Positions 1 to 64,000 are shown, counted from the stretch's first letter. The stretch: 64,000 nt of DNA from an uncultured Bacteroidaceae bacterium (GCA_905234735.1 CAJOJA010000004.1:105022-169021), one strand, 5' to 3'. Made by a program: numbers and translations. Notes: generated by a model not told the origin, from the letters alone.

Positions 1-206
1 ACCGCATGTACCCCGATACGCCCGCCCGTGTGGAAGTTTGCCACGCTGGTCTGGAATGCAGCATCATCGGCGGCGTATATCCCAAGATGGACCTTGTCAG
101 CTTTGGTCCTACGCTCCGTTCGCCCCACACCCCCGATGAACGTTGCCTGATACCCTCCGTCGAGAAGTTCTGGAACTTCCTGACTCAATTACTTGAAGAA
201 ATCTAA
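1..206 (+). CDS. pepD: aminoacyl-histidine dipeptidase PepD (peptidase M20C), C-terminal fragment; 5' end outside window
   Basis: Frame is open to the window edge. The tail VCHAGLECSIIGG...GPTLRSPHTPDERCLIPSVEKFWNFLTQLLEEI follows the conserved PepD C-terminus (HAGLECG, GPxxxxPHSPDE, FW..L..LL). Confidence 0.75.
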   Translation, partial: RMYPDTPARVEVCHAGLECSIIGGVYPKMDLVSFGPTLRSPHTPDERCLIPSVEKFWNFLTQLLEEI

Positions 207-219
207 TAAAAGTCCCCTT

Positions 220-3200
220 ATGCGAAGAGTTTGCATCTTTTTGATTATGTGTCTGGCCGTTTGGCCAAATACAGCCTCGGCCAAGAACCAGGGTAAGGAA
301 CTTACGGATCTGCTACTGTCCTACATGAAGGTGGAGGACGTGCACCCCGACAGCCTGGAACGCAACATCGACAGCCTGAAGTGCTGCCGCTTGCAGTCGC
401 AGGATGCGGGCGAGCGGGCAGTCTATGCAGCTGCCATAGCCCGACTCTATGCCCATCGTGTCAGCTGGCGCAGCGTGGGTTCGGACCTGCGCGACTCTAC
501 GATTACGTGGTATGGTCATGCCCTGGCCGATAAGCAGGTACTGGCTGCGACCAAGGCCAAGAAGTGGAAACCCTTCGTGGTCATAGGTAAGGACGAAAGT
601 TATTTCTGTGGCGACATGCTGAACGTCGTGTGGCGCAGTATGGTGTCCGATGTCCACAAACATGTTCGCGACACCGCAAGCGTACTGCCTAAGTACGGCG
701 ACGTGATAGACTTCTACCGCAAGGCGGGATTGCGCGAAGGTGCCTTGCTACTGGCCCTTGACTCGCTCGACGAAAAAGAGTCGGACATCACGGAGGCAGA
801 CCTTATTCGCTTGCGCAATGAGTATGCCGACGTGCCCCTGTGTGCTGAGGTGTACCTGCGACTGGGTATAAGGACTAAAGAGCTACCCGGTTATCGAAAG
901 GTAGGGCAAAACGAAATTGTGGAAGCAAACCAGTCGGCACGCCGCTGTCGCGAGTGGCTGCAGGAGGGTATCGCAAAATATCCGAAGTACAGACGTCGCG
1001 TCGTTCTGCAGAATGCCCTGACACGGCTATCCGACCCCTTCCTGGAGTGGAGCGGGGGGGATTGTGTGTCGCCAGGAAAACAGTACTGGTGGCATTTTAA
1101 GGGACGTAATGTGCAGTCCGTGCTGATTAACGGTGAGGAGGTGCGCACGTTCCCAGAGCAAGACCCCGTGGACACCTTCTGTGACTCCTTGCAGTGGACG
1201 GCTCCGAAGCCTGGCCGCTATAAACTGACCTTTCTGCCCCGAACCAGTGCCAAACTGACGGAGAAGGTGAAACCGCTGGAAAATTGGGTGTGGGTGACCA
1301 CCCTGCAAGATGTGTTTCAGGTGCTACCCGACAGCAGTGTGCAAGTCTTGGTGGTCGACCCCGAGACTGGACGGCCGCAGCCGAACGTATCGGTCACGGC
1401 CTATAAACCCACGGGCGATTTTAAGGACACCGTTGCCTACTTTGTCGGACAGACAGGGCAGGACGGAAAGGTGCGTGTGCCCAAGTACGTGGGCGAAGGA
1501 CGGAATCCGCGCTGGCGCAGTCAACTGACCTATAAGATATGCAGTCCCGATACTGCCGACTGGATGCTCGGAACACATTATTTTTATAATGTAAGCCGAT
1601 GGGAGGGCGTACCGAAAGAGTCGCGGCTCTATACCGTGCTTTTCACGGATCGCGCCATCTATCGTCCGGGACAGACGGTACACGTGAGCGGACTTGCCTA
1701 CAGCCGTCATGACTGGGACACTGAAGTCGCCGGCGAGGGGAAACATACGCTTAGCTTTTTCGATTCGAATCGTAAACTCCTGGAAGAGCGCGTGGTGGAT
1801 GCCAACGATATGGGTGTGTTCAGTGCTGACTTTGTCATCCCAACGGGACGGCAGAACGGTAGTTTCTATATCGTGGCCGACAAACGGGAACGTACCTATT
1901 TCCGTGTCGAAGAGTACAAACGCCCCACCTTTGAGATTGTGCTCGACGACAGTCTCTACGTCGACGAGGCTACTTGCGAAGTTCGCGGTACGGCTCGCAA
2001 CTACGACGGCAGTCCGTTGCGCGGAGCACGAGTCACGGGTACCTACCACTGGCGTTCGCTATGGAGATATTATGCGAAGCGATATCCCCAAAGCGAGGTT
2101 CAGCAGCTCGACACCATCGAGACGGACGACAAGGGACGATTCGTGTATAAATTAAAAATTGACAGTGAAAAATTAAAAATTGAAACGCCCCGTCAATCGT
2201 TATATGTGACGGTAGATGTGCTGAGTCAGCAAGGCGAGACACACAACACCCAGCACTGGTATTGGCGTGTTAGTGAGCCGGCTCCCGAACCTGAGGCCGT
2301 GAAGGTGGATTCCACCTTCCTCGTCCGTTGTGAGGCCGACAGCTTTGCTGTCAACAAACCTGCACGCATAGAAGTGACTACCAACCTGCGCGACGTAAAT
2401 CTGTTCTACACCCTTTCGGCTGCTGGCAAGGTATGGAAGGACGAAATGGTGGTGCTGAACAACGAGACTCTCGTGCTCGACATTCCTTATCGCGAAGAGT
2501 ATGACCAAAGCCTGACGGCCTCGTTCTGCTTTGTGAAGGAAGGGCGCGTCCATACCGCAACAAAGACCATCTATCTACTGACGCCCGATACGCGTCTGCG
2601 TACCCACTGGGATACGTTCCGTGACCTTGTGCAACCGGGCCAGCAAGAGGAATGGCGACTGACGTTGCGCCGTCCTGATGGCACACCTGCCGACGCCAAC
2701 CTGATGGTGGCCATGTACGATGCTTCGCTCGACTACTTTGTCCGCCATAGATGGAATTTTGACATCAATCGCGGACACCGTACTTTCGGCGTTCCCTACC
2801 AGTTCGCACAGCGTCTTAGACTGGGGCTGCTGAACTTTGGCGGATGGTATAACCAGAAGACGAAGAAAGAGCAAGGTCTTGAACTGACATACATCGACTC
2901 CGAACTCTTCCAGGTTGGGGCTTATACCCGTTCCGGCGGAGGCCGGATTATGCCACTTAAGGCTGCCAGCACGCGGAACATGAAGGAATACTCGGCCGTG
3001 GAAAGTGACGGGGCACTGGAAAGACGGGTTGCCGGTCTGAATGTCGTAGCCACTGTTCAAGACTCGGGCTCGGATGGAGTGATGCCTCTCGCTAGTACCC
3101 TGAATGAGGCTACGGTAGTTGCTGTGGAGGGAAGTGAAGAGGAGGAAAGTGAGGAGACCTTCTGCGTGCCTATGCGTGAGAACTTCAACGAGACAGCCTT

Positions 3201-5184
3201 CTTCTATCCCCAGCTGCGCACGGATGCAAACGGACAGGTGAGCATAGCCTTCACGTTGCCCGAGAGCCTGACGCGGTGGAATCTGATGGGCGTGGCCCAT
3301 ACGGCAGACTTGATGTATGCTAACCTGAATGAACAGATTGAGGCTCGCAAGGACCTGATGGCCCAACTTTATCTGCCACGTTTCCTGCGTCCGGGTGATG
3401 AGGCCGTTCTGATAGCCTCCATCCGCAACGTCAGCAATCAGAAGCAGAAGGGCAAGGGCCTGATGCAGATACTGGATGCACGGACAGAAAAGGTTCTGAA
3501 GACGTGGAAGACGACCTTCGACCTGAAGGCCCAGAGCGATACAGTCCTGCACTATCCATATTCAGTTCAGGATGGTTCGGACGTGGTGATTCGCTGGATG
3601 GCCGAAGGTTCCACATGCAGCGACGGTGAACAACGTCTGTTGCCCGTGTTGCCTGCCACGATACACGTGACCAATACCATAGCCATCACGGCCTATGACC
3701 CCGGGGGGACGAACATCGACCTCTCGAAAGTCTTCCCCGACGATGTCACGGAACGTCAGTTGACGGTCGAATACACCACTCATCCTGAGCAGTATGTCCT
3801 GCAGAGCCTACTGCCATTGGCACGGGCCAGACACAACGATGTACTCTCGCTGGCATCGGCCTATTATGCGGGGTTGCTGGGTAAGACGTTGGGCGTGAAT
3901 ATGGCGGATAGCACCGAGTCATACCTGGAGAAGTTGAAGGCGTTGCAAGATGCCGATGGAGGCTTCCGCTGGTATCCGCAGATGCCGACCAGTCCGTACC
4001 TGACGCGCGAGGTGTCGTATCTGCTGACGCGTCTGAACATGCTGACGGGTGAGAAACCTGCCGAGCAGGTAAATGCCAAGGCTGTTCACTATCTGCTTAG
4101 TCAGCGTGTCGATTCTGCCTATCTCTCCGTTGCCGACCTGCGTACCCTCTACATCGCCCAGTACAGCGGTGTACAACTTTCGAAGGAGGAGCAGAAGAAG
4201 GTGAACTTCCTGATGAAACTGGCTAAGCGTGAAGACATTGAAGAGGAAGGCTACGAACGGCTGGCGTTGTTGGCTATCGTGCTGAAACAGGGCGAAGCCA
4301 ACCGCAAAGCCAAGAAGTGTGTCAATGAGTTCCGCAAGTACCTGGTATCGAGTCCGGAACGGGGCACGTATATCGAGTTCCCGAAGGGCAGCTTCACGAG
4401 CATCGACCGCAAACTGCACATCCACGTCCAGCTGATGGAGGCCTTGCAGCGCATGAATCCCGAAGACACGTTGTTGCGTGGTATGCGCCGCTACTTGTTG
4501 CAGCAGAAACGCACGCAGGAATGGTCCACGCCAGTCAATACCGCCAATGCCGTCTTTGCTTTGATGAATACTCAGAATACTCCGAGCCAACTTAAGGATG
4601 TTTTGACCCTGTCATTCCAACGTGGCAAACAGTGGAACATTGTGGCAGAGGAAGATACGTTGGGCTATGCGCGCGATTCTATGTTAATAGAGAAAGGCAA
4701 GTTGCCCGTCCACCTGCGTCTTCAGAAGTTGTCGAAGGGCGAGAGCTGGGGCGGCGTGTATGCCGACTTTGAGCAACGATTCGACCAGGTGCAGGCTCAT
4801 TCCGTGGGACTGAACGTCACGCAGGAATACCCGAAGAACGCAAAAACGGGTAGCCGATATACGGTACGCTATCGTATCACGGCCGACCGCAACTACGAAT
4901 ATGTCACTCTCGTCTGCCCGCGTCCAGCCTTCACGGAACCTGTCGACCAGCGTTCCGGCTACCGATGGGGTGGGGGCTTGGGCTACTACCGTCAGGTGCA
5001 TGATGCCACGACAGAGTTCAGTTTCTGCCAGTTGCCACGCGGCGAATATCTCATCGAGGAGACTCTCTATGTGGAGCGCGACGGAAAATACCACTCGGGC
5101 GTGGCCGTCATTCGCTGTGAATATGCCGAGGAGTTTCAAGGACATAGTGACGACAAACTCGTGGAAGTAAAAGGTGAAAAGTAA
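220..5184 (+). CDS. alpha-2-macroglobulin family protein, secreted, apparently without a thioester
   Basis: 1654 aa from ATG 220 (the track ORF starts at TTG 193). Signal peptide MRRVCIFLIMCLAVWPNTASA. The block ETAFFYPQLRTDANGQVSIAFTLPESLTRWNLMGVAHT is an A2M_N_2-type signature. The size is typical of Bacteroidota A2M-like proteins. Confidence 0.75.
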   Translation: MRRVCIFLIMCLAVWPNTASAKNQGKELTDLLLSYMKVEDVHPDSLERNIDSLKCCRLQSQDAGERAVYAAAIARLYAHRVSWRSVGSDLRDSTITWYGHALADKQVLAATKAKKWKPFVVIGKDESYFCGDMLNVVWRSMVSDVHKHVRDTASVLPKYGDVIDFYRKAGLREGALLLALDSLDEKESDITEADLIRLRNEYADVPLCAEVYLRLGIRTKELPGYRKVGQNEIVEANQSARRCREWLQEGIAKYPKYRRRVVLQNALTRLSDPFLEWSGGDCVSPGKQYWWHFKGRNVQSVLINGEEVRTFPEQDPVDTFCDSLQWTAPKPGRYKLTFLPRTSAKLTEKVKPLENWVWVTTLQDVFQVLPDSSVQVLVVDPETGRPQPNVSVTAYKPTGDFKDTVAYFVGQTGQDGKVRVPKYVGEGRNPRWRSQLTYKICSPDTADWMLGTHYFYNVSRWEGVPKESRLYTVLFTDRAIYRPGQTVHVSGLAYSRHDWDTEVAGEGKHTLSFFDSNRKLLEERVVDANDMGVFSADFVIPTGRQNGSFYIVADKRERTYFRVEEYKRPTFEIVLDDSLYVDEATCEVRGTARNYDGSPLRGARVTGTYHWRSLWRYYAKRYPQSEVQQLDTIETDDKGRFVYKLKIDSEKLKIETPRQSLYVTVDVLSQQGETHNTQHWYWRVSEPAPEPEAVKVDSTFLVRCEADSFAVNKPARIEVTTNLRDVNLFYTLSAAGKVWKDEMVVLNNETLVLDIPYREEYDQSLTASFCFVKEGRVHTATKTIYLLTPDTRLRTHWDTFRDLVQPGQQEEWRLTLRRPDGTPADANLMVAMYDASLDYFVRHRWNFDINRGHRTFGVPYQFAQRLRLGLLNFGGWYNQKTKKEQGLELTYIDSELFQVGAYTRSGGGRIMPLKAASTRNMKEYSAVESDGALERRVAGLNVVATVQDSGSDGVMPLASTLNEATVVAVEGSEEEESEETFCVPMRENFNETAFFYPQLRTDANGQVSIAFTLPESLTRWNLMGVAHTADLMYANLNEQIEARKDLMAQLYLPRFLRPGDEAVLIASIRNVSNQKQKGKGLMQILDARTEKVLKTWKTTFDLKAQSDTVLHYPYSVQDGSDVVIRWMAEGSTCSDGEQRLLPVLPATIHVTNTIAITAYDPGGTNIDLSKVFPDDVTERQLTVEYTTHPEQYVLQSLLPLARARHNDVLSLASAYYAGLLGKTLGVNMADSTESYLEKLKALQDADGGFRWYPQMPTSPYLTREVSYLLTRLNMLTGEKPAEQVNAKAVHYLLSQRVDSAYLSVADLRTLYIAQYSGVQLSKEEQKKVNFLMKLAKREDIEEEGYERLALLAIVLKQGEANRKAKKCVNEFRKYLVSSPERGTYIEFPKGSFTSIDRKLHIHVQLMEALQRMNPEDTLLRGMRRYLLQQKRTQEWSTPVNTANAVFALMNTQNTPSQLKDVLTLSFQRGKQWNIVAEEDTLGYARDSMLIEKGKLPVHLRLQKLSKGESWGGVYADFEQRFDQVQAHSVGLNVTQEYPKNAKTGSRYTVRYRITADRNYEYVTLVCPRPAFTEPVDQRSGYRWGGGLGYYRQVHDATTEFSFCQLPRGEYLIEETLYVERDGKYHSGVAVIRCEYAEEFQGHSDDKLVEVKGEK
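2147..2185. repeat. AT-rich micro-repeat, type F3 (AAATTAAAAATTGA x2), in frame in the A2M gene
   Basis: ataaattaaaaattgacagtgaaaaattaaaaattgaaa encodes YKLKIDSEKLKIE in an otherwise GC-rich CDS. Confidence 0.8.
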
Positions 5185-5188
5185 AAAA
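5165..5188. repeat. AT-rich micro-repeat, F3-like, at the A2M stop / lipoprotein start
   Basis: aagtaaaaggtgaaaagtaaaaaa. Confidence 0.5.
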
Positions 5189-6169
5189 CTGATACTGCTA
5201 TTGGTTGCGTTCCTCATGATGGGGTGTAAGGATGAAAAGACCCGCTTGGCTGATGCCAAGGGCACTCCGTCCGAGTTGCTGGTAGTCCTACCTGCTTCGT
5301 TGGTGAATAGTGATATTGCCGACACGCTGCGGACTATCACTGACTGTGATGCACCTGGATTAGGTTCGGCAGAACGCATTTTCCGTACGATGACCATTGG
5401 CGAACGAGGGTACGAGAAGGTGTACAAACTGATGCACAGCCAACTGCGGGTGGAGTTGGACCCCGCACAGAAGGAACCCGTATTGGGCGTAGCACGTGAC
5501 GTGAACGCCCAGCCTCAGTTGCAGTTGATGGTACGGGCCGCATCGCCCGATGCCTTGCGCTCGTTTCTAAGCCAAAACCGTGAACACATACAGCATTTGA
5601 TACTCGACTTCCAGCTCGACCGCCAGGCTGACATGCTCCGTCGGAAACACAGTAAAAAGGTGGATCAGGAACTGCGTCGACTGGGCTACAGTATTTCGAT
5701 GCCCGTCGATCTGAAATCGACCAAACAGGGTAAGGACTTTCTTTGGGCATCGTCGAACCGTGGAGGTGATAAGGACATTAACTTTGTCTTTTACACACTC
5801 CCGTGGCAGGGTGAGAATATTTGCAACATGGACCTCTACGTCGGTAGGCGCGACTCGGTGTTGCGCCAGAACATACCTGGAGCACAGGAGGGACAGTGGA
5901 TGCAGACCTCGCGAAGCAACAGTGGGGAACCTGTGGTATGGCCCGTCCTGCGAAAGACCGACAGCGGAGATCTGGTGGAGGTACATGGATTGTGGGATAT
6001 GCATGGCGGATTCATGGGAGGTCCTTTTGTAGCGCACCTCCATGTGGATAGCGTGAAACGCCGCATTGTGGTGGCTGAAGGTTTCGTCTTCTCGCCGAAC
6101 ACGGCCAAGCGTGACCTCCTGCGCAGTGTGGAGGCCGGCCTGCGTACTCTGAAGCCCTTGCAGCGTTGA
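5174..6169 (+). CDS. lipoprotein of unknown function (DUF4837-like)
   Basis: GTG start overlaps the A2M stop by 11 nt. Lipobox MKSKKLILLLVAFLMMGC. The family name rests on my recollection of the motif only. Confidence 0.5.
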   Translation: MKSKKLILLLVAFLMMGCKDEKTRLADAKGTPSELLVVLPASLVNSDIADTLRTITDCDAPGLGSAERIFRTMTIGERGYEKVYKLMHSQLRVELDPAQKEPVLGVARDVNAQPQLQLMVRAASPDALRSFLSQNREHIQHLILDFQLDRQADMLRRKHSKKVDQELRRLGYSISMPVDLKSTKQGKDFLWASSNRGGDKDINFVFYTLPWQGENICNMDLYVGRRDSVLRQNIPGAQEGQWMQTSRSNSGEPVVWPVLRKTDSGDLVEVHGLWDMHGGFMGGPFVAHLHVDSVKRRIVVAEGFVFSPNTAKRDLLRSVEAGLRTLKPLQR

Positions 6170-6195
6170 GGTTGGGAATATTATTCGCTTCATTA

Positions 6196-6227
6196 TTTGC
6201 GGGGACGAAGAAATAATTGTACTTTTG
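6196..6227 (+). promoter_or_regulatory. candidate Bacteroidota promoter: TTTG (-33), 20-nt spacer, TACTTTTG (-7)
   Basis: tttg at 6196-6199 and tacttttg at 6220-6227, 22 nt before the DUF1573 gene ATG. Confidence 0.5.
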
Positions 6228-6248
6228 TAACGCAAAAGGTCAGTAGGA

Positions 6249-7346
6249 ATGAAATACATATCAATTACATATTTGTCGATAGTCGCGGGCTTGTGGTTGG
6301 GTGTTGCGCGAGTGAACGCCCAACCGCGCATGGTCGTAGACACCCCGCAGCAGAAGGTGGGGGAGATGTTGTGGCAGAATCCCAAGACGGTGACATTCAC
6401 CTTCCAGAACAAAGGCAACAAACCCTTGCTCATCAGTGAGGTGCACCCTTCTTGTGGATGTATAAACGTGGATTTTCCCCGCCATGCCATCCCGGCTGGT
6501 AAAAGTGGGACAATCACGGCTACGTATGATGCGGGGATGTTAGGCTCGTTCTACCGGGAACTGGCTGTGTACACCAACGTGCAGGATGCCCCTCTGTACC
6601 TCTCCTTCCAGGGACGGGTCGTAGAGTCGGCACTGGACTATGATGGTGACTTCCCCATCGACCTGGGCAACGTCCGGCTGAATACCAACTATATAGAGTT
6701 TGACGACGTGAACAAGGGGGACCATCCCGTGGTGGAATTGCAGGTGGCCAACATGGAGCACGGGACATACACGCCCCAGTTGATGCACCTGCCCGAATAT
6801 CTCACGGCTGAGTATGTGCCAGCCATTATTCAGCAGGGACGTGTGGGTAAAATACGACTGACACTGAACAGTGAAAAACTATTTCTGGACGGATTGAATC
6901 AGACGTCGATATACCTGGCCCGCTATATGGGCGACAAGGTGAGCGAGAAGAACGAAATTGTGGTATCGGCAGTGCTGTTACCCGCCTTTCGTAACCTGAC
7001 CCCCGAACGTTTGGCCACTGCACCGCACATTGTTCTGACCGACAACGAAAAGCAGGTCGGGAGCGATATCACGGTGACGATGGACTCGAAGAAAAATAAG
7101 GTAACCAAGGTTCTCAACGTGACGAATACCGGTGAGGAGATGCTGACGGTGAATGCCGTACAGGTCTTCAACCGGGCCATGACGGTGAGCTTAGGTGACC
7201 GAAATATTCCTCCGCATGGCAGCACGAAACTGAAAATCACCTTGAGTGGCAAGGAACTGCAGCGGGCTAAGAACGGTCCGCGACTATTGCTCATCAGCAA
7301 CGACCCGCGCCAGGCCAAGACAATGTTGAACATAAACGTGGAATAA
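6249..7346 (+). CDS. DUF1573 domain-containing secreted protein
   Basis: Signal peptide, then VTFTFQNKGNKPLLISEVHPSCGCINVDFPRHAIPAGKSGTITATYD, which is the DUF1573 pattern (F.F.N.G..PL.I..v..sCGC...PG..G.I). Confidence 0.65.
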   Translation: MKYISITYLSIVAGLWLGVARVNAQPRMVVDTPQQKVGEMLWQNPKTVTFTFQNKGNKPLLISEVHPSCGCINVDFPRHAIPAGKSGTITATYDAGMLGSFYRELAVYTNVQDAPLYLSFQGRVVESALDYDGDFPIDLGNVRLNTNYIEFDDVNKGDHPVVELQVANMEHGTYTPQLMHLPEYLTAEYVPAIIQQGRVGKIRLTLNSEKLFLDGLNQTSIYLARYMGDKVSEKNEIVVSAVLLPAFRNLTPERLATAPHIVLTDNEKQVGSDITVTMDSKKNKVTKVLNVTNTGEEMLTVNAVQVFNRAMTVSLGDRNIPPHGSTKLKITLSGKELQRAKNGPRLLLISNDPRQAKTMLNINVE

Positions 7347-7362
7347 CCTCATAACCCTCACA

Positions 7363-8460
7363 ATGGAACATCCGGAGAACAGTGCAGAGTACAAGGGACT
7401 GACCGTGAACAGCGGTGTAGGTCCTGTTTCGATAGTCAATCCCTATTTGAAGCGTGGACGTTTCGCCCGGCGGCGACTGACGGCCGACGACTACGTGGAG
7501 GGCATATTAAAGGGCGAATCAGCCATCTTGGGACAAGCCGTTACGCTGGTGGAAAGCACAAATCCCGGGCATCAGGCCATTGCGCAGGAAGTGATAGAGA
7601 AATGTCTGCCATACAGTGGCAAGTCGGTGCGCGTGGGTATTAGCGGTGTGCCAGGGGCCGGCAAGAGTACCAGTATCGATGAGTTCGGCATCCATGTGCT
7701 GAAGCAGTATGGCGGCAAACTGGCCGTGTTAGCTATCGATCCCAGTTCCGAGCGTACGAAAGGCAGCATCCTGGGCGATAAGACACGCATGGAAAAACTT
7801 TCGGTTCATCCCGACAGTTTCATTCGTCCCAGCCCATCGGCCGGTTCACTGGGCGGCGTGGCCCGCAAGACTCGCGAGACCATCATCCTATGCGAAGCTG
7901 CCGGATACGACAAAATCTTTGTAGAGACCGTGGGTGTAGGACAGAGTGAGACGGCGTGTCACTCGATGGTAGACTTCTTCCTGCTCATCCAACTGGCGGG
8001 TACTGGCGACGAACTGCAGGGAATCAAGCGTGGCATCATGGAAATGGCTGACGGTATTGTGATAAACAAGTGCGACGGCAACAATGTGGAGAAATGCCAG
8101 TTGGCAGCCAACCACTTCCGCAACGCCCTGCACCTGTTCCCGCCGACGGAGAGTGGCTGGATGCCGAAGGTACTCTGCTATTCGGGTTTCTACGGACTGG
8201 GTATTAAGGAAGTCTGGGACATGATATATGAGTACGTCGACTTTGTGAAGGCCAACGGCTATTTCGATTACCGCCGCAACGAGCAGGCCAAGTACTGGAT
8301 GTACGAGACCATCAACGAACAATTGCGCAATAACTTCTATCAGAACCAGACCATCGAGGACTTACTGAAGGCCTCGGAGGCCAGTGTGTTGAGAGGGGAG
8401 AAAACCTCATTCGTTGCTGCCAAGCAACTGCTCGATGCGTACTTTGCACTCCTCCATTAG
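7363..8460 (+). CDS. meaB: methylmalonyl-CoA mutase-associated GTPase MeaB (ArgK family)
   Basis: P-loop GISGVPGAGKST, DPSSERTKGSILGDKTRM, and NKCD in the VINKCDGNN stretch. 365 aa. Confidence 0.85.
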   Translation: MEHPENSAEYKGLTVNSGVGPVSIVNPYLKRGRFARRRLTADDYVEGILKGESAILGQAVTLVESTNPGHQAIAQEVIEKCLPYSGKSVRVGISGVPGAGKSTSIDEFGIHVLKQYGGKLAVLAIDPSSERTKGSILGDKTRMEKLSVHPDSFIRPSPSAGSLGGVARKTRETIILCEAAGYDKIFVETVGVGQSETACHSMVDFFLLIQLAGTGDELQGIKRGIMEMADGIVINKCDGNNVEKCQLAANHFRNALHLFPPTESGWMPKVLCYSGFYGLGIKEVWDMIYEYVDFVKANGYFDYRRNEQAKYWMYETINEQLRNNFYQNQTIEDLLKASEASVLRGEKTSFVAAKQLLDAYFALLH

Positions 8461-9282
8461 CCACGTGGGGGTGCTGGTGGCACCACAGATGCCAATGGAG
8501 TCACATTCGGTCAGCCAACGGGGGTCAATCTCGTTGGCTGCACTTATCATATAGCTTTGTGGATTCACACGCTGACACTCGCTGAACAGTACACGACCGT
8601 TGCTCGACTTCTTGCCGCAGACGAATAGCACCACATCGTGGCGCGAGGCAAACTCGCGGATGTGGGGCATGCGGTTGGCCACTTGGCGGCAGATGGTATC
8701 GTAATAGCGGAAGTTGGCCTGAGGTGAGATGTGTTTCTCGATATAGTCAACGATGCGACGGAACTCGTCCAGAGGCTTGGTTGTCTGGCTGTATAGGTAG
8801 ATGTCCTGGCTGAAGTTGAGGTCCTTCACGTCTTCGGGCCGTTCGATGACGATGGCCGTACCCTCGGTCTGGCCCACAAGTCCAAGTACCTCAGCGTGCC
8901 CCGGTTTACCGAAAATGACGATTTGCTTGTGGTGCTCGGGGTCGCTGTCGTATTCCCGCTTGATGCGTTCTTGGAGGTGAAGTACCACAGGACAGGTGGC
9001 GTCGATGAGCTCGATGTTGTTTTGGCGTGCCTTATGGTAGGTTTGTGGCGGTTCGCCGTGGGCGCGGAGCAGCACGGCGGCATCGTGCAACTGGTTGTAT
9101 TCGTCGTGTCCGATAGTGATGAGACCTAATTGTTGCAGACGGTCACATTCCATGGAGTTGTGGACGATGTCGCCCAGGCAATACAGTGGTCGGGCATTGT
9201 TCTGCAATACCTCTTCTGCCTTTCCAATGGCGCGGGTCACGCCAAAACAGAATCCACTGCCAGTGTCAATTTCTACGTTCAC
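8407..9282 (-). CDS. ispH: 4-hydroxy-3-methylbut-2-enyl diphosphate reductase
   Basis: MNVEIDTGSGFCFGVTRAI...IVHN...DATCPVV...SSN, the IspH/LytB hallmarks. 291 aa. Confidence 0.9.
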   Translation of the reverse strand: MNVEIDTGSGFCFGVTRAIGKAEEVLQNNARPLYCLGDIVHNSMECDRLQQLGLITIGHDEYNQLHDAAVLLRAHGEPPQTYHKARQNNIELIDATCPVVLHLQERIKREYDSDPEHHKQIVIFGKPGHAEVLGLVGQTEGTAIVIERPEDVKDLNFSQDIYLYSQTTKPLDEFRRIVDYIEKHISPQANFRYYDTICRQVANRMPHIREFASRHDVVLFVCGKKSSNGRVLFSECQRVNPQSYMISAANEIDPRWLTECDSIGICGATSTPTWLMEECKVRIEQLLGSNE

Positions 9283-9294
9283 GTGTTATAGGTC

Positions 9295-9993
9295 TTATAA
9301 AGCATCTTTCGCTGCCCGCTCGTATGCCCGTAGCAACCATTGTTTCTGTTCTTCGATAGTCATGTGGCTATTGTCCAGTATCTGGGCATCGGATGCCTGA
9401 CGGAGTGGGCTGATTTCGCGGTGTGTATCGATGTAGTCGCGTTCCTCCACGTTGTGCAGGATTTCCTGCATGTCGCACGCCTCGCCTTTGGCCGTCAGTT
9501 CGTCGTAGCGACGTTGGGCACGAATCTCAGCTGATGCGGTCACGAAGATTTTCAACTCAGCCTGGGGGAATACGGTGGTACCGATGTCACGGCCGTCCAT
9601 GATGATGCCTCCCTCCTGGCCCATACGCTGTTGTTGGCGCACCATTTCCTCGCGGACAAACCCCAGCGCAGCAATAGGACTGACGTGGTTGCTCACTTCC
9701 AGCGTGCGGATGCGGTCTTCTACGCGCGTACCATTCAAATAGGTATCGGGACGTCCGCGTTCGGGATTGAATTGAAAGGAAATTTGAATGTTCTTCATCT
9801 CCTTCTTCAGTCGTTGCTCGTCGATATGTCCGTCGGCTTGGATGATGTGGTTGTCCAAAGCGAAAAGTGTTACGGTGCGATACATGGCACCACTGTCCAC
9901 GTAGACATAACCTATTTCGCGGGCCAGATCCTTGGCCATGGTGCTCTTTCCGCACGATGAGAAGCCGTCGATGGCAATAGTGATTTTTTTCAT
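9295..9993 (-). CDS. cmk: (d)CMP kinase
   Basis: [25 protein letters not shown]-loop start at ATG 9993. The longer track ORF (to 10119) would overlap the neighbouring gene. Confidence 0.9.
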
Positions 9994-9997
9994 GGAC

Positions 9998-10978
9998 TTA
10001 TAGGGAATAGGAGAGACTGACGGCCAAGGTGGGTGCACTGACGTGGTACTTAGCATAAGCCAGTCCGAGTTTGAAATTCTTGATGTTGAGTCCGGCACCA
10101 AAGGTGAGTCCGGCGGCATGGCTCGAACCAGCAGCCTTCATCTCATAGGCGCGGCGGAAGTTATAGCCTGCGGCAATATAGAACTGCTTCGTGGGTATAA
10201 TGTCGATGCCCACGTTGAAGTGGTTTATCAATATAGTTCCTGCTTTGGGCTCTTGGCTGACATGATAGTAATACCCCTTGCTCCATCGGGTCAGGTCCAC
10301 CAGTGTCACGGTGAAGCGTATGGGGGCGTGGCCAAGGTTTTTCGAAAAGCCAATCTGAAGGTCGAAAGGCAGTCGCTCATGGTGCTCGCCGTATGCCTTC
10401 ACTTGCCCGCCCAGATTGGCTGCCACGGCCGAGAAGGAAAAACCATGTTCTTCGTCGAAGTAGTTCAGTCCCAAGTCCACAGCCAGTCCCACGGAACTAT
10501 AGTCGGCCAGTTTGGAGTAGATGAAGCGTCCTGTGGCGCCACCACTCCAGCGTTCGCTCAAGTTGTAACAGTACATACCACTTATGGCCATGTCCAGGGC
10601 GTGCATATCGCCTATGACTTCGCCTGTGACCAGGGTTTCCTTCATTTTACCATATCCTACGAATTGCGCGCAAATGCCCCACGTGCCGCGTTCGCCCTGC
10701 GCACGTACAAAGGCTGCGCTACCCGTCTTAGAGCCTCGCATATAGGTCATGAAGTTCACATTCATCGAATTGCTGCTGACATTGGCCATTTGTGCGGGAT
10801 TCTGAAAGATGAGCGAGGCATCGTCCTCGATGGTGGATATGTTCCGACCGCCCAAAGCTATGGAATGTGCCGAGGTGGGCAGGCTGAGGAAGTTGAACAC
10901 ACTGCCGCTTTCCTGTCCCCGTGTGGCAACAGAAAAAACAAGTCCGATGATGAAGAAAAACGACCGGTGTGTCATCAT
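9998..10978 (-). CDS. porQ: outer-membrane beta-barrel, type IX secretion PorQ-like
   Basis: Signal peptide plus [18 protein letters not shown]-terminal motif of the PorV/PorQ family. About 326 aa. porQ-cmk-ispH synteny as I recall it from Porphyromonas. Confidence 0.55.
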
Positions 10979-11119
10979 ATTATGTTTTTGCGTCGTAAAG
11001 GTACGCTTTTTTTACCTCTAAAACGCTAAAAGTACCATAAAAGTTGTGTCAGAACCTTAAAAAAGTGGGAAATGGGAAAAAAAATTGCTCAATAGCGAAT
11101 GTAAATGAAAAAATTGTGT

Positions 11120-11127
11120 TACATTTG
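11120..11127 (+). promoter_or_regulatory. candidate -7 box TACATTTG upstream of tonB
   Basis: Matches TAnnTTTG. 34 nt before ATG 11161. Confidence 0.4.
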
Positions 11128-11160
11128 TTCCCGAAGAATGGAAAATTAACGCAAATCTAT

Positions 11161-11877
11161 ATGGAAAACGTAGAGAACAAAACCATCAATGACGAACTTC
11201 AGGGTCAGTCGTGGACCAGTATGCTGATTGGTTACGTACTCGTTCTGGCTGCAATATTTGTGGCTTTTGAGTGGACCCAGCGTGAGATTAAGATTGATGA
11301 GAGTAACGAACCTATCTACGACATGGCAGTCGAGGAGGACATGATTCCCATCACCAAGCAAGAACAGCCCGTGCAGGCTCCCCCTCCACAGGCAGCTCCT
11401 ATGACACCCGAGATTTTGGATGTGGTGGACAATGAGGAAGAACTTGTCGAAGAGGAAATCCAGACTTCTGAGGAGGTGAACCAAAGCATCGTTTCCACTC
11501 CGGGTACGGGTGCTCCCACCGCAGTGGTTGCAGGTCCTCCTGCCCCCGTCGTTGAGGAGGTGGATGATGACCGCATCCTGGACGTTCCCGAAGAGAGCGC
11601 TGAGTTCCCCGGCGACGTTTATGCATGGTTGGCCAAGAATATGCAGTATCCTTCCATCTGCCGCGAGCAGAATATTCAGGGCCGCGTCAGCGTTCAGTTC
11701 GTAATCAACAAGGACGGCTCCATCGTTGATGTCAAGGTCGTTCGTTCGCCGGACGAGCACCTGTCGAAGGAGGCCGAACGCGTGGTTAAGTCCATGCCCA
11801 AGTGGAAGCCCGCTCGTCAGGGTAACAAACCCGTACGTATGCGTTACGTGCTTCCCGTTATGTTCAAGTTGAGCTAA
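11161..11877 (+). CDS. tonB: energy transducer TonB
   Basis: N-terminal TM segment, Pro/Glu-rich linker (PVQAPPPQAAPMTPE), and C-terminal TonB domain GRVSVQFVINKDGSIVDVKVVRS...KWKPARQGNKPVRMRYVLPVMF. ATG 11161 chosen over TTG 11044. Confidence 0.85.
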   Translation: MENVENKTINDELQGQSWTSMLIGYVLVLAAIFVAFEWTQREIKIDESNEPIYDMAVEEDMIPITKQEQPVQAPPPQAAPMTPEILDVVDNEEELVEEEIQTSEEVNQSIVSTPGTGAPTAVVAGPPAPVVEEVDDDRILDVPEESAEFPGDVYAWLAKNMQYPSICREQNIQGRVSVQFVINKDGSIVDVKVVRSPDEHLSKEAERVVKSMPKWKPARQGNKPVRMRYVLPVMFKLS

Positions 11878-11902
11878 AAATCAATTGTAATCTTATACTC
11901 AG

Positions 11903-11929
11903 AGGCTGCCGCATTCCGGCAGCCTTTTT
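11903..11929 (+). terminator. intrinsic terminator after tonB
   Basis: aggctgccg-cattc-cggcagcct followed by ttttt. Confidence 0.8.
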
Positions 11930-11983
11930 GTTCTTCCCGAGTAAAGTTTTCCGAAAACATTCGTCATTCTCCCATATTTTCGT

Positions 11984-11991
11984 TATATTTG
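11984..11991 (+). promoter_or_regulatory. candidate -7 box TATATTTG upstream of the polyprenyl synthase gene
   Basis: Matches TAnnTTTG. 28 nt before ATG 12019. Confidence 0.4.
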
Positions 11992-12018
11992 CATTCGTAA
12001 TCCTTTTTTATATTATAT

Positions 12019-12993
12019 ATGTATACAAGTTCTGAACTTTTGGAGCGGGTGAATCAGGCATTAGCCAGTCTGCCCGATGACCGGCAACCCGCCGGACTGT
12101 ACGACCCTATTCGTTATGCCCTTTCGCTGGGAGGAAAGCGCATCCGTCCCGTACTGATGCTCATGGCCTATAACCTCTACCGGGAAAATCCCGACCACAT
12201 CATGATGCCGGCCCTGGGCGTGGAGACCTATCACAACTTCACCCTGCTGCACGACGACCTGATGGACCGTGCCGACGTTCGTCGCGGTCATGCCACGGTA
12301 CACCGTCGCTGGAACGATAACCAGGCCATCCTTAGTGGCGACACCATGTTGGTCCTGGCCTACCAGCGTGTTGCCCAGTGCAATCCCCGATATTTGCCGG
12401 AGGTGATGGATTTGTTCACCACCACAACGCTGGAGATAGATGAGGGACAGCAGTACGATATTGAGTTCGAGACCCGCAACGACGTGACGGAGGATGAGTA
12501 CATCGAGATGATTCGTCTGAAGACCAGCGTCCTTTTGGCCTGTGCCTTGAAGATGGGTGCCCTGCTGGCCGATGCACCGAAGGCCGATGCCCAGGCCCTT
12601 TATGATTTTGGCGAACAGGTGGGGCTGGCCTTCCAACTTCAGGATGACTACCTGGATGTGTATGGCAACTTCGAAGTCTTTGGCAAGCGCATAGGTGGCG
12701 ACATCCTTTGCAACAAGAAAACCTATATGCTCATCAATGCCCAGTTGCGTGCCAACGAGCAACAGCGGCACGAACTTGACCGCTGGCTCTCGGCCACGGA
12801 CTATGAAGAGGAAGAGAAGATTCGTGCTGTCACTCGCCTCTACGACGAGATAGGTATCTCCCAGTTGGCCCGTCAGAAGATAGAGTACTACTATGCCCTG
12901 GCAGCCCAGAGTCTGGCTCGTGTGAATTTGCCCGAAGAGCGTAAGCGCCTCCTATGGCAGTATGCCCAGCAGATGCTCAACCGCCAGTCATGA
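12019..12993 (+). CDS. polyprenyl diphosphate synthase family protein
   Basis: Both Asp-rich motifs are present: LLHDDLMD and FQLQDDYLD. Confidence 0.85.
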   Translation: MYTSSELLERVNQALASLPDDRQPAGLYDPIRYALSLGGKRIRPVLMLMAYNLYRENPDHIMMPALGVETYHNFTLLHDDLMDRADVRRGHATVHRRWNDNQAILSGDTMLVLAYQRVAQCNPRYLPEVMDLFTTTTLEIDEGQQYDIEFETRNDVTEDEYIEMIRLKTSVLLACALKMGALLADAPKADAQALYDFGEQVGLAFQLQDDYLDVYGNFEVFGKRIGGDILCNKKTYMLINAQLRANEQQRHELDRWLSATDYEEEEKIRAVTRLYDEIGISQLARQKIEYYYALAAQSLARVNLPEERKRLLWQYAQQMLNRQS

Positions 12994-13763
12994 TGGACAC
13001 CCATAGTCATATCTACGGCCCTGAGTTCGACGAAGACCGCGATCAGGTGGTGGCCCGTGCCCGAGAGGCAGGGGTGGAGCGGGTATTGCTGCCCAACATC
13101 AATTCCGATACGGTGGAGCCCATGCTTGCGCTCTGTCGTCGATATCCCGACTATTGTCTCCCCATGATGGGCCTCCATCCCGAAGACGTACGGACTGACT
13201 ATGCAGGTGTTCTCTCCTCCATGCGGGAATTGCTGCAGCAGCCCGCCCATCCCTACATTGCGATTGGGGAGGTGGGACTCGACTTCTACTGGGATCAGAC
13301 CTTCCGCACCGAACAGTTGGGAGCTTTCGAACAGCAGCTCTGCTGGGCGTTCGATTTGGATTTGCCCTTAGTCATTCATTGCCGTGCTGCCCACTGCGAA
13401 CTTGTGGAGGTGATGGAACGTCACCGGGCCGAGCACCTGCGTGGCATCTTCCATTGTTTTGGCGGAACGGTCGAGGAGGCGCAACAATTGCTCTCCTTCC
13501 CTGGTTTTGTTCTGGGCATCGGCGGTGTGCTGACGTACAAGAAGTCAACCCTTCCCGAGGTGTTGCGCAACGTTCCTTTGGAGCGTGTGGTGGTGGAAAC
13601 CGACGCTCCCTATCTGGCTCCTGTCCCCCATCGCGGTAAGCGTAACGAAAGTGCTTTTGTGGCCGATACTTTGCAACGTTTGGCTGAAGTGTACGGAATC
13701 ACCCTGTCAGAGGCTGATAAAGTCACCACAGACACCGCCAAACGGCTCTTCTCGCTCCCCTAA
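12990..13763 (+). CDS. TatD family metal-dependent hydrolase
   Basis: MMDTHSHIYGPEF start with an ATGA overlap onto the upstream stop. ...AIGEVGLDFYW...HCR...ETDAPYL. Confidence 0.85.
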   Translation: MMDTHSHIYGPEFDEDRDQVVARAREAGVERVLLPNINSDTVEPMLALCRRYPDYCLPMMGLHPEDVRTDYAGVLSSMRELLQQPAHPYIAIGEVGLDFYWDQTFRTEQLGAFEQQLCWAFDLDLPLVIHCRAAHCELVEVMERHRAEHLRGIFHCFGGTVEEAQQLLSFPGFVLGIGGVLTYKKSTLPEVLRNVPLERVVVETDAPYLAPVPHRGKRNESAFVADTLQRLAEVYGITLSEADKVTTDTAKRLFSLP

Positions 13764-13899
13764 TTGCCCATTTATACCCTTAAATCGCAAAAAAAGAAGA
13801 AATTTATGAGAGAAAACGTGTGCAGTTCACTTTTTTTTCGTAACTTGCACTCCGAATAAGGCTGAATAGGGCAGAATATGCCCATAAATGTGCCCTTTT

Positions 13900-13987
13900 G
13901 GAGAGATGCTCGAGTGGCTGAAGAGGCACGCCTGGAAAGCGTGTATACGTCAAAAGCGTATCCGGGGTTCGAATCCCCGTCTCTCCG
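13900..13987 (+). tRNA. tRNA-Ser (anticodon GGA)
   Basis: Hand-folded. Acceptor GGAGAGA/TCTCTCC, anticodon stem CACGC/GCGTG with loop CTGGAAA, long variable arm ATACG/CGTAT, T-arm CGGGG-TTCGAAT-CCCCG. CCA is not encoded. Confidence 0.9.
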
Positions 13988-14070
13988 CAAAGATATGGAG
14001 AATACACTCCGTAGAAACGTGAAAATAGTAAAAACAAATAAAAATTAATTAACTTTAAAATCAAAAAACA

Positions 14071-14913
14071 ATGAAAAAGTTATTTGCAATTGTTGCATTG
14101 GTTGCAGCATGTTCTTTTGCTGCAACTTCTAACGTGATGGCACAGGAAGATGTAGAGGCAGCCGAGACCGAGCAGGTTGATACCGCTGCCGTTGACACTG
14201 CTGCTGTTGACACCGCTGCCGTTGAGGCTGTTGCTGAGACTCCTATCGTGGAAGAAGAGAGCGAAAGCCTTCACAAGGTTCTGAAGACAAAGTTCATCGA
14301 GGGTGATGCCGGCTTCATGTCTCTCGTTGCTCTGGCTCTGGTCCTGGGTCTGGCATTCTGCATCGAGCGCGTTATCTATCTGACTTTGGCTCAGGTTAAC
14401 ACCCGTAAGTTCATGTCTGACCTGGCTGACTTGGTTGCTAAGGACAAGGTTGAGGATGCTCTTGCACTTTGCGCCGCTACACGTGGTCCTGTTGCTCGTG
14501 TATCCAGCAAGGCTCTGACTTGCTTGAACAGCAAGGATCAGAACGATATCGCTTCTATTGAGCGCGCTATTAATACCGAGGCTGAGATTCAGGGTTCTTA
14601 TCTCGAACAGCACTGCTCTTGGATTACCTTCTTCATCGCCTCTGCTCCCTCTCTCGGATTCTTGGGTACTGTGATCGGTATGGTTATGGCCTTCGATACG
14701 ATTGAGAAGGCTGGTGATATTTCTCCCACTGTCGTTGCCGGCGGTATGAAGGTGGCCCTGATTACCACTATCTTCGGTATCGTTGTTGCCTTGATTCTGC
14801 AGTTGTTCTACAACTTCATCCTTGGTAGCATCGAAGGTCTGACTGCCAACATGGAAGAGTCCGCTCAGGAACTGCTGACCATGTGCGTGAAGTCGCCCAA
14901 GTGCCAGAAGTAA
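14071..14913 (+). CDS. exbB: MotA/TolQ/ExbB proton-channel family protein
   Basis: Signal peptide, acidic repeat region, then three TM segments with the ...SAPSLGFLGTVIGMVMAF... core. Confidence 0.85.
   Translation: MKKLFAIVALVAACSFAATSNVMAQEDVEAAETEQVDTAAVDTAAVDTAAVEAVAETPIVEEESESLHKVLKTKFIEGDAGFMSLVALALVLGLAFCIERVIYLTLAQVNTRKFMSDLADLVAKDKVEDALALCAATRGPVARVSSKALTCLNSKDQNDIASIERAINTEAEIQGSYLEQHCSWITFFIASAPSLGFLGTVIGMVMAFDTIEKAGDISPTVVAGGMKVALITTIFGIVVALILQLFYNFILGSIEGLTANMEESAQELLTMCVKSPKCQK
14176..14235. repeat. 15-bp tandem repeat x4 inside exbB (VDTAA units)
   Basis: gttgataccgctgcc / gttgacactgctgct / gttgacaccgctgcc / gttgaggctgttgct. Confidence 0.85.
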
Positions 14914-14957
14914 TTAACCCCAATCCACTCATTCTTTAATTATTAAGGAGAGTAATT

Positions 14958-15449
14958 ATGAAATTAGAGAAAATATCCAATAATGTACTATATGCAGTAT
15001 GTGGTCTAATCATTGTGGTCTTCCTGCTGTTCTTCATGGTGGGCTATGATAACTACGACGAGTCGGGCAATGTTGCTCCCACAATGACCAACCTGCTTAT
15101 GGGCCTGATGTATGTGCTGGGTCTTGCCACCTTCTGCCTGATGGTATGGAGCTTGATTAAGAGCGCACGCAGCGCCGCTGGTAGCGATGAGGTAAAAGCT
15201 ACAGGTATCCCAGGCTCAAAGATTGTCATCTTCACTGCAATAGTGACACTGGCCGCATTTGTTCTCGGTTACGTGTTCAATCTTGGCGAGGAGGCTTTCA
15301 CCACCTCCAGTGGTGTTACGACTTCCAGCAGTATGGTTTCCTTGGTCGATGCCTTCATGGTGTCTATCTATTTCCTGGCAGTTGTATCTGTCATTGCTGT
15401 TGTTGTTGCAGGTACGGGTGTAATGACCAAGAGTGCAACTAAGAAGTAA
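14958..15449 (+). CDS. small polytopic membrane protein between exbB and exbD
   Basis: 163 aa with about 4 hydrophobic helices. GC3-rich codon usage matches its neighbours. Function unknown. Confidence 0.55.
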   Translation: MKLEKISNNVLYAVCGLIIVVFLLFFMVGYDNYDESGNVAPTMTNLLMGLMYVLGLATFCLMVWSLIKSARSAAGSDEVKATGIPGSKIVIFTAIVTLAAFVLGYVFNLGEEAFTTSSGVTTSSSMVSLVDAFMVSIYFLAVVSVIAVVVAGTGVMTKSATKK

Positions 15450-15472
15450 AACCGAATTAACTCAAGCGAGAT

Positions 15473-16072
15473 ATGGCAAAGAAAAAAAGGAAAGTACCAG
15501 GTCTGAACGCCAGTTCTACTGCGGACATCTCCTTCATTCTGCTTATCTTCTTCCTGATAACCACCTCTATGGACACGGACATGGGTCTGGCACGTCGTCT
15601 GCCCCAGCCGCCTGACAACGAAGAGATTCAGCAGGAACTGAAGATCAAGGAGCGCAATGTGATGGAGGTTCGTATCAACGCCCAGGGTTACCTGTGGGTG
15701 AAGGACGGCACGGCTTCGAGTTATGTCGACATCCGCGAATTGCGCGACCGTGCAAAGATGTTCATCAAGAACGAGAACAACCTTAGCATTCTGCCTGAGA
15801 AGCACGGCATCAATGTACCCTTATTGGGAATGTGCGCCCTGACAGACAAACATGTGATTTCAGTTCAGACCGACCGCGGCACACCATACAACATGTACTT
15901 CCAGGTACAGAACGAGTTGGTGGCTGCCTACAACGAACTGCGCGATGAACTGTCGAAGCAGAAGTTCGGCCGCATCTATGCTGCGCTGAGCGACGAGCAG
16001 AAGGTTGCTATACGTACCTATTATCCTCAGAAGATTTCTGAGGCAGAACCTAAAAACTATGGAGGGAACTAA
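15473..16072 (+). CDS. exbD: biopolymer transporter ExbD/TolR
   Basis: MAKKKRKVPGLNASSTADISFILLIFFLITTS N-terminal anchor typical of ExbD. Confidence 0.85.
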   Translation: MAKKKRKVPGLNASSTADISFILLIFFLITTSMDTDMGLARRLPQPPDNEEIQQELKIKERNVMEVRINAQGYLWVKDGTASSYVDIRELRDRAKMFIKNENNLSILPEKHGINVPLLGMCALTDKHVISVQTDRGTPYNMYFQVQNELVAAYNELRDELSKQKFGRIYAALSDEQKVAIRTYYPQKISEAEPKNYGGN

Positions 16073-16074
16073 TT

Positions 16075-16511
16075 ATGGCAAAGAAAAAAGGTAGTCGCGA
16101 AATGCCGGAGATGAACACCTCATCTCTGCCTGACTTGATTTTCACATGATTGTAACCACTATGCGCGAGGTTACGCTGAAGGTGAAGTTCGTGGTTCCCG
16201 CAGGTACGGAATTGGAGAAACTGGAAAAGAAATCTGCTGTTTCGTTCATCTACGTAGGTCCTCCTACCGACCAACTGCGTGCTCAGTATGGTAGTTCGAC
16301 CCGCATCCAGCTGAACGACCGCTATGCCGAACCCTCGGAGGTGATGGACTTCATCTACCAGGAGCGTCAGTCCATGTCGGATCAGTCGGCTCAGGTAGTA
16401 TCCATCAAGGCCGACCAGCGCACACAGATGGGCTACATCACCGACATCAAGGAAGTGCTGCGCCGCTCTTGGGCACTGAAGGTCAACTACTCCTCTACCC
16501 ATCGGCAGTAA
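16075..16511 (+). pseudogene. exbD: second exbD paralog, frameshifted inside the TM anchor
   Basis: ATG 16075 reads MAKKKGSREMPEMNTSSLPDLIFT and then TGA at 16147-16149. The rest (MIVTTMREVTLKV..., ORF 16146-16511) continues in another frame. The TM helix is too short, which is consistent with a deletion not divisible by 3. Confidence 0.6.
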
Positions 16512-16537
16512 GCACGATTCTCAAACATGAACCATCA

Positions 16538-16578
16538 AGGGAGAGACCGATATTACGTCGGTCTCTCCCTTTTTTTTA
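16538..16578 (+). terminator. intrinsic terminator after the exbB-exbD cluster
   Basis: 13-bp stem agggagagaccga / tcggtctctccct, 7-nt loop, T9 run. Confidence 0.85.
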
Positions 16579-16616
16579 TTTTCAAGCATTTACTTTCCCA
16601 TTTGACAATAAATTTG

Positions 16617-16624
16617 TAACTTTG
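16617..16624 (+). promoter_or_regulatory. candidate -7 box TAACTTTG upstream of the asnC-folA-thyA genes
   Basis: Matches TAnnTTTG. 21 nt before ATG 16645, just after the exbD terminator. Confidence 0.45.
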
Positions 16625-16644
16625 CAGGACATTAAGGTAAAATA

Positions 16645-17109
16645 ATGATGGTATTAGACGATTTAGACAAAGAAATCCTCAATTTGATTGCGTGCGACGC
16701 TAAGATTCCCTTCCTGGAGGTTGCGCGCAAGTGTGGGGTATCCGGTGCAGCCATTCACCAGCGTGTGCAGAAGCTCATGTCGTCGGGTGTCATTCAGGGT
16801 TCGCAGTATCTGCTCGACCCCGAAATGGTTGGTAACGGCACGTGTGCCTTCGTGGGACTGCTCCTGCGCGACCCCTCCGACTCCGAGCGTGTACTCACTG
16901 AACTCCGGAAGATTCCCGAGATAGTTGAGTGTCACTTCACTACGGGCAACTACGACCTCTTCGTGAAAATCTATGCCCACGACAATGCTCACCTGCTGAG
17001 CATTATTCACGACAAGTTGCAACCCATCGGCATCCAGCGCAGTGAAACGATGATTTCGTTCCATGAGCCCATCCACCGCCAGATGCCCATCTGCACCAGC
17101 CATGATTAG
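16645..17109 (+). CDS. Lrp/AsnC family transcriptional regulator
   Basis: LDDLDKEILNLIACDAKIPFLEVARKCGVSGAAIHQRVQKL HTH region plus a C-terminal RAM-like domain. Confidence 0.85.
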   Translation: MMVLDDLDKEILNLIACDAKIPFLEVARKCGVSGAAIHQRVQKLMSSGVIQGSQYLLDPEMVGNGTCAFVGLLLRDPSDSERVLTELRKIPEIVECHFTTGNYDLFVKIYAHDNAHLLSIIHDKLQPIGIQRSETMISFHEPIHRQMPICTSHD

Positions 17110-17605
17110 TCTAATTGCGGCCGTCTCGCGCAATCGTGCTATTGGCTACCAGAACAAACTGCTCTACTGGTTGCCCAACGACCTGCGTCGTTTCAAGTCG
17201 CTCACCACGGGCCACACCATCATCATGGGGCGCCGCACTTTCGAGTCCCTGCCCAAAGGGGCACTGCCCAACCGCCGCAATATTGTGTTGTCGCACAGCG
17301 GTGCCCAGTTTCCTGGTGCTGAGACGTTTCCCACGCTCGAGGCAGCGCTTATGAGTTGCCGGCCCGACGAGGAGGTTTTCGTGATTGGTGGAGCCAGTGT
17401 CTATCGTCACGCGCTTCACTTGGCCGACCGCCTCTGTTTGACGGAGATCGACGACACTCCGGCCCAGGCCGATGCTTTCTTCCCCGACTATTCTGACTGG
17501 ACGGCCATCTGGGAGGAACAGCACGAGCCCGACGACCGCCATGCCTATCGCTACCGTTTTGTGGATTACGTAAGTGTAAACGCTAACGAAAACAAGAATT
17601 CTTAA
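17102..17605 (+). CDS. folA: dihydrofolate reductase
   Basis: MISLIAAVSRNRAIGYQNKLLYWLPNDLRRFKSLTTGHTIIMGRRTFESL. ATG 17102 overlaps the regulator stop by 8 nt. Confidence 0.9.
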   Translation: MISLIAAVSRNRAIGYQNKLLYWLPNDLRRFKSLTTGHTIIMGRRTFESLPKGALPNRRNIVLSHSGAQFPGAETFPTLEAALMSCRPDEEVFVIGGASVYRHALHLADRLCLTEIDDTPAQADAFFPDYSDWTAIWEEQHEPDDRHAYRYRFVDYVSVNANENKNS

Positions 17606-17626
17606 TTCTTCACTCTTCATTAAACA

Positions 17627-18424
17627 ATGCAGCCGTATCTCCATCTATTGCAGCGCATCCTCGACGAAGGCGTCACGAAGGGTGACCGTACCGGAACGGG
17701 CACCATCAGCATCTTTGGCCACCAGATGCGTTTCGACCTCTCGCAGGGCTTTCCCCTGCTCACCACCAAGAAGGTTCACCTCAAGAGCATCATCTACGAA
17801 CTGCTCTGGTTCCTGCAGGGCGACACGAATGTCCGTTACCTCCAGGAACATGGTGTGCGCATCTGGAACGAATGGGCCGACCCCGTTACGGGCGACCTCG
17901 GCCACATCTATGGCTATCAGTGGCGGTCATGGCCCGACTACAACGGCGGTTTCATAGACCAGATACAGCAGGCCGTCGACGACATCAAGCACAACCCCAA
18001 CAGTCGCCGCATCATCGTTTCGGCCTGGAACGTGGCCGACATCGACAACATGAATCTGCCCCCCTGTCACGCTTTCTTCCAGTTCTACGTGGCCGACGGA
18101 CGCCTCTCGCTGCAGCTCTACCAGCGCAGCGCTGACTGTTTCCTGGGTGTTCCCTTCAACATCGCCTCGTATGCCCTCCTGTGCATGATGATGGCCCAGG
18201 TTTGCGGCCTGCAGCCTGGCGACTTCATCCATACCACGGGCGACACCCACATCTATACGAACCATCTCGATCAGGTTCGTCTCCAGCTCACTCGCAAGCC
18301 TCGCCCCCTGCCGCACATGGTTCTCAATCCCGAGGTCAAGAACATCTTCGACTTCCAGTACGACGACTTCCAGCTCGAGGGTTACGACCCGTGGCCGGCC
18401 ATAAAGGGTGAGGTGTCGGTATAA
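17627..18424 (+). CDS. thyA: thymidylate synthase
   Basis: [16 protein letters not shown]...DRTGTGT...[12 protein letters not shown]. Confidence 0.95.
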
Positions 18425-18452
18425 ATTAATGATTAATAATTAAGCGTTGCAA

Positions 18453-19616
18453 ATGGGTTTATCGGAGGACTTCATCGCATTGATGCGCTCACACATGGGC
18501 GAAGAGCAGGCAGAAGCCCTGTTCGAGGGACTCAGTCAGCAGCCTACGGTTGCCTTGCGCTTCAATCCACGCAAGACGGCCCATCTCACGCTGAACCGTG
18601 AGGCCTTGGGCGACCCTGTCTCTTGGTGCCCCGATGCCTATTATCTCGATGCACGTAGGGCCTTCACCTTTGATCCACTCTTCCATGCCGGAGCCTATTA
18701 CGTGCAGGATGCCTCCTCCATGTATCTTGCCGAAATCCTAAGAAAATATGGGTCCTATAAGTCCCCTGAGCCCCTTGTAGCCCTCGACCTCTGTGCAGCC
18801 CCCGGTGGCAAGAGCACCTTGCTGGCTGCCACGTTGCCTGAGGGCAGTACCCTCATCAGCAACGAGCCCATTCGCAAACGTGCCCAGGTGCTGGCCGAGA
18901 ACATGCAGAAGTGGGGCTATCCCAATTGCATCGTCACCAACAACTATCCGCAGGACTTCGGTCATCTGCGCCACGCCTTCGACCTTATCCTCACCGACGT
19001 TCCCTGTTCCGGTGAGGGCATGTTCCGCAAGGACCCCGTCGCCCTTCAGGAGTGGAGTCTACAGAACGTACAGCAGTGTGCCGAGCGCCAGCGCGACATT
19101 CTCCGCGCCATACTGCCCACTCTGAAGCCTGGCGGTCTGCTCGTCTACAGCACCTGCACCTTCAACCGCTATGAGGACGAGGACCAGGTCTGCTGGCTCC
19201 AGTCGGAATATGGCCTCCAACTGCTCGAGGAACGTCACTTCTTGCCAGGCCGTGACCGTGGCGAGGGTCTCTATATCGCCGCCTTGCGGCACACGGAGAG
19301 CACAGAGAATACGGAGAGCACAGAGACCTGTTGCATCAGAGGTCTCAATGTTCTTGCTGACGTCAACGACTATAATTGTCAATTATCTATTGTCCATTGT
19401 CCATTGTCGTTGTCCTACGACGACGCCATTCGTTACCTCCGTCACGAGGCCCTGCACATTGCGGCTCCCCGTGGCCTTGTCGCTGTCACCTACCGTGGTC
19501 TGCCTCTTGGTCTGGCCAAGAGTGTTGGCTCCCGCCTCAACAACCTCTATCCGCAGGAATGGCGCATCCGCACCACCTACAGTCCCACCGACCCTCTTCC
19601 CGACTTCTTCGTTTAG
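18453..19616 (+). CDS. RsmB/RsmF-family RNA cytosine-C5 methyltransferase
   Basis: LDLCAAPGGKST, TDVPCSGEGMFRK, YSTCTF motifs. C-terminal ...NNLYPQEWRI. ATG 18453 preferred over TTG 18447. Confidence 0.8.
   Translation: MGLSEDFIALMRSHMGEEQAEALFEGLSQQPTVALRFNPRKTAHLTLNREALGDPVSWCPDAYYLDARRAFTFDPLFHAGAYYVQDASSMYLAEILRKYGSYKSPEPLVALDLCAAPGGKSTLLAATLPEGSTLISNEPIRKRAQVLAENMQKWGYPNCIVTNNYPQDFGHLRHAFDLILTDVPCSGEGMFRKDPVALQEWSLQNVQQCAERQRDILRAILPTLKPGGLLVYSTCTFNRYEDEDQVCWLQSEYGLQLLEERHFLPGRDRGEGLYIAALRHTESTENTESTETCCIRGLNVLADVNDYNCQLSIVHCPLSLSYDDAIRYLRHEALHIAAPRGLVAVTYRGLPLGLAKSVGSRLNNLYPQEWRIRTTYSPTDPLPDFFV
19293..19328. repeat. 18-bp tandem repeat x2 inside the rsmF-like gene (TESTEN/TESTET)
   Basis: acggagagcacagagaat acggagagcacagagacc. 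Confidence 0.9.
19371..19415. repeat. AT-rich micro-repeat, type F2 (CAATTRTC, 8-bp period), in frame in the rsmF-like gene
   Basis: tataattgtcaattatctattgtccattgtccattgtcgttgtcc encodes YNCQLSIVHCPLSLS. Confidence 0.8.
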
Positions 19617-19632
19617 GTCCTACGTGACCCCA

Positions 19633-19703
19633 GCTTGTGTCACGCGTGACACAAGCCAGTTCCATACGTGGAACGAGGCCGAACGACGCGTCGATGAAGC
19701 CTC
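19633..19703 (+). other. three consecutive hairpins 3' of the rsmF-like gene (candidate structured RNA or REP-like element)
   Basis: Perfect 24-nt palindrome gcttgtgtcacgcgtgacacaagc (19633-19656). gttcca-tacg-tggaac (19659-19674). gaggc...cgacgcgtcg...gcctc (19675-19703). Confidence 0.5.
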
Positions 19704-19804
19704 GTACACATACAACTCCTTCCCAATCCCTTGCCTGGCCCTCCTTTTTCCATACGTTCGGCAACTTTTGTCCCGATTTGTCGTGGGATAAGAAGTTTTT
19801 TTCG

Positions 19805-19812
19805 TAATTTTG
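19805..19812 (+). promoter_or_regulatory. candidate -7 box TAATTTTG upstream of the 191-aa secreted protein gene
   Basis: Matches TAnnTTTG. TTTG also occurs at 19777-19780. Confidence 0.4.
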
Positions 19813-19840
19813 CAGAGTATTTGTAAAGAGGCAATTTTAT

Positions 19841-20416
19841 ATGATGAGAAGGATTCTATTCGTATGTGCTCTGCTGGTAGCCGTGGGCGTCAGCGCGCAG
19901 ACCAGTCTGGCCGGACGCGAGTATCACCACTCCAACATCATGGCCGACGAGATAAACAAGGCCGTGAACGAAGGAGTTGGAGACATGGAGAAGGCACGCC
20001 GCGAATTCATTGCCAAGGCCGAGGAGAAGAAGGGTCGTAAGCTTACGGCTAAGGAACTGGCCGAGGTGGACAAGAAGTTGGAGGAGACAAAGAAATTGAT
20101 GGTGGCCATGAAGGACGGTATGAAGATGGCCATTACCGTAGTCTTCAAGGACGACAAGAACGTGGTGATGAAGTGCGAGATGAAGGTGGACGATAGGGTA
20201 ATGAAAGCTGCCGGCATCGGGTGGGCCAAGCGCAAACTGATAGGGCTGGCTACGAAGGTTATGCCCGACGAGAAGGCTACCTACACGGTGCAGGGCAACC
20301 ACGTCTATCTCTTCGACGGCGAGGAGCGCGACACCATGCGCCTGAGCGACGACGGCAAGTACCTCTACGGCAAGATGGACGAGAAGAAGAAATTCAAGCT
20401 GACGCGCACGAAGTAA
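19841..20416 (+). CDS. secreted Lys/Glu-rich hypothetical protein
   Basis: Signal peptide MMRRILFVCALLVAVGVSAQ. A TAATTTTG box lies 29 nt upstream. I recognise no family. Confidence 0.5.
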   Translation: MMRRILFVCALLVAVGVSAQTSLAGREYHHSNIMADEINKAVNEGVGDMEKARREFIAKAEEKKGRKLTAKELAEVDKKLEETKKLMVAMKDGMKMAITVVFKDDKNVVMKCEMKVDDRVMKAAGIGWAKRKLIGLATKVMPDEKATYTVQGNHVYLFDGEERDTMRLSDDGKYLYGKMDEKKKFKLTRTK

Positions 20417-20444
20417 ACACACAAACCTTATAACCTAAATAGCT

Positions 20445-21599
20445 ATGTCAAACAGATTTATCTTGAACGAAGTGTCGTACTTCGGACCGGGTGCCCGTAA
20501 GGAACTGCCCGGCGTGGTGGCCCGTCTGGGCTTTACGAAAGCATTGGTAGTGACCGACAAAGGGCTGATGAAGTTCGGTGTGGCTAAGATGGTGCTTGAC
20601 GTCATGGACGAGGCCGGTATCCAGTACGAAGTGTTCGACGACGTGAAACCCAATCCCACGGTGACGAACGTGAAGAACGGCATTGAGGCCTGCAAACGGG
20701 CCGGGGCCGATTTCATTGTGGCCATCGGTGGCGGTTCTTCGATGGACACCGCCAAGGGCATAGGCATCGTGGTCCGCAACCCCGAGTTTGCAGACATCGT
20801 TTCGCTGGAGGGCGTGGCCGACACGAAGAAGAAGTCGCTGCCCATCATTGCCCTGCCCACCACGGCAGGTACGGCTGCGGAGACCACCATCAACTATGTC
20901 ATCATCGACGAGACGCGCCAGGCCAAGATGGTGTGCGTCGACCCCAATGACATCCCCTGCGTGGCTATCATCGATGCCGAACTGATGTACTCTCTGCCCA
21001 AGTCGTTGACCGCTGCCACGGGCATGGATGCGATGACGCATGCCATAGAGGGCCTCATCACGAAGGCTGCCTGGGAACTCTCCGATATGTTCGAGATAAA
21101 GGCCATAGAGATGATATACAAGTATCTGCCCTTGGCTGTTGACGAACCTACAAACCCGAAGGGGCGTGACGGAATGGCCGTGGCCCAGTATGTGGCCGGT
21201 ATGGCCTTCTCGAATGTGGGTCTGGGTGTCGACCACGGCATGGCTCACCCTCTTTCGGCCCTGTTCGACGTGCCCCACGGTGTAGCCTGTGCCATGCTGC
21301 TGCCCACGGTGATGCGCTTCAACATGCCCGCAGCGATGGACAAGTACATCGACATTGCCAAGGCCTGCGGCGTCTACGTGGCAGGCATGACCACCCAGGA
21401 GGCTGCCGAGGCTGCCTGCAAGGCCATCGAGGACCTGAGTGCCCGCGTCGGGACCAACAAACGACTGACCGAACTGGGTATCACGGAGAAGGATATCCCG
21501 GCGCTGGCCGACCAGGCTATTGCCGATGTCTGCACACCTGGCAATCCGCGCCCTGTGACGCGCGATGACATTGTTGCCCTGTATCGCTCCATCCTGTAG
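20445..21599 (+). CDS. fucO: iron-containing alcohol dehydrogenase, lactaldehyde reductase-like
   Basis: N-terminus MSNRFILNEVSYFGPGA...ALVVTDKGL...NPTVTNVKNG...AIGGGSSMDTAKGIG aligns with FucO-type group III ADH. Confidence 0.7.
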   Translation: MSNRFILNEVSYFGPGARKELPGVVARLGFTKALVVTDKGLMKFGVAKMVLDVMDEAGIQYEVFDDVKPNPTVTNVKNGIEACKRAGADFIVAIGGGSSMDTAKGIGIVVRNPEFADIVSLEGVADTKKKSLPIIALPTTAGTAAETTINYVIIDETRQAKMVCVDPNDIPCVAIIDAELMYSLPKSLTAATGMDAMTHAIEGLITKAAWELSDMFEIKAIEMIYKYLPLAVDEPTNPKGRDGMAVAQYVAGMAFSNVGLGVDHGMAHPLSALFDVPHGVACAMLLPTVMRFNMPAAMDKYIDIAKACGVYVAGMTTQEAAEAACKAIEDLSARVGTNKRLTELGITEKDIPALADQAIADVCTPGNPRPVTRDDIVALYRSIL

Positions 21600-21610
21600 T
21601 GGTGATGTCG

Positions 21611-21652
21611 AAAGTAAATCGTAAATAGTTAATTGTTAAATCGTAAATTATC
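21611..21652. repeat. AT-rich micro-repeat (AAATCGTAAAT units), intergenic
   Basis: aaagtaaatcgtaaatagttaattgttaaatcgtaaattatc, directly 5' of the transporter ATG. Confidence 0.6.
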
Positions 21653-21655
21653 TTC

Positions 21656-23359
21656 ATGGATTGGTTGCTTAATCTTTTCACCGATTCGGACTCCATTGCA
21701 CACATCGTCTTGCTGTATGCACTGGTCATCTCCATCGGTATCGCCCTGGGCCGAATCAAGATTTTCGGTATCTCGCTGGGCGTCACTTTCGTCCTGTTTG
21801 CCGGCATCCTGGCCGGGCATCTGGGCCTGACGGGAACCACGAACATCCTGACCTACATCCAGGACTTCGGACTCATCCTGTTTGTCTACTGCATCGGTTT
21901 GCAGGTGGGACCAGGTTTCTTCGAGAGTCTCAGAGATGCGGGCATCAAGATGAATCTGATGGCCGTCTCCATCATCCTGCTCAATGTGGCCTGCTGCATC
22001 GGACTCTTCTTCCTGGTCTTCTACAAGGGTGGCCCTATCATGGGCGAGAATGCCCGAAGTCTGGCCATGATGGTCGGTGTGCTTTGCGGTGCCATCACCA
22101 ACACCCCTGGACTGGGTGCGGCCAACGAGGCCTGCTCCACCATCTTCGGTGCCGATGCGCCTCCCATTGCCAACGGTTATGCCTGTGCCTATCCCTTGGG
22201 CGTGGTGGGTATCATTCTCGCCACCATCGCCATTCGCATGATATGCAACGTAAAGATGAAGAAGGAACAGGAACAGTTGGAGAAGGAGCGTGCTGAGAAT
22301 CCCCACGCCAAGCCGCATAAGATGACCTTGCAGGTAATGAACCGTGCTTTGTCCGGCCGTACGCTGTTGCAGGTAAGTCAGTTCTTGGGACGCGACTTCG
22401 TGGTTTCGCGCATCCTGCACGACGGGCACGTCAGCATCCCCAACCGTGACACCATCCTGTACGAGGGCGACAAGATGTTTATCGTCTGCGCCGAGGAGGC
22501 TGCTGAGGCCATCACGGCCTTCATCGGTGAGCCTTGCGAAGTAGAATGGGAGGAACAGGATGTGCCTCTGGTGAGCAAGCACATTCTGGTGACGCAGCCC
22601 AGTATGAACGGCAAGACGTTCGGTTCTCTGCATTTCAGCTCGGTGTATGGCGTGAATGTGACCCGCATCCGCCGCAACGGCATGAACCTCTATGCCGACC
22701 GTAACCTGCGTATGCAGGTGGGCGACAAGATTGTCGTCGTAGGTCCCGAGGATGCTGTCGACCGCGTCGCTTCGATGATGGGCAACTCTGTGAAGAGTCT
22801 CGACCATCCCAATCTCTCAACCATCTTCGTGGGCATACTGGTTGGTATCATCTTCGGCATGATGCCCATCGCCATTCCGGGCATTCCCACCCCTGTGAAG
22901 CTGGGTCTGGCCGGTGGTCCGCTGATTATCGCCATTCTGGTTGGCCGTTTCGGTTATCGTGCCCATCTGGTGGCCTATACCACCACCAGTGCCAATCTGA
23001 TGCTTCGCGAGATAGGCCTCGTCCTGTTCCTGGCCAGTGTGGGCATCAAGGCCGGTGCATCGTTCTGGAACACTGTGGTCGCGGGCGATGGACTGACCTA
23101 CGTGTGGTGCGGTTTCCTCATTACCGTGTTGCCTATCCTGATTGTGGGCACTGTGGCCCGTCTGCGCTATAAGTTGAACTACTTCACCCTGATGGGCTTG
23201 ATAGCCGGTTCCAATACCGATCCACCAGCTCTGGCCTACGCCAACCAAACGGCGGGCAACGATGCTCCGGCTGTGGGCTACTCCACGGTTTATCCCCTGA
23301 GCATGTTCCTGCGCATCCTGACAGCGCAACTCATTATCCTGCTGTTGTGTTCGGCATAG
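21656..23359 (+). CDS. YidE/YbjL-family (AspT-type duplication) transporter with central TrkA-C-like domains
   Basis: 567 aa. Two hydrophobic halves flank a soluble region. N-terminus [31 protein letters not shown] resembles YidE. Confidence 0.7.
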
Positions 23360-23368
23360 GGATATTGG

Positions 23369-23388
23369 GAAAATGAGAGAATGAAATG
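23369..23388. repeat. AT-rich micro-repeat, type F1 (TTCTCATT, 8-bp period), short copy, complement orientation
   Basis: gaaaatgagagaatgaaatg, ending in the truA start codon. Confidence 0.55.
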
Positions 23389-24156
23389 CGTTATTTCATT
23401 CAGCTGAGTTTCGACGGCACAGCCTATCACGGCTGGCAGATACAGCCTAACGGGGTGAGCGTGCAGGAAGTCCTGCAGGGGGCGCTCACCACGTTGTTGC
23501 GTCACCCCATAGAGGTGGTGGGTGCCGGACGTACGGATGCCGGTGTGCATGCCCGCATGATGGTGGCGCACATGGACAGTCCTGTGGAGCTAGACTGTGT
23601 CCAGTTCTCCTACAAGCTCAACAAAATCCTGCCTCGTGACATCGCCGTGCAGCGCGTGTGGCCCGTTCCCGATGACATGCACGCCCGCTTCTCGGCCACC
23701 TCGCGCACGTACCACTACCATATACATACGCGCAAGGATCCCTTCCTGCGGTACCATAGTTGGCTGGTGACTTTCCCGCTCGACTTCGACCGCATGAACG
23801 AGGCTGCCCGGTGTCTGCTCCGCTACGAGGACTTCACCAGTTTCTCGAAGACGCAGACCGACACGAAGACCAACCTCTGTCGCATCACAGAGGCCGGGTG
23901 GGAGGAAGAAGGAGGGACGGGGTGGATTTTTACTATCACCGCCAACCGCTTCCTGCGCAACATGGTGCGCGCCATCGTGGGCACTCTCATAGAGGTGGGA
24001 CGTGGACGCATGACGGTGGAGGATTTCTGTCAGGTGATTGAGCAGAAGAACCGCTGTTCGGCAGGCGAGAGTGTACCAGCTCATGGGCTCTTCCTCACAG
24101 AGGTTGAGTATATGTCACCCTCCCCTTGGGGAGGGAATGAGGAGGGGGCCTTATGA
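23386..24156 (+). CDS. truA: tRNA pseudouridine(38-40) synthase
   Basis: [22 protein letters not shown]...[11 protein letters not shown]. Confidence 0.9.
24118..24135. repeat. GC-rich palindrome CCCTCCCC-TT-GGGGAGGG in the truA tail
   Basis: Read directly. It encodes part of the extra tail [13 protein letters not shown]. Confidence 0.8.
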
Positions 24157-25034
24157 TCTGGTTATTGTTTTCCTTCCTCAGTGCGACCCTTCTGGGGTTC
24201 TACGATGTCTGCAAGAAGCGGGCATTGCGGGACAATGCCGTTTTGCCGGTGCTGTTCCTCAACACCCTCTTCTCCTCGCTCATCTTTCTGCCTGTGGCCC
24301 TGTTGCCCGAGGTGCCTTTTGGTGGATGGGAGGTGCAGCGCTACATCGTACTGAAGAGCCTGATTGTGCTCTCTTCGTGGATATGCGGCTACTACGGCAT
24401 GAAGTATCTGCCCCTGACGGTCGTAGGCCCCATCAATGCCACACGTCCGGTCATGGTGCTGCTGGGTGCCTTGCTCATCTTTGGCGAACGGTTGAACCTG
24501 TACCAGTGGGTGGGTGTGCTGTTTGCCATCATCAGTTTCTACATGCTGAGCCGGAGCGGAAAGAAGGAGGGCATCGACTTCCGTCACAACCGCTGGATAT
24601 TGCTTACCGTATTGGCGGCCGCCCTGGGGGCCTTGAGTGGACTCTACGACAAATACCTCATGGCAGCGCCCGAAGCCGGTGGGGTAGGGCTGAACCGCCT
24701 GACGGTGCAGTGCTACTTCAACTTCTACCAGTGCCTGCTGATGGGAATCGTGTTGCTCAAGGAGCAGGGGGCAAGGGGCAGTGCACACCCTAGCTCCTTA
24801 AAATATATCTTCCTGGTCAGCCTCTTCCTCAGTGCGGCCGATTTCGCTTATTTCTATGCCCTCAGTCTGCCTGGAGCGCTAATCAGTGTGGTCAGTATGG
24901 TGCGACGCGGCAGTGTGCTAGTCAGCTTCACCGTTGGTGCAATGATGTTCCACGAGAAGAACCTGCGCTCAAAAGCTGTCGATCTCTTGTTGGTACTTAT
25001 CGGTATGTTGTTCCTTTATCTTGGTGCACGATGA
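24153..25034 (+). CDS. EamA/DMT family transporter
   Basis: 10-TM profile, 293 aa, ATGA start/stop overlaps on both sides. Confidence 0.7.
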
Positions 25035-25663
25035 AACATATAGTAGTTTTTCTCATTTTCTCATTCTCTCATTTCCTTAGTCTCCATTGTGAAAACGTTT
25101 TCAGCGTTTTCACCAGCGCTCCCGACAGCATCTTCCCCCTGCTGACGGAGAAGAGTCGTCGCGATATGCTTGACTTTTACAACAACCACATGGAAGCCAA
25201 GGTGCGCAACCGTTTCAACGACTATGCGCGTCTGGACACACTTACCGATTCGTACCTGCGGCTCACGCTCTCCAAGTCGAGTACGGCAGAGCTGAAACTG
25301 TTACGCACTGCGGACAGTGTCGATGTCGTTTGCCTCATACAGACCGCATCGGGGCCTGTTCGCGACAGTCGTGTGACCTTCTACAACACTGCGTGGCAGC
25401 GTCTCTACTGGCTCGAACTGCCTCAGCCCGCCACGCGCGACTTCTTTGCTCAGAGCCCCGATAGTGTAGCTCGCGCTATGGACTTTGCCCAGCGCTCCGT
25501 CGACGACCTGCGTCTGGTGGAGGTCACGGCCAGTCCCTCGGAGCCCGTCTTCACGCTTGTCCTCTCCGTCGACGAACTGTCTCGCGACGAGAAGAAGCTG
25601 GCTCGCCGCTTCCTCCGTCCCCTCCGCTATCGCTGGACCGGTAACGAATTTGCCCTGGAGTAA
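25031..25663 (+). CDS. secreted protein, DUF3256-like
   Basis: Signal peptide, then SIFPLLTEKSRRDMLDFYNN...LTDSYLRLTLSKSSTAELKLL. The family name is from memory. Confidence 0.45.
   Translation: MKHIVVFLIFSFSHFLSLHCENVFSVFTSAPDSIFPLLTEKSRRDMLDFYNNHMEAKVRNRFNDYARLDTLTDSYLRLTLSKSSTAELKLLRTADSVDVVCLIQTASGPVRDSRVTFYNTAWQRLYWLELPQPATRDFFAQSPDSVARAMDFAQRSVDDLRLVEVTASPSEPVFTLVLSVDELSRDEKKLARRFLRPLRYRWTGNEFALE
25047..25078. repeat. F1 micro-repeat encoding the signal-peptide core of the DUF3256-like protein
   Basis: ttttctcattttctcattctctcatttcc encodes FLIFSFSHFLS. Confidence 0.8.
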
Positions 25664-25676
25664 CAACCCCAGGGCA
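25651..25676. terminator. hairpin between convergent genes (DUF3256-like / GH31)
   Basis: tgccctgg-N10-ccagggca. The loop contains the TAA stop. No clear T run. Confidence 0.4.
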
Positions 25677-25680
25677 AACA

Positions 25681-25705
25681 CATTCTCTCATTCTCACATT
25701 TTCAC
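25681..25705. repeat. F1 micro-repeat at the GH31 3' end
   Basis: cattctctcattctcacattttcac. It contains the GH31 stop and its last codons (VQVKM*). Confidence 0.7.
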
Positions 25706-28144
25706 CTGTACGGCCTTGCCTTTATAGGTGACGGCCTTCTGTGTACCGTCGGGCAGCAGGATGGTGAACTGGCGTGACGGCAACATCCCCGGGAACTGGC
25801 CTTTGCGGTTGCCCAAGGTCAGTGTCCGTTTCTTATCGTTCCACGTGATGGGAATCTCGGTGTATTGTCCCTTTTCGTAGTTGTACGTCTCTCCGTCGTC
25901 CTCATAGAGGGTGAACTGACCGTTGGCACCCGGGTAGACGCGCAGCTCCAGACTCGACCAGTCGCGGTCGGCCGTAGTCTGCAGGTCACCACCGACAGGG
26001 ACGATGCTGCCAGCACGGACAAAGAGGGGGATGGTCTGCAGGGTGGTCTCGAGCGTCACCTCCTGACCGCCGTCGTAGGCCTTGCCCGTGAAGTAGTCGT
26101 ACCACAGGCCGTTCCTCATTTTCTCATTTTCTCCATTTCTCGTTTTCGGCAGGTAGACGGTTGTGGATTTGGGTTGCATGAAATCAATGGTCAATTGTCC
26201 ATTATCAATTGTCAATTCTTTCTTGTCCCAACCACTCATTTCGTCGAACGACATCCGTTTCTCCGGTGTGTACTGGGCATTGACGATGGGTGCCACGAGC
26301 AGCGAGCGTCCGAAGAGGAACTCATCCTTCATGTCATGGCTGCGGGCATCATCGGCAAAGTCCATCCACAGGGCGCGCATGAAGGTGCCGCGATTTCGGG
26401 TCACGTCCCAGGCCGTGCTATAAATATAAGGAATGAGGCGGTAGCGCAACTTGATGGCCTGGAGCAGGGCGTCGTAGACGGGTTCGCCAGCCTTGCCATA
26501 GTAGTAGAGTTCGCGATAGGTCTCAGTGCCGTGCGAGCGCATCATGGGGCAGAAGGCTCCGAACTGCATCCAGCGTACATAGAGTTCCTGGAACTGCGGG
26601 TTCCGAGCACCCGACTCCGGTTCGCTATACGAGCGGTTGTAGGCACCTGAGAAGAAGCCGCCGATGTCGGTATTGCAGTGGGGGTTGCCCGTCAGCGAGT
26701 AGTTCAGCAGCATGGGAATCTGGTTGCGCAGGGTAGGCCAGTCGCTGCGTACGTCGCCCGTCCACACGTTTGCGGCGTAGCGCTGTTGTCCGGCAAAGCC
26801 CGAGCGGGTCAGAATCATGGCTCGCTTCTGGTCGGTGGTCTTGCGCTGGTTCTCGTAGACGCCACGGACACAGGCTAGGGGGAATGCGTTACGAAGCTTT
26901 CGAAACGACTGATTGCCAACGGCGGGGACGTCCAGGTCGCTTTCCTTGTAATCGGAGTGGTCGGGGTCGGTAGAGTCCATCCACCACACGTCGCAGCCTA
27001 GGTCGAAGAGTCGGCGCAGGTTCTGCCAGTAGATGGAGCGCGCCTCCTCGGTATAGGGTTTGTAGACGCGCACGCCGCTGGGATAGTCCTTGCGGGGCGG
27101 CCACATCGGCAGTCCGCTCTGTGGCCACGTCTCGAAGTCGAAGAGCAGGTTCTTCTCCTTCATCTGTCGGAAGGCTTTGGTGTACGGTCCGAAGCTCTGC
27201 CAGATGCTGATGGCCAGGTGTGCCTTCTTCTTGTGGATGTCGTCAATCATGCCCTTGGCATTTGGAAATTCGGGGTTTAGGAACTCCATGGCGTTCCACA
27301 GATAGTTCGAGTCCCAGTACTGCCAGTCCATGATGATACCGTCCAGAGGCACGCCCAGCTGTCGGTATTTGTTCACAACTTCGGTCAGTTCCTTCTGACT
27401 CTTGTAGCGTTCGCGGCTCTGCCAGAATCCGTAGCTCCATAGGGGTAGCATGGGCACGTCGCCTGAGAGCTGTCGGATGAGGGCCACGTTGCCGTCGGCC
27501 GTCTTGCCGTACATGAAGTAGTAGTCGATGGCGTCGGCTACCTCCGAGTCCAATGTCAGTCCGTCCTGCGGGGTGTCGTCGATTTGTGTGGGCGAGTAGT
27601 TGTCCCAGAAGAGAGCGTACCCCTTTAGACTTTGGAACACGTTTTGGAAGTCCTCCAGGTTCGACTGCATCATGCGGCGGTGTTCGCCGCGCTGGTTCAT
27701 CTTGTGGTTTTCTATCAGTCCGATGCCGTAAATGGGTTCGTCCTTGTCCAGTCGGAAGTTGCTGCGGGCACGCACGCACCCCTGGTCCAGTGCCGTTGTC
27801 AGAGGCGTCAGCTTCCAGTCGCCCTCCGCCAGCAGTGTCTTTCCCTGCTTGTCGCTGAAGGTCACACATCCCGTCCCGCTGTCAACGCTGACGGTGAGGT
27901 CCGTGCTCTTCAAGGTCGTCTTCCCGTTGGCTGAACCAACGGTCACTTTGCATGGCTCTGGCTTCATGGTCACTACGAGGCTCTGCTGCACAGGGCTGTC
28001 GGCTTTCGTGGTCTTCAGTACGCGTACTACTTGGGGCGACAGGAACTCGATGCAGACTGCGCCCCCATGGGTCTCGATGGTGGTTCGCTCGGCACGGGCA
28101 GCTACTGCCCCTGCAAGCAACAGAATAACAAATATCTTTCTCAT
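25694..28144 (-). CDS. glycoside hydrolase family 31 (alpha-glucosidase/alpha-xylosidase type), secreted
   Basis: 816 aa. Signal peptide, GIIMDWQYW, VWWMDSTDPD catalytic region, FGAFCPMMRSHG, VYLP...WYDYFTG. Confidence 0.85.
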   Translation of the reverse strand: MRKIFVILLLAGAVAARAERTTIETHGGAVCIEFLSPQVVRVLKTTKADSPVQQSLVVTMKPEPCKVTVGSANGKTTLKSTDLTVSVDSGTGCVTFSDKQGKTLLAEGDWKLTPLTTALDQGCVRARSNFRLDKDEPIYGIGLIENHKMNQRGEHRRMMQSNLEDFQNVFQSLKGYALFWDNYSPTQIDDTPQDGLTLDSEVADAIDYYFMYGKTADGNVALIRQLSGDVPMLPLWSYGFWQSRERYKSQKELTEVVNKYRQLGVPLDGIIMDWQYWDSNYLWNAMEFLNPEFPNAKGMIDDIHKKKAHLAISIWQSFGPYTKAFRQMKEKNLLFDFETWPQSGLPMWPPRKDYPSGVRVYKPYTEEARSIYWQNLRRLFDLGCDVWWMDSTDPDHSDYKESDLDVPAVGNQSFRKLRNAFPLACVRGVYENQRKTTDQKRAMILTRSGFAGQQRYAANVWTGDVRSDWPTLRNQIPMLLNYSLTGNPHCNTDIGGFFSGAYNRSYSEPESGARNPQFQELYVRWMQFGAFCPMMRSHGTETYRELYYYGKAGEPVYDALLQAIKLRYRLIPYIYSTAWDVTRNRGTFMRALWMDFADDARSHDMKDEFLFGRSLLVAPIVNAQYTPEKRMSFDEMSGWDKKELTIDNGQLTIDFMQPKSTTVYLPKTRNGENEKMRNGLWYDYFTGKAYDGGQEVTLETTLQTIPLFVRAGSIVPVGGDLQTTADRDWSSLELRVYPGANGQFTLYEDDGETYNYEKGQYTEIPITWNDKKRTLTLGNRKGQFPGMLPSRQFTILLPDGTQKAVTYKGKAVQVKM
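26111..26143. repeat. F1 micro-repeat, 33 bp, in frame inside GH31
   Basis: gttcctcattttctcattttctccatttctcgt encodes TRNGENEKMRN on the sense strand. Confidence 0.85.
26184..26219. repeat. F2 micro-repeat in frame inside GH31
   Basis: tcaatggtcaattgtccattatcaattgtcaattc encodes ELTIDNGQLTID on the sense strand. Confidence 0.8.
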
Positions 28145-28181
28145 TATCTCATTATCTCAATATCTCATTTTTTCATTCTCC
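28141..28181. repeat. F1 micro-repeat filling the GH31-start / MFS-stop spacer
   Basis: tcattatctcattatctcaatatctcattttttcattctcc. Confidence 0.8.
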
Positions 28182-29637
28182 CCCACAGCGCAGTCATGTC
28201 CTCCAGCGTCTTGCCTTTGGTCTCGGGCACCAGTCGCCATACGAACAGGGCAGCCAGGAGACAGATGACGCCATACAGGCCGTAGGTGAACCAGTGACCG
28301 AAGTCGTCGCCATCACTGAGGTGCATGTTGAACATGGGCACGAAGGTGGAGGAGACGATGAAGTTGAATATCCACTGGAAGGCCACAGCGATGGCAACGG
28401 CGCCGCCTCGGATGGTGTTTGGGAATATCTCGGCTATGAGCACCCAGCAGATGGGTCCCCACGAGAACATGAACGAGGCCGAGTAGATGAGCAGCGAGGC
28501 TGCAGTGAGGAGTTCCAGCCCCGTATGCCCGAAGGTGACGGCTACACCGAAGGCTCCCAGTGCCATACCCAGCGAGCCGTAGATGAGCAGCGGCTTGCGG
28601 CCCCACTTCTCGACGGTGAAGATGGCTACCAGTGTGAAGAGGATGTTGATGATGCCCATAAAGACGGTGATGACCATTGGGTTCTCCATGCCCATGTCGC
28701 CGAAGATGCGCGGAGCGTAGTATAGTACGGCATTGATGCCCACGGCCTGCTGGAACACCGAGAGCATGATGCCCACGAAGATGCACATCCAGCCGTAGGT
28801 CATCAGGCGTTCCGTCTTCACGACCATCGTGTCCTTGATGTCCTGCAGAATCTGCCGGGCCTTCAATGTTCCGTTGATTTTCGACAGGATGCGCTCTGCT
28901 ACGTCATCGCGCCCGATGGATACCAGGTAGCGCGGTGTCTCGGGCACGAAGCAGATGAGCAGGGCGAAGAGTCCTGCGGGTATGGCCTCCGAACCGAACA
29001 TATAGCGCCAGCCCGTCGTCACTGTCCACTGGGCGGCGGGGTTGATGGCCGCCAGTCCGCGTCCCATCTCCTCCACCAGGGGCTGTATGTGGTCGCCCAA
29101 GATGAAGAAGTTGACGAAGTACACTACCAGCTGGCCGAAGATGATGGCAAACTGGTTCCAACTGACCAGCATGCCTCGGATGTTCGAGGGTGCCACCTCG
29201 CCGATGTACATGGGACAGATGGCCGAAGCCAGTCCCACGCCCACGCCGCCGATGACGCGGTAGATGTTGAACACGATGAGCAATGAGTAGCTGGGCTGTC
29301 CGTGCTCAAACAGCAGGAACTCGGGGTTCATCGACCCCAGTGCCGAGACGAAGAAAAGTATGCCGGCCACTATCAGCGAACGCTTGCGCCCCAGGTTCGT
29401 GGCCAGGAAGCCGGACAGGGCCGAGCCGATGATGCAGCCGATGAGGGCCGAGGCCGAGGTGAAGCCGTGCCACCCGTTGGTGTATGTGAAGTCCTTGGCC
29501 TCCATGAAGAAGGCTTGTAGACCCTTCTCAGCACCCGAGATGACGGCTGTGTCGTAGCCGAAGAGCAGTCCGCCCAGTACGGCCACCATGACGATGGAGA
29601 TGAGGTAGCCGCGGCTACCGTTGTCAGTTGTTTTCAT
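28165..29637 (-). CDS. MFS sugar porter (XylE/GLUT-like sugar:H+ symporter)
   Basis: GGLLFGYDTAVISGA, GRKRSL, PETPRYL, PETKGKTLED sugar-porter signatures. Confidence 0.85.
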   Translation of the reverse strand: MKTTDNGSRGYLISIVMVAVLGGLLFGYDTAVISGAEKGLQAFFMEAKDFTYTNGWHGFTSASALIGCIIGSALSGFLATNLGRKRSLIVAGILFFVSALGSMNPEFLLFEHGQPSYSLLIVFNIYRVIGGVGVGLASAICPMYIGEVAPSNIRGMLVSWNQFAIIFGQLVVYFVNFFILGDHIQPLVEEMGRGLAAINPAAQWTVTTGWRYMFGSEAIPAGLFALLICFVPETPRYLVSIGRDDVAERILSKINGTLKARQILQDIKDTMVVKTERLMTYGWMCIFVGIMLSVFQQAVGINAVLYYAPRIFGDMGMENPMVITVFMGIINILFTLVAIFTVEKWGRKPLLIYGSLGMALGAFGVAVTFGHTGLELLTAASLLIYSASFMFSWGPICWVLIAEIFPNTIRGGAVAIAVAFQWIFNFIVSSTFVPMFNMHLSDGDDFGHWFTYGLYGVICLLAALFVWRLVPETKGKTLEDMTALWGRMKK

Positions 29638-29671
29638 GCGATATCGTTTATTGCGTTAGTATTCATCGTCA

Positions 29672-29679
29672 CAAAGTTA
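29672..29679 (-). promoter_or_regulatory. candidate -7 box TAACTTTG upstream of the MFS-GH31 genes
   Basis: The reverse complement of caaagtta. 35 nt before ATG 29637. Confidence 0.45.
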
Positions 29680-29916
29680 CGCAAAAAAATCCATTCTACC
29701 GCATACTTGGCGTATTATTCTCCATCCACTTTCGTTTCATCCCCTGTTTTGAAACCTTCACGCAAGGCGTTGTGTAGGGATGAAAAATAGGCTCACTTGC
29801 GAGCTAATCACGTAGGTGGGCTGAGAAAAAGACAGAAAAAAGGGCGTTTCTTTGTCTGTTTTTATAATTATTCGTAACTTTACATGCGAAATACTTCTCA
29901 TCGAAATATACGTTAT

Positions 29917-31506
29917 ATGTACGACAGGGAACGAGGGCTGTATGTGGCCCATTGCGAGAACGGCCCGCTGAGCATCGTGGGCAAGATGGCCAACCGCCAT
30001 GGACTGGTGGCCGGGGCCACGGGTACGGGAAAGACGGTGACTCTGCAGGTGATTGCCGAGAGCTTCTGCCAGGCAGGCGTGCCCTGCTTCATGGCCGACA
30101 TGAAGGGCGACCTCTCGGGCATCAGTCAGGCGGGCCGCATGTCGGGCTTCATCGAGAAGCGTGCGCCCGAGTTTGGCATAGAGAATCCGGAGTTTCAGCC
30201 CTGTCCGGTACGCTTCTTCGACGTCTATGGTGAACAGGGCCACCCCATGCGCGCCACCGTCAGCCAGATGGGGCCGCAGCTGCTCAGCCGTCTGCTGGGA
30301 CTGAACGACACGCAGGACGGCGTCCTGAACATCACCTTCCGCATTGCCGACGAGCGCGGACTACTGCTGACGGACCTGAAGGACCTGCGCGCTATGCTCG
30401 ACTATGTGTCGAAGCACGCCAAGGAGTACACGACCCGCTACGGCAACGTCTCCGCAGCCTCGGTGGGGGCCATACAGCGCGCCTTGCTCGGACTGGAGAG
30501 CCAGGGGGCAGAGCGGTTCTTCGGTGAACCGTCGTTCGACGTCATGGACCTTCTGCAACAGGAGGACGGACGGGGCGTGATGAACGTGCTGGCTGCCGAC
30601 CGGCTGATGATGCAGCCCAAGCTGTACTCGACCTTCCTGCTCTGGCTCCTGAGCGACTTGTACTCGCGACTGCCCGAGGTGGGCGACCTGCCTCTGCCCA
30701 AGCTTATCTTCTTCTTCGACGAGGCCCACATGCTGTTCGAGGACACATCGAAGGCTCTGGTGGACAAGATAGAACAGGTCATCCGGCTCATCCGCTCGAA
30801 GGGCGTGGGCATCTACTTTGTGACGCAGAGCCCCACGGACATCCCTGAGAACATTCTGGGCCAGCTGGGCAACCGCGTGCAGCATGCCCTACGTGCCTAT
30901 ACCCCGAGGGATCAGAAGGCCGTCCGCACGGCAGCCGAGACGTTCCGCCCGAATCCTGCCTTCAAGACCGACGAGGCTATCATGAACCTGGAGACGGGCG
31001 AGGCGCTGGTATCGTTCCTCGATGAGAAGGGTGCTCCCAACATGGTGGAACGGGCGAAGATACTCTTCCCCCTGTCGCAAATCGGTGCCATCACCGACGG
31101 TCAGCGTCTGGACATCATCAAACAGTCGCGCATCTACGGCAAGTACGACACGGCGGTGGAGAACGTGAGCGCCTACGAACAATTGCAGCAGGAGGCCTCT
31201 CTCCCAGACTCCCCCGAGGGGGAGCAGCAGCCTGCCTCCCAAACTAAAAACTCCCTTCCCTCGGGGAGGGCAGGGGGTAGGAGTCGGAGTTCCCTCGTCT
31301 CGAAGGTGCTGAAGGCCATCTTCACGGCCGTTACGGGTACGCTGGCCACAGTGCTAGGCACTATGGTGAGCGATGCTGTTACGGGCAAAAAGACCAAGTC
31401 GCGCACCTCTACGAAAGGCCGCATAGCCAAGAATGCCACCTCGGCAGCTACACGCACCATCACGCGAGAACTGACGCGCGACATACTAGGTAACCTGACG
31501 AAATAA
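29917..31506 (+). CDS. HerA-like P-loop NTPase (DUF853, YjgR-like)
   Basis: MANRHGLVAGATGTGKTVTLQVIAESFCQAGVPCFMADMKGDLSGISQAG closely parallels E. coli YjgR. ATG 29917 preferred over 29884. Confidence 0.8.
   Translation: MYDRERGLYVAHCENGPLSIVGKMANRHGLVAGATGTGKTVTLQVIAESFCQAGVPCFMADMKGDLSGISQAGRMSGFIEKRAPEFGIENPEFQPCPVRFFDVYGEQGHPMRATVSQMGPQLLSRLLGLNDTQDGVLNITFRIADERGLLLTDLKDLRAMLDYVSKHAKEYTTRYGNVSAASVGAIQRALLGLESQGAERFFGEPSFDVMDLLQQEDGRGVMNVLAADRLMMQPKLYSTFLLWLLSDLYSRLPEVGDLPLPKLIFFFDEAHMLFEDTSKALVDKIEQVIRLIRSKGVGIYFVTQSPTDIPENILGQLGNRVQHALRAYTPRDQKAVRTAAETFRPNPAFKTDEAIMNLETGEALVSFLDEKGAPNMVERAKILFPLSQIGAITDGQRLDIIKQSRIYGKYDTAVENVSAYEQLQQEASLPDSPEGEQQPASQTKNSLPSGRAGGRSRSSLVSKVLKAIFTAVTGTLATVLGTMVSDAVTGKKTKSRTSTKGRIAKNATSAATRTITRELTRDILGNLTK
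31205..31277. repeat. two GC-rich palindromes inside the yjgR-like C-terminal linker
   Basis: ctcccccgagggggag (31209-31224) and ccctcggggaggg (31258-31270). Together they encode PDSPEGEQ...SLPSGRAGGRS. Confidence 0.7.
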
Positions 31507-31538
31507 AAAAAGGGGAGTCCACGTGGGCTCCCCTTTTG
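31504..31538. terminator. bidirectional intrinsic terminator between the yjgR-like and nuclease genes
   Basis: A run, ggggagtcc-acgt-gggctcccc, then T run. Confidence 0.8.
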
Positions 31539-31540
31539 GT

Positions 31541-32539
31541 TCATTGTAGCTTCCAGACGGTGGTGGAGTAGCTGGCCTCCACCGTGCGCTCGATGTCGTC
31601 GGGCAGGTTGCAGAAGAAGTCCAGACCCGTCAGGTCTTCCAGTTCGTCGATGCTCCTGGCGTATGCCTTGTAGTTGGCATCGTTGTTGTCCTTGTGCTCC
31701 ATCCAGAATCCCACGGCAGCGTAACCGCCATTGACTTGGATGTCGTTGCGCTTGCGCAGCAGCGCCATGAAGAAGTACTTGGGCACGGGCAGGCGCTTGG
31801 CGGTGGTGGTGTACTCGCCCTGGCGGATGGTTCCCCCCTTCACGACGTAGAGCGTGTCGCGAAAGGCGTTGGTGTTGTACTGGCTGCGGATGAGCAGGTT
31901 CTCGATGTTCCACCAGATACCCTGCGTGTTGAAGTTGTAGAGCTGGGGCTGCATGTTGCTGTAGTAGAACGTCTGTTCGTTGGCCTGCCGCGAGTACACG
32001 CGGTCCTCGCTGGCCATGATGTGTCCACGGGTGTATCCGGTGCCACTGTAGTCGGACTGGTCGGTCTGGTATTCCTGCGGAATCAGGGGGTCGGGCAACC
32101 AGGCATCGGTGCGGCTCACGCTCTTGCTCGAGTTGGTGCGGTCCCAGCGGTAGGCCGACCACCATTGGGAGCGCAGGGTGCAGTTGTATTCCATTGCGTA
32201 GTTGATGCCGTAGGTGGGCACCGTGTGCACGATGAAGAGATTCTGCTCGCCTCCCTTCAGTCTGGGGATTTCCAGTCGACAGGCAGCCTGCTGCAGGTCG
32301 GTGGTGCCCTCCGTCACGGCCCTGACGGAACCGCAGTTCACGATGCGCCCGTTGCTGTTGGTTACGGGCGTGGTTCCCACAACCTGTGCATTGCCGTTCT
32401 GGTTAGTGCTGTAGGAGGTGGGGGGGATGTACTCGTCGTCGTTGTTACATCCCGTAAAAACAAACATCAGCCCCAGAATGAGGCTGATGTTCGTTGTCTT
32501 GGTGCATAGCCACCGTAGGTTACTTGCGAGAGCGTGCAT
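31541..32539 (-). CDS. DNA/RNA non-specific endonuclease (Serratia NucA family), lipoprotein
   Basis: Lipobox [12 protein letters not shown]. Catalytic pattern [13 protein letters not shown]...SNMQPQ...[12 protein letters not shown] (RGH...N..PQ...W..E). Confidence 0.8.
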
Positions 32540-32771
32540 AGCGGCTCATGAACTTATCTACGCGACCTGCGGTGTCGACGAGCTTCGACTTGCCCGTGTA
32601 GAAGGGGTGAGAGGTGCTGGAGATTTCCAGTTTCACAAGGGGATAGGTTTCGCCTTCGAACTCGATGGTCTCGCTGGTCTTACAGGTGGAGCGACTAAGG
32701 AACATATCGCCGTTCGACATGTCCTTGAAGACTACGGGGCGATAGTTTTCGGGATGAAGATCCTTTTTCAT
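32520..32771 (-). CDS. rpmE2: 50S ribosomal protein L31, type B (no CxxC zinc motif)
   Basis: [29 protein letters not shown]...HPFYTGK. ATG at 32771. Confidence 0.9.
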
Positions 32772-32865
32772 TTTCGTATTGTTTTTATTGTTTCTGTTTT
32801 CTTTTTCTCGGGTCGAATAGAGTTGGTAACACGGCACAAAGCCCACTATTCGGCATTACGGAGTG

Positions 32866-32873
32866 CAAAATTA
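32866..32873 (-). promoter_or_regulatory. candidate -7 box TAATTTTG upstream of rpmE2
   Basis: The reverse complement of caaaatta, within a duplicated agtgcaaa motif. About 95 nt before ATG 32771. Confidence 0.35.
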
Positions 32874-32949
32874 GTGCAAATCCAGCGAATAACCAAATTT
32901 ATTTGAGTTTTTTTAAGCAAAAGGGTATAAACGAGGGCTAAACGAGGTG

Positions 32950-33201
32950 TTATTTCTTGTTTTGTCTTTTCAACCAGTTGATAAAGTCCTTGCGTGTGAG
33001 TCCTAACGTGCGCAGATTGTTTTTGACAATAAATTCCGGAACGGGAGTTATGTGTGTTTACAGAATCACGGGATGCAGTCATCCCTCTTTCGTCCATTTT
33101 TCATGGCCTCCATCACTGCATTCCACTTCGCGACAGCCTATGTCGGATAGGAACTGACGAAATTCTATCAGGGAAATGTTGTTCAGACTGTAGGTGTTCA
33201 T
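32950..33201 (-). pseudogene. hicA: HicA-family toxin gene with two in-frame stop codons
   Basis: A single frame reads MNTYSLNNISLIEFRQFLSDIGCREVECSDGGHEKWTKEG*LHPVIL*THITPVPEFIVKNNLRTLGLTRKDFINWLKRQNKK*. TGA at 33079-33081 and TAA at 33058-33060. The start overlaps the upstream stop (ATGA). Confidence 0.65.
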
Positions 33202-33557
33202 GCGAATGCCGGGCAACGTGTGTTCACGTTAATTTTGGAAAACTCGGGCATGGAGACGACTTTCTGCATCTGAGCATTACCCGATAGCCGTTCGTCGAAC
33301 CTGGGCTCCGTGCCCCGTCGTGGACCAACCTTCCACCCGTGCCGTGTCAAATCCTCGTGCAGCGTATTCTGTTCCATTTGACTACGCAGATATTCGGACA
33401 GCATATATTCAAAATCCTGACGCGCCTTGCTCTCCGTCGTGTCATAGCCTGAAAGGTCAAGCGATGGGCAATAGGCAATAAAGACGTCATTCTCTTTGAA
33501 CACATAAACGGATACGGATATGCTGATTCCTTCTTTGTTGAATGAGATGGTGTTCAT
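33198..33557 (-). CDS. hicB: HicB-like antitoxin (UPF0150-type N-terminal domain)
   Basis: 119 aa. VYVFKENDVFIAYCPSLDLSGYDTTESKARQDFEYML fits the HicB N-domain pattern. It is translationally coupled to the hicA remnant. Confidence 0.55.
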   Translation of the reverse strand: MNTISFNKEGISISVSVYVFKENDVFIAYCPSLDLSGYDTTESKARQDFEYMLSEYLRSQMEQNTLHEDLTRHGWKVGPRRGTEPRFDERLSGNAQMQKVVSMPEFSKINVNTRCPAFA

Positions 33558-33635
33558 GTCAGAATATGCTTTATCAGGCAGTAAAGTTAGTGATCATTTC
33601 TGATTTCTCAAAAACCTAAGATTCTTTTTTAATGT

Positions 33636-33670
33636 AAAAGCCCGCGAAGTGTGGTGCTTCGCGGGCTTTT
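33636..33670 (-). terminator. terminator after the barrel-lipoprotein operon
   Basis: 14-bp stem aaaagcccgcgaag / cttcgcgggctttt with a 7-nt loop, 21 nt past the stop at 33691. Confidence 0.75.
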
Positions 33671-33690
33671 ATATATGTTTATGCGTGTTT

Positions 33691-35853
33691 TTATTCAGCG
33701 TAGGTGATGGTGATGCTTTGGATGCGGATGTGTCCACCATTGCCTGTGTAGGAAGCTACAACCTCTGTGGCGCTTCCGCTCCAGGTTTGTGCCTCATAGT
33801 CGAATGTGCCAGGAGTGAAGCTGGTGTTGCTGCTGGTTGCGTAGAATGGACGGTTATTCTGGTCTTCGCCTTTGTCAAACGTAAATGCAACCTTGCTAAT
33901 GGTCTTGCTGGAACTGATGGTCAGCGTATTGCCACCATACAAGCGCATACCCGTTCCTGTGTTATAGTACTTAGGAGTAGTGCTGCCACTTCCTTTCGAG
34001 AAGGTGAGTGTGGCATCGCCTACGGTAATGCTCTTGTCGTTGAAGTCCTGAGCATTCTCGTAGCCCTGAGCCGAGAAGGTGATGCTGTTGCCGGAAACTT
34101 CGGGCGTATCACCGCCATCGCCGCCATTACCGCCGTCACCGTCCTCAAGGATTTCTACGGTAGCATTCTTTATTTCGGGCGTTACCTTACCATCCTTGAC
34201 GTACTTCGTAAGTTTACCGGTAATCTTCACCTTTGCGCCAGCCTTAAATTCGCTGATGCCCTCGGGCACGTTGGCATAGTAGGCTTCGAATACCTTGCCG
34301 CCATCCTTGGTGTCGGCCATCCAGAAGGTCTGCTGAGGTGTACCCGTCTTAGTGCTTACGCTGCCCACAACCTCTGTGATATAACCCGTAACGCTGTACA
34401 CCTCTTCGGAGGTGCTGCCGTCGGTCAGTGCGTTGGTCAGTTCAACGGCTTTGGCGCAGGTGATTTCTGTGCCCGTAGGCTGTGGGTCGGGGGTATCGCC
34501 GCCGTCATCAAGTATTTCTACGGTAGGATTCTTGATTTCGGGCGTTACCTTACCATCCTTGACGTACTTCGTAAGTTTACCGGTAATCTTCACCTTTGCG
34601 CCAGCCTTAAATTCGCTGATGCCCGAGGGCACGTTGGCATAGTAGGCTTCGAATACCTTGCCGCCATCCTTGGTGTCGGCCATCCAGAAGGTCTGCTGAG
34701 GCGTACCCGTCTTAGTGCTTACGCTGCCCACAACCTCTGTGATATAACCCGTAATGCTGTACACCTCTTCGGAGGTGCCGCCGTCGGTCAGTGCATTGGT
34801 CAGTTCAACGGCTTTGGCGCAGGTGATTTCTGTGCCCGTAGGCTGTGGGTCGGGAGTGTCACCACCTGCCTCCAGAATTTCAACTTCGGCATTCTTTATT
34901 TCTGCTGTAACCTTACCGTCCTTGACGTACTTCGTAAGCTTACCGGTAATCTTCACCTTTGCGCCAGCCTTAAATTCGCTAACACCCTCGGGCAAGTTAG
35001 CATAGTATGCCTCGAATACCTTGCCGCCATCCTTGCTGTCGGCCATCCAGAAGGTCTGCTGGTTATTGCTTACACTACCCACTACTTGCGTGATGTAACC
35101 CGTAACACTGTAAACTTCTGTTGACGTAGCACCATCAGCCAGAGCGTTGGTCAGCGTTACAGCCTCAGCGCAGGTAACTTCAGTACCAGCGGGTGTAGGT
35201 GTATCACCGCCATTCTCTGCGGGAGTACCCGCTACCACCTTCAGATCCTTAACCTCGAAAGTCGCGGACTTGGTGTCGTTGGGTGTGGTGAAATAGAAGG
35301 CGATGTTCACGTTCTCCTTGTTCAGGAACTCAGCAGGCAGGGCTACCGTAGTGGTTGCCAGTTCCCAGTTCGTGGATGTATGGGTAGCCTTCCAGTCGAG
35401 CTGTGTCCACTTCTCTGCTACGAATCCCTCAGCAGGGTCGTATTGCGAAGAGGCATAGAGCTTGATGTGGTCAGCGAATTGAGCATCGTTGTTGGCGTAG
35501 GCCACACAGTACTGGAAACTGATGTAAGCATCGGTGCTGTCCGTAACGGTACCGAAAGCTGGGGAGATGAGATAACCATCAGCCATGCGGTTGCTCTTGG
35601 CATCGGCACCATCCCACTTCTGGTAACCAGTGGCCTGCGTGTAGCTGCCTCCCTGGCTCCAAGGATCGTTACCAGAGGCTGCTGCCAGCGTTGTGAAGTC
35701 GGAGCAACTGGTGCTGGAATAGAAGGTTGATGTTGTTGGAGTGTTGTTACCACCACCATTTGGAATGGGATAGGGTGCAGGCACGTCCTCGCAGCTCGAC
35801 AGGGCGAATACGCCTGCGAGTGCGAACATAAGTGATTTCCAAAACTTTTTCAT
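33691..35853 (-). CDS. surface lipoprotein: choice-of-anchor-J-like N-domain, 3 x ~120-aa OB-fold-like repeats, and a C-terminal beta-rich domain
   Basis: Lipobox FALSSC. N-domain ...YLISPAF...ISFQY...KLYASSQYD...WTQL. The repeats are TE(I/V)TCA.AV.LTNAL.DG.TS.EVYS.TGYIT.VVGSV...QTFWMAD.KDGGKVFEAYYAN.P.G.SEFKAGAKVKITGKLTKYVKDGKVT.EIKN. Confidence 0.6.
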   Translation of the reverse strand: MKKFWKSLMFALAGVFALSSCEDVPAPYPIPNGGGNNTPTTSTFYSSTSCSDFTTLAAASGNDPWSQGGSYTQATGYQKWDGADAKSNRMADGYLISPAFGTVTDSTDAYISFQYCVAYANNDAQFADHIKLYASSQYDPAEGFVAEKWTQLDWKATHTSTNWELATTTVALPAEFLNKENVNIAFYFTTPNDTKSATFEVKDLKVVAGTPAENGGDTPTPAGTEVTCAEAVTLTNALADGATSTEVYSVTGYITQVVGSVSNNQQTFWMADSKDGGKVFEAYYANLPEGVSEFKAGAKVKITGKLTKYVKDGKVTAEIKNAEVEILEAGGDTPDPQPTGTEITCAKAVELTNALTDGGTSEEVYSITGYITEVVGSVSTKTGTPQQTFWMADTKDGGKVFEAYYANVPSGISEFKAGAKVKITGKLTKYVKDGKVTPEIKNPTVEILDDGGDTPDPQPTGTEITCAKAVELTNALTDGSTSEEVYSVTGYITEVVGSVSTKTGTPQQTFWMADTKDGGKVFEAYYANVPEGISEFKAGAKVKITGKLTKYVKDGKVTPEIKNATVEILEDGDGGNGGDGGDTPEVSGNSITFSAQGYENAQDFNDKSITVGDATLTFSKGSGSTTPKYYNTGTGMRLYGGNTLTISSSKTISKVAFTFDKGEDQNNRPFYATSSNTSFTPGTFDYEAQTWSGSATEVVASYTGNGGHIRIQSITITYAE
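34108..35208. repeat. coding tandem repeat, 3 units (about 354, 363 and 363 bp)
   Basis: Units lie at about 34834-35187, 34471-34833 and 34108-34470. The anchor gggcgttacc recurs at 34177 and 34540 (363-bp period). The two distal units are near-identical. Confidence 0.9.
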
Positions 35854-35875
35854 AGTTGTATTATGTTTTTATTTA

Positions 35876-35912
35876 CTTTCTCATTTTCTCATTCTCTCAA
35901 TTTCTCATTCTC
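35876..35912. repeat. F1 micro-repeat between the two lipoprotein genes
   Basis: ctttctcattttctcattctctcaatttctcattctcc. It contains the stop of the 282-aa gene. Confidence 0.8.
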
Positions 35913-36753
35913 CAATCACTTCGATGTCCTTGAAGTCGCGGATAAGGAGTTCCCACTTGGGACTGTATTTGGTATTGGTCTGATATACCTTCCAGATGCC
36001 TGTAATGTTCATCTTGCCTGTTGGGATGGGGGTGTTGGCAAAGTCAGCGTATGTGCTGGTGTAGAGCATGATGTCGCTGCTCATGTCCACGAAGTACTTC
36101 TGCACGTTGGTGTATGTGCCAGCATCGGCTTGCGAGGCCCACGTCACCTTGCCGTCAGCTCCCTGTACACTGACGTTACGGATGGTCATCAGCTTGCCAG
36201 CATCCTCCATGGTGGGGTTTGCGGGGAAGTCGATGGGAACCACCTTCGAGGGGTCGGCCTTGCCCACGAGTTTCACGTGCTCTCTCCAGATGCTGTGGTT
36301 CATGCGGCTGGGGAAGGTGTTACCGGCTGCGTTGGTGTAGGGCGTGCCCAGCTGGGGCTGTGCACCGTAGCATCCGAAGTAGAGGCCCTTGAGGTTGATG
36401 AGCAGTTCCTGTCCGACAGGCATCCTGGCATAGAGGTCGCTGGCTGCGATGCAGACGATGAGTGCGTTGCCTTGCTCGTCCTGTACGGCTATGCTATTGT
36501 AGATATTACCCTGCACGTCGTTGCCCGTGACGCGGACACGCAGTTGTACGTCGTCGGTTATCTCCACGCAGCTGAAGGTGTTATTGTATTTGGGGTACAT
36601 GGCCTTGAGCTGTGCGATAGTGATGACGTTGGTCTCGGTCAGGCTATTGTTGCCGTAGGGAACCCCTTCGGAGAAGTCGGGGGCCGCCCAGTCACCGTCC
36701 TGACAGGCGGCACTGAGCACACAGAGCAGACAGAGTCCAAAGAGATATTTCAT
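35905..36753 (-). CDS. lipoprotein with DUF5689 / YhcR-type OB-fold-like domain
   Basis: MKYLFGLCLLCVLSAAC lipobox (ATG 36753). TIAQLKAMY...VRVTGNDVQGNIYNSIAVQDEQGNALIV...PVGQELLINLKGLYFGCYGAQPQLG. Confidence 0.55.
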   Translation of the reverse strand: MKYLFGLCLLCVLSAACQDGDWAAPDFSEGVPYGNNSLTETNVITIAQLKAMYPKYNNTFSCVEITDDVQLRVRVTGNDVQGNIYNSIAVQDEQGNALIVCIAASDLYARMPVGQELLINLKGLYFGCYGAQPQLGTPYTNAAGNTFPSRMNHSIWREHVKLVGKADPSKVVPIDFPANPTMEDAGKLMTIRNVSVQGADGKVTWASQADAGTYTNVQKYFVDMSSDIMLYTSTYADFANTPIPTGKMNITGIWKVYQTNTKYSPKWELLIRDFKDIEVIGE

Positions 36754-36770
36754 ATAGTTTCTCATAGTTG

Positions 36771-36810
36771 TATCAATTATCATTTATCAATTGTCCATTA
36801 TCCATTGTTC
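36771..36810. repeat. F2 micro-repeat between the barrel gene stop and the lipoprotein start
   Basis: tatcaattatcatttatcaattgtccattatccattgttc. Confidence 0.8.
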
Positions 36811-36811
36811 T

Positions 36812-39496
36812 TTAGAACTTATAGTTGAGGTTGAGCATGAAGTTGATGCCCTGTGCGTAGAACTTCTTGGGATTCTTCTGGAAGTTATAGGTACGGTTCT
36901 GCTCTGCGCCCTCCACTGTGGTGTAGTTGGTAGAGCGGCTCTGCTCGTAACCACCGGTGCACAGTTTGCGGTTGTTGGTGATGTTGGTCACCATGAGGTT
37001 TATGTTCAGGGGATGGCGGCCGCGGATGCGGAAGGTGTGGCCGATGGAGCCGTCGAGCATGAATCCGCCCTTGCCCTTGGATTGTGCAAAGTAGTCGCGA
37101 CCGGCACTCGTCAGCATGGCCTCGCCTTCAGCGTTGTAGCCACCCAACTGATAGTTTTCGTTCAGCTCTCCGGCACCCGTCTGCTTCAGTACATAGTCGG
37201 CTACGCCCGAATGGTATTCGTTGGAGTTGGGGTCACCCATGACGGAGTAGCGCATGTTGGGTGAGTAGGAAAGGTAGATGCGGTCGTAGTAGTTGGCGTT
37301 CAGATTGAAGTACCATCCCTTGATGCTGTACTTCAGGCCTAGGCTGATGGCTGCCAGCGGGGTACCGCTCTCGCGCATGTCTTTGTTCAGACAGAGTGCC
37401 GAGCGCTCAATACCTTCGTTGGAAAGCATGTAAACGGCTCGGGTGTCCTTGGCATACTTAGCTTCGGCAAACGAACCCAGGAGGTTGATGTTGAAGTTGC
37501 TGGTGACCTTGAACTTCATGCCCAGTTCTACGCCGTAGTAGTCCTTCTCGACGCCGAACAGGCTGTTGTAGGTGAAGGAGTTCTCGTTGTCGTTGTAGAA
37601 CTGTTGCCACTCGGTGCCGTCGTACGAGTGAGTGTAGTAGGCCGTCAGGTTCATCTGCAGCCACTTGCAGTTCAGGGCATAGCCCAGTTCGCTGGAGAAT
37701 ATCTTCTCGTTTACCAGGTTGCCGACGAAGTTGTTGTTCATTTCGGGGCTGACGAAGGCAACGTTGGCCTGCGGGGCACGTGTCTCGTAGCCGATACCCA
37801 GGGAGATGGCATTGCCACGACCCAGATTCAGGTTGGTGCCCATCTTGAAGCCGCCGTCCAGGAAACGGGCCTTACCGCTCTTGCCGTATGAAAGCTTTAC
37901 CTCCTGACCGTTGGCATCCAGGTAGTTGGCAAAGATACCATTGTTCATCTTGCCGTCGCGCCACATCTGCGAACCGCCTACCTTTGCAGAGATGAAGTTG
38001 TGGCTGATGCCTTTATCCTTAGTCCATGTGGCCCACAACTTGGCGTTCTGTACCATCAGGTTGTAGTCGTAACGGAAACGGTCGCCCACCCGGACGAGTC
38101 CGTCCTTGTTGTTCAGGTCATAGTAGATTTGGTCGGCACCGTCGGCATACGAGCCTTCGGCGTAGGTATTGCGGTTGTGGAAGTATTCGGAGCCCAACAG
38201 GTCGTCCATCGTCTCGTAGTGCATGCCCTTGTTCGTGCCCAACTGTATGCCGCTCTGGAACTTCGAGTCCTTCGATACGTTCCAGTCTAAGGTGGAACTG
38301 AGGGCAAAGTTCAGGTGGTCGTTGTGGCGACGCTCGATGTAGTAGATGGCATCGTGGCCTGTGGCGTTAAGCTGCTGATTGGCGAAATAGAGCATGTCGA
38401 AGTCTATCTGGCGATAGGCCGTCGTACCCGTCCACGAGTTGTAGGCATTCTGCCAGGCCGTCATCTCATCGGCTGTAGGAGGCGTGTCGCCCCATACATT
38501 ATAATTATAAGAGGGGAATCGCTTCCAATAGTCGGGGTGGGGATTTGTGCCCGAGTAGTTGAGCTTGCTGGAGCTGTACATCGCATACTTTCCGATGAGG
38601 CTGGTGGTCAGCTTCATGCGTTCGTTGATTTTGTAGTCCCATGTCAGCAGTGCCGTGGGCTCGTAGTTGTTCACCACGCGACTGGCACGCTTCTTGCCGC
38701 CCTGATAGCCCCAGTAGGGATTGTACTGGTAGTCGTTAGCCAGCCAGTAGGCCTCATCGGTGGAGGCACCCTGCTGGGCACGCTCCGTGGGGTTGCCCCA
38801 TGTGGCCAGGTTCAGCGAGTGGCGGTCGCCCCACATCTTCTGTATGCTGAGGAAGTAGGAGAGTGAGTTGTAGAACGTTCCCTCTACGGCTGCCGTCTGC
38901 AAACTGGCCCAACGGTAGCCGACGGTGCCGGCGACGGCCCATCCGCGTTTCGTCACGCCGCTGCCGAAGGTGTACATGGCGCGCATGGTGTAGTTGCGGT
39001 TGGCACCGCTGAGCGTCACCTTATGTCCTGAGGGCAGGGATGAGGCACGGAAGTTGTAGTTCGACGAACCGCCGATGTTGGCCATCGAGAATGCATTCGA
39101 CTCGAAGACACCCGAAGCATCGATGTTGCGCGTGGCATCGTTCATGCCGCCGATGGTGCTGTAGTTGAACTGTCCGTTCTCGGCATTGTTCACCTGGACA
39201 CCATTGAAGTAGATGTCATTGTAGCGCGAGTTGTAGGCGCGGTACTTGTAGCGGGCGGGGCTGAACAGGTAGCCCACGTTGCTGGTGTAGACGTTGTTGC
39301 TGGAGTTCACCATGATGACGTTCTGAGTGACGTCGTCGTTCTCGCCCAGCTGCGACTCGGTGAAGACGAATGCCGCGTTGTCCTGTCGCAGCGAGACATC
39401 GTCGGTGGTGCCCGTGTCGTTCGTTTCCTTGTTCTGGGCGTAGCCAAGTGACGCAATTCCAAGGAATAGGGTCACAAACGTTAGCTTCTTTGTCAT
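36812..39496 (-). CDS. TonB-dependent-receptor-type outer-membrane beta-barrel (not SusC-like)
   Basis: 894 aa. Signal peptide, plug-like YRAYNSRYNDIYFNGVQVNNAENGQFNYSTIGGMND region, long alternating beta-strand body, C-terminal ...INFMLNLNYKF aromatic terminus. Confidence 0.7.
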   Translation of the reverse strand: MTKKLTFVTLFLGIASLGYAQNKETNDTGTTDDVSLRQDNAAFVFTESQLGENDDVTQNVIMVNSSNNVYTSNVGYLFSPARYKYRAYNSRYNDIYFNGVQVNNAENGQFNYSTIGGMNDATRNIDASGVFESNAFSMANIGGSSNYNFRASSLPSGHKVTLSGANRNYTMRAMYTFGSGVTKRGWAVAGTVGYRWASLQTAAVEGTFYNSLSYFLSIQKMWGDRHSLNLATWGNPTERAQQGASTDEAYWLANDYQYNPYWGYQGGKKRASRVVNNYEPTALLTWDYKINERMKLTTSLIGKYAMYSSSKLNYSGTNPHPDYWKRFPSYNYNVWGDTPPTADEMTAWQNAYNSWTGTTAYRQIDFDMLYFANQQLNATGHDAIYYIERRHNDHLNFALSSTLDWNVSKDSKFQSGIQLGTNKGMHYETMDDLLGSEYFHNRNTYAEGSYADGADQIYYDLNNKDGLVRVGDRFRYDYNLMVQNAKLWATWTKDKGISHNFISAKVGGSQMWRDGKMNNGIFANYLDANGQEVKLSYGKSGKARFLDGGFKMGTNLNLGRGNAISLGIGYETRAPQANVAFVSPEMNNNFVGNLVNEKIFSSELGYALNCKWLQMNLTAYYTHSYDGTEWQQFYNDNENSFTYNSLFGVEKDYYGVELGMKFKVTSNFNINLLGSFAEAKYAKDTRAVYMLSNEGIERSALCLNKDMRESGTPLAAISLGLKYSIKGWYFNLNANYYDRIYLSYSPNMRYSVMGDPNSNEYHSGVADYVLKQTGAGELNENYQLGGYNAEGEAMLTSAGRDYFAQSKGKGGFMLDGSIGHTFRIRGRHPLNINLMVTNITNNRKLCTGGYEQSRSTNYTTVEGAEQNRTYNFQKNPKKFYAQGINFMLNLNYKF

Positions 39497-39542
39497 AGGT
39501 TAATATATTTGTTTAATGTTCGTTCTTAAGGCTCTACGGCTA

Positions 39543-39550
39543 CAAAGTTA
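39543..39550 (-). promoter_or_regulatory. candidate -7 box TAACTTTG upstream of the barrel-lipoprotein operon
   Basis: The reverse complement of caaagtta. 47 nt before ATG 39496. Confidence 0.45.
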
Positions 39551-39667
39551 AGAAAAAAACCGCCATTCGCCCCATGTTTCTGCATTTTTTGAAAAAAAAA
39601 GTTAATGTGGCAACAAAAATGTTTCGCTTTTTTTCGGCATATCTGTCTTGGGTATCATTTTTTTTTG

Positions 39668-39675
39668 TATCTTTG
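39668..39675 (+). promoter_or_regulatory. candidate -7 box TATCTTTG upstream of the EEP nuclease gene
   Basis: Matches TAnnTTTG. 30 nt before ATG 39705. Divergent from the barrel promoter. Confidence 0.45.
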
Positions 39676-39704
39676 TCGACGAATAATACATAAAGTATAT
39701 AGAT

Positions 39705-40751
39705 ATGTGTATGCGTAAGAACATGTTTTCCTTGTTGCTGGTCTTTCTGACCACAACAGCGTGCACTGCACAAAAGAAGTACGGGCTCTACCCCGTGGCC
39801 TTCTACAATCTTGAGAATATCTTTGACACCCAACACGATGAGGGCAAGAACGACTATGAATTCCTGCCTACGGGTTCGTATCATTGGGACGAGAACAAGT
39901 ACACCAACAAGTTGCAGAACATGTCTCGCGCCCTGGCCGACATCGGCACCGACAAGGTGCCTGCCGGAGCGGCCGTCATCGGTGTCAGCGAGGTGGAGAA
40001 CGCACATGTCCTGGACGATCTGACGGCTCAGCCCGCACTGAAGAATCGCGGCATACGCTACATCCACATCGAGGGACCCGACAAGCGTGGCGTGGACTGC
40101 GCCCTGTTATACAATCCCCGTATGTTTACGCCCAAGAAATGGTTCCTGCAGCCCTATGTCTACGAGAACGGTGACACCACACGTGCTACTCGTGGTTTCC
40201 TGACCGTACAGGGCGAGATGGCCGGCGAACCGCTCACTGTCATCGTTTGCCACTGGCCCAGCCGCGGTGCCACTGGCTACTTCCGTGACATTGCCGGCAA
40301 GCAGGTGCGCCACCTGACGGACAGCATCCTCGTGGCCGACAGCAACCAGCGCATCATTGTCATGGGCGACATGAACGACGACCCCGACAACGACTCTATG
40401 GCCAAGTTTCTTGGAGCTAAACGCAAGATGAAGGAGGTGGGCAAGTCTGACTTCTTCAACCCCTGGTGGGAGGTGCTGAGAGGTCAGGGACAAGGCACAC
40501 TGACCTATCAGGGCGGATGGAACCTGTTCGACCAAATCGTCTTCTCGCGCAGCCTGCTCGACGTGAAGGAGCGTAAGGAGTACAGCCACTTGACACTCTA
40601 TGCCTGGCACATCTTCCGTCGCGACTACCTCATCCAGCAGGAAGGTAAGTATAAGGGTTCGCCCAAGCGCACCACCGCCGGCGGTACGTGGCTCAACGGC
40701 TACAGCGATCACCTGCCCACGGTGTCGTATTTGATAAAAGAGATGAAATAA
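39705..40751 (+). CDS. endonuclease/exonuclease/phosphatase (EEP) family secreted nuclease-like protein
   Basis: Signal peptide/lipobox-like LVFLTTTAC. YPVAFYNLENIFD, ...GVSEVEN..., ...GDMNDDP..., SDHLPV. Confidence 0.7.
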   Translation: MCMRKNMFSLLLVFLTTTACTAQKKYGLYPVAFYNLENIFDTQHDEGKNDYEFLPTGSYHWDENKYTNKLQNMSRALADIGTDKVPAGAAVIGVSEVENAHVLDDLTAQPALKNRGIRYIHIEGPDKRGVDCALLYNPRMFTPKKWFLQPYVYENGDTTRATRGFLTVQGEMAGEPLTVIVCHWPSRGATGYFRDIAGKQVRHLTDSILVADSNQRIIVMGDMNDDPDNDSMAKFLGAKRKMKEVGKSDFFNPWWEVLRGQGQGTLTYQGGWNLFDQIVFSRSLLDVKERKEYSHLTLYAWHIFRRDYLIQQEGKYKGSPKRTTAGGTWLNGYSDHLPTVSYLIKEMK

Positions 40752-40792
40752 GTGAAAAATTGATACGCGAAGTCCCCTAAAGGCAGAACATA

Positions 40793-40826
40793 CATTTTTA
40801 ATTTTTAACTCTTAATTTAAATAAAC
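40793..40826. repeat. F3-like AT-rich micro-repeat 5' of fba
   Basis: catttttaatttttaactcttaatttaaataaac. A related agtgaaaaattga lies at 40752-40764. Confidence 0.55.
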
Positions 40827-40827
40827 T

Positions 40828-41826
40828 ATGGTAAGTTACAAAGAACTGGGACTGGTGAACACCCGTGAAATGTTCGCTAAAGCAGTTAAGGGCGGCTATG
40901 CAATCCCCGCCTTCAACTTCAACACGATGGAGCAGATGCAGGCCATCGTACAGGCAGCTGTGGAGACCAAGTCTCCCGTCATCATGCAGGTATCCAAGGG
41001 TGCCCGCAACTATGCCAACGGCACCATCCTGCGCTACATGGCTCAGGGTGCTGTAGAGTATGCCAAGGAACTGGGTTGCCCCAATCCTCAGATTGCCCTG
41101 CACCTCGACCACGGTGACAGTTTCGAAATCTGCAAGGAGTGCATCGACAATGGTTTCTCCAGCGTCATGTTCGACGGCTCTGCCCTCCCCTACGAGGAGA
41201 ACATCGCCATCACGAAGAAGGTGGTTGAGTACGCTCACCAGCACGACGTTACCGTAGAGGCTGAGCTCGGCGTACTGGCTGGCGTAGAGGATGAGGTAAG
41301 TTCTGCCGAGAGCCACTACACCCGTCCCGAGGAGGTTGAGGACTTCTCGAAGCGCTCTGGCTGCGACAGCCTGGCCATCTCCATCGGTACCAGCCACGGT
41401 GCCTACAAGTTCACTCCCGAACAGTGCACACGTGACCCGAAGACCGGCAAGCTCGTGCCTCCTCCATTGGCATTCGACATCCTGCACGAGATTGAGAAGC
41501 GCATCCCCGGCTTCCCCATCGTACTGCACGGCTCAAGCTCCGTTCCTCAGGACGAGGTTGACACCATCAATGCCTTCGGTGGCAAGTTGCCCGACGCTGT
41601 AGGTATTCCCGAAGAGCAGCTGCGCGAGGCTTCTAAGAGCGCCGTCTGCAAGATCAACATCGACTCCGACTCTCGCCTGGCCATGACCGCTGCCATCCGC
41701 AAGCACCTGGCCGAGAATCCCAGCCACTTCGATCCTCGTCAGTATCTGAAGCCCGCTCGCGAGAACATGAAGAAGATGTACATCCACAAGATTGTGAACG
41801 TACTCGGTTCTGACAACAAACTCTAA
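40828..41826 (+). CDS. fba: class II fructose-1,6-bisphosphate aldolase
   Basis: ...GYAIPAFNFNTMEQMQAIV...LHLDHG...GTSHGAYKF...LHGSSSVP. Confidence 0.9.
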   Translation: MVSYKELGLVNTREMFAKAVKGGYAIPAFNFNTMEQMQAIVQAAVETKSPVIMQVSKGARNYANGTILRYMAQGAVEYAKELGCPNPQIALHLDHGDSFEICKECIDNGFSSVMFDGSALPYEENIAITKKVVEYAHQHDVTVEAELGVLAGVEDEVSSAESHYTRPEEVEDFSKRSGCDSLAISIGTSHGAYKFTPEQCTRDPKTGKLVPPPLAFDILHEIEKRIPGFPIVLHGSSSVPQDEVDTINAFGGKLPDAVGIPEEQLREASKSAVCKINIDSDSRLAMTAAIRKHLAENPSHFDPRQYLKPARENMKKMYIHKIVNVLGSDNKL

Positions 41827-41850
41827 TCGGGAAACCGATAGATACAAAAA

Positions 41851-41886
41851 AAGGCGTGCCCCCAGCTGGGAGCACGCCTTTCTTTT
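41851..41886. terminator. terminator after fba (also lies 3' of tRNA-Thr on the other strand)
   Basis: aaggcgtgc-cccagctggg-gcacgcctt followed by tcttttg. Confidence 0.75.
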
Positions 41887-41889
41887 GCG

Positions 41890-41961
<72 letters not shown>

Positions 41962-41983
41962 ATCGTTTTTGATTTTTCGGGTG

Positions 41984-41991
41984 CAAAGATA
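41984..41991 (-). promoter_or_regulatory. candidate -7 box TATCTTTG upstream of tRNA-Thr
   Basis: The reverse complement of caaagata. 23 nt before the mature 5' end at 41961. Confidence 0.4.
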
Positions 41992-42032
41992 ATAAATAAT
42001 TGTCAATTACCAATTATCATTTGTCAATTATT
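41989..42032. repeat. F2 micro-repeat between tRNA-Thr and the DUF4831-like stop
   Basis: ataataaataattgtcaattaccaattatcatttgtcaattatt. Confidence 0.75.
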
Positions 42033-42037
42033 TTAAA

Positions 42038-43129
42038 CTATTGTTCCAGTTTCTTCACGCCACCGTTTTGCTGATGGAAGGTGACCTTGGTGGTCATATT
42101 CTTGTCGAAGAGCACAGTGCTCAGGATTTCGGTGTAGCCGAACTGCCCCATGCTGCAGTCCTGGGTGGTGTAGGTCTGATTGACGTCGAAAACGGTTATG
42201 GTCTCGCGGGCGGGTATATTATAGAAGATGCCTTTCTCGGTGCTGGGTTTCTTTTGCAGGAAGGAGAATCTCTTCTTCTCTTCCGTGGGTACTTCTACTT
42301 TTGCAGGCAGGTTGCCGGTGTTGTGGATGCTGATGTATATGGGATGGCCCGAGAGGTCGTCCTTGTCTACCACGCCCAGTAGGGGAGAGAAACGGAACAG
42401 CACATCCTTCTCCGTCTCCTGAGTGGGCAGGTAGTTAATGCTGAAGACCTCGGTGCTCGTCTGGGTGTAGCCCGTGAACAGTTGCTCCAATGCTTTGGCC
42501 TGAGTGTCGAGTTGTGAGAGCATCAGCCGCAGTTGCTCCCCGTCCTTGGGAGTATTGTCAGCCTCGCCACGCACCAGGGCATTGCGGCTGTCGCGTATGT
42601 CGTAAATCTCCTGGGCACAAAGCTCGGCCAGTTTGGTCGAACTGCCAGCCGAAAGCATTTCCTGATTCATGTATTGCTTGGCATTCAGGGGCTCGGGTGC
42701 GGGAATGTCCTCCGGCAGGGCTGGCAGGGCCTCCTCCGTTGCTTCGGTGTTGATGCTCAGGATGATGCCGTCACGTGTCAGGCTGACGAGTGGGGCAATG
42801 GTCTTGCTCTTCACCTTCACGCTGTAGGCCTTTTCAGGGTCGGGTACACCATAGGGTTCCACGGTTATCGTCTTGATAGCCCACTGGGTGGAGGCTGTCG
42901 TGGGAACATCTTTGATACGCAGATAGCGGAAGGCATATTTGTTCAGTTCGCCTGGCGTGGTTGTGTACTTTTCTGCTACGATGGTCACGCGTAGAGCCGT
43001 TTGTGGCAGGAAGTAGTTGATGCCTTCCAGTGTTGTGCCGGGCACGAAGCGGCTGACCTCGGTCTGGGCGGTGGCGAAAATGAGAAATTGAGAAATTGAG
43101 AAAATGAGGAGTACGAATCGTTTCATCAT
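42038..43129 (-). CDS. secreted protein, DUF4831-like
   Basis: Signal peptide MMKRFVLLIFSISQFLIFATAQ. INYFLPQTALRVTIVAEK. The family name is from memory. Confidence 0.45.
   Translation of the reverse strand: MMKRFVLLIFSISQFLIFATAQTEVSRFVPGTTLEGINYFLPQTALRVTIVAEKYTTTPGELNKYAFRYLRIKDVPTTASTQWAIKTITVEPYGVPDPEKAYSVKVKSKTIAPLVSLTRDGIILSINTEATEEALPALPEDIPAPEPLNAKQYMNQEMLSAGSSTKLAELCAQEIYDIRDSRNALVRGEADNTPKDGEQLRLMLSQLDTQAKALEQLFTGYTQTSTEVFSINYLPTQETEKDVLFRFSPLLGVVDKDDLSGHPIYISIHNTGNLPAKVEVPTEEKKRFSFLQKKPSTEKGIFYNIPARETITVFDVNQTYTTQDCSMGQFGYTEILSTVLFDKNMTTKVTFHQQNGGVKKLEQ
43076..43110. repeat. F1 micro-repeat (complement) encoding the signal-peptide core of the DUF4831-like protein
   Basis: aaaatgagaaattgagaaattgagaaaatgaggag. 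The sense strand encodes LLIFSISQFLIF. Confidence 0.8.
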
Positions 43130-43157
43130 TATTTATATACATTATACATTTAACATC

Positions 43158-43964
43158 TTACATTGCCAGTTGCTTGAATGCATCCGGCAGATGGCGTATG
43201 ATATCGCGGGCCAACATGCAATTTTCGCTCATTTCATCGGCAGCATAGTCTCCTGCAGTTCCGTGTAGCCATACTCCGAGCATTGCAGCATCGCGAGGTG
43301 TGTAGCCCTGGGCCAGCAGTCCCGTGACGGTGCCCGTGAGTACGTCGCCGCTGCCTGCTGTGGCCATGCCGGAATTGCCCACCTTGAGGAGGTAGACTTC
43401 GTCTGTCGGAGTGTAAACGTGCGTGGGATGTCCCTTCAGCACGACGTAGACCTTGTGTTTCTCGACGAATGCCTTCACGTGGCTGGCATCGCTTCCGCCA
43501 AACAGACGTTCGGCCTCCTTTGGATGAGGGGTGAGGATGGAGTCGGGTTGTATGAGACCATGTAGAGTTGGGTGTGTCGCCAGCGTGTTCAGTCCATCGG
43601 CATCGATGACGCAGGGAGTCTGCGACGCGGCTCTCAGGTATCGCATGACGAGGTCTTCGTCTATTCCTATGCCTGGACCAATGCCCATACTGGTATATGC
43701 TGCCTCGCTGTTCCCTGTGACCACAATGGCCTCGGGCACGGTGATTTGCAGCAGCGGTCGGTTGACCTCTGGCGTGACGATGCTCAGTTTGCCAACACCG
43801 CTGCGCAGGCAGGCCTCGGCCGACAGAATGGCTGCACCGGCCATGCCCTGACTGCCGACCACCAATAGGGCGTGACCGAAGGTCCCTTTATGCCCGTCCT
43901 GTGGCCGTGGGCGCAACATTTTGCGCAATTCGTCCGTCTGTATGTCCCTAATTTGAGTTTTCAC
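43158..43964 (-). CDS. nnrD: ADP-dependent NAD(P)H-hydrate dehydratase (YjeF C-terminal domain only)
   Basis: ...RPRPQDGHKGTFGHALLVVGSQGMAGAAILSAEACLRSGVGKL...GSGDVLTG. GTG start at 43964 (the alternative ATG 43919 would remove conserved N-terminal residues). Confidence 0.8.
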   Translation of the reverse strand: MKTQIRDIQTDELRKMLRPRPQDGHKGTFGHALLVVGSQGMAGAAILSAEACLRSGVGKLSIVTPEVNRPLLQITVPEAIVVTGNSEAAYTSMGIGPGIGIDEDLVMRYLRAASQTPCVIDADGLNTLATHPTLHGLIQPDSILTPHPKEAERLFGGSDASHVKAFVEKHKVYVVLKGHPTHVYTPTDEVYLLKVGNSGMATAGSGDVLTGTVTGLLAQGYTPRDAAMLGVWLHGTAGDYAADEMSENCMLARDIIRHLPDAFKQLAM

Positions 43965-43974
43965 GCCACAAAGT

Positions 43975-44016
43975 TAATAAATAATTGATAATTGACAATT
44001 GACAATTGATAATTGT
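43975..44016. repeat. F2 micro-repeat (complement) in the nnrD/hpt divergent spacer
   Basis: taataaataattgataattgacaattgacaattgataattg. Confidence 0.8.
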
Positions 44017-44020
44017 TTTG

Positions 44021-44028
44021 TATCTTTG
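44021..44028 (+). promoter_or_regulatory. candidate -7 box TATCTTTG upstream of hpt
   Basis: Matches TAnnTTTG. 21 nt before ATG 44049. Confidence 0.45.
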
Positions 44029-44048
44029 CCGAAGAAAAAGGCTTTTTT

Positions 44049-44588
44049 ATGAACAAAACTATCCAAGTTAAGGACAAAACTTTCGCTGTTTCCATTCCCG
44101 AGGAACGGATAATGGCTGAGGTGCGGCGTGTGGCCGCTGAGATTAATCGCGACTATGCCGGCCAAAACCCCATCTTCCTGGCCGTACTGAACGGTTCGTT
44201 CATCTTCGCTGCCGACCTTCTGCGTGAGGTGACGCTGCCTTGCGAGATTTCGTTTGTGCGCCTGGCCTCGTACGAGGGTATGGGTTCGACAGGTGAAATC
44301 CGCGAAATCATGGGACTGAGTGTCGACGTGACGGGGCGCCCCGTTATCATCGTGGAGGACATCGTGGACACAGGCCTCACCATGGCCCACATGCTCGAAA
44401 CGCTGAAACGCCACAATCCTGGCAGCATCGACATCTGTACGCTGCTCCTGAAGCCTGGAAAGTTGCAGGTGAACCTGGACATCCGCTACTGCGCCATGCA
44501 GATTCCGAATGACTTCATCGTGGGCTATGGCCTCGACTACGACGGCTTCGGTCGGAATACGAAGGACATTTATACCCTATGTAGTTAA
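44049..44588 (+). CDS. hpt: hypoxanthine phosphoribosyltransferase
   Basis: ...VIIVEDIVDTGLT PRPP motif. ...FIVGYGLDYDG. Confidence 0.9.
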   Translation: MNKTIQVKDKTFAVSIPEERIMAEVRRVAAEINRDYAGQNPIFLAVLNGSFIFAADLLREVTLPCEISFVRLASYEGMGSTGEIREIMGLSVDVTGRPVIIVEDIVDTGLTMAHMLETLKRHNPGSIDICTLLLKPGKLQVNLDIRYCAMQIPNDFIVGYGLDYDGFGRNTKDIYTLCS

Positions 44589-44618
44589 AAAGTGAAAAAT
44601 AAAAAATAAATAGTGAAG
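44586..44618. repeat. F3-like AT-rich micro-repeat between hpt and adk
   Basis: taaaaagtgaaaaataaaaaataaatagtgaag. Confidence 0.55.
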
Positions 44619-44620
44619 AT

Positions 44621-45193
44621 ATGAAGAACATTATTATCTTTGGTGCACCGGGCAGTGGCAAGGGCACGTATAGCGACGAGATTGTAAGCCGCTATGGCAT
44701 GGGACACATTTCTACGGGTGACGTGTTGCGCGCCGAAATCAAGAACGACACAGAACTGGGCAAGACGGCCAAGGGCTACATCGACAACGGACAGTTGATT
44801 CCCGACGAGCTGATGATTGACATCCTGGCTAAGACCTACGATAGCTTGCCTGCCGGCAAGGGTGTTATCTTCGACGGTTTCCCTCGCACCATAGCTCAGG
44901 CTGAGGCCCTGAAGAAAATGTTGGCTGAGCGCCATCACGACATGGGTGTAATGATAGAGCTGATTGTCGACGAACAGACGCTGATGGAGCGCCTGTTGCG
45001 CCGTGCCGAGATAGAAGGCCGTGCCGATGACAATGCGGAGACCATCAAGAAACGCTTCGCCGTGTACCACAGCCAGACCGAGCCGCTTGCAGCATGGTTC
45101 GAGAAGGAAGGCATCCGCCACACCTTCACCTGGGAGGGCAGCAAGGACCAGATGTTGGCCAACATCTTTGCCTTCCTCGATACGTTGAAGTGA
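44621..45193 (+). CDS. adk: adenylate kinase (short-lid type)
   Basis: MKNIIIFGAPGSGKGT...GFPRT. Confidence 0.9.
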   Translation: MKNIIIFGAPGSGKGTYSDEIVSRYGMGHISTGDVLRAEIKNDTELGKTAKGYIDNGQLIPDELMIDILAKTYDSLPAGKGVIFDGFPRTIAQAEALKKMLAERHHDMGVMIELIVDEQTLMERLLRRAEIEGRADDNAETIKKRFAVYHSQTEPLAAWFEKEGIRHTFTWEGSKDQMLANIFAFLDTLK

Positions 45194-46372
45194 ATGGAAA
45201 GTAACTTCGTCGACTACGTAAAAATCTGTTGCCGTTCGGGCAAGGGAGGTCGCGGTTCGGCTCACATGCATCGTGCCAAGTACGTGCCCAATGGCGGGCC
45301 TGACGGCGGCGATGGTGGCCGGGGCGGTCACATCTACCTGCGTGGCAATCATAACTATTGGACGCTGCTGCACCTGCGCTACGAACGTCATGTCTTTGCC
45401 GGACATGGTGGTAACGGAGGACAGAGTCGCAGTACGGGGCGCGACGGTGAGGACCGCTACATCGATGTGCCCTGTGGCACCGTGGTCTACGATGCCGAGA
45501 CGGGTGAATACCTATGCGACGTCAGTCAGGACGGGCAGGTGGTGATGTTGTTGAAGGGCGGTCGCGGTGGACTGGGCAACTGGAACTTCCGTACCTCCAC
45601 CAATCAGGCACCGCGCTATGCCCAGCCGGGCGAGCCCATGCAGGAGCGCATCGTCATCCTGGAGCTGAAACTGCTGGCCGATGTGGGCCTTGTAGGCTTT
45701 CCCAATGCGGGCAAAAGTACCCTGCTCGCCAGCCTCTCCAGCGCCCGCCCCAAGATAGCCAACTACCCCTTTACCACGATGGAACCCTCGCTGGGCATCG
45801 TCAGCTATCGCGACGGACAGTCGTTCGTCATGGCCGACATTCCGGGTATCATCGAGGGTGCCTCTGAGGGCCGTGGGCTGGGGCTGCGTTTCCTGCGCCA
45901 CATCGAGCGTAACTCGCTCCTGTTGTTCATGGTGCCGGGCGATACCGACGACATTCGCCGCGAATATGAAATCCTGCTCAACGAGGTGCGCACTTTCAAC
46001 CCCGATATGATGGACAAGCAGCGCGTGCTGGCCATCACGAAGAGCGACCTTTTGGACGACGAACTCGTGGAAATGTTGTCGAAGGAACTGCCCGACGACC
46101 TGCCGCACATTTTCATCTCCGCCGTTGCCAACCGCGGTCTGACGGAGTTGAAGGACATCCTCTGGGAGGCCCTGAACAGCGAAAGCAACAAACTGGCAGC
46201 CATCACCAACGAGGAACGCATCGTCCACCGAAACAAGGATGTCACCCATTTGCAAGAGGAACTTGCTGACATGGGCGAAGACGAGGAAATCGAATTCCTG
46301 GACGAGGATGATATAGAGGACATCGACGACCTCGAGGACTTTGAGTATGAGGATATAGAAACAAGAGACTGA
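45194..46372 (+). CDS. obgE: GTPase ObgE/CgtA with acidic C-terminal tail
   Basis: [23 protein letters not shown]...GGDGGRGG...[11 protein letters not shown]. Confidence 0.9.
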
Positions 46373-46400
46373 GGGTCGTCGACTCTCAGTCTCTTGTTTT
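46362..46400. terminator. bidirectional terminator between obgE and the small basic ORF
   Basis: 12-bp stem caagagactgag / ctcagtctcttg followed by ttttt. Confidence 0.8.
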
Positions 46401-46404
46401 TGCT

Positions 46405-46611
46405 TTACTTGTGTCGATTGGCTCGCGCCTTGCGGATGTCGGCCTTTTTCTTGGCTGAGCCGCTGCCGTGGGCACCTGTTATGTACTTCTTCTTTTGCGC
46501 TTTAGTTCGTACTTTCCCATTAGAAGGTGCGCTTTCCTTCTTTGGTCCTCCACGGAAGGTGATGCCGTTGAGGATTACATCGTCGATGTCGTCGCCTGCG
46601 AACTTGTTCAT
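46405..46611 (-). CDS. small basic protein of unknown function (68 aa)
   Basis: Starts 4 nt after the purH-like stop and ends 4 nt before a strong hairpin terminator. GC3-rich codon usage resembles its neighbours. A competing + strand ORF (46394-46630) was rejected. Confidence 0.45.
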   Translation of the reverse strand: MNKFAGDDIDDVILNGITFRGGPKKESAPSNGKVRTKAQKKKYITGAHGSGSAKKKADIRKARANRHK

Positions 46612-46615
46612 ATTA

Positions 46616-47797
46616 TTAATGATGGAATAGGCGTACGCCGGTGAAGGTCATGGTAATGCCGTATTTGTCGCAGGTCTCGATGACGTGGTCGTCGCGCACA
46701 GAGCCACCGGCCTGGGCCACGTAGCGCACACCGCTCTTGTGGGCACGTTCGATGTTGTCGCCGAAGGGGAAGAAGGCATCGCTACCCAGGCATACGTCGG
46801 TGTTTTGGGCCAGCCATTCGCGCTTCTCGGTTTCCGACAACGGTTCGGGCCGCTGGGTGAAGAACTTCTGCCACTCGCCCTCGCGCAGCACGTCGTCGAA
46901 CTCGGGACCGATGTAGACGTCGATGGTGTTGTCGCGGTCGGCGCGGCGTATGCCTGGTACGAAGGGTAGGGCCATCACCCGCGGGTGCTGGCGTAGCCAC
47001 CATGTGTCGGCCTTCTGTCCGGCCAGGCGGGTGCAGTGGATGCGGCTCTGTTGTCCGGCGCCGATGCCTATGGCCTGTCCATCCTTGACGTAGCAGACAC
47101 TGTTGGACTGGGTGTACTTCAGCGTGATGAGGGCGATGATGAGGTCGCGACGGGCCTCGGGGGTGAACGTCTTGTTCTGGGTAGGAATATTCTCGAAGAG
47201 AGCGGGGTCGGCCAGGTCAATCTCGTTGCGCCCCTGTTCGAAGGTGATGCCGAAGACCTGCTTGCGCTCGATGGGGGCAGGACGATAGTCGGGGTCAATC
47301 TGGATGACGCAATAGGTGCCCTTGCGTTTCTGGCGGAGCACTTCCAGTGCCTCGGGGGTATAGTCGGGGGCAATGATGCCGTCCGAGACTTCGCGGTTGA
47401 TGAGACGTGCCGTCGACTCGTCGCAGGTGTCGCTTAGGGCGATGAAATCACCGTAGCTGGACATGCGGTCGGCTCCTCGGGCCCGGGCGTAGGCCGAGGC
47501 TATTGGGGTGAGGGGCAGGGGAGCGTCGTCGACGAAGTAAATCTTCCGGAGAGTGTCGCTCAGGGGCAGGCCTACGGCTGCTCCGGCTGGGCTGACGTGT
47601 TTGAATGAGGCAGCGGCGGGCAGACCCGTGGCAGCTTTCAGTTCCTTCACCAACTGCCACGAGTTCAGGGCATCGAGCAGGTTGATGTAGCCGGGACGGC
47701 CGTTCAGTACAGCGATTGGCAATTCGCCCTCCTCCATGAAGATGCGCGAGGGCTTCTGGTTCGGGTTACACCCGTACTTGAGTTGGAGTTCCTTCAT
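46616..47797 (-). CDS. AICARFT/IMPCHase-family protein lacking the N-terminal MGS domain (short PurH-like)
   Basis: MKELQLKYGCNPNQKP...SFKHVSPAGAA...GGSVRD. Confidence 0.7.
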   Translation of the reverse strand: MKELQLKYGCNPNQKPSRIFMEEGELPIAVLNGRPGYINLLDALNSWQLVKELKAATGLPAAASFKHVSPAGAAVGLPLSDTLRKIYFVDDAPLPLTPIASAYARARGADRMSSYGDFIALSDTCDESTARLINREVSDGIIAPDYTPEALEVLRQKRKGTYCVIQIDPDYRPAPIERKQVFGITFEQGRNEIDLADPALFENIPTQNKTFTPEARRDLIIALITLKYTQSNSVCYVKDGQAIGIGAGQQSRIHCTRLAGQKADTWWLRQHPRVMALPFVPGIRRADRDNTIDVYIGPEFDDVLREGEWQKFFTQRPEPLSETEKREWLAQNTDVCLGSDAFFPFGDNIERAHKSGVRYVAQAGGSVRDDHVIETCDKYGITMTFTGVRLFHH

Positions 47798-47914
47798 TCT
47801 TATACTAAATTTTCACGGTGAAAAGTGAATCCTTAAACCTTACTCCTTCTTGCCCCGCTTCGTTCTGCAAGCGTAGGCCCAAGGGCCGTCCGATTACACT
47901 CTTCACCATTTTTG

Positions 47915-48314
47915 TGGAGCCGGAGGGGATTGAACCCTCGTCCAAACAGGGAAACCCTGTGCTTTCTACACGCTTATTCTGGACTTCGTTTTCGTGCACG
48001 GGCAAGACCCAGACCACCAACTCGTGCCTTATCCTCTAAGGTTTCATCGTGGACGCGAGGCCGTCCGCAACTATCCCCGATTTTGCTGTGCCACTTTGCC
48101 AGAGCGCTTCGGGGCGTTAGCCTCTGAGTGACATCCCGTCGCAGCACCTGGTGCCGCGATTAAGCCTCGGATTTACTATACTTCAATCAGGCAGCGAGAG
48201 CGTAGTTGTTTTCGCCAGTTAATTGTTCGGCTGTCAGAGATTTAAGAGAGCGGCTGCCAACTCTCTGCGTGCTTACACAACGTCCCATCCTGCTGTCAAA
48301 TCCATGTCGACCCC
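47915..48314 (-). ncRNA. ssrA: tmRNA (SsrA), tag GENNYALAA
   Basis: 5' GGGGTCGACATGGATTTGAC.... Tag ORF ggc gaa aac aac tac gct ctc gct gcc tga at 48187-48216. 3' end GGACGAGGGTTCAATCCCCTCCGGCTCCA. CCA is not fully encoded. Confidence 0.9.
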
Positions 48315-48338
48315 AGTTGTTCTGCGTGTTACTGAGCG

Positions 48339-48346
48339 CAAAGGTA
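48339..48346 (-). promoter_or_regulatory. candidate -7 box TACCTTTG upstream of ssrA
   Basis: The reverse complement of caaaggta. 25 nt before the mature tmRNA 5' end. Confidence 0.4.
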
Positions 48347-48435
48347 TGCATAAAAGTTCGTTTTTCCAAATAATTCACGAAGATTTATCATGCTCCTTAT
48401 ATGATATTCTTTGTACATCGGTCGGTGTACGAACA

Positions 48436-48498
48436 TACATCGTCGACGGACGGACGTTCATCGTCGGCGGATATCCGTACGTCGTCGATGAACGGAGA
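48436..48498. promoter_or_regulatory. three direct repeats phased at 21 bp, between the ssrA promoter and the capsule locus
   Basis: tacatcgtcgacggacggacg / ttcatcgtcggcggatatccg / tacgtcgtcgatgaacggaga, starting at 48436, 48457 and 48478. Confidence 0.5.
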
Positions 48499-48532
48499 AT
48501 ATCTGCCTAAGCTGGGAAGAATGTATGGAAAA

Positions 48533-48551
48533 ATTGTGATTTTTTCACAAT
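48533..48551. promoter_or_regulatory. inverted repeat ATTGTGA-N5-TCACAAT upstream of the capsule locus
   Basis: attgtgattttttcacaat, about 105 nt upstream of ATG 48657. Confidence 0.4.
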
Positions 48552-48656
48552 ATTATTGCGATTTTGGAGTTATTATAGTGATAATATATAATAAAGTAAG
48601 AACTGTGCAAACGTAACATACGAGTGGAATCAGAGGAACAAAAATACGAGGACGGG

Positions 48657-49250
48657 ATGAACGTGCTGGGGCGTGCCGTCAAACGCTGGTTTGATGTCGT
48701 CGTTTCGCTGTGTGGGCTGATAGCCCTGTCACCCGCCTTCCTGTACATCTATCTGCGTCTTCGACGTCAGACCGACGATACCGTCATCTTCCGACAGGAG
48801 CGCATCGGTATGGGTGGCCGTCCCTTTAACATCCTGAAGTTCCGCACGATGAACTTCGATCCGGAGCCCGATGGTGTTCCACAATTAGCGGAGAAGAGCG
48901 ACCAGCGGCTAACCCCCTTCTGCCGCTATCTTCGCGAGCATCATTTGGACGAGTTGCCTCAGTTGTGGAACGTCCTGGTGGGCGATATGTCGTTTGTCGG
49001 TCCCAGACCCGAACGCCAATACTTCATCCGGCAGATTATGCAGGAAAACCCTGACTACCAGTACCTCTACCGCATCCGGCCAGGCGTGACCAGCATGGCC
49101 ACGATATACAACGGCTATACTGATACCTTGGAGAAGATGCTCATCCGACTGCAGATGGACCTGGAGTACCTGCAGCACCGCAGCTTGTGGCTCGACCTGC
49201 GCATCATGCTCACCACCGTTCGACTAATAGGATATGGAAAGAAAATTTAA
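48657..49250 (+). CDS. monotopic phosphoglycosyl transferase (bacterial sugar transferase, WbaP C-terminal type)
   Basis: ...FRQERIGMGGRPFNILKFRTM...DELPQLWNVLVGDMSFVGPRPE. ATG 48657 preferred over GTG 48624. Confidence 0.8.
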   Translation: MNVLGRAVKRWFDVVVSLCGLIALSPAFLYIYLRLRRQTDDTVIFRQERIGMGGRPFNILKFRTMNFDPEPDGVPQLAEKSDQRLTPFCRYLREHHLDELPQLWNVLVGDMSFVGPRPERQYFIRQIMQENPDYQYLYRIRPGVTSMATIYNGYTDTLEKMLIRLQMDLEYLQHRSLWLDLRIMLTTVRLIGYGKKI

Positions 49251-49254
49251 CGAT

Positions 49255-51804
49255 ATGCGAAGATATATTCTCGTGTTGGCATTCATGATGATGGGTGCCG
49301 TTTGTGCTTACGGTCAGTCGATGACTGACGAGCAAGTGATTCAATTCGTTCAGAAGGAGCAGGCCGCGGGCCAGAACCAGCAGAGCATTGTGCAGAAACT
49401 GTTGAAGAAGGGCGTCACCGTGGAGCAGTTGCGCCGCATCCGCAAGAAGGTGGAGGCCGAGCAGAAACAGATGGGTGCTGTGGACCTGACCGGCAAGAAT
49501 GCGAACAATACGGCCAACCGCGTTCGTACCAACAAGGAGAAGGCCGAGGACCTGTATCGCCAGAAGCAGGGCTACATGGTGCGTTCGCAGCGCGAAGTCG
49601 ACGAGAAAGACTACCTGACACGTCGCGAACAGAACAGCGAGCTGAACGACGAGATAGGTTTCATGGACATCGACTCGCTCCTGTACTACCAAAATATGTT
49701 AGGTCGCGAGGACGAGGTCCAAGTCTTCGGGCGCAACATCTTCAACAACAAGTTCCTGACCTTCGAGCCCAACCAGAACATGGCCACACCGGCCAACTAC
49801 CGTCTGGGAGCCGGCGACAATGTCATCATCGACGTGTGGGGAGCCAGTCAGGAAACGTTCGAGGGCACCGTATCGCCCGACGGATATATCGTCATCGAGG
49901 GCGTGGGGCCCATTAAGTTGGGCGGCCTCAGTGTCGGTCAGGCTACCAATCTGGTACGGAACACCCTTGGACGCTACTACGGCGATTGTAAGATAAACCT
50001 GGCTGTGGGCGAGACCCGCAGCATCCAGGTGCAGGTCATTGGTGAGGTACGTATGCCCGGCACGTACACCCTCTCCAGTCTGTCCAGTGCCTTCAATGCC
50101 TTGTATGCCGCCGGCGGAATCAGCGACATTGGTACGCTGCGTAACATCAAGGTCTACCGCAGCGGACGGCAGATAGCCACCATCGACGTCTATGACTACC
50201 TGCTGAACGGTAATGTGAAGGGCGATGTCCGCCTGCAGGACAACGACGTCATCTCGGTGGACCCCTACGACTGCCTGGTGAATGTGCGAGGTAAGGTGAA
50301 GCGTCCTATGTTCTATGAAATGAAATCGACGGAGAGCGTCATGCAGGTCATCCGCAACGCAGGCGGCTTTGCAGGCGATGCCTTCACGAAGAATGTCCGC
50401 CTGACCCGTAAGGCAGGCAGTGAGTACAGCATGCACACGGTGGATGAGTTCAAGATGTCCTCCTTCATGCTGAAGGACGGCGACAGCATCTACGTCGACT
50501 CCGTTCTGGCCCGTTTCAGCAACATGGTAGAGGTGCGTGGTGCCGTACGCCATGCCGGCCAGTTTGAGCTGGGCAACGACGTGCAGACCGTGGGCGGACT
50601 GTTGAAGGCTGCCGACGGGTTGCGCGAGGACGCTTTCCAGAATCGTGCCGTCATGCACCGCGAGAAGGAAGACCTGACGCTGGAGATGCTGAGTGTGGAC
50701 ATTGAGGGCATCCTCAAGGGAACCACGCCCGATGTGCCCCTGCGCCGCGGCGACGTGCTCTTTGTCCCCAGCACCGTCGATATGAAGGGCGAACAGACGC
50801 TGACCATCCGCGGCGAAGTGCTTTACCCCGGCGACTACCAGTATGCCGAGAACACCACTGTTGAGGACCTCGTTCTCATGGCCGGTGGCCTGACACCTGC
50901 GGCTTCGATGGCCAAAATCGACGTCTTTCGTCGCATCTCCGATGCAGCGGCTGTGGAGAGCACAGATGCCAGTACCGAAGTCTATTCCATGAGTTTGAAC
51001 GACGGTTTCCGTTCCGGCGAAGGTGATTTCACACTTCAGCCCTACGATATCATCGTTGTCCGTAAGAGTCCGGCCTACAGCGTGCAACAGACCGTTCGCG
51101 TGGAGGGCTGCATCAACTTCGAAGGCGACTATGCCATGAGCACCAAGAACTATCGCTTATCAGACTTGGTGAAAGATGCCGGCGGCCTGACCAAACTGGC
51201 CCATGCCCGAGGTGCCCGCCTGACCCGAAAGATGACTGAGGAAGAGAAACTGCAGCGCGAGAACTCCTTGCGTGCAGCACAGATACAGACCTACGAGGAA
51301 GCCATGCAGAGCGACAAACTGTACAACATGGCACAGGCCGACTCGCTGATGGCGCTGAAACTGGACATGGGTGACACCTATCCCATGAGCATCAACCTGG
51401 AGGAGGCCATCAAGAACCCCGGCGGTACGTCGGACATCGTCATGCGCGAGGGCGACCTGCTCGTCATTCCCCAGTTCTCCAACACCGTCAAGCTGAGCGG
51501 CGAGGTCGTATACCCCGTATCTATGGGCTATGCCAAGGGTAAGAAACTCAGCTACTACATCAAGCGAGCCGGCGGCTATAGCAACCGTGCAAAGAAGAAG
51601 GGCGTCTATGCCATCTACATGAACGGATCGGCCGAGAAGTTAAACCGTCGCTCAAGCAAGGACATCGAACCTGGCTGCGAAATCGTGGTACCCTCGAAGA
51701 AGCAGGGTAAACGAATGACAACGGGCGAGGTGATGGCCATCGCCAGCGGTGGCGCATCGTTGGCCAGCGTGGTAGTAGCATTGATTAGTATTTTGAAGAA
51801 ATAA
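49255..51804 (+). CDS. polysaccharide export outer-membrane protein (long Wza-like, multiple SLBB repeats)
   Basis: Signal peptide MRRYILVLAFMMMGAVCAYGQ. Repeated ...GAV..PG.Y.l.....l.dll..AGG... modules. C-terminal TM helix. Confidence 0.75.
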   Translation: MRRYILVLAFMMMGAVCAYGQSMTDEQVIQFVQKEQAAGQNQQSIVQKLLKKGVTVEQLRRIRKKVEAEQKQMGAVDLTGKNANNTANRVRTNKEKAEDLYRQKQGYMVRSQREVDEKDYLTRREQNSELNDEIGFMDIDSLLYYQNMLGREDEVQVFGRNIFNNKFLTFEPNQNMATPANYRLGAGDNVIIDVWGASQETFEGTVSPDGYIVIEGVGPIKLGGLSVGQATNLVRNTLGRYYGDCKINLAVGETRSIQVQVIGEVRMPGTYTLSSLSSAFNALYAAGGISDIGTLRNIKVYRSGRQIATIDVYDYLLNGNVKGDVRLQDNDVISVDPYDCLVNVRGKVKRPMFYEMKSTESVMQVIRNAGGFAGDAFTKNVRLTRKAGSEYSMHTVDEFKMSSFMLKDGDSIYVDSVLARFSNMVEVRGAVRHAGQFELGNDVQTVGGLLKAADGLREDAFQNRAVMHREKEDLTLEMLSVDIEGILKGTTPDVPLRRGDVLFVPSTVDMKGEQTLTIRGEVLYPGDYQYAENTTVEDLVLMAGGLTPAASMAKIDVFRRISDAAAVESTDASTEVYSMSLNDGFRSGEGDFTLQPYDIIVVRKSPAYSVQQTVRVEGCINFEGDYAMSTKNYRLSDLVKDAGGLTKLAHARGARLTRKMTEEEKLQRENSLRAAQIQTYEEAMQSDKLYNMAQADSLMALKLDMGDTYPMSINLEEAIKNPGGTSDIVMREGDLLVIPQFSNTVKLSGEVVYPVSMGYAKGKKLSYYIKRAGGYSNRAKKKGVYAIYMNGSAEKLNRRSSKDIEPGCEIVVPSKKQGKRMTTGEVMAIASGGASLASVVVALISILKK

Positions 51805-51822
51805 TAGGAAAAGTGGCAAATC

Positions 51823-52863
51823 ATGGAACAGCAGATTATAGACGTAAAGAAGGTCGCTCGTACCGTATGGGTTAAGAGAAAACTCTTTGTAAAGGTTTGG
51901 GCTTGTACTTTCGTCCTGGCATGTATCTGGATTCTTCCCCAGCCTCGTTTCTACGATTGCGAAGTGAAATTGGCCCCAGAGATGTCGGGGGAGGATGTTG
52001 GCGGACTCTCCTCGATAGCCTCCTCATTTGGCTTCAATATTGGAGGTATTGGCGGGCAGGATGCCATCTATCCTGAACTCTATCCCGACCTGTTTGAAAG
52101 CCCTGAGTTCATCGTAGGACTTTTCGGCATTGAGGTATCAACTCGCAAGGGAGACCTTACAACGAACTACTTCAAGTACATGAAGTACCACCAGAAGCAG
52201 AATTTTCTGATCTTGCCCTTCTATAGGGCTCGGAAGGCCATCAAGGAATATTTTGAAGGGGAGGATGAAGTTCCGCAGGGAGTTGGAAAGGGCGATATCA
52301 GTCCCTTCCTGATGAACAAGAAGGATTTCGAACTTATGAAGGTTGTGATGGACAATATCGGTTGTGCAGTGGACCGTAAGACCAGTGTCATAACTATCAG
52401 CGTGAAGGACCAGGATCCCCTAATCTGTGCTACGATGGCCGACAGCGTAAAAATGCACCTGCAGGACTTCATCATCCGTTATCGCACCAGCAAGATTACC
52501 GAGGATTTGGCACACTATCAGCAGATGCGTGACAGTGCTGAGCATGAATACGACCTTGCAATGGCAGCCTACAGTCGCTACTGCGATGCCCATAAAAACG
52601 TTATTATGCAGAGTTATCAGGGGGAGCGCGACAAGTTGGAGGCCGATTTAGCACTCAAGCAAAATGCGCTCACCGCTATGGAGACTCAGTTGCAGGCCAC
52701 AAAGGTGAAGTTGCAACAGAAGACACCAGCATTCACTACTCTGAAGAGTGCTATCGTTCCAGTAAAGCCTGCAGGCCCGAAGCGTATGCTCTTTGTCGCC
52801 GGTATGATGATATTGGCCACGCTTGCCACATCTGGCTACATCTTACGTAAAGAATCGAATTAA
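51823..52863 (+). CDS. chain-length determinant (Wzz-like) protein
   Basis: N- and C-terminal TM helices flank a coiled-coil periplasmic region. It occupies the expected position after the exporter. Confidence 0.65.
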   Translation: MEQQIIDVKKVARTVWVKRKLFVKVWACTFVLACIWILPQPRFYDCEVKLAPEMSGEDVGGLSSIASSFGFNIGGIGGQDAIYPELYPDLFESPEFIVGLFGIEVSTRKGDLTTNYFKYMKYHQKQNFLILPFYRARKAIKEYFEGEDEVPQGVGKGDISPFLMNKKDFELMKVVMDNIGCAVDRKTSVITISVKDQDPLICATMADSVKMHLQDFIIRYRTSKITEDLAHYQQMRDSAEHEYDLAMAAYSRYCDAHKNVIMQSYQGERDKLEADLALKQNALTAMETQLQATKVKLQQKTPAFTTLKSAIVPVKPAGPKRMLFVAGMMILATLATSGYILRKESN

Positions 52864-52874
52864 TATGTTCCTGA

Positions 52875-54194
52875 GTGAAAGGCGCGGATATCTCTGAAAA
52901 GAAGAAAAGAGCCCTGACCAACATTGCGTGGGCCATCAGCGGCAAGATAGTCAGCCTGACTAGTGTTCTTGTCGTGGGCATCATTGTAGCGAGATACCTG
53001 GGCAAGGAACAATACGGCATCATGAATTATGTGGTCAGCTTTGTGGCCATCTTCCAAGTGTTTGCCGATTTCGGGCTCGATTTCATACAGATACGCGAGG
53101 AGTCGAAGGACCTGACCCAGAGGGACCGCATTGTTGGCACAACGTTTGCCTTGAAACTCTTCTTTGCCCTGCTGACCATTGTTGCTATTCTAATCACGAT
53201 AGTACTATTTGAGCCGGATTACAGTGTGCGAACATACATCATGATTTATGCATTGTCGGTTATACTGAACACGACATGGGTCTCCAGAAACCATTTCACG
53301 GCGATTGTCTGGAACGAGTATGTGGTGAAGACAGAAATTTCCCGTACGCTGATAGGCGTAGCCATCAAGGTGGTTTTAGTCTTATTCCATCTCCCGCTTG
53401 TCTGGTTTATTTGTTCCCTGCTTCTCGATTCTCTGCTCTTAGCCGTGGGCTATACCACATCGTATGCCCACAAGGTAGACTCTATCCGAAAATGGAGGTT
53501 CGACGGCGTTCTGGCCGCCTATATGATCCGGCAGTCGTTCCCCCTCCTTTTGTCAGGGGCTGCAATCATTGTCTACAATCGTATCGACCAGATGATGATA
53601 GGTAAAATGATAGACCAGAGCCACCTTGGCGTTTATTCCGTAGCCGTCAGGTTCGCGGAATTGCTGGTCTTTGTGCCCACCATCATCTCACAAACCATCA
53701 GTCCAATGTTGGTAGAGGCCCGGCAGGGTAGTGTGGAGCACTATGAGGAACTATCATGCCGTTTCATGAATATCACGGTGTCTGCATGCATTTTGCTGGC
53801 CCTCTTAACAAGTCTCCTATCCTATCCCTTGGTCTATTTCACCTTCGGACAGATGTATATCGGGGCTGCTTCCGTGCTTTCCATCCTGGCATTTAAGGTA
53901 ATTGGAGATGCCCTTTCGCAGACCTCCGGCCAGTTGATAATAATTGAGGGCATCCAAAAATATGCCTCTATAAGAAACGTGATAGGCTGCGTGACTTGCA
54001 TCGTGCTCAATTTGATTTTTATTCGGCACTATGGCATTCATGGAGCTGCCTACGTAGCCATTATTACCATCTTTGTCTCAGGTACGGTGGCCGATTTTTT
54101 AATTCCGTCTTACCGACGTATCTTCTACAAACAAGTGAAGGCTATCTGCTTCGGTTGGATGGACATTGTACACATTAAATCACTACTCCGATGA
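52875..54194 (+). CDS. oligosaccharide flippase (Wzx / MOP family)
   Basis: GTG start, about 12 TM helices, N-terminal ...NIAWAISGKIVSL.... Confidence 0.7.
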   Translation: MKGADISEKKKRALTNIAWAISGKIVSLTSVLVVGIIVARYLGKEQYGIMNYVVSFVAIFQVFADFGLDFIQIREESKDLTQRDRIVGTTFALKLFFALLTIVAILITIVLFEPDYSVRTYIMIYALSVILNTTWVSRNHFTAIVWNEYVVKTEISRTLIGVAIKVVLVLFHLPLVWFICSLLLDSLLLAVGYTTSYAHKVDSIRKWRFDGVLAAYMIRQSFPLLLSGAAIIVYNRIDQMMIGKMIDQSHLGVYSVAVRFAELLVFVPTIISQTISPMLVEARQGSVEHYEELSCRFMNITVSACILLALLTSLLSYPLVYFTFGQMYIGAASVLSILAFKVIGDALSQTSGQLIIIEGIQKYASIRNVIGCVTCIVLNLIFIRHYGIHGAAYVAIITIFVSGTVADFLIPSYRRIFYKQVKAICFGWMDIVHIKSLLR

Positions 54195-55186
54195 AAATCT
54201 CACACATATACAAGGGATTTAAGGCCCGATTGCCTCTTTCCATACAGTTCTTGATGGAGGTCCTTGCTTACTGGAGACGGCTATGCCGATACAATGCTTC
54301 CATGGCCACAGACCGTGATAGGCAGAAAATGCAGTATACCCTGTTGCGCGAGAACCATATCATCGAGAAAGGAATGTCTATGCGTCAGACGCGTCGTGGA
54401 TTTGGCCAGGCAAAGGTGGCGGCACTGATAGAGCGGCTGCGACAGTATAATAGGAAGTATGGTTCTATGGACAATTCCTTTATGAATTATCCCTTGGCGA
54501 CGATAAAAGAATACATTGCATATCAGCATCGTGATAAGGTTGAGATTCCGGAAATTGAACGGAATTTCCATTTGTTGTGCGATGAGGCTGGTATTGCCTC
54601 GGACAACCTGAAACTGCCTGCCGGGATAGAATTGCAGAGGGCCGAGAACCTGCAAGAACTTGCCCGGGCAGACTTCTCCTCCCTGCTTAACAGCAGGCAC
54701 TCCATACGCTATTTCCAGGAGAAACTGCCTTCCAGAGAATTGCTGGAAGAGGCTTTGCAGCTGGCTTCCCGGACTCCTTCGGCCTGCAATCGTCAGGCAT
54801 GGCACACGCACATCTATTTCGGTGAGGATTCGCATGAACTTCTGCGTATGCAAGACGGTTGTAAGGGATTTTGCGACGATATTCATTGTTGCATAGTGGT
54901 GACGGCTGATATGAAGGGTTTCCTCGGACATGAGCCCTTCCAGTGCTATGTGGATGGTGGGCTCTATGCGCAGAATCTTATTAACGCCCTGCATTATGTG
55001 GGCTTGGGAACAATACCCCTGTCCTGTGGATTCATGAGCGACAAGTTACTTGCGATGCAACGGTGCTTCCATATTCCGGAAAATGAGGTCATGGTGGTCA
55101 TCATAGGTACAGGCGTAATGCCGGAAGAGATGAAAATAGCTATCTCTACTCGTCGGCCCGTCTCAACAACGAACACCTATCATTAA
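54191..55186 (+). CDS. nitroreductase-family protein embedded in the glycan locus
   Basis: ...RHSIRYFQEKLPSRELLEEALQLASRTPSACNRQAWHTHIY.... Confidence 0.65.
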   Translation: MKISHIYKGFKARLPLSIQFLMEVLAYWRRLCRYNASMATDRDRQKMQYTLLRENHIIEKGMSMRQTRRGFGQAKVAALIERLRQYNRKYGSMDNSFMNYPLATIKEYIAYQHRDKVEIPEIERNFHLLCDEAGIASDNLKLPAGIELQRAENLQELARADFSSLLNSRHSIRYFQEKLPSRELLEEALQLASRTPSACNRQAWHTHIYFGEDSHELLRMQDGCKGFCDDIHCCIVVTADMKGFLGHEPFQCYVDGGLYAQNLINALHYVGLGTIPLSCGFMSDKLLAMQRCFHIPENEVMVVIIGTGVMPEEMKIAISTRRPVSTTNTYH

Positions 55187-55201
55187 ACACCCATAGGTTA
55201 T

Positions 55202-56497
55202 ATGTACTTCATCCCGCTCCTATATTTTGCTGGTCTTACCTATTTCTTCTGGCAGAAGAACAAGACTTTCGACGTGGCAACGTACATGTCGTTGCTGTAC
55301 ACGATAACTTCGTTGTGCAGTGTGTTGATGATTATGGGAGGATATTTAAATACTCAGGGTGGTGGAGTCTTGGTTGATGGATATGAACCTGATTTGGGTG
55401 TTATACCTACTTTCCTATATTGTGCCCTCATTACTGTTACCATTCTTCCGTTCTCCTTTATCCGCCCGGAGAAGTTGGAGAGTATATCTAATGTCCATCG
55501 CTATCTTCTTTATGCCTTTACGTTTTTTATTCTTTTGCAGGGTGCCATCATGTTTTACCTTGTCGGAGGATCTATATCCGATTTGTTGCATGGCGACTTC
55601 AAATTCCTGAAGGACGCGCACTATGCGGGAGCTATCTCACCAGCCGATGCGAAGATGCTTACGATGCCAATACCGGTGCAATTGATGTTTATGTCCAGTT
55701 TTATGACCTTGTTGGGCATTCCTCTGTTCTTTTATTACTCCTGTGTAGAAAAACGGAGCCTGTGGCTTACGGTATCCTTGCTGGCCATATCCATTAGTCC
55801 AATATTGAAGGGCATTTTGATGGCTGATCGCACGGAAATTATTCACTATGCACTGATGTTCCTTTTCTCCTTGGTTTTCTTTCAGAAGTTCATAACTCGT
55901 AAGGTGCGTAACTTTTTCCTTTTAATCAGTCTGCCTGTTTTGGCTGTGGGGATTACATACGTCGTTGCCGTATCTACTTCCCGATTCGAGAACGAGGAGG
56001 AGGGAGCTGGTGGCAGTATGTTGGAATATGCGGGCCAGTCGTATGTCAATTTCTGTTACTTCTACGATAACCACAACCGTGAACTCTACTATGCAGAGCG
56101 GGAGTTTCCGATAATTTCCTATTTCGTATTTAAAAACCAATATGCTGACACGAAGGAAGAACGAACTGCCAAAGAGGGCTTTTTCATTGGTGTCTTTGCA
56201 TCGCATATCGGTTCGTGGATGCTTGACTTAGGGGTGATGGGGGCTGTCCTTATCAGCATCTTGTTTGCCTTGTTATGTTGTCTGGTTATTGGGAGATACA
56301 ACCGAACGACCTTTGACGTGGCCGACGTCTTGATGCTGTTTGCATTGGGTGATGTACCTACGTTCGGCATATTTTACTACAGATACTATTCCATCGCGAC
56401 GGCATTTGTTTATGTTGCTGCCATTGTGCTATATGTATGCTCCAGATTTATCATTGTTTGGAAAAAAGACGAACCCCAAGAAACTGAATGCGCATGA
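55202..56497 (+). CDS. O-antigen/capsule repeat-unit polymerase (Wzy-like)
   Basis: 431 aa, polytopic, AT-rich, located between the flippase and the transferases. Confidence 0.55.
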   Translation: MYFIPLLYFAGLTYFFWQKNKTFDVATYMSLLYTITSLCSVLMIMGGYLNTQGGGVLVDGYEPDLGVIPTFLYCALITVTILPFSFIRPEKLESISNVHRYLLYAFTFFILLQGAIMFYLVGGSISDLLHGDFKFLKDAHYAGAISPADAKMLTMPIPVQLMFMSSFMTLLGIPLFFYYSCVEKRSLWLTVSLLAISISPILKGILMADRTEIIHYALMFLFSLVFFQKFITRKVRNFFLLISLPVLAVGITYVVAVSTSRFENEEEGAGGSMLEYAGQSYVNFCYFYDNHNRELYYAEREFPIISYFVFKNQYADTKEERTAKEGFFIGVFASHIGSWMLDLGVMGAVLISILFALLCCLVIGRYNRTTFDVADVLMLFALGDVPTFGIFYYRYYSIATAFVYVAAIVLYVCSRFIIVWKKDEPQETECA

Positions 56498-57675
56498 AAT
56501 ACTACTTTCCTATTCATCTCGACGGTGGCAATCGCGGATGTGAAGCTATTGCAAAGGGCTCTGCCATACTTCTCGGTGAACAGCCCCAGCAGCTTTTTGG
56601 TTACTGCCGTGATACTGAGTTAGATACCCGGCTGGGATTGGCAGAATACTTGACACTGATTCCGTGTCGGCGCGAATCCTATCTTGTTGACCGCTTTCTG
56701 GCTGTCATAAACAAAATCTTCCATACGAATAAGACCTTAGAATGGAGGTTGCTTTACCCCTACAGAAGTTTTCTGCGTCTGATAACCCCGGATGACCTTG
56801 TCATTTCTACGGGTGGCGATATGCTATGCTACGATCGGAATAACAATCATGTCGTCTATACCAATAACCAGCTCCATAAACGAGGGGTGAAGACCATACT
56901 ATGGGGGTGTTCCATGGGACCAGAAAACCAATCGAAAGAGAAGTTGGAAACACTGTTTCGTTTTTCCTACATCTATACCCGTGAGTCGCTGACATACGAC
57001 TACTTTAAATCGTTGGGCTTGAAGAATCTGTGCCTCCTTCCTGACCCTGCATTCATTCTGGAACCGCAATCGTGTCAGCTGCCTGAATACTTTTCGGCTG
57101 AAAATGTTGTTGGACTGAATATTAGTAACTATGTGATGGGAGGTATGTCTTTGCATGGCTCATTCGGGCAGGAAGTGCTCGACCTTATTTCCCACATATT
57201 GCTGCAGACGACCAGTCAGATAGTGCTAGTTCCCCATGTGACATGGAATGATGGGGTAGTGAACCAAGACGACCGTCAGATGGCTCGCATCATCAGCGAA
57301 CACTTCAATAAGCCGGAAAGGTTGCACATACTTGATATTGACCAGCTTAATTACTGTCAGATACGTTATGCCATTTCCAAGTGCAGGCTATTCATTGGCG
57401 CACGAACTCACGCCGTAATTTCTGCATACTCGATGTGTGTGCCAACCATAGCATTGGGTTACTCCATTAAGTCGAGAGGAATAGCCAAGGATTTGGGGCT
57501 CGACCAACAATTGGTTGTAGATAGTAAGAACTGTGTTAAGGGCACGTTGCTCCGTTCTTTCTCCTATCTCGTAGCTAACCAAGATGCAATACGTGAACAC
57601 CTGAATCATATTATGCCAGCCTATAAGCAGCGAACTTACCAAATACGAGAACACCTGGTACAATTCAAAAAATAA
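56494..57675 (+). CDS. polysaccharide pyruvyl transferase family protein
   Basis: ...ISTGGDMLCYD...CRLFIGARTHAVISAYSMCVPTIALGYSIKSRGIAKDLG. ATGA overlap with the Wzy stop. Confidence 0.7.
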   Translation: MKYYFPIHLDGGNRGCEAIAKGSAILLGEQPQQLFGYCRDTELDTRLGLAEYLTLIPCRRESYLVDRFLAVINKIFHTNKTLEWRLLYPYRSFLRLITPDDLVISTGGDMLCYDRNNNHVVYTNNQLHKRGVKTILWGCSMGPENQSKEKLETLFRFSYIYTRESLTYDYFKSLGLKNLCLLPDPAFILEPQSCQLPEYFSAENVVGLNISNYVMGGMSLHGSFGQEVLDLISHILLQTTSQIVLVPHVTWNDGVVNQDDRQMARIISEHFNKPERLHILDIDQLNYCQIRYAISKCRLFIGARTHAVISAYSMCVPTIALGYSIKSRGIAKDLGLDQQLVVDSKNCVKGTLLRSFSYLVANQDAIREHLNHIMPAYKQRTYQIREHLVQFKK

Positions 57676-57680
57676 GGTTT

Positions 57681-58865
57681 ATGGATATACACAATAATCA
57701 GACTGCCGCGCACCGTGCGAGAGTCATTGCCCTATATTTACCCCAGTTTCACCCCATCCCCGAAAATGATAAATGGTGGGGGCCGGGTTTCACCGAATGG
57801 ATGAATGTGGTAAAGGCCAGGCCTTTGTTTCGAGGGCATGTACAGCCGAAATTGCCAGCGGATTTGGGTTTCTACGATTTGCGTTTACCTGAAACCCGGG
57901 AAGCTCAGGCCCAACTGGCCCGAGATGCTGGAATAGAAGGCTTTTGCTACTACCATTATTGGTTCGGAGGACGTAGATTGTTGGAGCTCCCCTTCAGTGA
58001 AGTGCTTGAAAGCGGCCGGCCCGATTTCCCTTTCTGCTTGTGTTGGGCAAATCATTCTTGGAGTAATAAAACATGGAACCGAAGGTCTAACCTTCAGGCC
58101 AACTCGATGTTGATGGAGCAGATATATCCGGGTGTAGAGGATGATACGTCTCATTTCCTATCCCTCTTGACTGCTTTCAAGGACCAGAGATACATTAAGG
58201 TGGATGGGAAACCTCTGTTCTTCTTGTATGACCCTTGGGGACATTCCCATGTTCGGGAATGGATAGCTAACTGGCGTGAACTCGCGAAGGCACACGGCTT
58301 GCCAGGTTTGTATCTTGTAGGTATGTGCGACTCTACATTGACCATCAAAGTGAATGAAGATGGGACTCGTACTCGAACTTTGCCTAATCTGGAGAGCAGT
58401 GCAGAATTATTCCAGTCTGTACTTGACATGGGTTTCGATGCAGTGAATTCTTTTGGTCGACGCAGGGGGGAGATGTTGAGTAAAGGAAAGTATTGGGACA
58501 TGTTGAAGACCATTCTTCGAAAAGTTGGATTACCTATTGGGAGCTATTACAGTTACGAAGAGACGGTGAAAGGTTTCTTCGCTCCAGAAGACAAGTGGGA
58601 GAATGTCTTCCCCACGATTATGCCCAATTGGGATCGTAGCCCCCGAGCTGCTTTGCAGGATGGAATATATGTAGGAGCCACTCCTGAGGCCTTTGGGAGA
58701 CATATAAGAAAAGCCCTTGACATAATAAAGGGAAAGTCGCCCGAGCATCAACTCCTGATATTGAAGTCGTGGAACGAATGGGGCGAGGGCAATTATGTAG
58801 AACCAGATCAAGAGTATGGTCATGGGTGGCTTGATGCCATTCGTAAGGCATTGATGAATGAATAA
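57681..58865 (+). CDS. WbsX-like / GH99-like domain glycosyltransferase
   Basis: RVIALYLPQFHPIPENDKWWGPGFTEWMNV...KSWNEWGEGNYVEPD. Confidence 0.7.
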   Translation: MDIHNNQTAAHRARVIALYLPQFHPIPENDKWWGPGFTEWMNVVKARPLFRGHVQPKLPADLGFYDLRLPETREAQAQLARDAGIEGFCYYHYWFGGRRLLELPFSEVLESGRPDFPFCLCWANHSWSNKTWNRRSNLQANSMLMEQIYPGVEDDTSHFLSLLTAFKDQRYIKVDGKPLFFLYDPWGHSHVREWIANWRELAKAHGLPGLYLVGMCDSTLTIKVNEDGTRTRTLPNLESSAELFQSVLDMGFDAVNSFGRRRGEMLSKGKYWDMLKTILRKVGLPIGSYYSYEETVKGFFAPEDKWENVFPTIMPNWDRSPRAALQDGIYVGATPEAFGRHIRKALDIIKGKSPEHQLLILKSWNEWGEGNYVEPDQEYGHGWLDAIRKALMNE

Positions 58866-58877
58866 AAGGACATCGTG

Positions 58878-59990
58878 ATGAAGAAAGCTTTATTTGTTGT
58901 TTTTAAGAAATATAATAATAATAGTATCTTGGAGGGAGGAGGCATTGCTAACCAACGCAACCTCTCTATGGCGCAGCAGTTGCTTGGGGAGAGGAATGTA
59001 GATGTCGTGTATATCCACGATGAGGAGAAAAGACGTTCTTTATGGAATCTGTTGCTGTCCGTTCTATGCTTCCCTTTTGGCTATTTTAATGGTATCTTAC
59101 CCACTTGCGTGCGTAATATCGTTCGAAGAGCTCCGGCTTATGATTATGTCTTCTTGAGTTCAAGTCTCTTTGGCATCGTTGCACGTGAGCTGAAGAAAGC
59201 GGGTTATACGGGAACTATTGTTGCCCATTTCCACAATGTCGAGAGTATTTACTACGACAGCCTCCTCTCCCGGCGGTTGCCCTTTCGGCAGATTCCCATA
59301 CGTTGTGCGGCCCGTAACGATAAGTATTGCTGCCAGTATGCCGACAAGGTGCTGACGCTTAACCAACGTGACAGCGACATTTTACGCCAATTATATGGGC
59401 GGGGATGTGATGTTTTAGTCCCTATTGCATTGTCGGATAAATGTCGGGATATATCTTTTGACAAAGATGCCCGGACGGGTAAACGTCCCCTATGCCTTTT
59501 TCTTGGTAGTTATCTAACAGCCAACAATGAGGGCATATTATGGTTTGTGAAGAACGTGCTTCCGCACGTAGATGTGGATCTTAGAATTGTGGGGAAGGGG
59601 ATGGCGCGACTTCAGGAGGAAGAGGAGTGTCTACGGCAACTGGAGGTCGTGAGCGACGTCCCCGATCTAACCCCTTATCTTCTTGCTGCCGACTTAATGA
59701 TTCTACCGATATTCTCGGGAAGTGGTATGAAGGTGAAGACCTGTGAATCACTGATGTACGGAAAGAATATTTTGGGAACCGATGAAGCTTTCGAAGGCTA
59801 TTCACTTGATACCGAAAGGGTGGGCGCCTGTTGCAACACAGCTGACGAATTCATAGCTCACATCAGTCGACTGGCAGAACATCCCGTACCGAGGTTTAAT
59901 AGTTACTCCCGCATGATTTATGAGCAATACTATTCTGAAGCTTCATCCCTCGGATTTTTCCGAGAGGTGTTTGGTTTGCTAGAGGCATAG
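58878..59990 (+). CDS. glycosyltransferase (GT4-like)
   Basis: C-terminal ...PIFSGSGMKVKTCESLMYGKNILGT... GT-B motif. Confidence 0.6.
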   Translation: MKKALFVVFKKYNNNSILEGGGIANQRNLSMAQQLLGERNVDVVYIHDEEKRRSLWNLLLSVLCFPFGYFNGILPTCVRNIVRRAPAYDYVFLSSSLFGIVARELKKAGYTGTIVAHFHNVESIYYDSLLSRRLPFRQIPIRCAARNDKYCCQYADKVLTLNQRDSDILRQLYGRGCDVLVPIALSDKCRDISFDKDARTGKRPLCLFLGSYLTANNEGILWFVKNVLPHVDVDLRIVGKGMARLQEEEECLRQLEVVSDVPDLTPYLLAADLMILPIFSGSGMKVKTCESLMYGKNILGTDEAFEGYSLDTERVGACCNTADEFIAHISRLAEHPVPRFNSYSRMIYEQYYSEASSLGFFREVFGLLEA

Positions 59991-59996
59991 AACTCT

Positions 59997-62303
59997 TTAT
60001 ACTATGTATCCTCTAATCTTTTCTCTCCATGAATAATTGTCCATGATGGTCTTGTGTCCTTCTTCGGAGAGGCGTTGGCGCAGGTCGGGGTTTTGCATGA
60101 TTCGCAGACATGCTTCTGCGATGGTTGCGGCCTCGTCGCGGATGAGAGCGTTTTGTTCATCCACCAATTCGGGAATTCCTTGAGCAATCAGACTTGTCAG
60201 GACTACGGGTAAGCCAAAGCCCATAGCTACCAGAACCTTGTTTTGTATGCCAGCGGCAATGCGTACCGGGGCAACCGTGAGGCATGAGTCTGAAATGGTG
60301 GCTCCCAAATCGTCTACGAACCCTGTGACAATAATATTGTTGCAGGCCATTTGCTGTATGGCTTTGGGAGGTTGTGCACCCACAAGGTAAAGTATAGCCT
60401 CTGGCTCTTTTCTTAGTATGCGTGGGAATATTTCGTTCACGAAATAAAAAACAGCATCTTGGTTTTGCAGGGTACGCATGTTGCCGATGAAACATATCTT
60501 CTTGTTGTCGTATGGGGTGGAGATGTGTTTCAGACATTCAACGCCGTTGGCGTGTAATTCTAACGAAAGATGATGTCGTGTTATTGTCTTGAGGTAATCA
60601 ATGTCTGCCTGAGAGACAAGAATGCACTTAGGGAATCTTTCTATGACATGGCACTCGTATTTCTTGATGAGGTGATGTTCGAATGCATATACAGTTCGCA
60701 TAAACCTTCCACCTTTGGCCCCAGAGGACATAGAATAAGTCTTGGAAAGAGCATCCGTCATCTCTATGACAGACTGCTCTTCTAACGAGAGTTCTTCCAG
60801 ATAGGGCGTCATGCGTAACAGATGTGAAATATAGAGGTCCGGCTTTTCTGAGGCAATAACTTTCTGCAGCAATTTCTTAAAAGCACTGGAGTAGTAATAA
60901 CCACATTGCATGGGACGTCCGCTCAACATGAATAACATAGAATGCAGCAGAGACTTAACTTTGCTCCGGGGGATAGTATATATCTTATGATAAATGCGTT
61001 GGGCTTCGTACATCTGTGGACTCTCGTCGTCATGGAAGCTCACGAGAACTAATTTGTAGCCCTGTTTGCGTAGTTGTCGTGCGATGTTGTTTATTCTGAG
61101 CACGTCGCCACCATTTTCGGGTAAAGGGAAACGTGGAGCAAGAATACATATCTTTTTGGCATTGTCTACATGTTGTCTGTATTTGTCCTGAATGTCCGAT
61201 GAGACGAGTAGTTCTTTCTCATGTATTCGTATCAAACGGGTGATATTTAATTGCCAGATGGTAAATAATAAGACATCAGCCAATACAATCCACGACAATT
61301 TTAATCCGATATAGAACAGTGTGAAGTTCAAGACGATGAAAACCACGTCCATGCAAAGAATCGTGATAAGCGTTAGGGCGGAAGTGCGGCCGCTCTTCAG
61401 TAATTTATGGTGGACGTGTGTCTTGTCAGCTTCAAACATGTCACCGCCTCTCAGTTTGCGTGCAATGGCCACACGTATAAGGTCGAAGGCTGGAATGATG
61501 AGCACGGTGTATGCCGCCAGTATGCCGTCGGGGCGCGGTGCCATGACATAGGGGTTGTCCATGGAGTATTTGATGCCCAAATAACAGAGGGAAAATCCAA
61601 GGAAGAGAGAGCCGCTGTCGCCCATGAACGTTTTCTTTTTCTTCTTCTCACTGCCGAAGATGTTGTAATACATGAAGACAAGCAGTGCCCCCATCAGACT
61701 ACAGGCGAAAATGCAGTAGACAAAATGTCCTTCTTGGTAAAAGAGGGTGGAAAATACAGCCAGCGCAATGAAACTGATTCCGGAAGCTAAACCGTCAATG
61801 CCGTCAATTAGGTTTATGGAGTTTATTATCAGTAAGGTGACAAAGATGGTGATGGCATACCCTATCCATAATGGGAGTTCATATATGCCAAGGAAACCGT
61901 ATAGGTTGTTAAAATAAAGTCCGCTTACCGGAAAGGCTAAGGATGCAAGCGTTTGTATGGCAAACTTAAGGTTGGCGGAAAGACCGAACAAGTCATCTAA
62001 AAGTCCTATGAAATAAATTAAAGCAACCCCTATACTGATGAGCAGTGTGGAGGTGTGAATGTTTTCAACGAGTCCCCCTTGTTCCAGCATTAAGGCAAAT
62101 GTGATGGTGGTTCCCATTAGTGTGGCTGGCACAAAAGCAATACCGCCCATGCGGGGAATACTGTTCTTATGTGTCTTTCGCTCATCGGGCTGATCGTATA
62201 GCTTGTTCTTATGGCATAGATATATCAGCCATGGGATTATTATCATAGCCGTGACTGCCGAAATAAGCATTGCAAATAGTAGATATGCGTAGGGGGCCAC
62301 CAT
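59997..62303 (-). CDS. fusion protein: polyprenyl-phosphate HexNAc-1-P transferase (WecA/MraY family) N-terminal half plus a GT4 glycosyltransferase C-terminal half
   Basis: aa 1-355: DQPDERKTHKNSIPRMGG, NLIDGIDGLASG, FMGDSGSLFLG. aa 384-768: KICILAPRFPLPENGGDVLR...VAPVRIAAGIQNKVLVAMGFGLPVV. Confidence 0.75.
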   Translation of the reverse strand: MVAPYAYLLFAMLISAVTAMIIIPWLIYLCHKNKLYDQPDERKTHKNSIPRMGGIAFVPATLMGTTITFALMLEQGGLVENIHTSTLLISIGVALIYFIGLLDDLFGLSANLKFAIQTLASLAFPVSGLYFNNLYGFLGIYELPLWIGYAITIFVTLLIINSINLIDGIDGLASGISFIALAVFSTLFYQEGHFVYCIFACSLMGALLVFMYYNIFGSEKKKKKTFMGDSGSLFLGFSLCYLGIKYSMDNPYVMAPRPDGILAAYTVLIIPAFDLIRVAIARKLRGGDMFEADKTHVHHKLLKSGRTSALTLITILCMDVVFIVLNFTLFYIGLKLSWIVLADVLLFTIWQLNITRLIRIHEKELLVSSDIQDKYRQHVDNAKKICILAPRFPLPENGGDVLRINNIARQLRKQGYKLVLVSFHDDESPQMYEAQRIYHKIYTIPRSKVKSLLHSMLFMLSGRPMQCGYYYSSAFKKLLQKVIASEKPDLYISHLLRMTPYLEELSLEEQSVIEMTDALSKTYSMSSGAKGGRFMRTVYAFEHHLIKKYECHVIERFPKCILVSQADIDYLKTITRHHLSLELHANGVECLKHISTPYDNKKICFIGNMRTLQNQDAVFYFVNEIFPRILRKEPEAILYLVGAQPPKAIQQMACNNIIVTGFVDDLGATISDSCLTVAPVRIAAGIQNKVLVAMGFGLPVVLTSLIAQGIPELVDEQNALIRDEAATIAEACLRIMQNPDLRQRLSEEGHKTIMDNYSWREKIRGYIV

Positions 62304-62394
62304 AGTTATTTCGTTATATCTTTATTTTATTAACGAATTTTCACAGATTTTATTGCTGTAAGAACAGGGTTTCTCTGAAATAATTCAATGGAGG

Positions 62395-62820
62395 CTAATA
62401 TTTGCGGAAAGATAGAGTCCACTGTTCGCAACTTAGTACCATGCGATTCCTGTTTAGTGCATCTATGCGAAGACGACCATCGGACGGGATTCCGTAAAAC
62501 TTTAAATCAGTAACTGGAGAGACTTTATCGGATGGCCACGATACCGTTTTGCCAATGAACAGACTATCCTCTGTGTGTGTAAAATAGGATAGGTAATGCT
62601 GTTCTCGGCTACCGCGTTGGAACTTTATAAGATTCAGCTGTACGCAATAATAGATGCTGTCGTCGTTGGTTTTGACAACCTGGTTGGTAGCCTTTTCTCG
62701 CCATTCGGTCAGTTGCCACATACCGTCCAAATCGCCATTTTTGTCCCATTTACTGTCGCAGGCCGTGAACAGGGTCAGGCAGAGGGTACAAAGCAGTGTG
62801 TATGATAGTATATTCTTCAT
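62395..62820 (-). CDS. lipocalin-like domain lipoprotein
   Basis: Lipobox LTLFTAC, then DLDGMWQLTEW. Confidence 0.55.
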   Translation of the reverse strand: MKNILSYTLLCTLCLTLFTACDSKWDKNGDLDGMWQLTEWREKATNQVVKTNDDSIYYCVQLNLIKFQRGSREQHYLSYFTHTEDSLFIGKTVSWPSDKVSPVTDLKFYGIPSDGRLRIDALNRNRMVLSCEQWTLSFRKY

Positions 62821-62851
62821 TATCTCATTATCTCAATTTCTCATTTTCTCC
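62815..62851. repeat. F1 micro-repeat between the lipocalin-like start and the barrel-gene stop
   Basis: cttcattatctcattatctcaatttctcattttctcc, nearly the same string as at 28141. Confidence 0.8.
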
Positions 62852-64000
62852 CAATCTGTCCCGAGTAGGACACCGTCAGCATAGCTCCGCTGGACTTACC
62901 CAGGAGCTCGCCAAAGTTCTGTCCGTATGCGGCACTGATGCCCAGTCCCTTTATCAGGCTGAAACGATAGCTGGCTTCCACTAGTAGAAAATCGCCTTTC
63001 AAGGGATTGGTGTGTGGGATATCGTATGTGCCCCAGCTCTTTTCGTGCGAATAGAGTACGCGATAGCCAAGATTCCCAATAGGTTCTCCGGAAATACCAA
63101 TGTGATGGGCCTTTACGCGATTGTTGCGGAACTCAATCTTCCCGTTTGTGTTGTACAGGGGGGAGAGCAATAGGGCATTGCCTTGTGAGAATCCGGCATG
63201 TTGCCAGGCTCCGTAAATCTGGTGGTTGTAATACTTGTCCACGCCAAAGATCTCATCTGGCATGTTTGCCGTGCCGTCATGGTATATCGGACCGCTTTGG
63301 TCGGTGGTGCGCAGGTGCTCATAGACAATGGTTGAGACAAACGGATTCTTCGGTAGGCGAACCTCTGCCCCATAGAGCATATCCTTCCAGGGATATTGCC
63401 AGAACATTTGGCTATGATCCTCGAAGAAGTGTTCAGCGTAGGCTCCTATTTGCCATCCCTTACCATGATAGTCAAGCCGCAGATGCCAGGAGCCCAGTTG
63501 ATTGCCCTCGGCATTAGCGTAGTCGCCGTCATTTACGTCATTGCCTCCTGGAATGAAGGCATGCCAGAAGGCTTTAAATCCACTTGGCAGTTTCTGGTGC
63601 GGGTCGAACGTGGCAAAGTTGGGGTCGTCGGCTCGGTCTCTCAGGTTCCATCCTTCGCCACCAAACTGGGCGCACATTTCCAAACCGCCTGTCAGGGTGA
63701 GGGGGAATTTCTCGGCATTGCCAATACGCAGGAAAGCGGCCTTGGAGTGGTAGAAAGAATTGGCCGTGTATGTATTGGGGGTTCCTGCTGTGAAGTTACG
63801 TTGCCAACGATTGTCGGTAAGCATTCCGTAGGCTATGTGGGCCTTCAAGGCCAGCCATTTTCTGGTGCCGGGTATGGCCCAGAAGTCGGGCAGTTCCAGC
63901 CGTACTTGGGGGACGGGGCGTGCATTGATACTTGTCGTCATACCCCCCATCGACAGTTGCTGGCTCTTGAGTTCCACCGGACGTTCCTTCTGGCCTATAC
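62841..64000 (-). CDS. outer-membrane beta-barrel protein, possibly capsule-assembly Wzi family; 5' end outside window
   Basis: Frame is open to the window edge. Alternating beta-strand pattern. C-terminal ...MLTVSYSGQIGRK. Confidence 0.4.
   Translation of the reverse strand, partial: IGQKERPVELKSQQLSMGGMTTSINARPVPQVRLELPDFWAIPGTRKWLALKAHIAYGMLTDNRWQRNFTAGTPNTYTANSFYHSKAAFLRIGNAEKFPLTLTGGLEMCAQFGGEGWNLRDRADDPNFATFDPHQKLPSGFKAFWHAFIPGGNDVNDGDYANAEGNQLGSWHLRLDYHGKGWQIGAYAEHFFEDHSQMFWQYPWKDMLYGAEVRLPKNPFVSTIVYEHLRTTDQSGPIYHDGTANMPDEIFGVDKYYNHQIYGAWQHAGFSQGNALLLSPLYNTNGKIEFRNNRVKAHHIGISGEPIGNLGYRVLYSHEKSWGTYDIPHTNPLKGDFLLVEASYRFSLIKGLGISAAYGQNFGELLGKSSGAMLTVSYSGQIGRK

Follow-up and report, generated by a model that had tools for sequence, protein, structure and literature searches.

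A probable ddb-type DNA-utilization locus with a tandem OB-fold lipoprotein in an uncultured Prevotellaceae bacterium

The closest described systems come from Bacteroides thetaiotaomicron, where both DNA depletion and the production of uracil and xanthine depend on ddbABCDEF, and where the analogy to Sus has been drawn explicitly (Sharan et al., PNAS 2025, PMC12478041). DdbA, DdbB and DdbF are active nucleases, DdbC is the transporter and DdbD is a DUF5689 protein; DNA was a poor sole source of carbon, nitrogen or phosphorus in that work (PMC12478041). The operon BT3560-3563 is part of the ddb locus and its synteny is conserved in Prevotella and Alloprevotella (Bechon et al., PNAS 2022, PMC8851478), with BT3563 promoting bile-dependent biofilm formation via the degradation of extracellular DNA (PMC8851478). 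In Riemerella anatipestifer, natural transformation cannot proceed without the pair RA0C_RS04915/RA0C_RS04920 (Huang et al. 2021, PMC8459023); the ddb and Riemerella systems are homologous, and a ddbB-like nuclease is adjacent in Riemerella, too (PMC12478041). Two proven Mg/Ca-dependent DNases of Prevotella intermedia, NucA (EEP) and NucD (Endonuclease_NS), degrade neutrophil extracellular traps (NETs) (Doke et al. 2017, PMC5516193).

Here, we analysed a window of 64,000 nucleotides from an uncultured rumen or gut Prevotellaceae bacterium, a source outside the subtype survey of the ddb paper (PMC12478041). The block under study comprises the following features:

31541-32539, minus strand: Endonuclease_NS lipoprotein gene, 1097 bp past the operon terminator
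33632-33674, minus strand: intrinsic terminator of the three-gene operon, a stem-loop followed by a T run
33691-35853, minus strand: 720-aa lipoprotein gene, after a 51-nt spacer behind the DUF5689 gene
33694-34095, minus strand: C-terminal beta-rich domain of the 720-aa protein, residues ~587-720, pLDDT >90, all beta
34132-34476, minus strand: OB-fold repeat 3, residues 460-574
34495-34839, minus strand: OB-fold repeat 2, residues 339-453, PF01336 with 19 bits
34858-35190, minus strand: OB-fold repeat 1, residues 222-332, PF01336 with 17 bits, below threshold alone
35218-35736, minus strand: N-terminal jelly-roll (MAM / cleaved-adhesin-like) domain, residues ~40-212, from Foldseek
35905-36753, minus strand: DUF5689 lipoprotein gene, 282 aa from the Met at 36753
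36812-39496, minus strand: barrel gene, 894 aa
39497-39704, no strand assigned: putative divergent promoter region of 208 bp between the barrel and EEP genes
39543-39550, minus strand: TAACTTTG box, assigned to the three-gene operon, match to the Bacteroidota -7 consensus
39668-39675, plus strand: TATCTTTG box (TAnnTTTG), assigned to the EEP gene, match to the Bacteroidota -7 consensus
39705-40751, plus strand: EEP nuclease gene, divergent from the barrel operon

The layout given in the original prediction was recovered, including the three co-directional genes, the 208-bp divergent spacer, the upstream box and the operon terminator. The longest DUF5689 ORF (35905-36783, minus strand) has 292 aa; starting at the Met ahead of the lipobox yields 282 aa and thus a spacer of 58 nt to the barrel gene. 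Both boxes in the 208-bp spacer may act as promoters, judged by their sequence; a single TAnnTTTG box is weak evidence, since 37 of them were observed in the whole window with 22+/-5 expected by chance. The Endonuclease_NS gene, which had been placed about 1.1 kb beyond the terminator as a NucA-family lipoprotein gene, shares 20 nt with the 3' end of rpmE and looks like a transcription unit apart from the operon, co-transcribed with rpmE.

Compared with ddbABCDEF, the window locus shows the same succession of a barrel, a DUF5689 protein (directly downstream of the transporter) and a further SPII lipoprotein, the same pairing of an SPI-type nuclease with an SPII surface nuclease, and the same Sus-like organisation without SusD or glycoside hydrolases. 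Nucleases are present in the locus as in ddb (PF19580 beside the barrel gene, in divergent orientation; PF01223 at 1.1 kb downstream), but there are two here and three there, and the gene order differs, with the EEP gene divergent upstream and the NucA-type gene behind rpmE. SusC/SusD loci share the logic of a surface hydrolase, binding lipoproteins, a TonB-dependent importer and a periplasmic hydrolase, as well as a lipoprotein gene directly downstream of the barrel gene, whereas the window locus carries neither SusD (TPR-type) nor a glycoside hydrolase, its binding partner being DUF5689 and its enzymes being nucleases. As predicted, Pfam revealed no SusD and no glycoside hydrolase in the block, and the SusD and SusC HMMs of Pfam and NCBIfam matched none of the five proteins. 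A GH31 gene lies outside the block, at 25.7-28.1 kb of the window. ExeM/NucH/YhcR nucleases unite an OB-type nucleic-acid-binding module and a nuclease domain outside the cytoplasm; in contrast, the window modules reside on separate polypeptides in a locus coupled to a transporter. The idea of a dismembered ExeM/YhcR enzyme is taken as an analogy and not as a demonstrated homology; NCBIfam placed none of the window proteins in the ExeM/NucH family.

The 894-aa protein, foreseen as a barrel with a plug, displayed no match to any Pfam family even at E<=10, to NCBIfam or to PDB sequences. Its AF2 model (pLDDT 78.8, pTM 0.81) nevertheless revealed a plug-plus-barrel fold, and all top 50 Foldseek matches in the PDB were TonB-dependent transporters, the top matches showing E values of 1e-25 to 1e-19 and target-normalised TM scores of 0.57-0.72. 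PqqU was the best match (E 8e-25), followed by Fiu, YncD, FecA, FhuA and BtuB, with alignments spanning about 830 columns, plug included. Membership in Plug (PF07715) or TonB_dep_Rec (PF00593) is transitive only, because these models match homologs (Plug in P0145 at 8e-9 and in P. massiliensis at 8e-13, PF00593 in P0414) and not the window barrel itself. In addition to an SPI signal, the plug and the beta-barrel, the protein has a candidate TonB box, a conserved FxFTESQL motif at residues 43-50 (invariant as F43-x-F45-x-E47-x-Q49-L50), which is placed upstream of the plug as a TonB box would be and sits in a low-pLDDT segment of the model. The N-terminal alignment showed that it lacks the CarboxypepD_reg domain present in most homologs, in which it differs from ddbABCDEF. 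Being 32% identical (E 2e-128) to its nearest Bacteroides proxy, a B. finegoldii TonB-dependent receptor preceding DUF5689 and EEP genes, and 24.5% identical to a Phocaeicola proxy, the barrel is very likely homologous to DdbC, as compared via these proxies and not via named DdbC proteins. A ddb subtype is assigned at >50% identity and >75% coverage to the Bt1, Bt2, Pv1 or Pv2 DdbC (e.g., WP_008762511.1) (PMC12478041), and since both proxies stay below this identity, the barrel probably belongs to none of the four subtypes. Fold and homology support a TonB-dependent transporter of the DdbC family, with TonB dependence as a prediction.

The HMM search left the barrel without a family but assigned the other four proteins (PF18942, PF01336, PF19580 and PF01223). 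The 282-aa protein is a DUF5689 member (PF18942, 2.5e-59) whose lipobox Cys is followed by QDGDW; orthologs keep the N-terminus Cys-x-D-G-D-W-D/E, and these signal-peptide motifs point to a DdbD-like surface lipoprotein. The EEP enzyme is assigned to PF19580, Exo_endo_phos_3 (6.2e-91), with all of the catalytic motifs FYNLENIFD / GDMNDDP / SDHLP, and the product of 31541-32539 to Endonuclease_NS of the Serratia/Anabaena NucA type (PF01223, 4.8e-46) with the motif RGH...NMQPQ, so that both motif sets named beforehand were found in the translations. The NucA and NucD enzymes of P. intermedia are of the same two families and comparable in size (357 and 361 aa), but were presented as secreted enzymes acting on their own and encoded on different replicons, with transporter context unmentioned (PMC5516193). 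The N-termini of both window nucleases were judged by motif inspection across orthologs rather than by SignalP. The lipobox Cys of the Endonuclease_NS protein is followed by NNDDE, a surface-export-type signal whose Cys and acidic residues are kept in orthologs. The signal peptide of the EEP orthologs ends in AxA|Q without a conserved Cys; because this signal is of the SPI type, the enzyme is probably periplasmic, DdbB-like and not secreted. Of the two secreted nucleases originally proposed, the Endonuclease_NS protein retains its surface-type signal, whereas the EEP enzyme probably does not fit.

The gene linkage was conserved to different degrees. The DUF5689 gene lies directly 3' of the barrel gene in 79/79 scorable related loci, the EEP gene adjoins the barrel gene in all 74 having upstream sequence, and all 74-79 scorable Prevotellaceae genomes retain the core of EEP, barrel, DUF5689 and lipoprotein genes. 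With enough downstream sequence in 59 related loci, the Endonuclease_NS gene was present in 46 and absent from 13, and its product is an accessory part of the system. These differences bear on the view that the main role is the remodelling of extracellular DNA instead of its import, either of biofilm-matrix DNA or of NETs, with the transporter being secondary. BT3563 of the homologous operon (PMC8851478) and P. intermedia NucA and NucD (PMC5516193) speak for such a role, but transporter and DUF5689 form the invariant core while loci can do without the surface nuclease, the EEP enzyme is probably periplasmic, and the closest relatives are rumen MAGs, where NETs are irrelevant. As the main role it is quite improbable; it is compatible with DNA utilization and not exclusive of it.

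Beyond these loci, the barrel core was again found together with nucleases, in unrelated genomic surroundings, in Alloprevotella, Bacteroides, Alistipes, Paludibacter, Tenuifilaceae and two Cytophagales; Aureibacter and Flammeovirga are among the genomes with this linkage. The gene order is EEP|barrel-DUF5689-x-Endonuclease_NS in Alloprevotella and Endonuclease_NS fusion-x-barrel-DUF5689-EEP in B. finegoldii. In Alloprevotella, Alistipes and Paludibacter, the Endonuclease_NS gene is itself a direct member of the operon. Fusion proteins of EEP with the barrel (P0205) and of DUF5689 with Endonuclease I (Flammeovirga) add to this linkage. The same data weigh on the import of a substrate other than nucleic acid, e.g., a phosphorylated glycan or lipid, with EEP as phosphatase or phosphodiesterase and the OB/jelly-roll lipoprotein as glycan binder. 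The EEP superfamily does include phosphatases and sphingomyelinases, OB folds are able to bind oligosaccharides, and some relatives of the third gene match CBM_4_9 and are annotated as 'carbohydrate binding domain-containing protein'. However, Endonuclease_NS or Endonuclease I accompanies PF19580 in the majority of the lineages examined, fusions join PF19580 to those endonucleases or to the barrel, homologous enzymes are proven DNases (PMC12478041, PMC5516193), and the block has no glycoside hydrolase or SusD gene, which makes this reading scarcely credible.

The 720-aa protein consists of a lipobox with CEDVPAPY, a jelly-roll domain, three OB-fold repeats and a C-terminal beta domain. The three repeats noted beforehand, with all quoted peptide strings present, have a 363-bp period in the gene, 2.5 copies being 92% identical and the first copy more diverged. 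PF01336 summed to 36.8 bits (cut-off 27, E 3.8e-9), single repeats reaching 17-19 bits. In the AF2 model (pLDDT 79.5), the structure search suggested for the OB folds returned the RPA70-ssDNA complex 4gop_C, POT1, Teb1, Cdc13 and LysRS at Foldseek probabilities of 0.89-1.00, with 1.00 for all except Cdc13. Further matches to the EphA2 LBD, Kgp adhesin K1/K3 and MAM, with 145-197 aligned columns (EphA2 LBD, Kgp), were listed without query coordinates and placed on residues ~40-212 by elimination and size. Neither this domain nor the C-terminal one has a Pfam match, and no HMM for choice-of-anchor J or DUF5017 matched the protein or its locus partners; in place of the assumed choice-of-anchor-J-like domain there is a jelly-roll resembling MAM, cleaved-adhesin and ephrin-receptor ligand-binding domains. 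Model and matches support an RPA-like OB-fold array, and nucleic-acid binding is predicted for this protein and the DUF5689 protein, DNA binding being putative for DdbD and DdbE of the published system as well. Its relatives number >1700, listed unnamed. Taking the position of DdbE, with the B. thetaiotaomicron DdbE itself outside the comparison, the tandem-OB lipoprotein is undescribed.

The repeats also matched DUF4131 weakly (E 0.015-0.24), which we take to be the N-terminal, OB-containing part of the competence protein ComEC. Together with the resemblance of the tandem OB folds to the ssDNA binders RPA70, POT1 and Teb1, this would suit a role of barrel and DUF5689 in natural transformation, where long DNA is taken up for recombination and the OB lipoprotein captures the incoming strand. 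The homologous Riemerella pair functions in transformation rather than in catabolism (PMC8459023, PMC12478041), and it likewise has a barrel of the same family (distant homologs share the annotated name) beside a protein that contains DUF5689, a ddbB-like nuclease being encoded next to them. The Riemerella barrel has CarboxypepD_reg and the window barrel does not, and the Riemerella partner is a single protein with choice-of-anchor J, DUF5689 and DUF5017, whereas DUF5689 and jelly-roll/OB are found on two proteins here. As to transformation by the window locus, transforming DNA would be destroyed by both the surface endonuclease and the periplasmic nuclease, competence genes are absent from the window, and a plugged TonB-dependent barrel offers no obvious channel for long DNA. 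We therefore consider transformation unlikely.

Based on domain identities, transporter fold, OB folds and conserved gene linkage, the locus is most probably a ddb-type DNA-utilization locus, and domains, folds and comparisons across genomes support the Sus-like system for extracellular DNA originally proposed. Nuclease activity and a need of the locus for DNA depletion, both shown for homologous loci, would apply here as well. The Endonuclease_NS lipoprotein, putatively anchored at the surface, would cut extracellular DNA, possibly RNA, into fragments, which the DUF5689 lipoprotein, in a SusD-like position beside the barrel, and the three-OB-fold lipoprotein, in a SusE/F- or DdbE-like position, would hold at the transporter. 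The DdbC-family transporter would pass them over the outer membrane, and the EEP nuclease, probably in the periplasm, would break them down more finely, so that the products could be taken up and enter nucleotide/nucleobase metabolism. As DNA is a poor sole source of C, N or P (PMC12478041), the locus may serve an end other than scavenging.

The system had been thought uncharacterised, but papers of 2021-2025 already describe the same module of barrel, DUF5689 and nuclease (PMC8459023, PMC8851478, PMC12478041). Specific to the window locus are the barrel without CarboxypepD_reg, the periplasmic-looking EEP enzyme and the undescribed tandem-OB lipoprotein in the DdbE position. Tentatively, and with considerable doubt, these features could mark a Prevotellaceae subtype, whose transporter lost the N-terminal extension and in which 3-4 RPA-like OB folds, arrayed on a lipid anchor, capture ssDNA or RNA specifically. 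If so, the nucleic-acid pool targeted would differ from that of the B. thetaiotaomicron system, or the locus would represent the outer-membrane step of an unrecognised natural competence in rumen/gut Prevotella.

All five genes of the locus were returned by the ORF list at the coordinates that had originally been predicted for them.

Genes of the locus (ORF list), with their Pfam matches
31541-32539, minus strand: distal lipoprotein, Endonuclease_NS (PF01223), E 5e-46
33691-35853, minus strand: third lipoprotein, 720 aa, OB-fold tRNA_anti-codon (PF01336), E 3.8e-9 (score summed over three repeats, which singly reach 17-19 bits, below threshold)
35905-36783, minus strand: second lipoprotein, 292 aa as longest ORF, DUF5689 (PF18942), E 2.5e-59
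36812-39496, minus strand: outer-membrane barrel, 894 aa
39705-40751, plus strand: divergent EEP enzyme, Exo_endo_phos_3 (PF19580), E 6e-91

Read from the Met preceding the lipobox, the DUF5689 lipoprotein has 282 aa, which reproduces the expected 58-nt spacer, and the lengths given for the next spacer (51 nt) and for the divergent one (208 bp) are exact. The operon promoter box is present (TAACTTTG, 39543-39550, 46 nt 5' of the barrel start codon), a second TAnnTTTG box lies at 39668-39675 (+), 29 nt 5' of the EEP start codon, and the terminator was verified as a stem-loop at 33632-33674. Since the window shows no more than a mild excess of TAnnTTTG (37 observed versus 22+/-5 expected), the location of a box outweighs its presence; a sigma-70 promoter scan was uninformative, with 6 found versus 6.3 expected.

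The proposal of a Sus-like system for nucleic acids proved correct as a hypothesis, but wrong in regarding such a system as uncharacterised, as a full-text search for DUF5689 found published work on ddb, BT3560-3563 and Riemerella. Sharan et al. (bioRxiv March 2025; PNAS September 2025, PMC12478041) described ddbABCDEF in B. thetaiotaomicron, comprising the nucleases DdbA, DdbB and DdbF, all three active (SPII signals on DdbA and DdbF, SPI on DdbB), the TonB-dependent transporter DdbC, the DUF5689 protein DdbD, modelled as the lid of DdbC and resembling the p202 HIN domain, and DdbE, an SPII protein of no known function; the Sus analogy is explicit, and four subtypes are distinguished by DdbC identity (>50%). 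BT3560-3563 had been described earlier by Bechon et al. (PNAS 2022, PMC8851478). For neither DdbD nor DdbE does the published work include an experimental demonstration of DNA binding. The locus studied here is likely a ddb-type system, in which nucleic acid would be captured, cut, imported and digested; the feature is real and well delimited, with some variant features, and it is not a new system. A SusC/SusD polysaccharide utilization locus was rejected, as the block holds no SusD and no glycoside hydrolase, and so was an ExeM/NucH-family enzyme, given that there is no HMM match and the modules lie on separate genes.

Searches of the barrel against Pfam (down to E<=10), NCBIfam and PDB sequences all came back without a match, and its placement among the TonB-dependent transporters was reached only via structure prediction with Foldseek and via transitive homologs. 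Its AlphaFold2 model, built with 64 homologs (pLDDT 78.8, pTM 0.81), was searched against PDB, and the best 50 matches were all TonB-dependent transporters (PqqU, Fiu, YncD, FecA, FhuA, BtuB and others), with E-values from 8e-25 to about 1e-18 and alignments of ~830 columns, plug included. An exhaustive search of representatives revealed 1598 relatives, some of them with significant Plug matches (8e-9 for cluster P0145, 8e-13 for P. massiliensis). Whereas most distant relatives possess a CarboxypepD_reg N-terminal domain, the N-terminal alignment places the window barrel and its nearest relatives without this extension; directly before the plug they display instead an invariant FxFTE(S/A)QL motif, a candidate TonB box.

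Contigs of B. finegoldii and P. massiliensis (PLSDB “plasmids”) were used as proxies for the named DdbC and DdbD. The window barrel is 32% identical to the nearest Bacteroides proxy (B. finegoldii) and 24.5% to the Phocaeicola proxy and, judged via these proxies at the >50% cut-off, probably stands outside the four published DdbC subtypes. The abundant cluster P0125 (43% identical) was rejected as the P. vulgatus Pv1 type because it belongs to Alloprevotella. The barrels of P. massiliensis (L087, 8491-12838) and Persicobacter (L088, 7512-10838) form a second clade, 41% identical to each other and 23-25% to the window barrel, with clear CarboxypepD_reg and Plug matches; a DUF5017 protein or a small lipoprotein follows, no nuclease genes were found nearby, and this clade may represent the nuclease-poor “Pv” type of the literature. 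Both proxy contigs (L084, NZ_OY725948.1, B. finegoldii, 27 kb; L087, OY726028.1, P. massiliensis, 21 kb) carry chromosomal genes, their proteins are also found on contigs of up to 0.8-3 Mb, and their filing as plasmids is almost certainly an error, both being pieces of chromosome.

In the DdbE position, the window carries a lipoprotein with three RPA-like OB folds. Tandem Repeats Finder (unit 363 bp, 2.5 copies, 92% identity), complemented by a more diverged first copy, brought the 720-aa protein to three ~115-aa repeats, as had been read from the sequence, and the OB fold suspected in the lipoproteins was recovered by Foldseek through these repeats; DUF5689 was assigned by Pfam. With the protein model (pLDDT 79.5, single domains at high confidence), the repeats matched the tandem-OB ssDNA binders RPA70-ssDNA (4gop_C), POT1, Teb1 and Cdc13, and also the LysRS anticodon domain. 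Jelly-roll matches of ~145-197 columns, of the EphA2-LBD, gingipain cleaved-adhesin or MAM type, were provisionally assigned to the N-terminal domain, for which the earlier label “choice-of-anchor J” found no HMM support; the C-terminal beta domain has no HMM match. The OB repeats (34132-35190, minus strand) also gave matches to DUF4131, an OB-bearing domain at the N-terminus of the competence protein ComEC, at E 0.015-0.24, too weak for interpretation.

DUF5689 orthologs share a C-x-D-G-D-W-D/E N-terminus. Among the third-gene lipoproteins (window 35791-35853, minus strand; loci L001-L081), CEDVPAPY after the lipobox is invariant, the remainder being as low as 27% identical, and it is kept even where the other domains differ completely (OB repeats, CBM_4_9-like, other), suggesting a conserved tether for surface export or transporter docking. 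The family of the tandem-OB lipoprotein has >1700 members, mostly with 3-4 repeats per protein, annotated only as “hypothetical” or “carbohydrate binding”. The latter annotation is misleading. A substrate other than nucleic acid is very improbable for the locus. No mention of the related DUF6359 was found in the literature searched.

Localisation of the nucleases was judged by motif inspection across orthologs. The expectation of two secreted nucleases held for the Endonuclease_NS protein, whose orthologs always have acidic residues following the lipobox Cys; CNNDDE in the window fits C(x/xx)(D/E)(D/E), the surface-export signal of the ddb paper (PMC12478041). It did not hold for the EEP enzyme, which is most likely a soluble, DdbB-like periplasmic protein, because the signal peptides of its orthologs end in AxA ahead of Q without a conserved Cys, the Cys of the window protein itself not being conserved. 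The start of the Endonuclease_NS gene is overlapped by 20 nt by the end of rpmE (ribosomal protein L31, 32520-32846, minus strand), whose Pfam match begins at residue 26 and whose true start is probably 32771. The two genes adjoin in 45/50 related loci and, with TAnnTTTG boxes at 32866-32873 and 32894-32901, appear to form a separate unit with promoter-like boxes of its own; it is odd that a surface nuclease should apparently share a transcript with a ribosomal protein gene.

Linkage was followed in 80 species-level Prevotellaceae genomes (Prevotella, Segatella copri, Hallella, Paraprevotella and rumen MAGs), the genome-contig scan giving Prevotellaceae relatives only. The DUF5689 gene comes right after the barrel in 79/79 scorable loci and the EEP gene is divergent upstream in 74/74; an OB-type third gene occurs in 56 loci, and Endonuclease_NS in 46 of the 59 with >=7 kb downstream, nearly always adjoining rpmE. 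These counts alone leave plain synteny open, because flanking housekeeping genes are common to these genomes, and the matter is decided by distant lineages, in which the flanks are unrelated.

Gene content and order in distant lineages
Alloprevotella: EEP divergent from barrel-DUF5689-553 aa-Endonuclease_NS
Bacteroides finegoldii: fimbrillin+Endonuclease_NS fusion, barrel, DUF5689, EEP
Alistipes: Endonuclease_NS, EEP, barrel, DUF5689
Tenuifilaceae: EEP divergent from barrel-DUF5689-DUF5689
Paludibacter: Endonuclease_NS-barrel-DUF5689-DUF6359/OB-EEP
Aureibacter (Cytophagales): barrel plus genes for DUF5689, EEP and endonuclease
Flammeovirga (Cytophagales): barrel plus genes for EEP and endonuclease

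Three fusions tie parts of the locus together, namely an EEP nuclease with a DdbC-like barrel (P0205, 1158 aa), DUF5689 with Endonuclease I in Flammeovirga (L086, 13621-15816), and an Mfa-like fimbrillin with Endonuclease_NS in B. finegoldii (L084, 722-2317), whose annotation reads no more than “fimbrillin family protein”. A mobile or phage origin was rejected, as housekeeping synteny is kept across the 80 genomes. A MAG labelled “Clostridium sp.” (L028, JAMPGY010000011.1) has a complete Paraprevotella-like locus flanked by Bacteroidota genes and was probably binned or labelled wrongly.

The ddb-type reading is weakest on physiological purpose; in the published system, DNA served poorly as the only source of C, N or P (PMC12478041). 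Deletion of ddb abolishes DNA depletion and uracil/xanthine production, in culture and in mice (PMC12478041). Natural transformation in Riemerella requires a homologous pair (Huang et al. 2021, PMC8459023). Outer-membrane DNA uptake for transformation is an unlikely role of the present locus. In P. intermedia, proven DNases belonging to the two nuclease families of this locus degrade NETs (PMC5516193). Remodelling of eDNA or NETs, compatible with a ddb-type system and not exclusive of it, seems quite improbable as the primary purpose.

Several neighbouring features were also recorded. A 119-aa ORF (33198-33557, minus strand) between the operon terminator and rpmE has no Pfam match at E<=1, and none of the 80 related loci contains a counterpart; the ORF, which by eye resembles a HicB-like antitoxin, may be an insertion specific to the strain. 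A HerA-like/DUF853 ATPase gene (29884-31506, plus strand; PF05872, 5e-207) is convergent with the nuclease gene and shares with it a bidirectional terminator (31508-31537), an adjacency seen in the closest relatives only (7/80). Purine/nucleotide genes lie 3-7 kb from the locus (44049-47797), including a phosphoribosyltransferase (44049-44588), an adenylate-kinase-like ORF identified by eye only (44621-45193) and PurH (46616-47797); the first two are not kept beside the locus in distant lineages. The drop in G+C to 0.45-0.48 in a capsule/exopolysaccharide-type cluster (48600-64000; Poly_export/SLBB, glycosyltransferases), versus about 0.55 elsewhere, suggests horizontal acquisition.

Prevotellaceae are dominant in the rumen and in many human guts, yet to our knowledge work on the DNA-utilization system has been confined to Bacteroides and Phocaeicola. 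The four-gene core, a probably periplasmic EEP nuclease divergent from transporter, DUF5689 protein and variable lipoprotein, holds universally in Prevotella, Segatella copri, Hallella, Paraprevotella and Alloprevotella. Because the barrel family escapes every Pfam model, annotation pipelines and PUL predictors will miss or mislabel such loci. No surface DNA-binding component of these systems has so far been demonstrated biochemically in the literature, and for this role the tandem-OB lipoprotein, bearing the invariant CEDVPAPY tether, offers a concrete candidate that is easy to purify.
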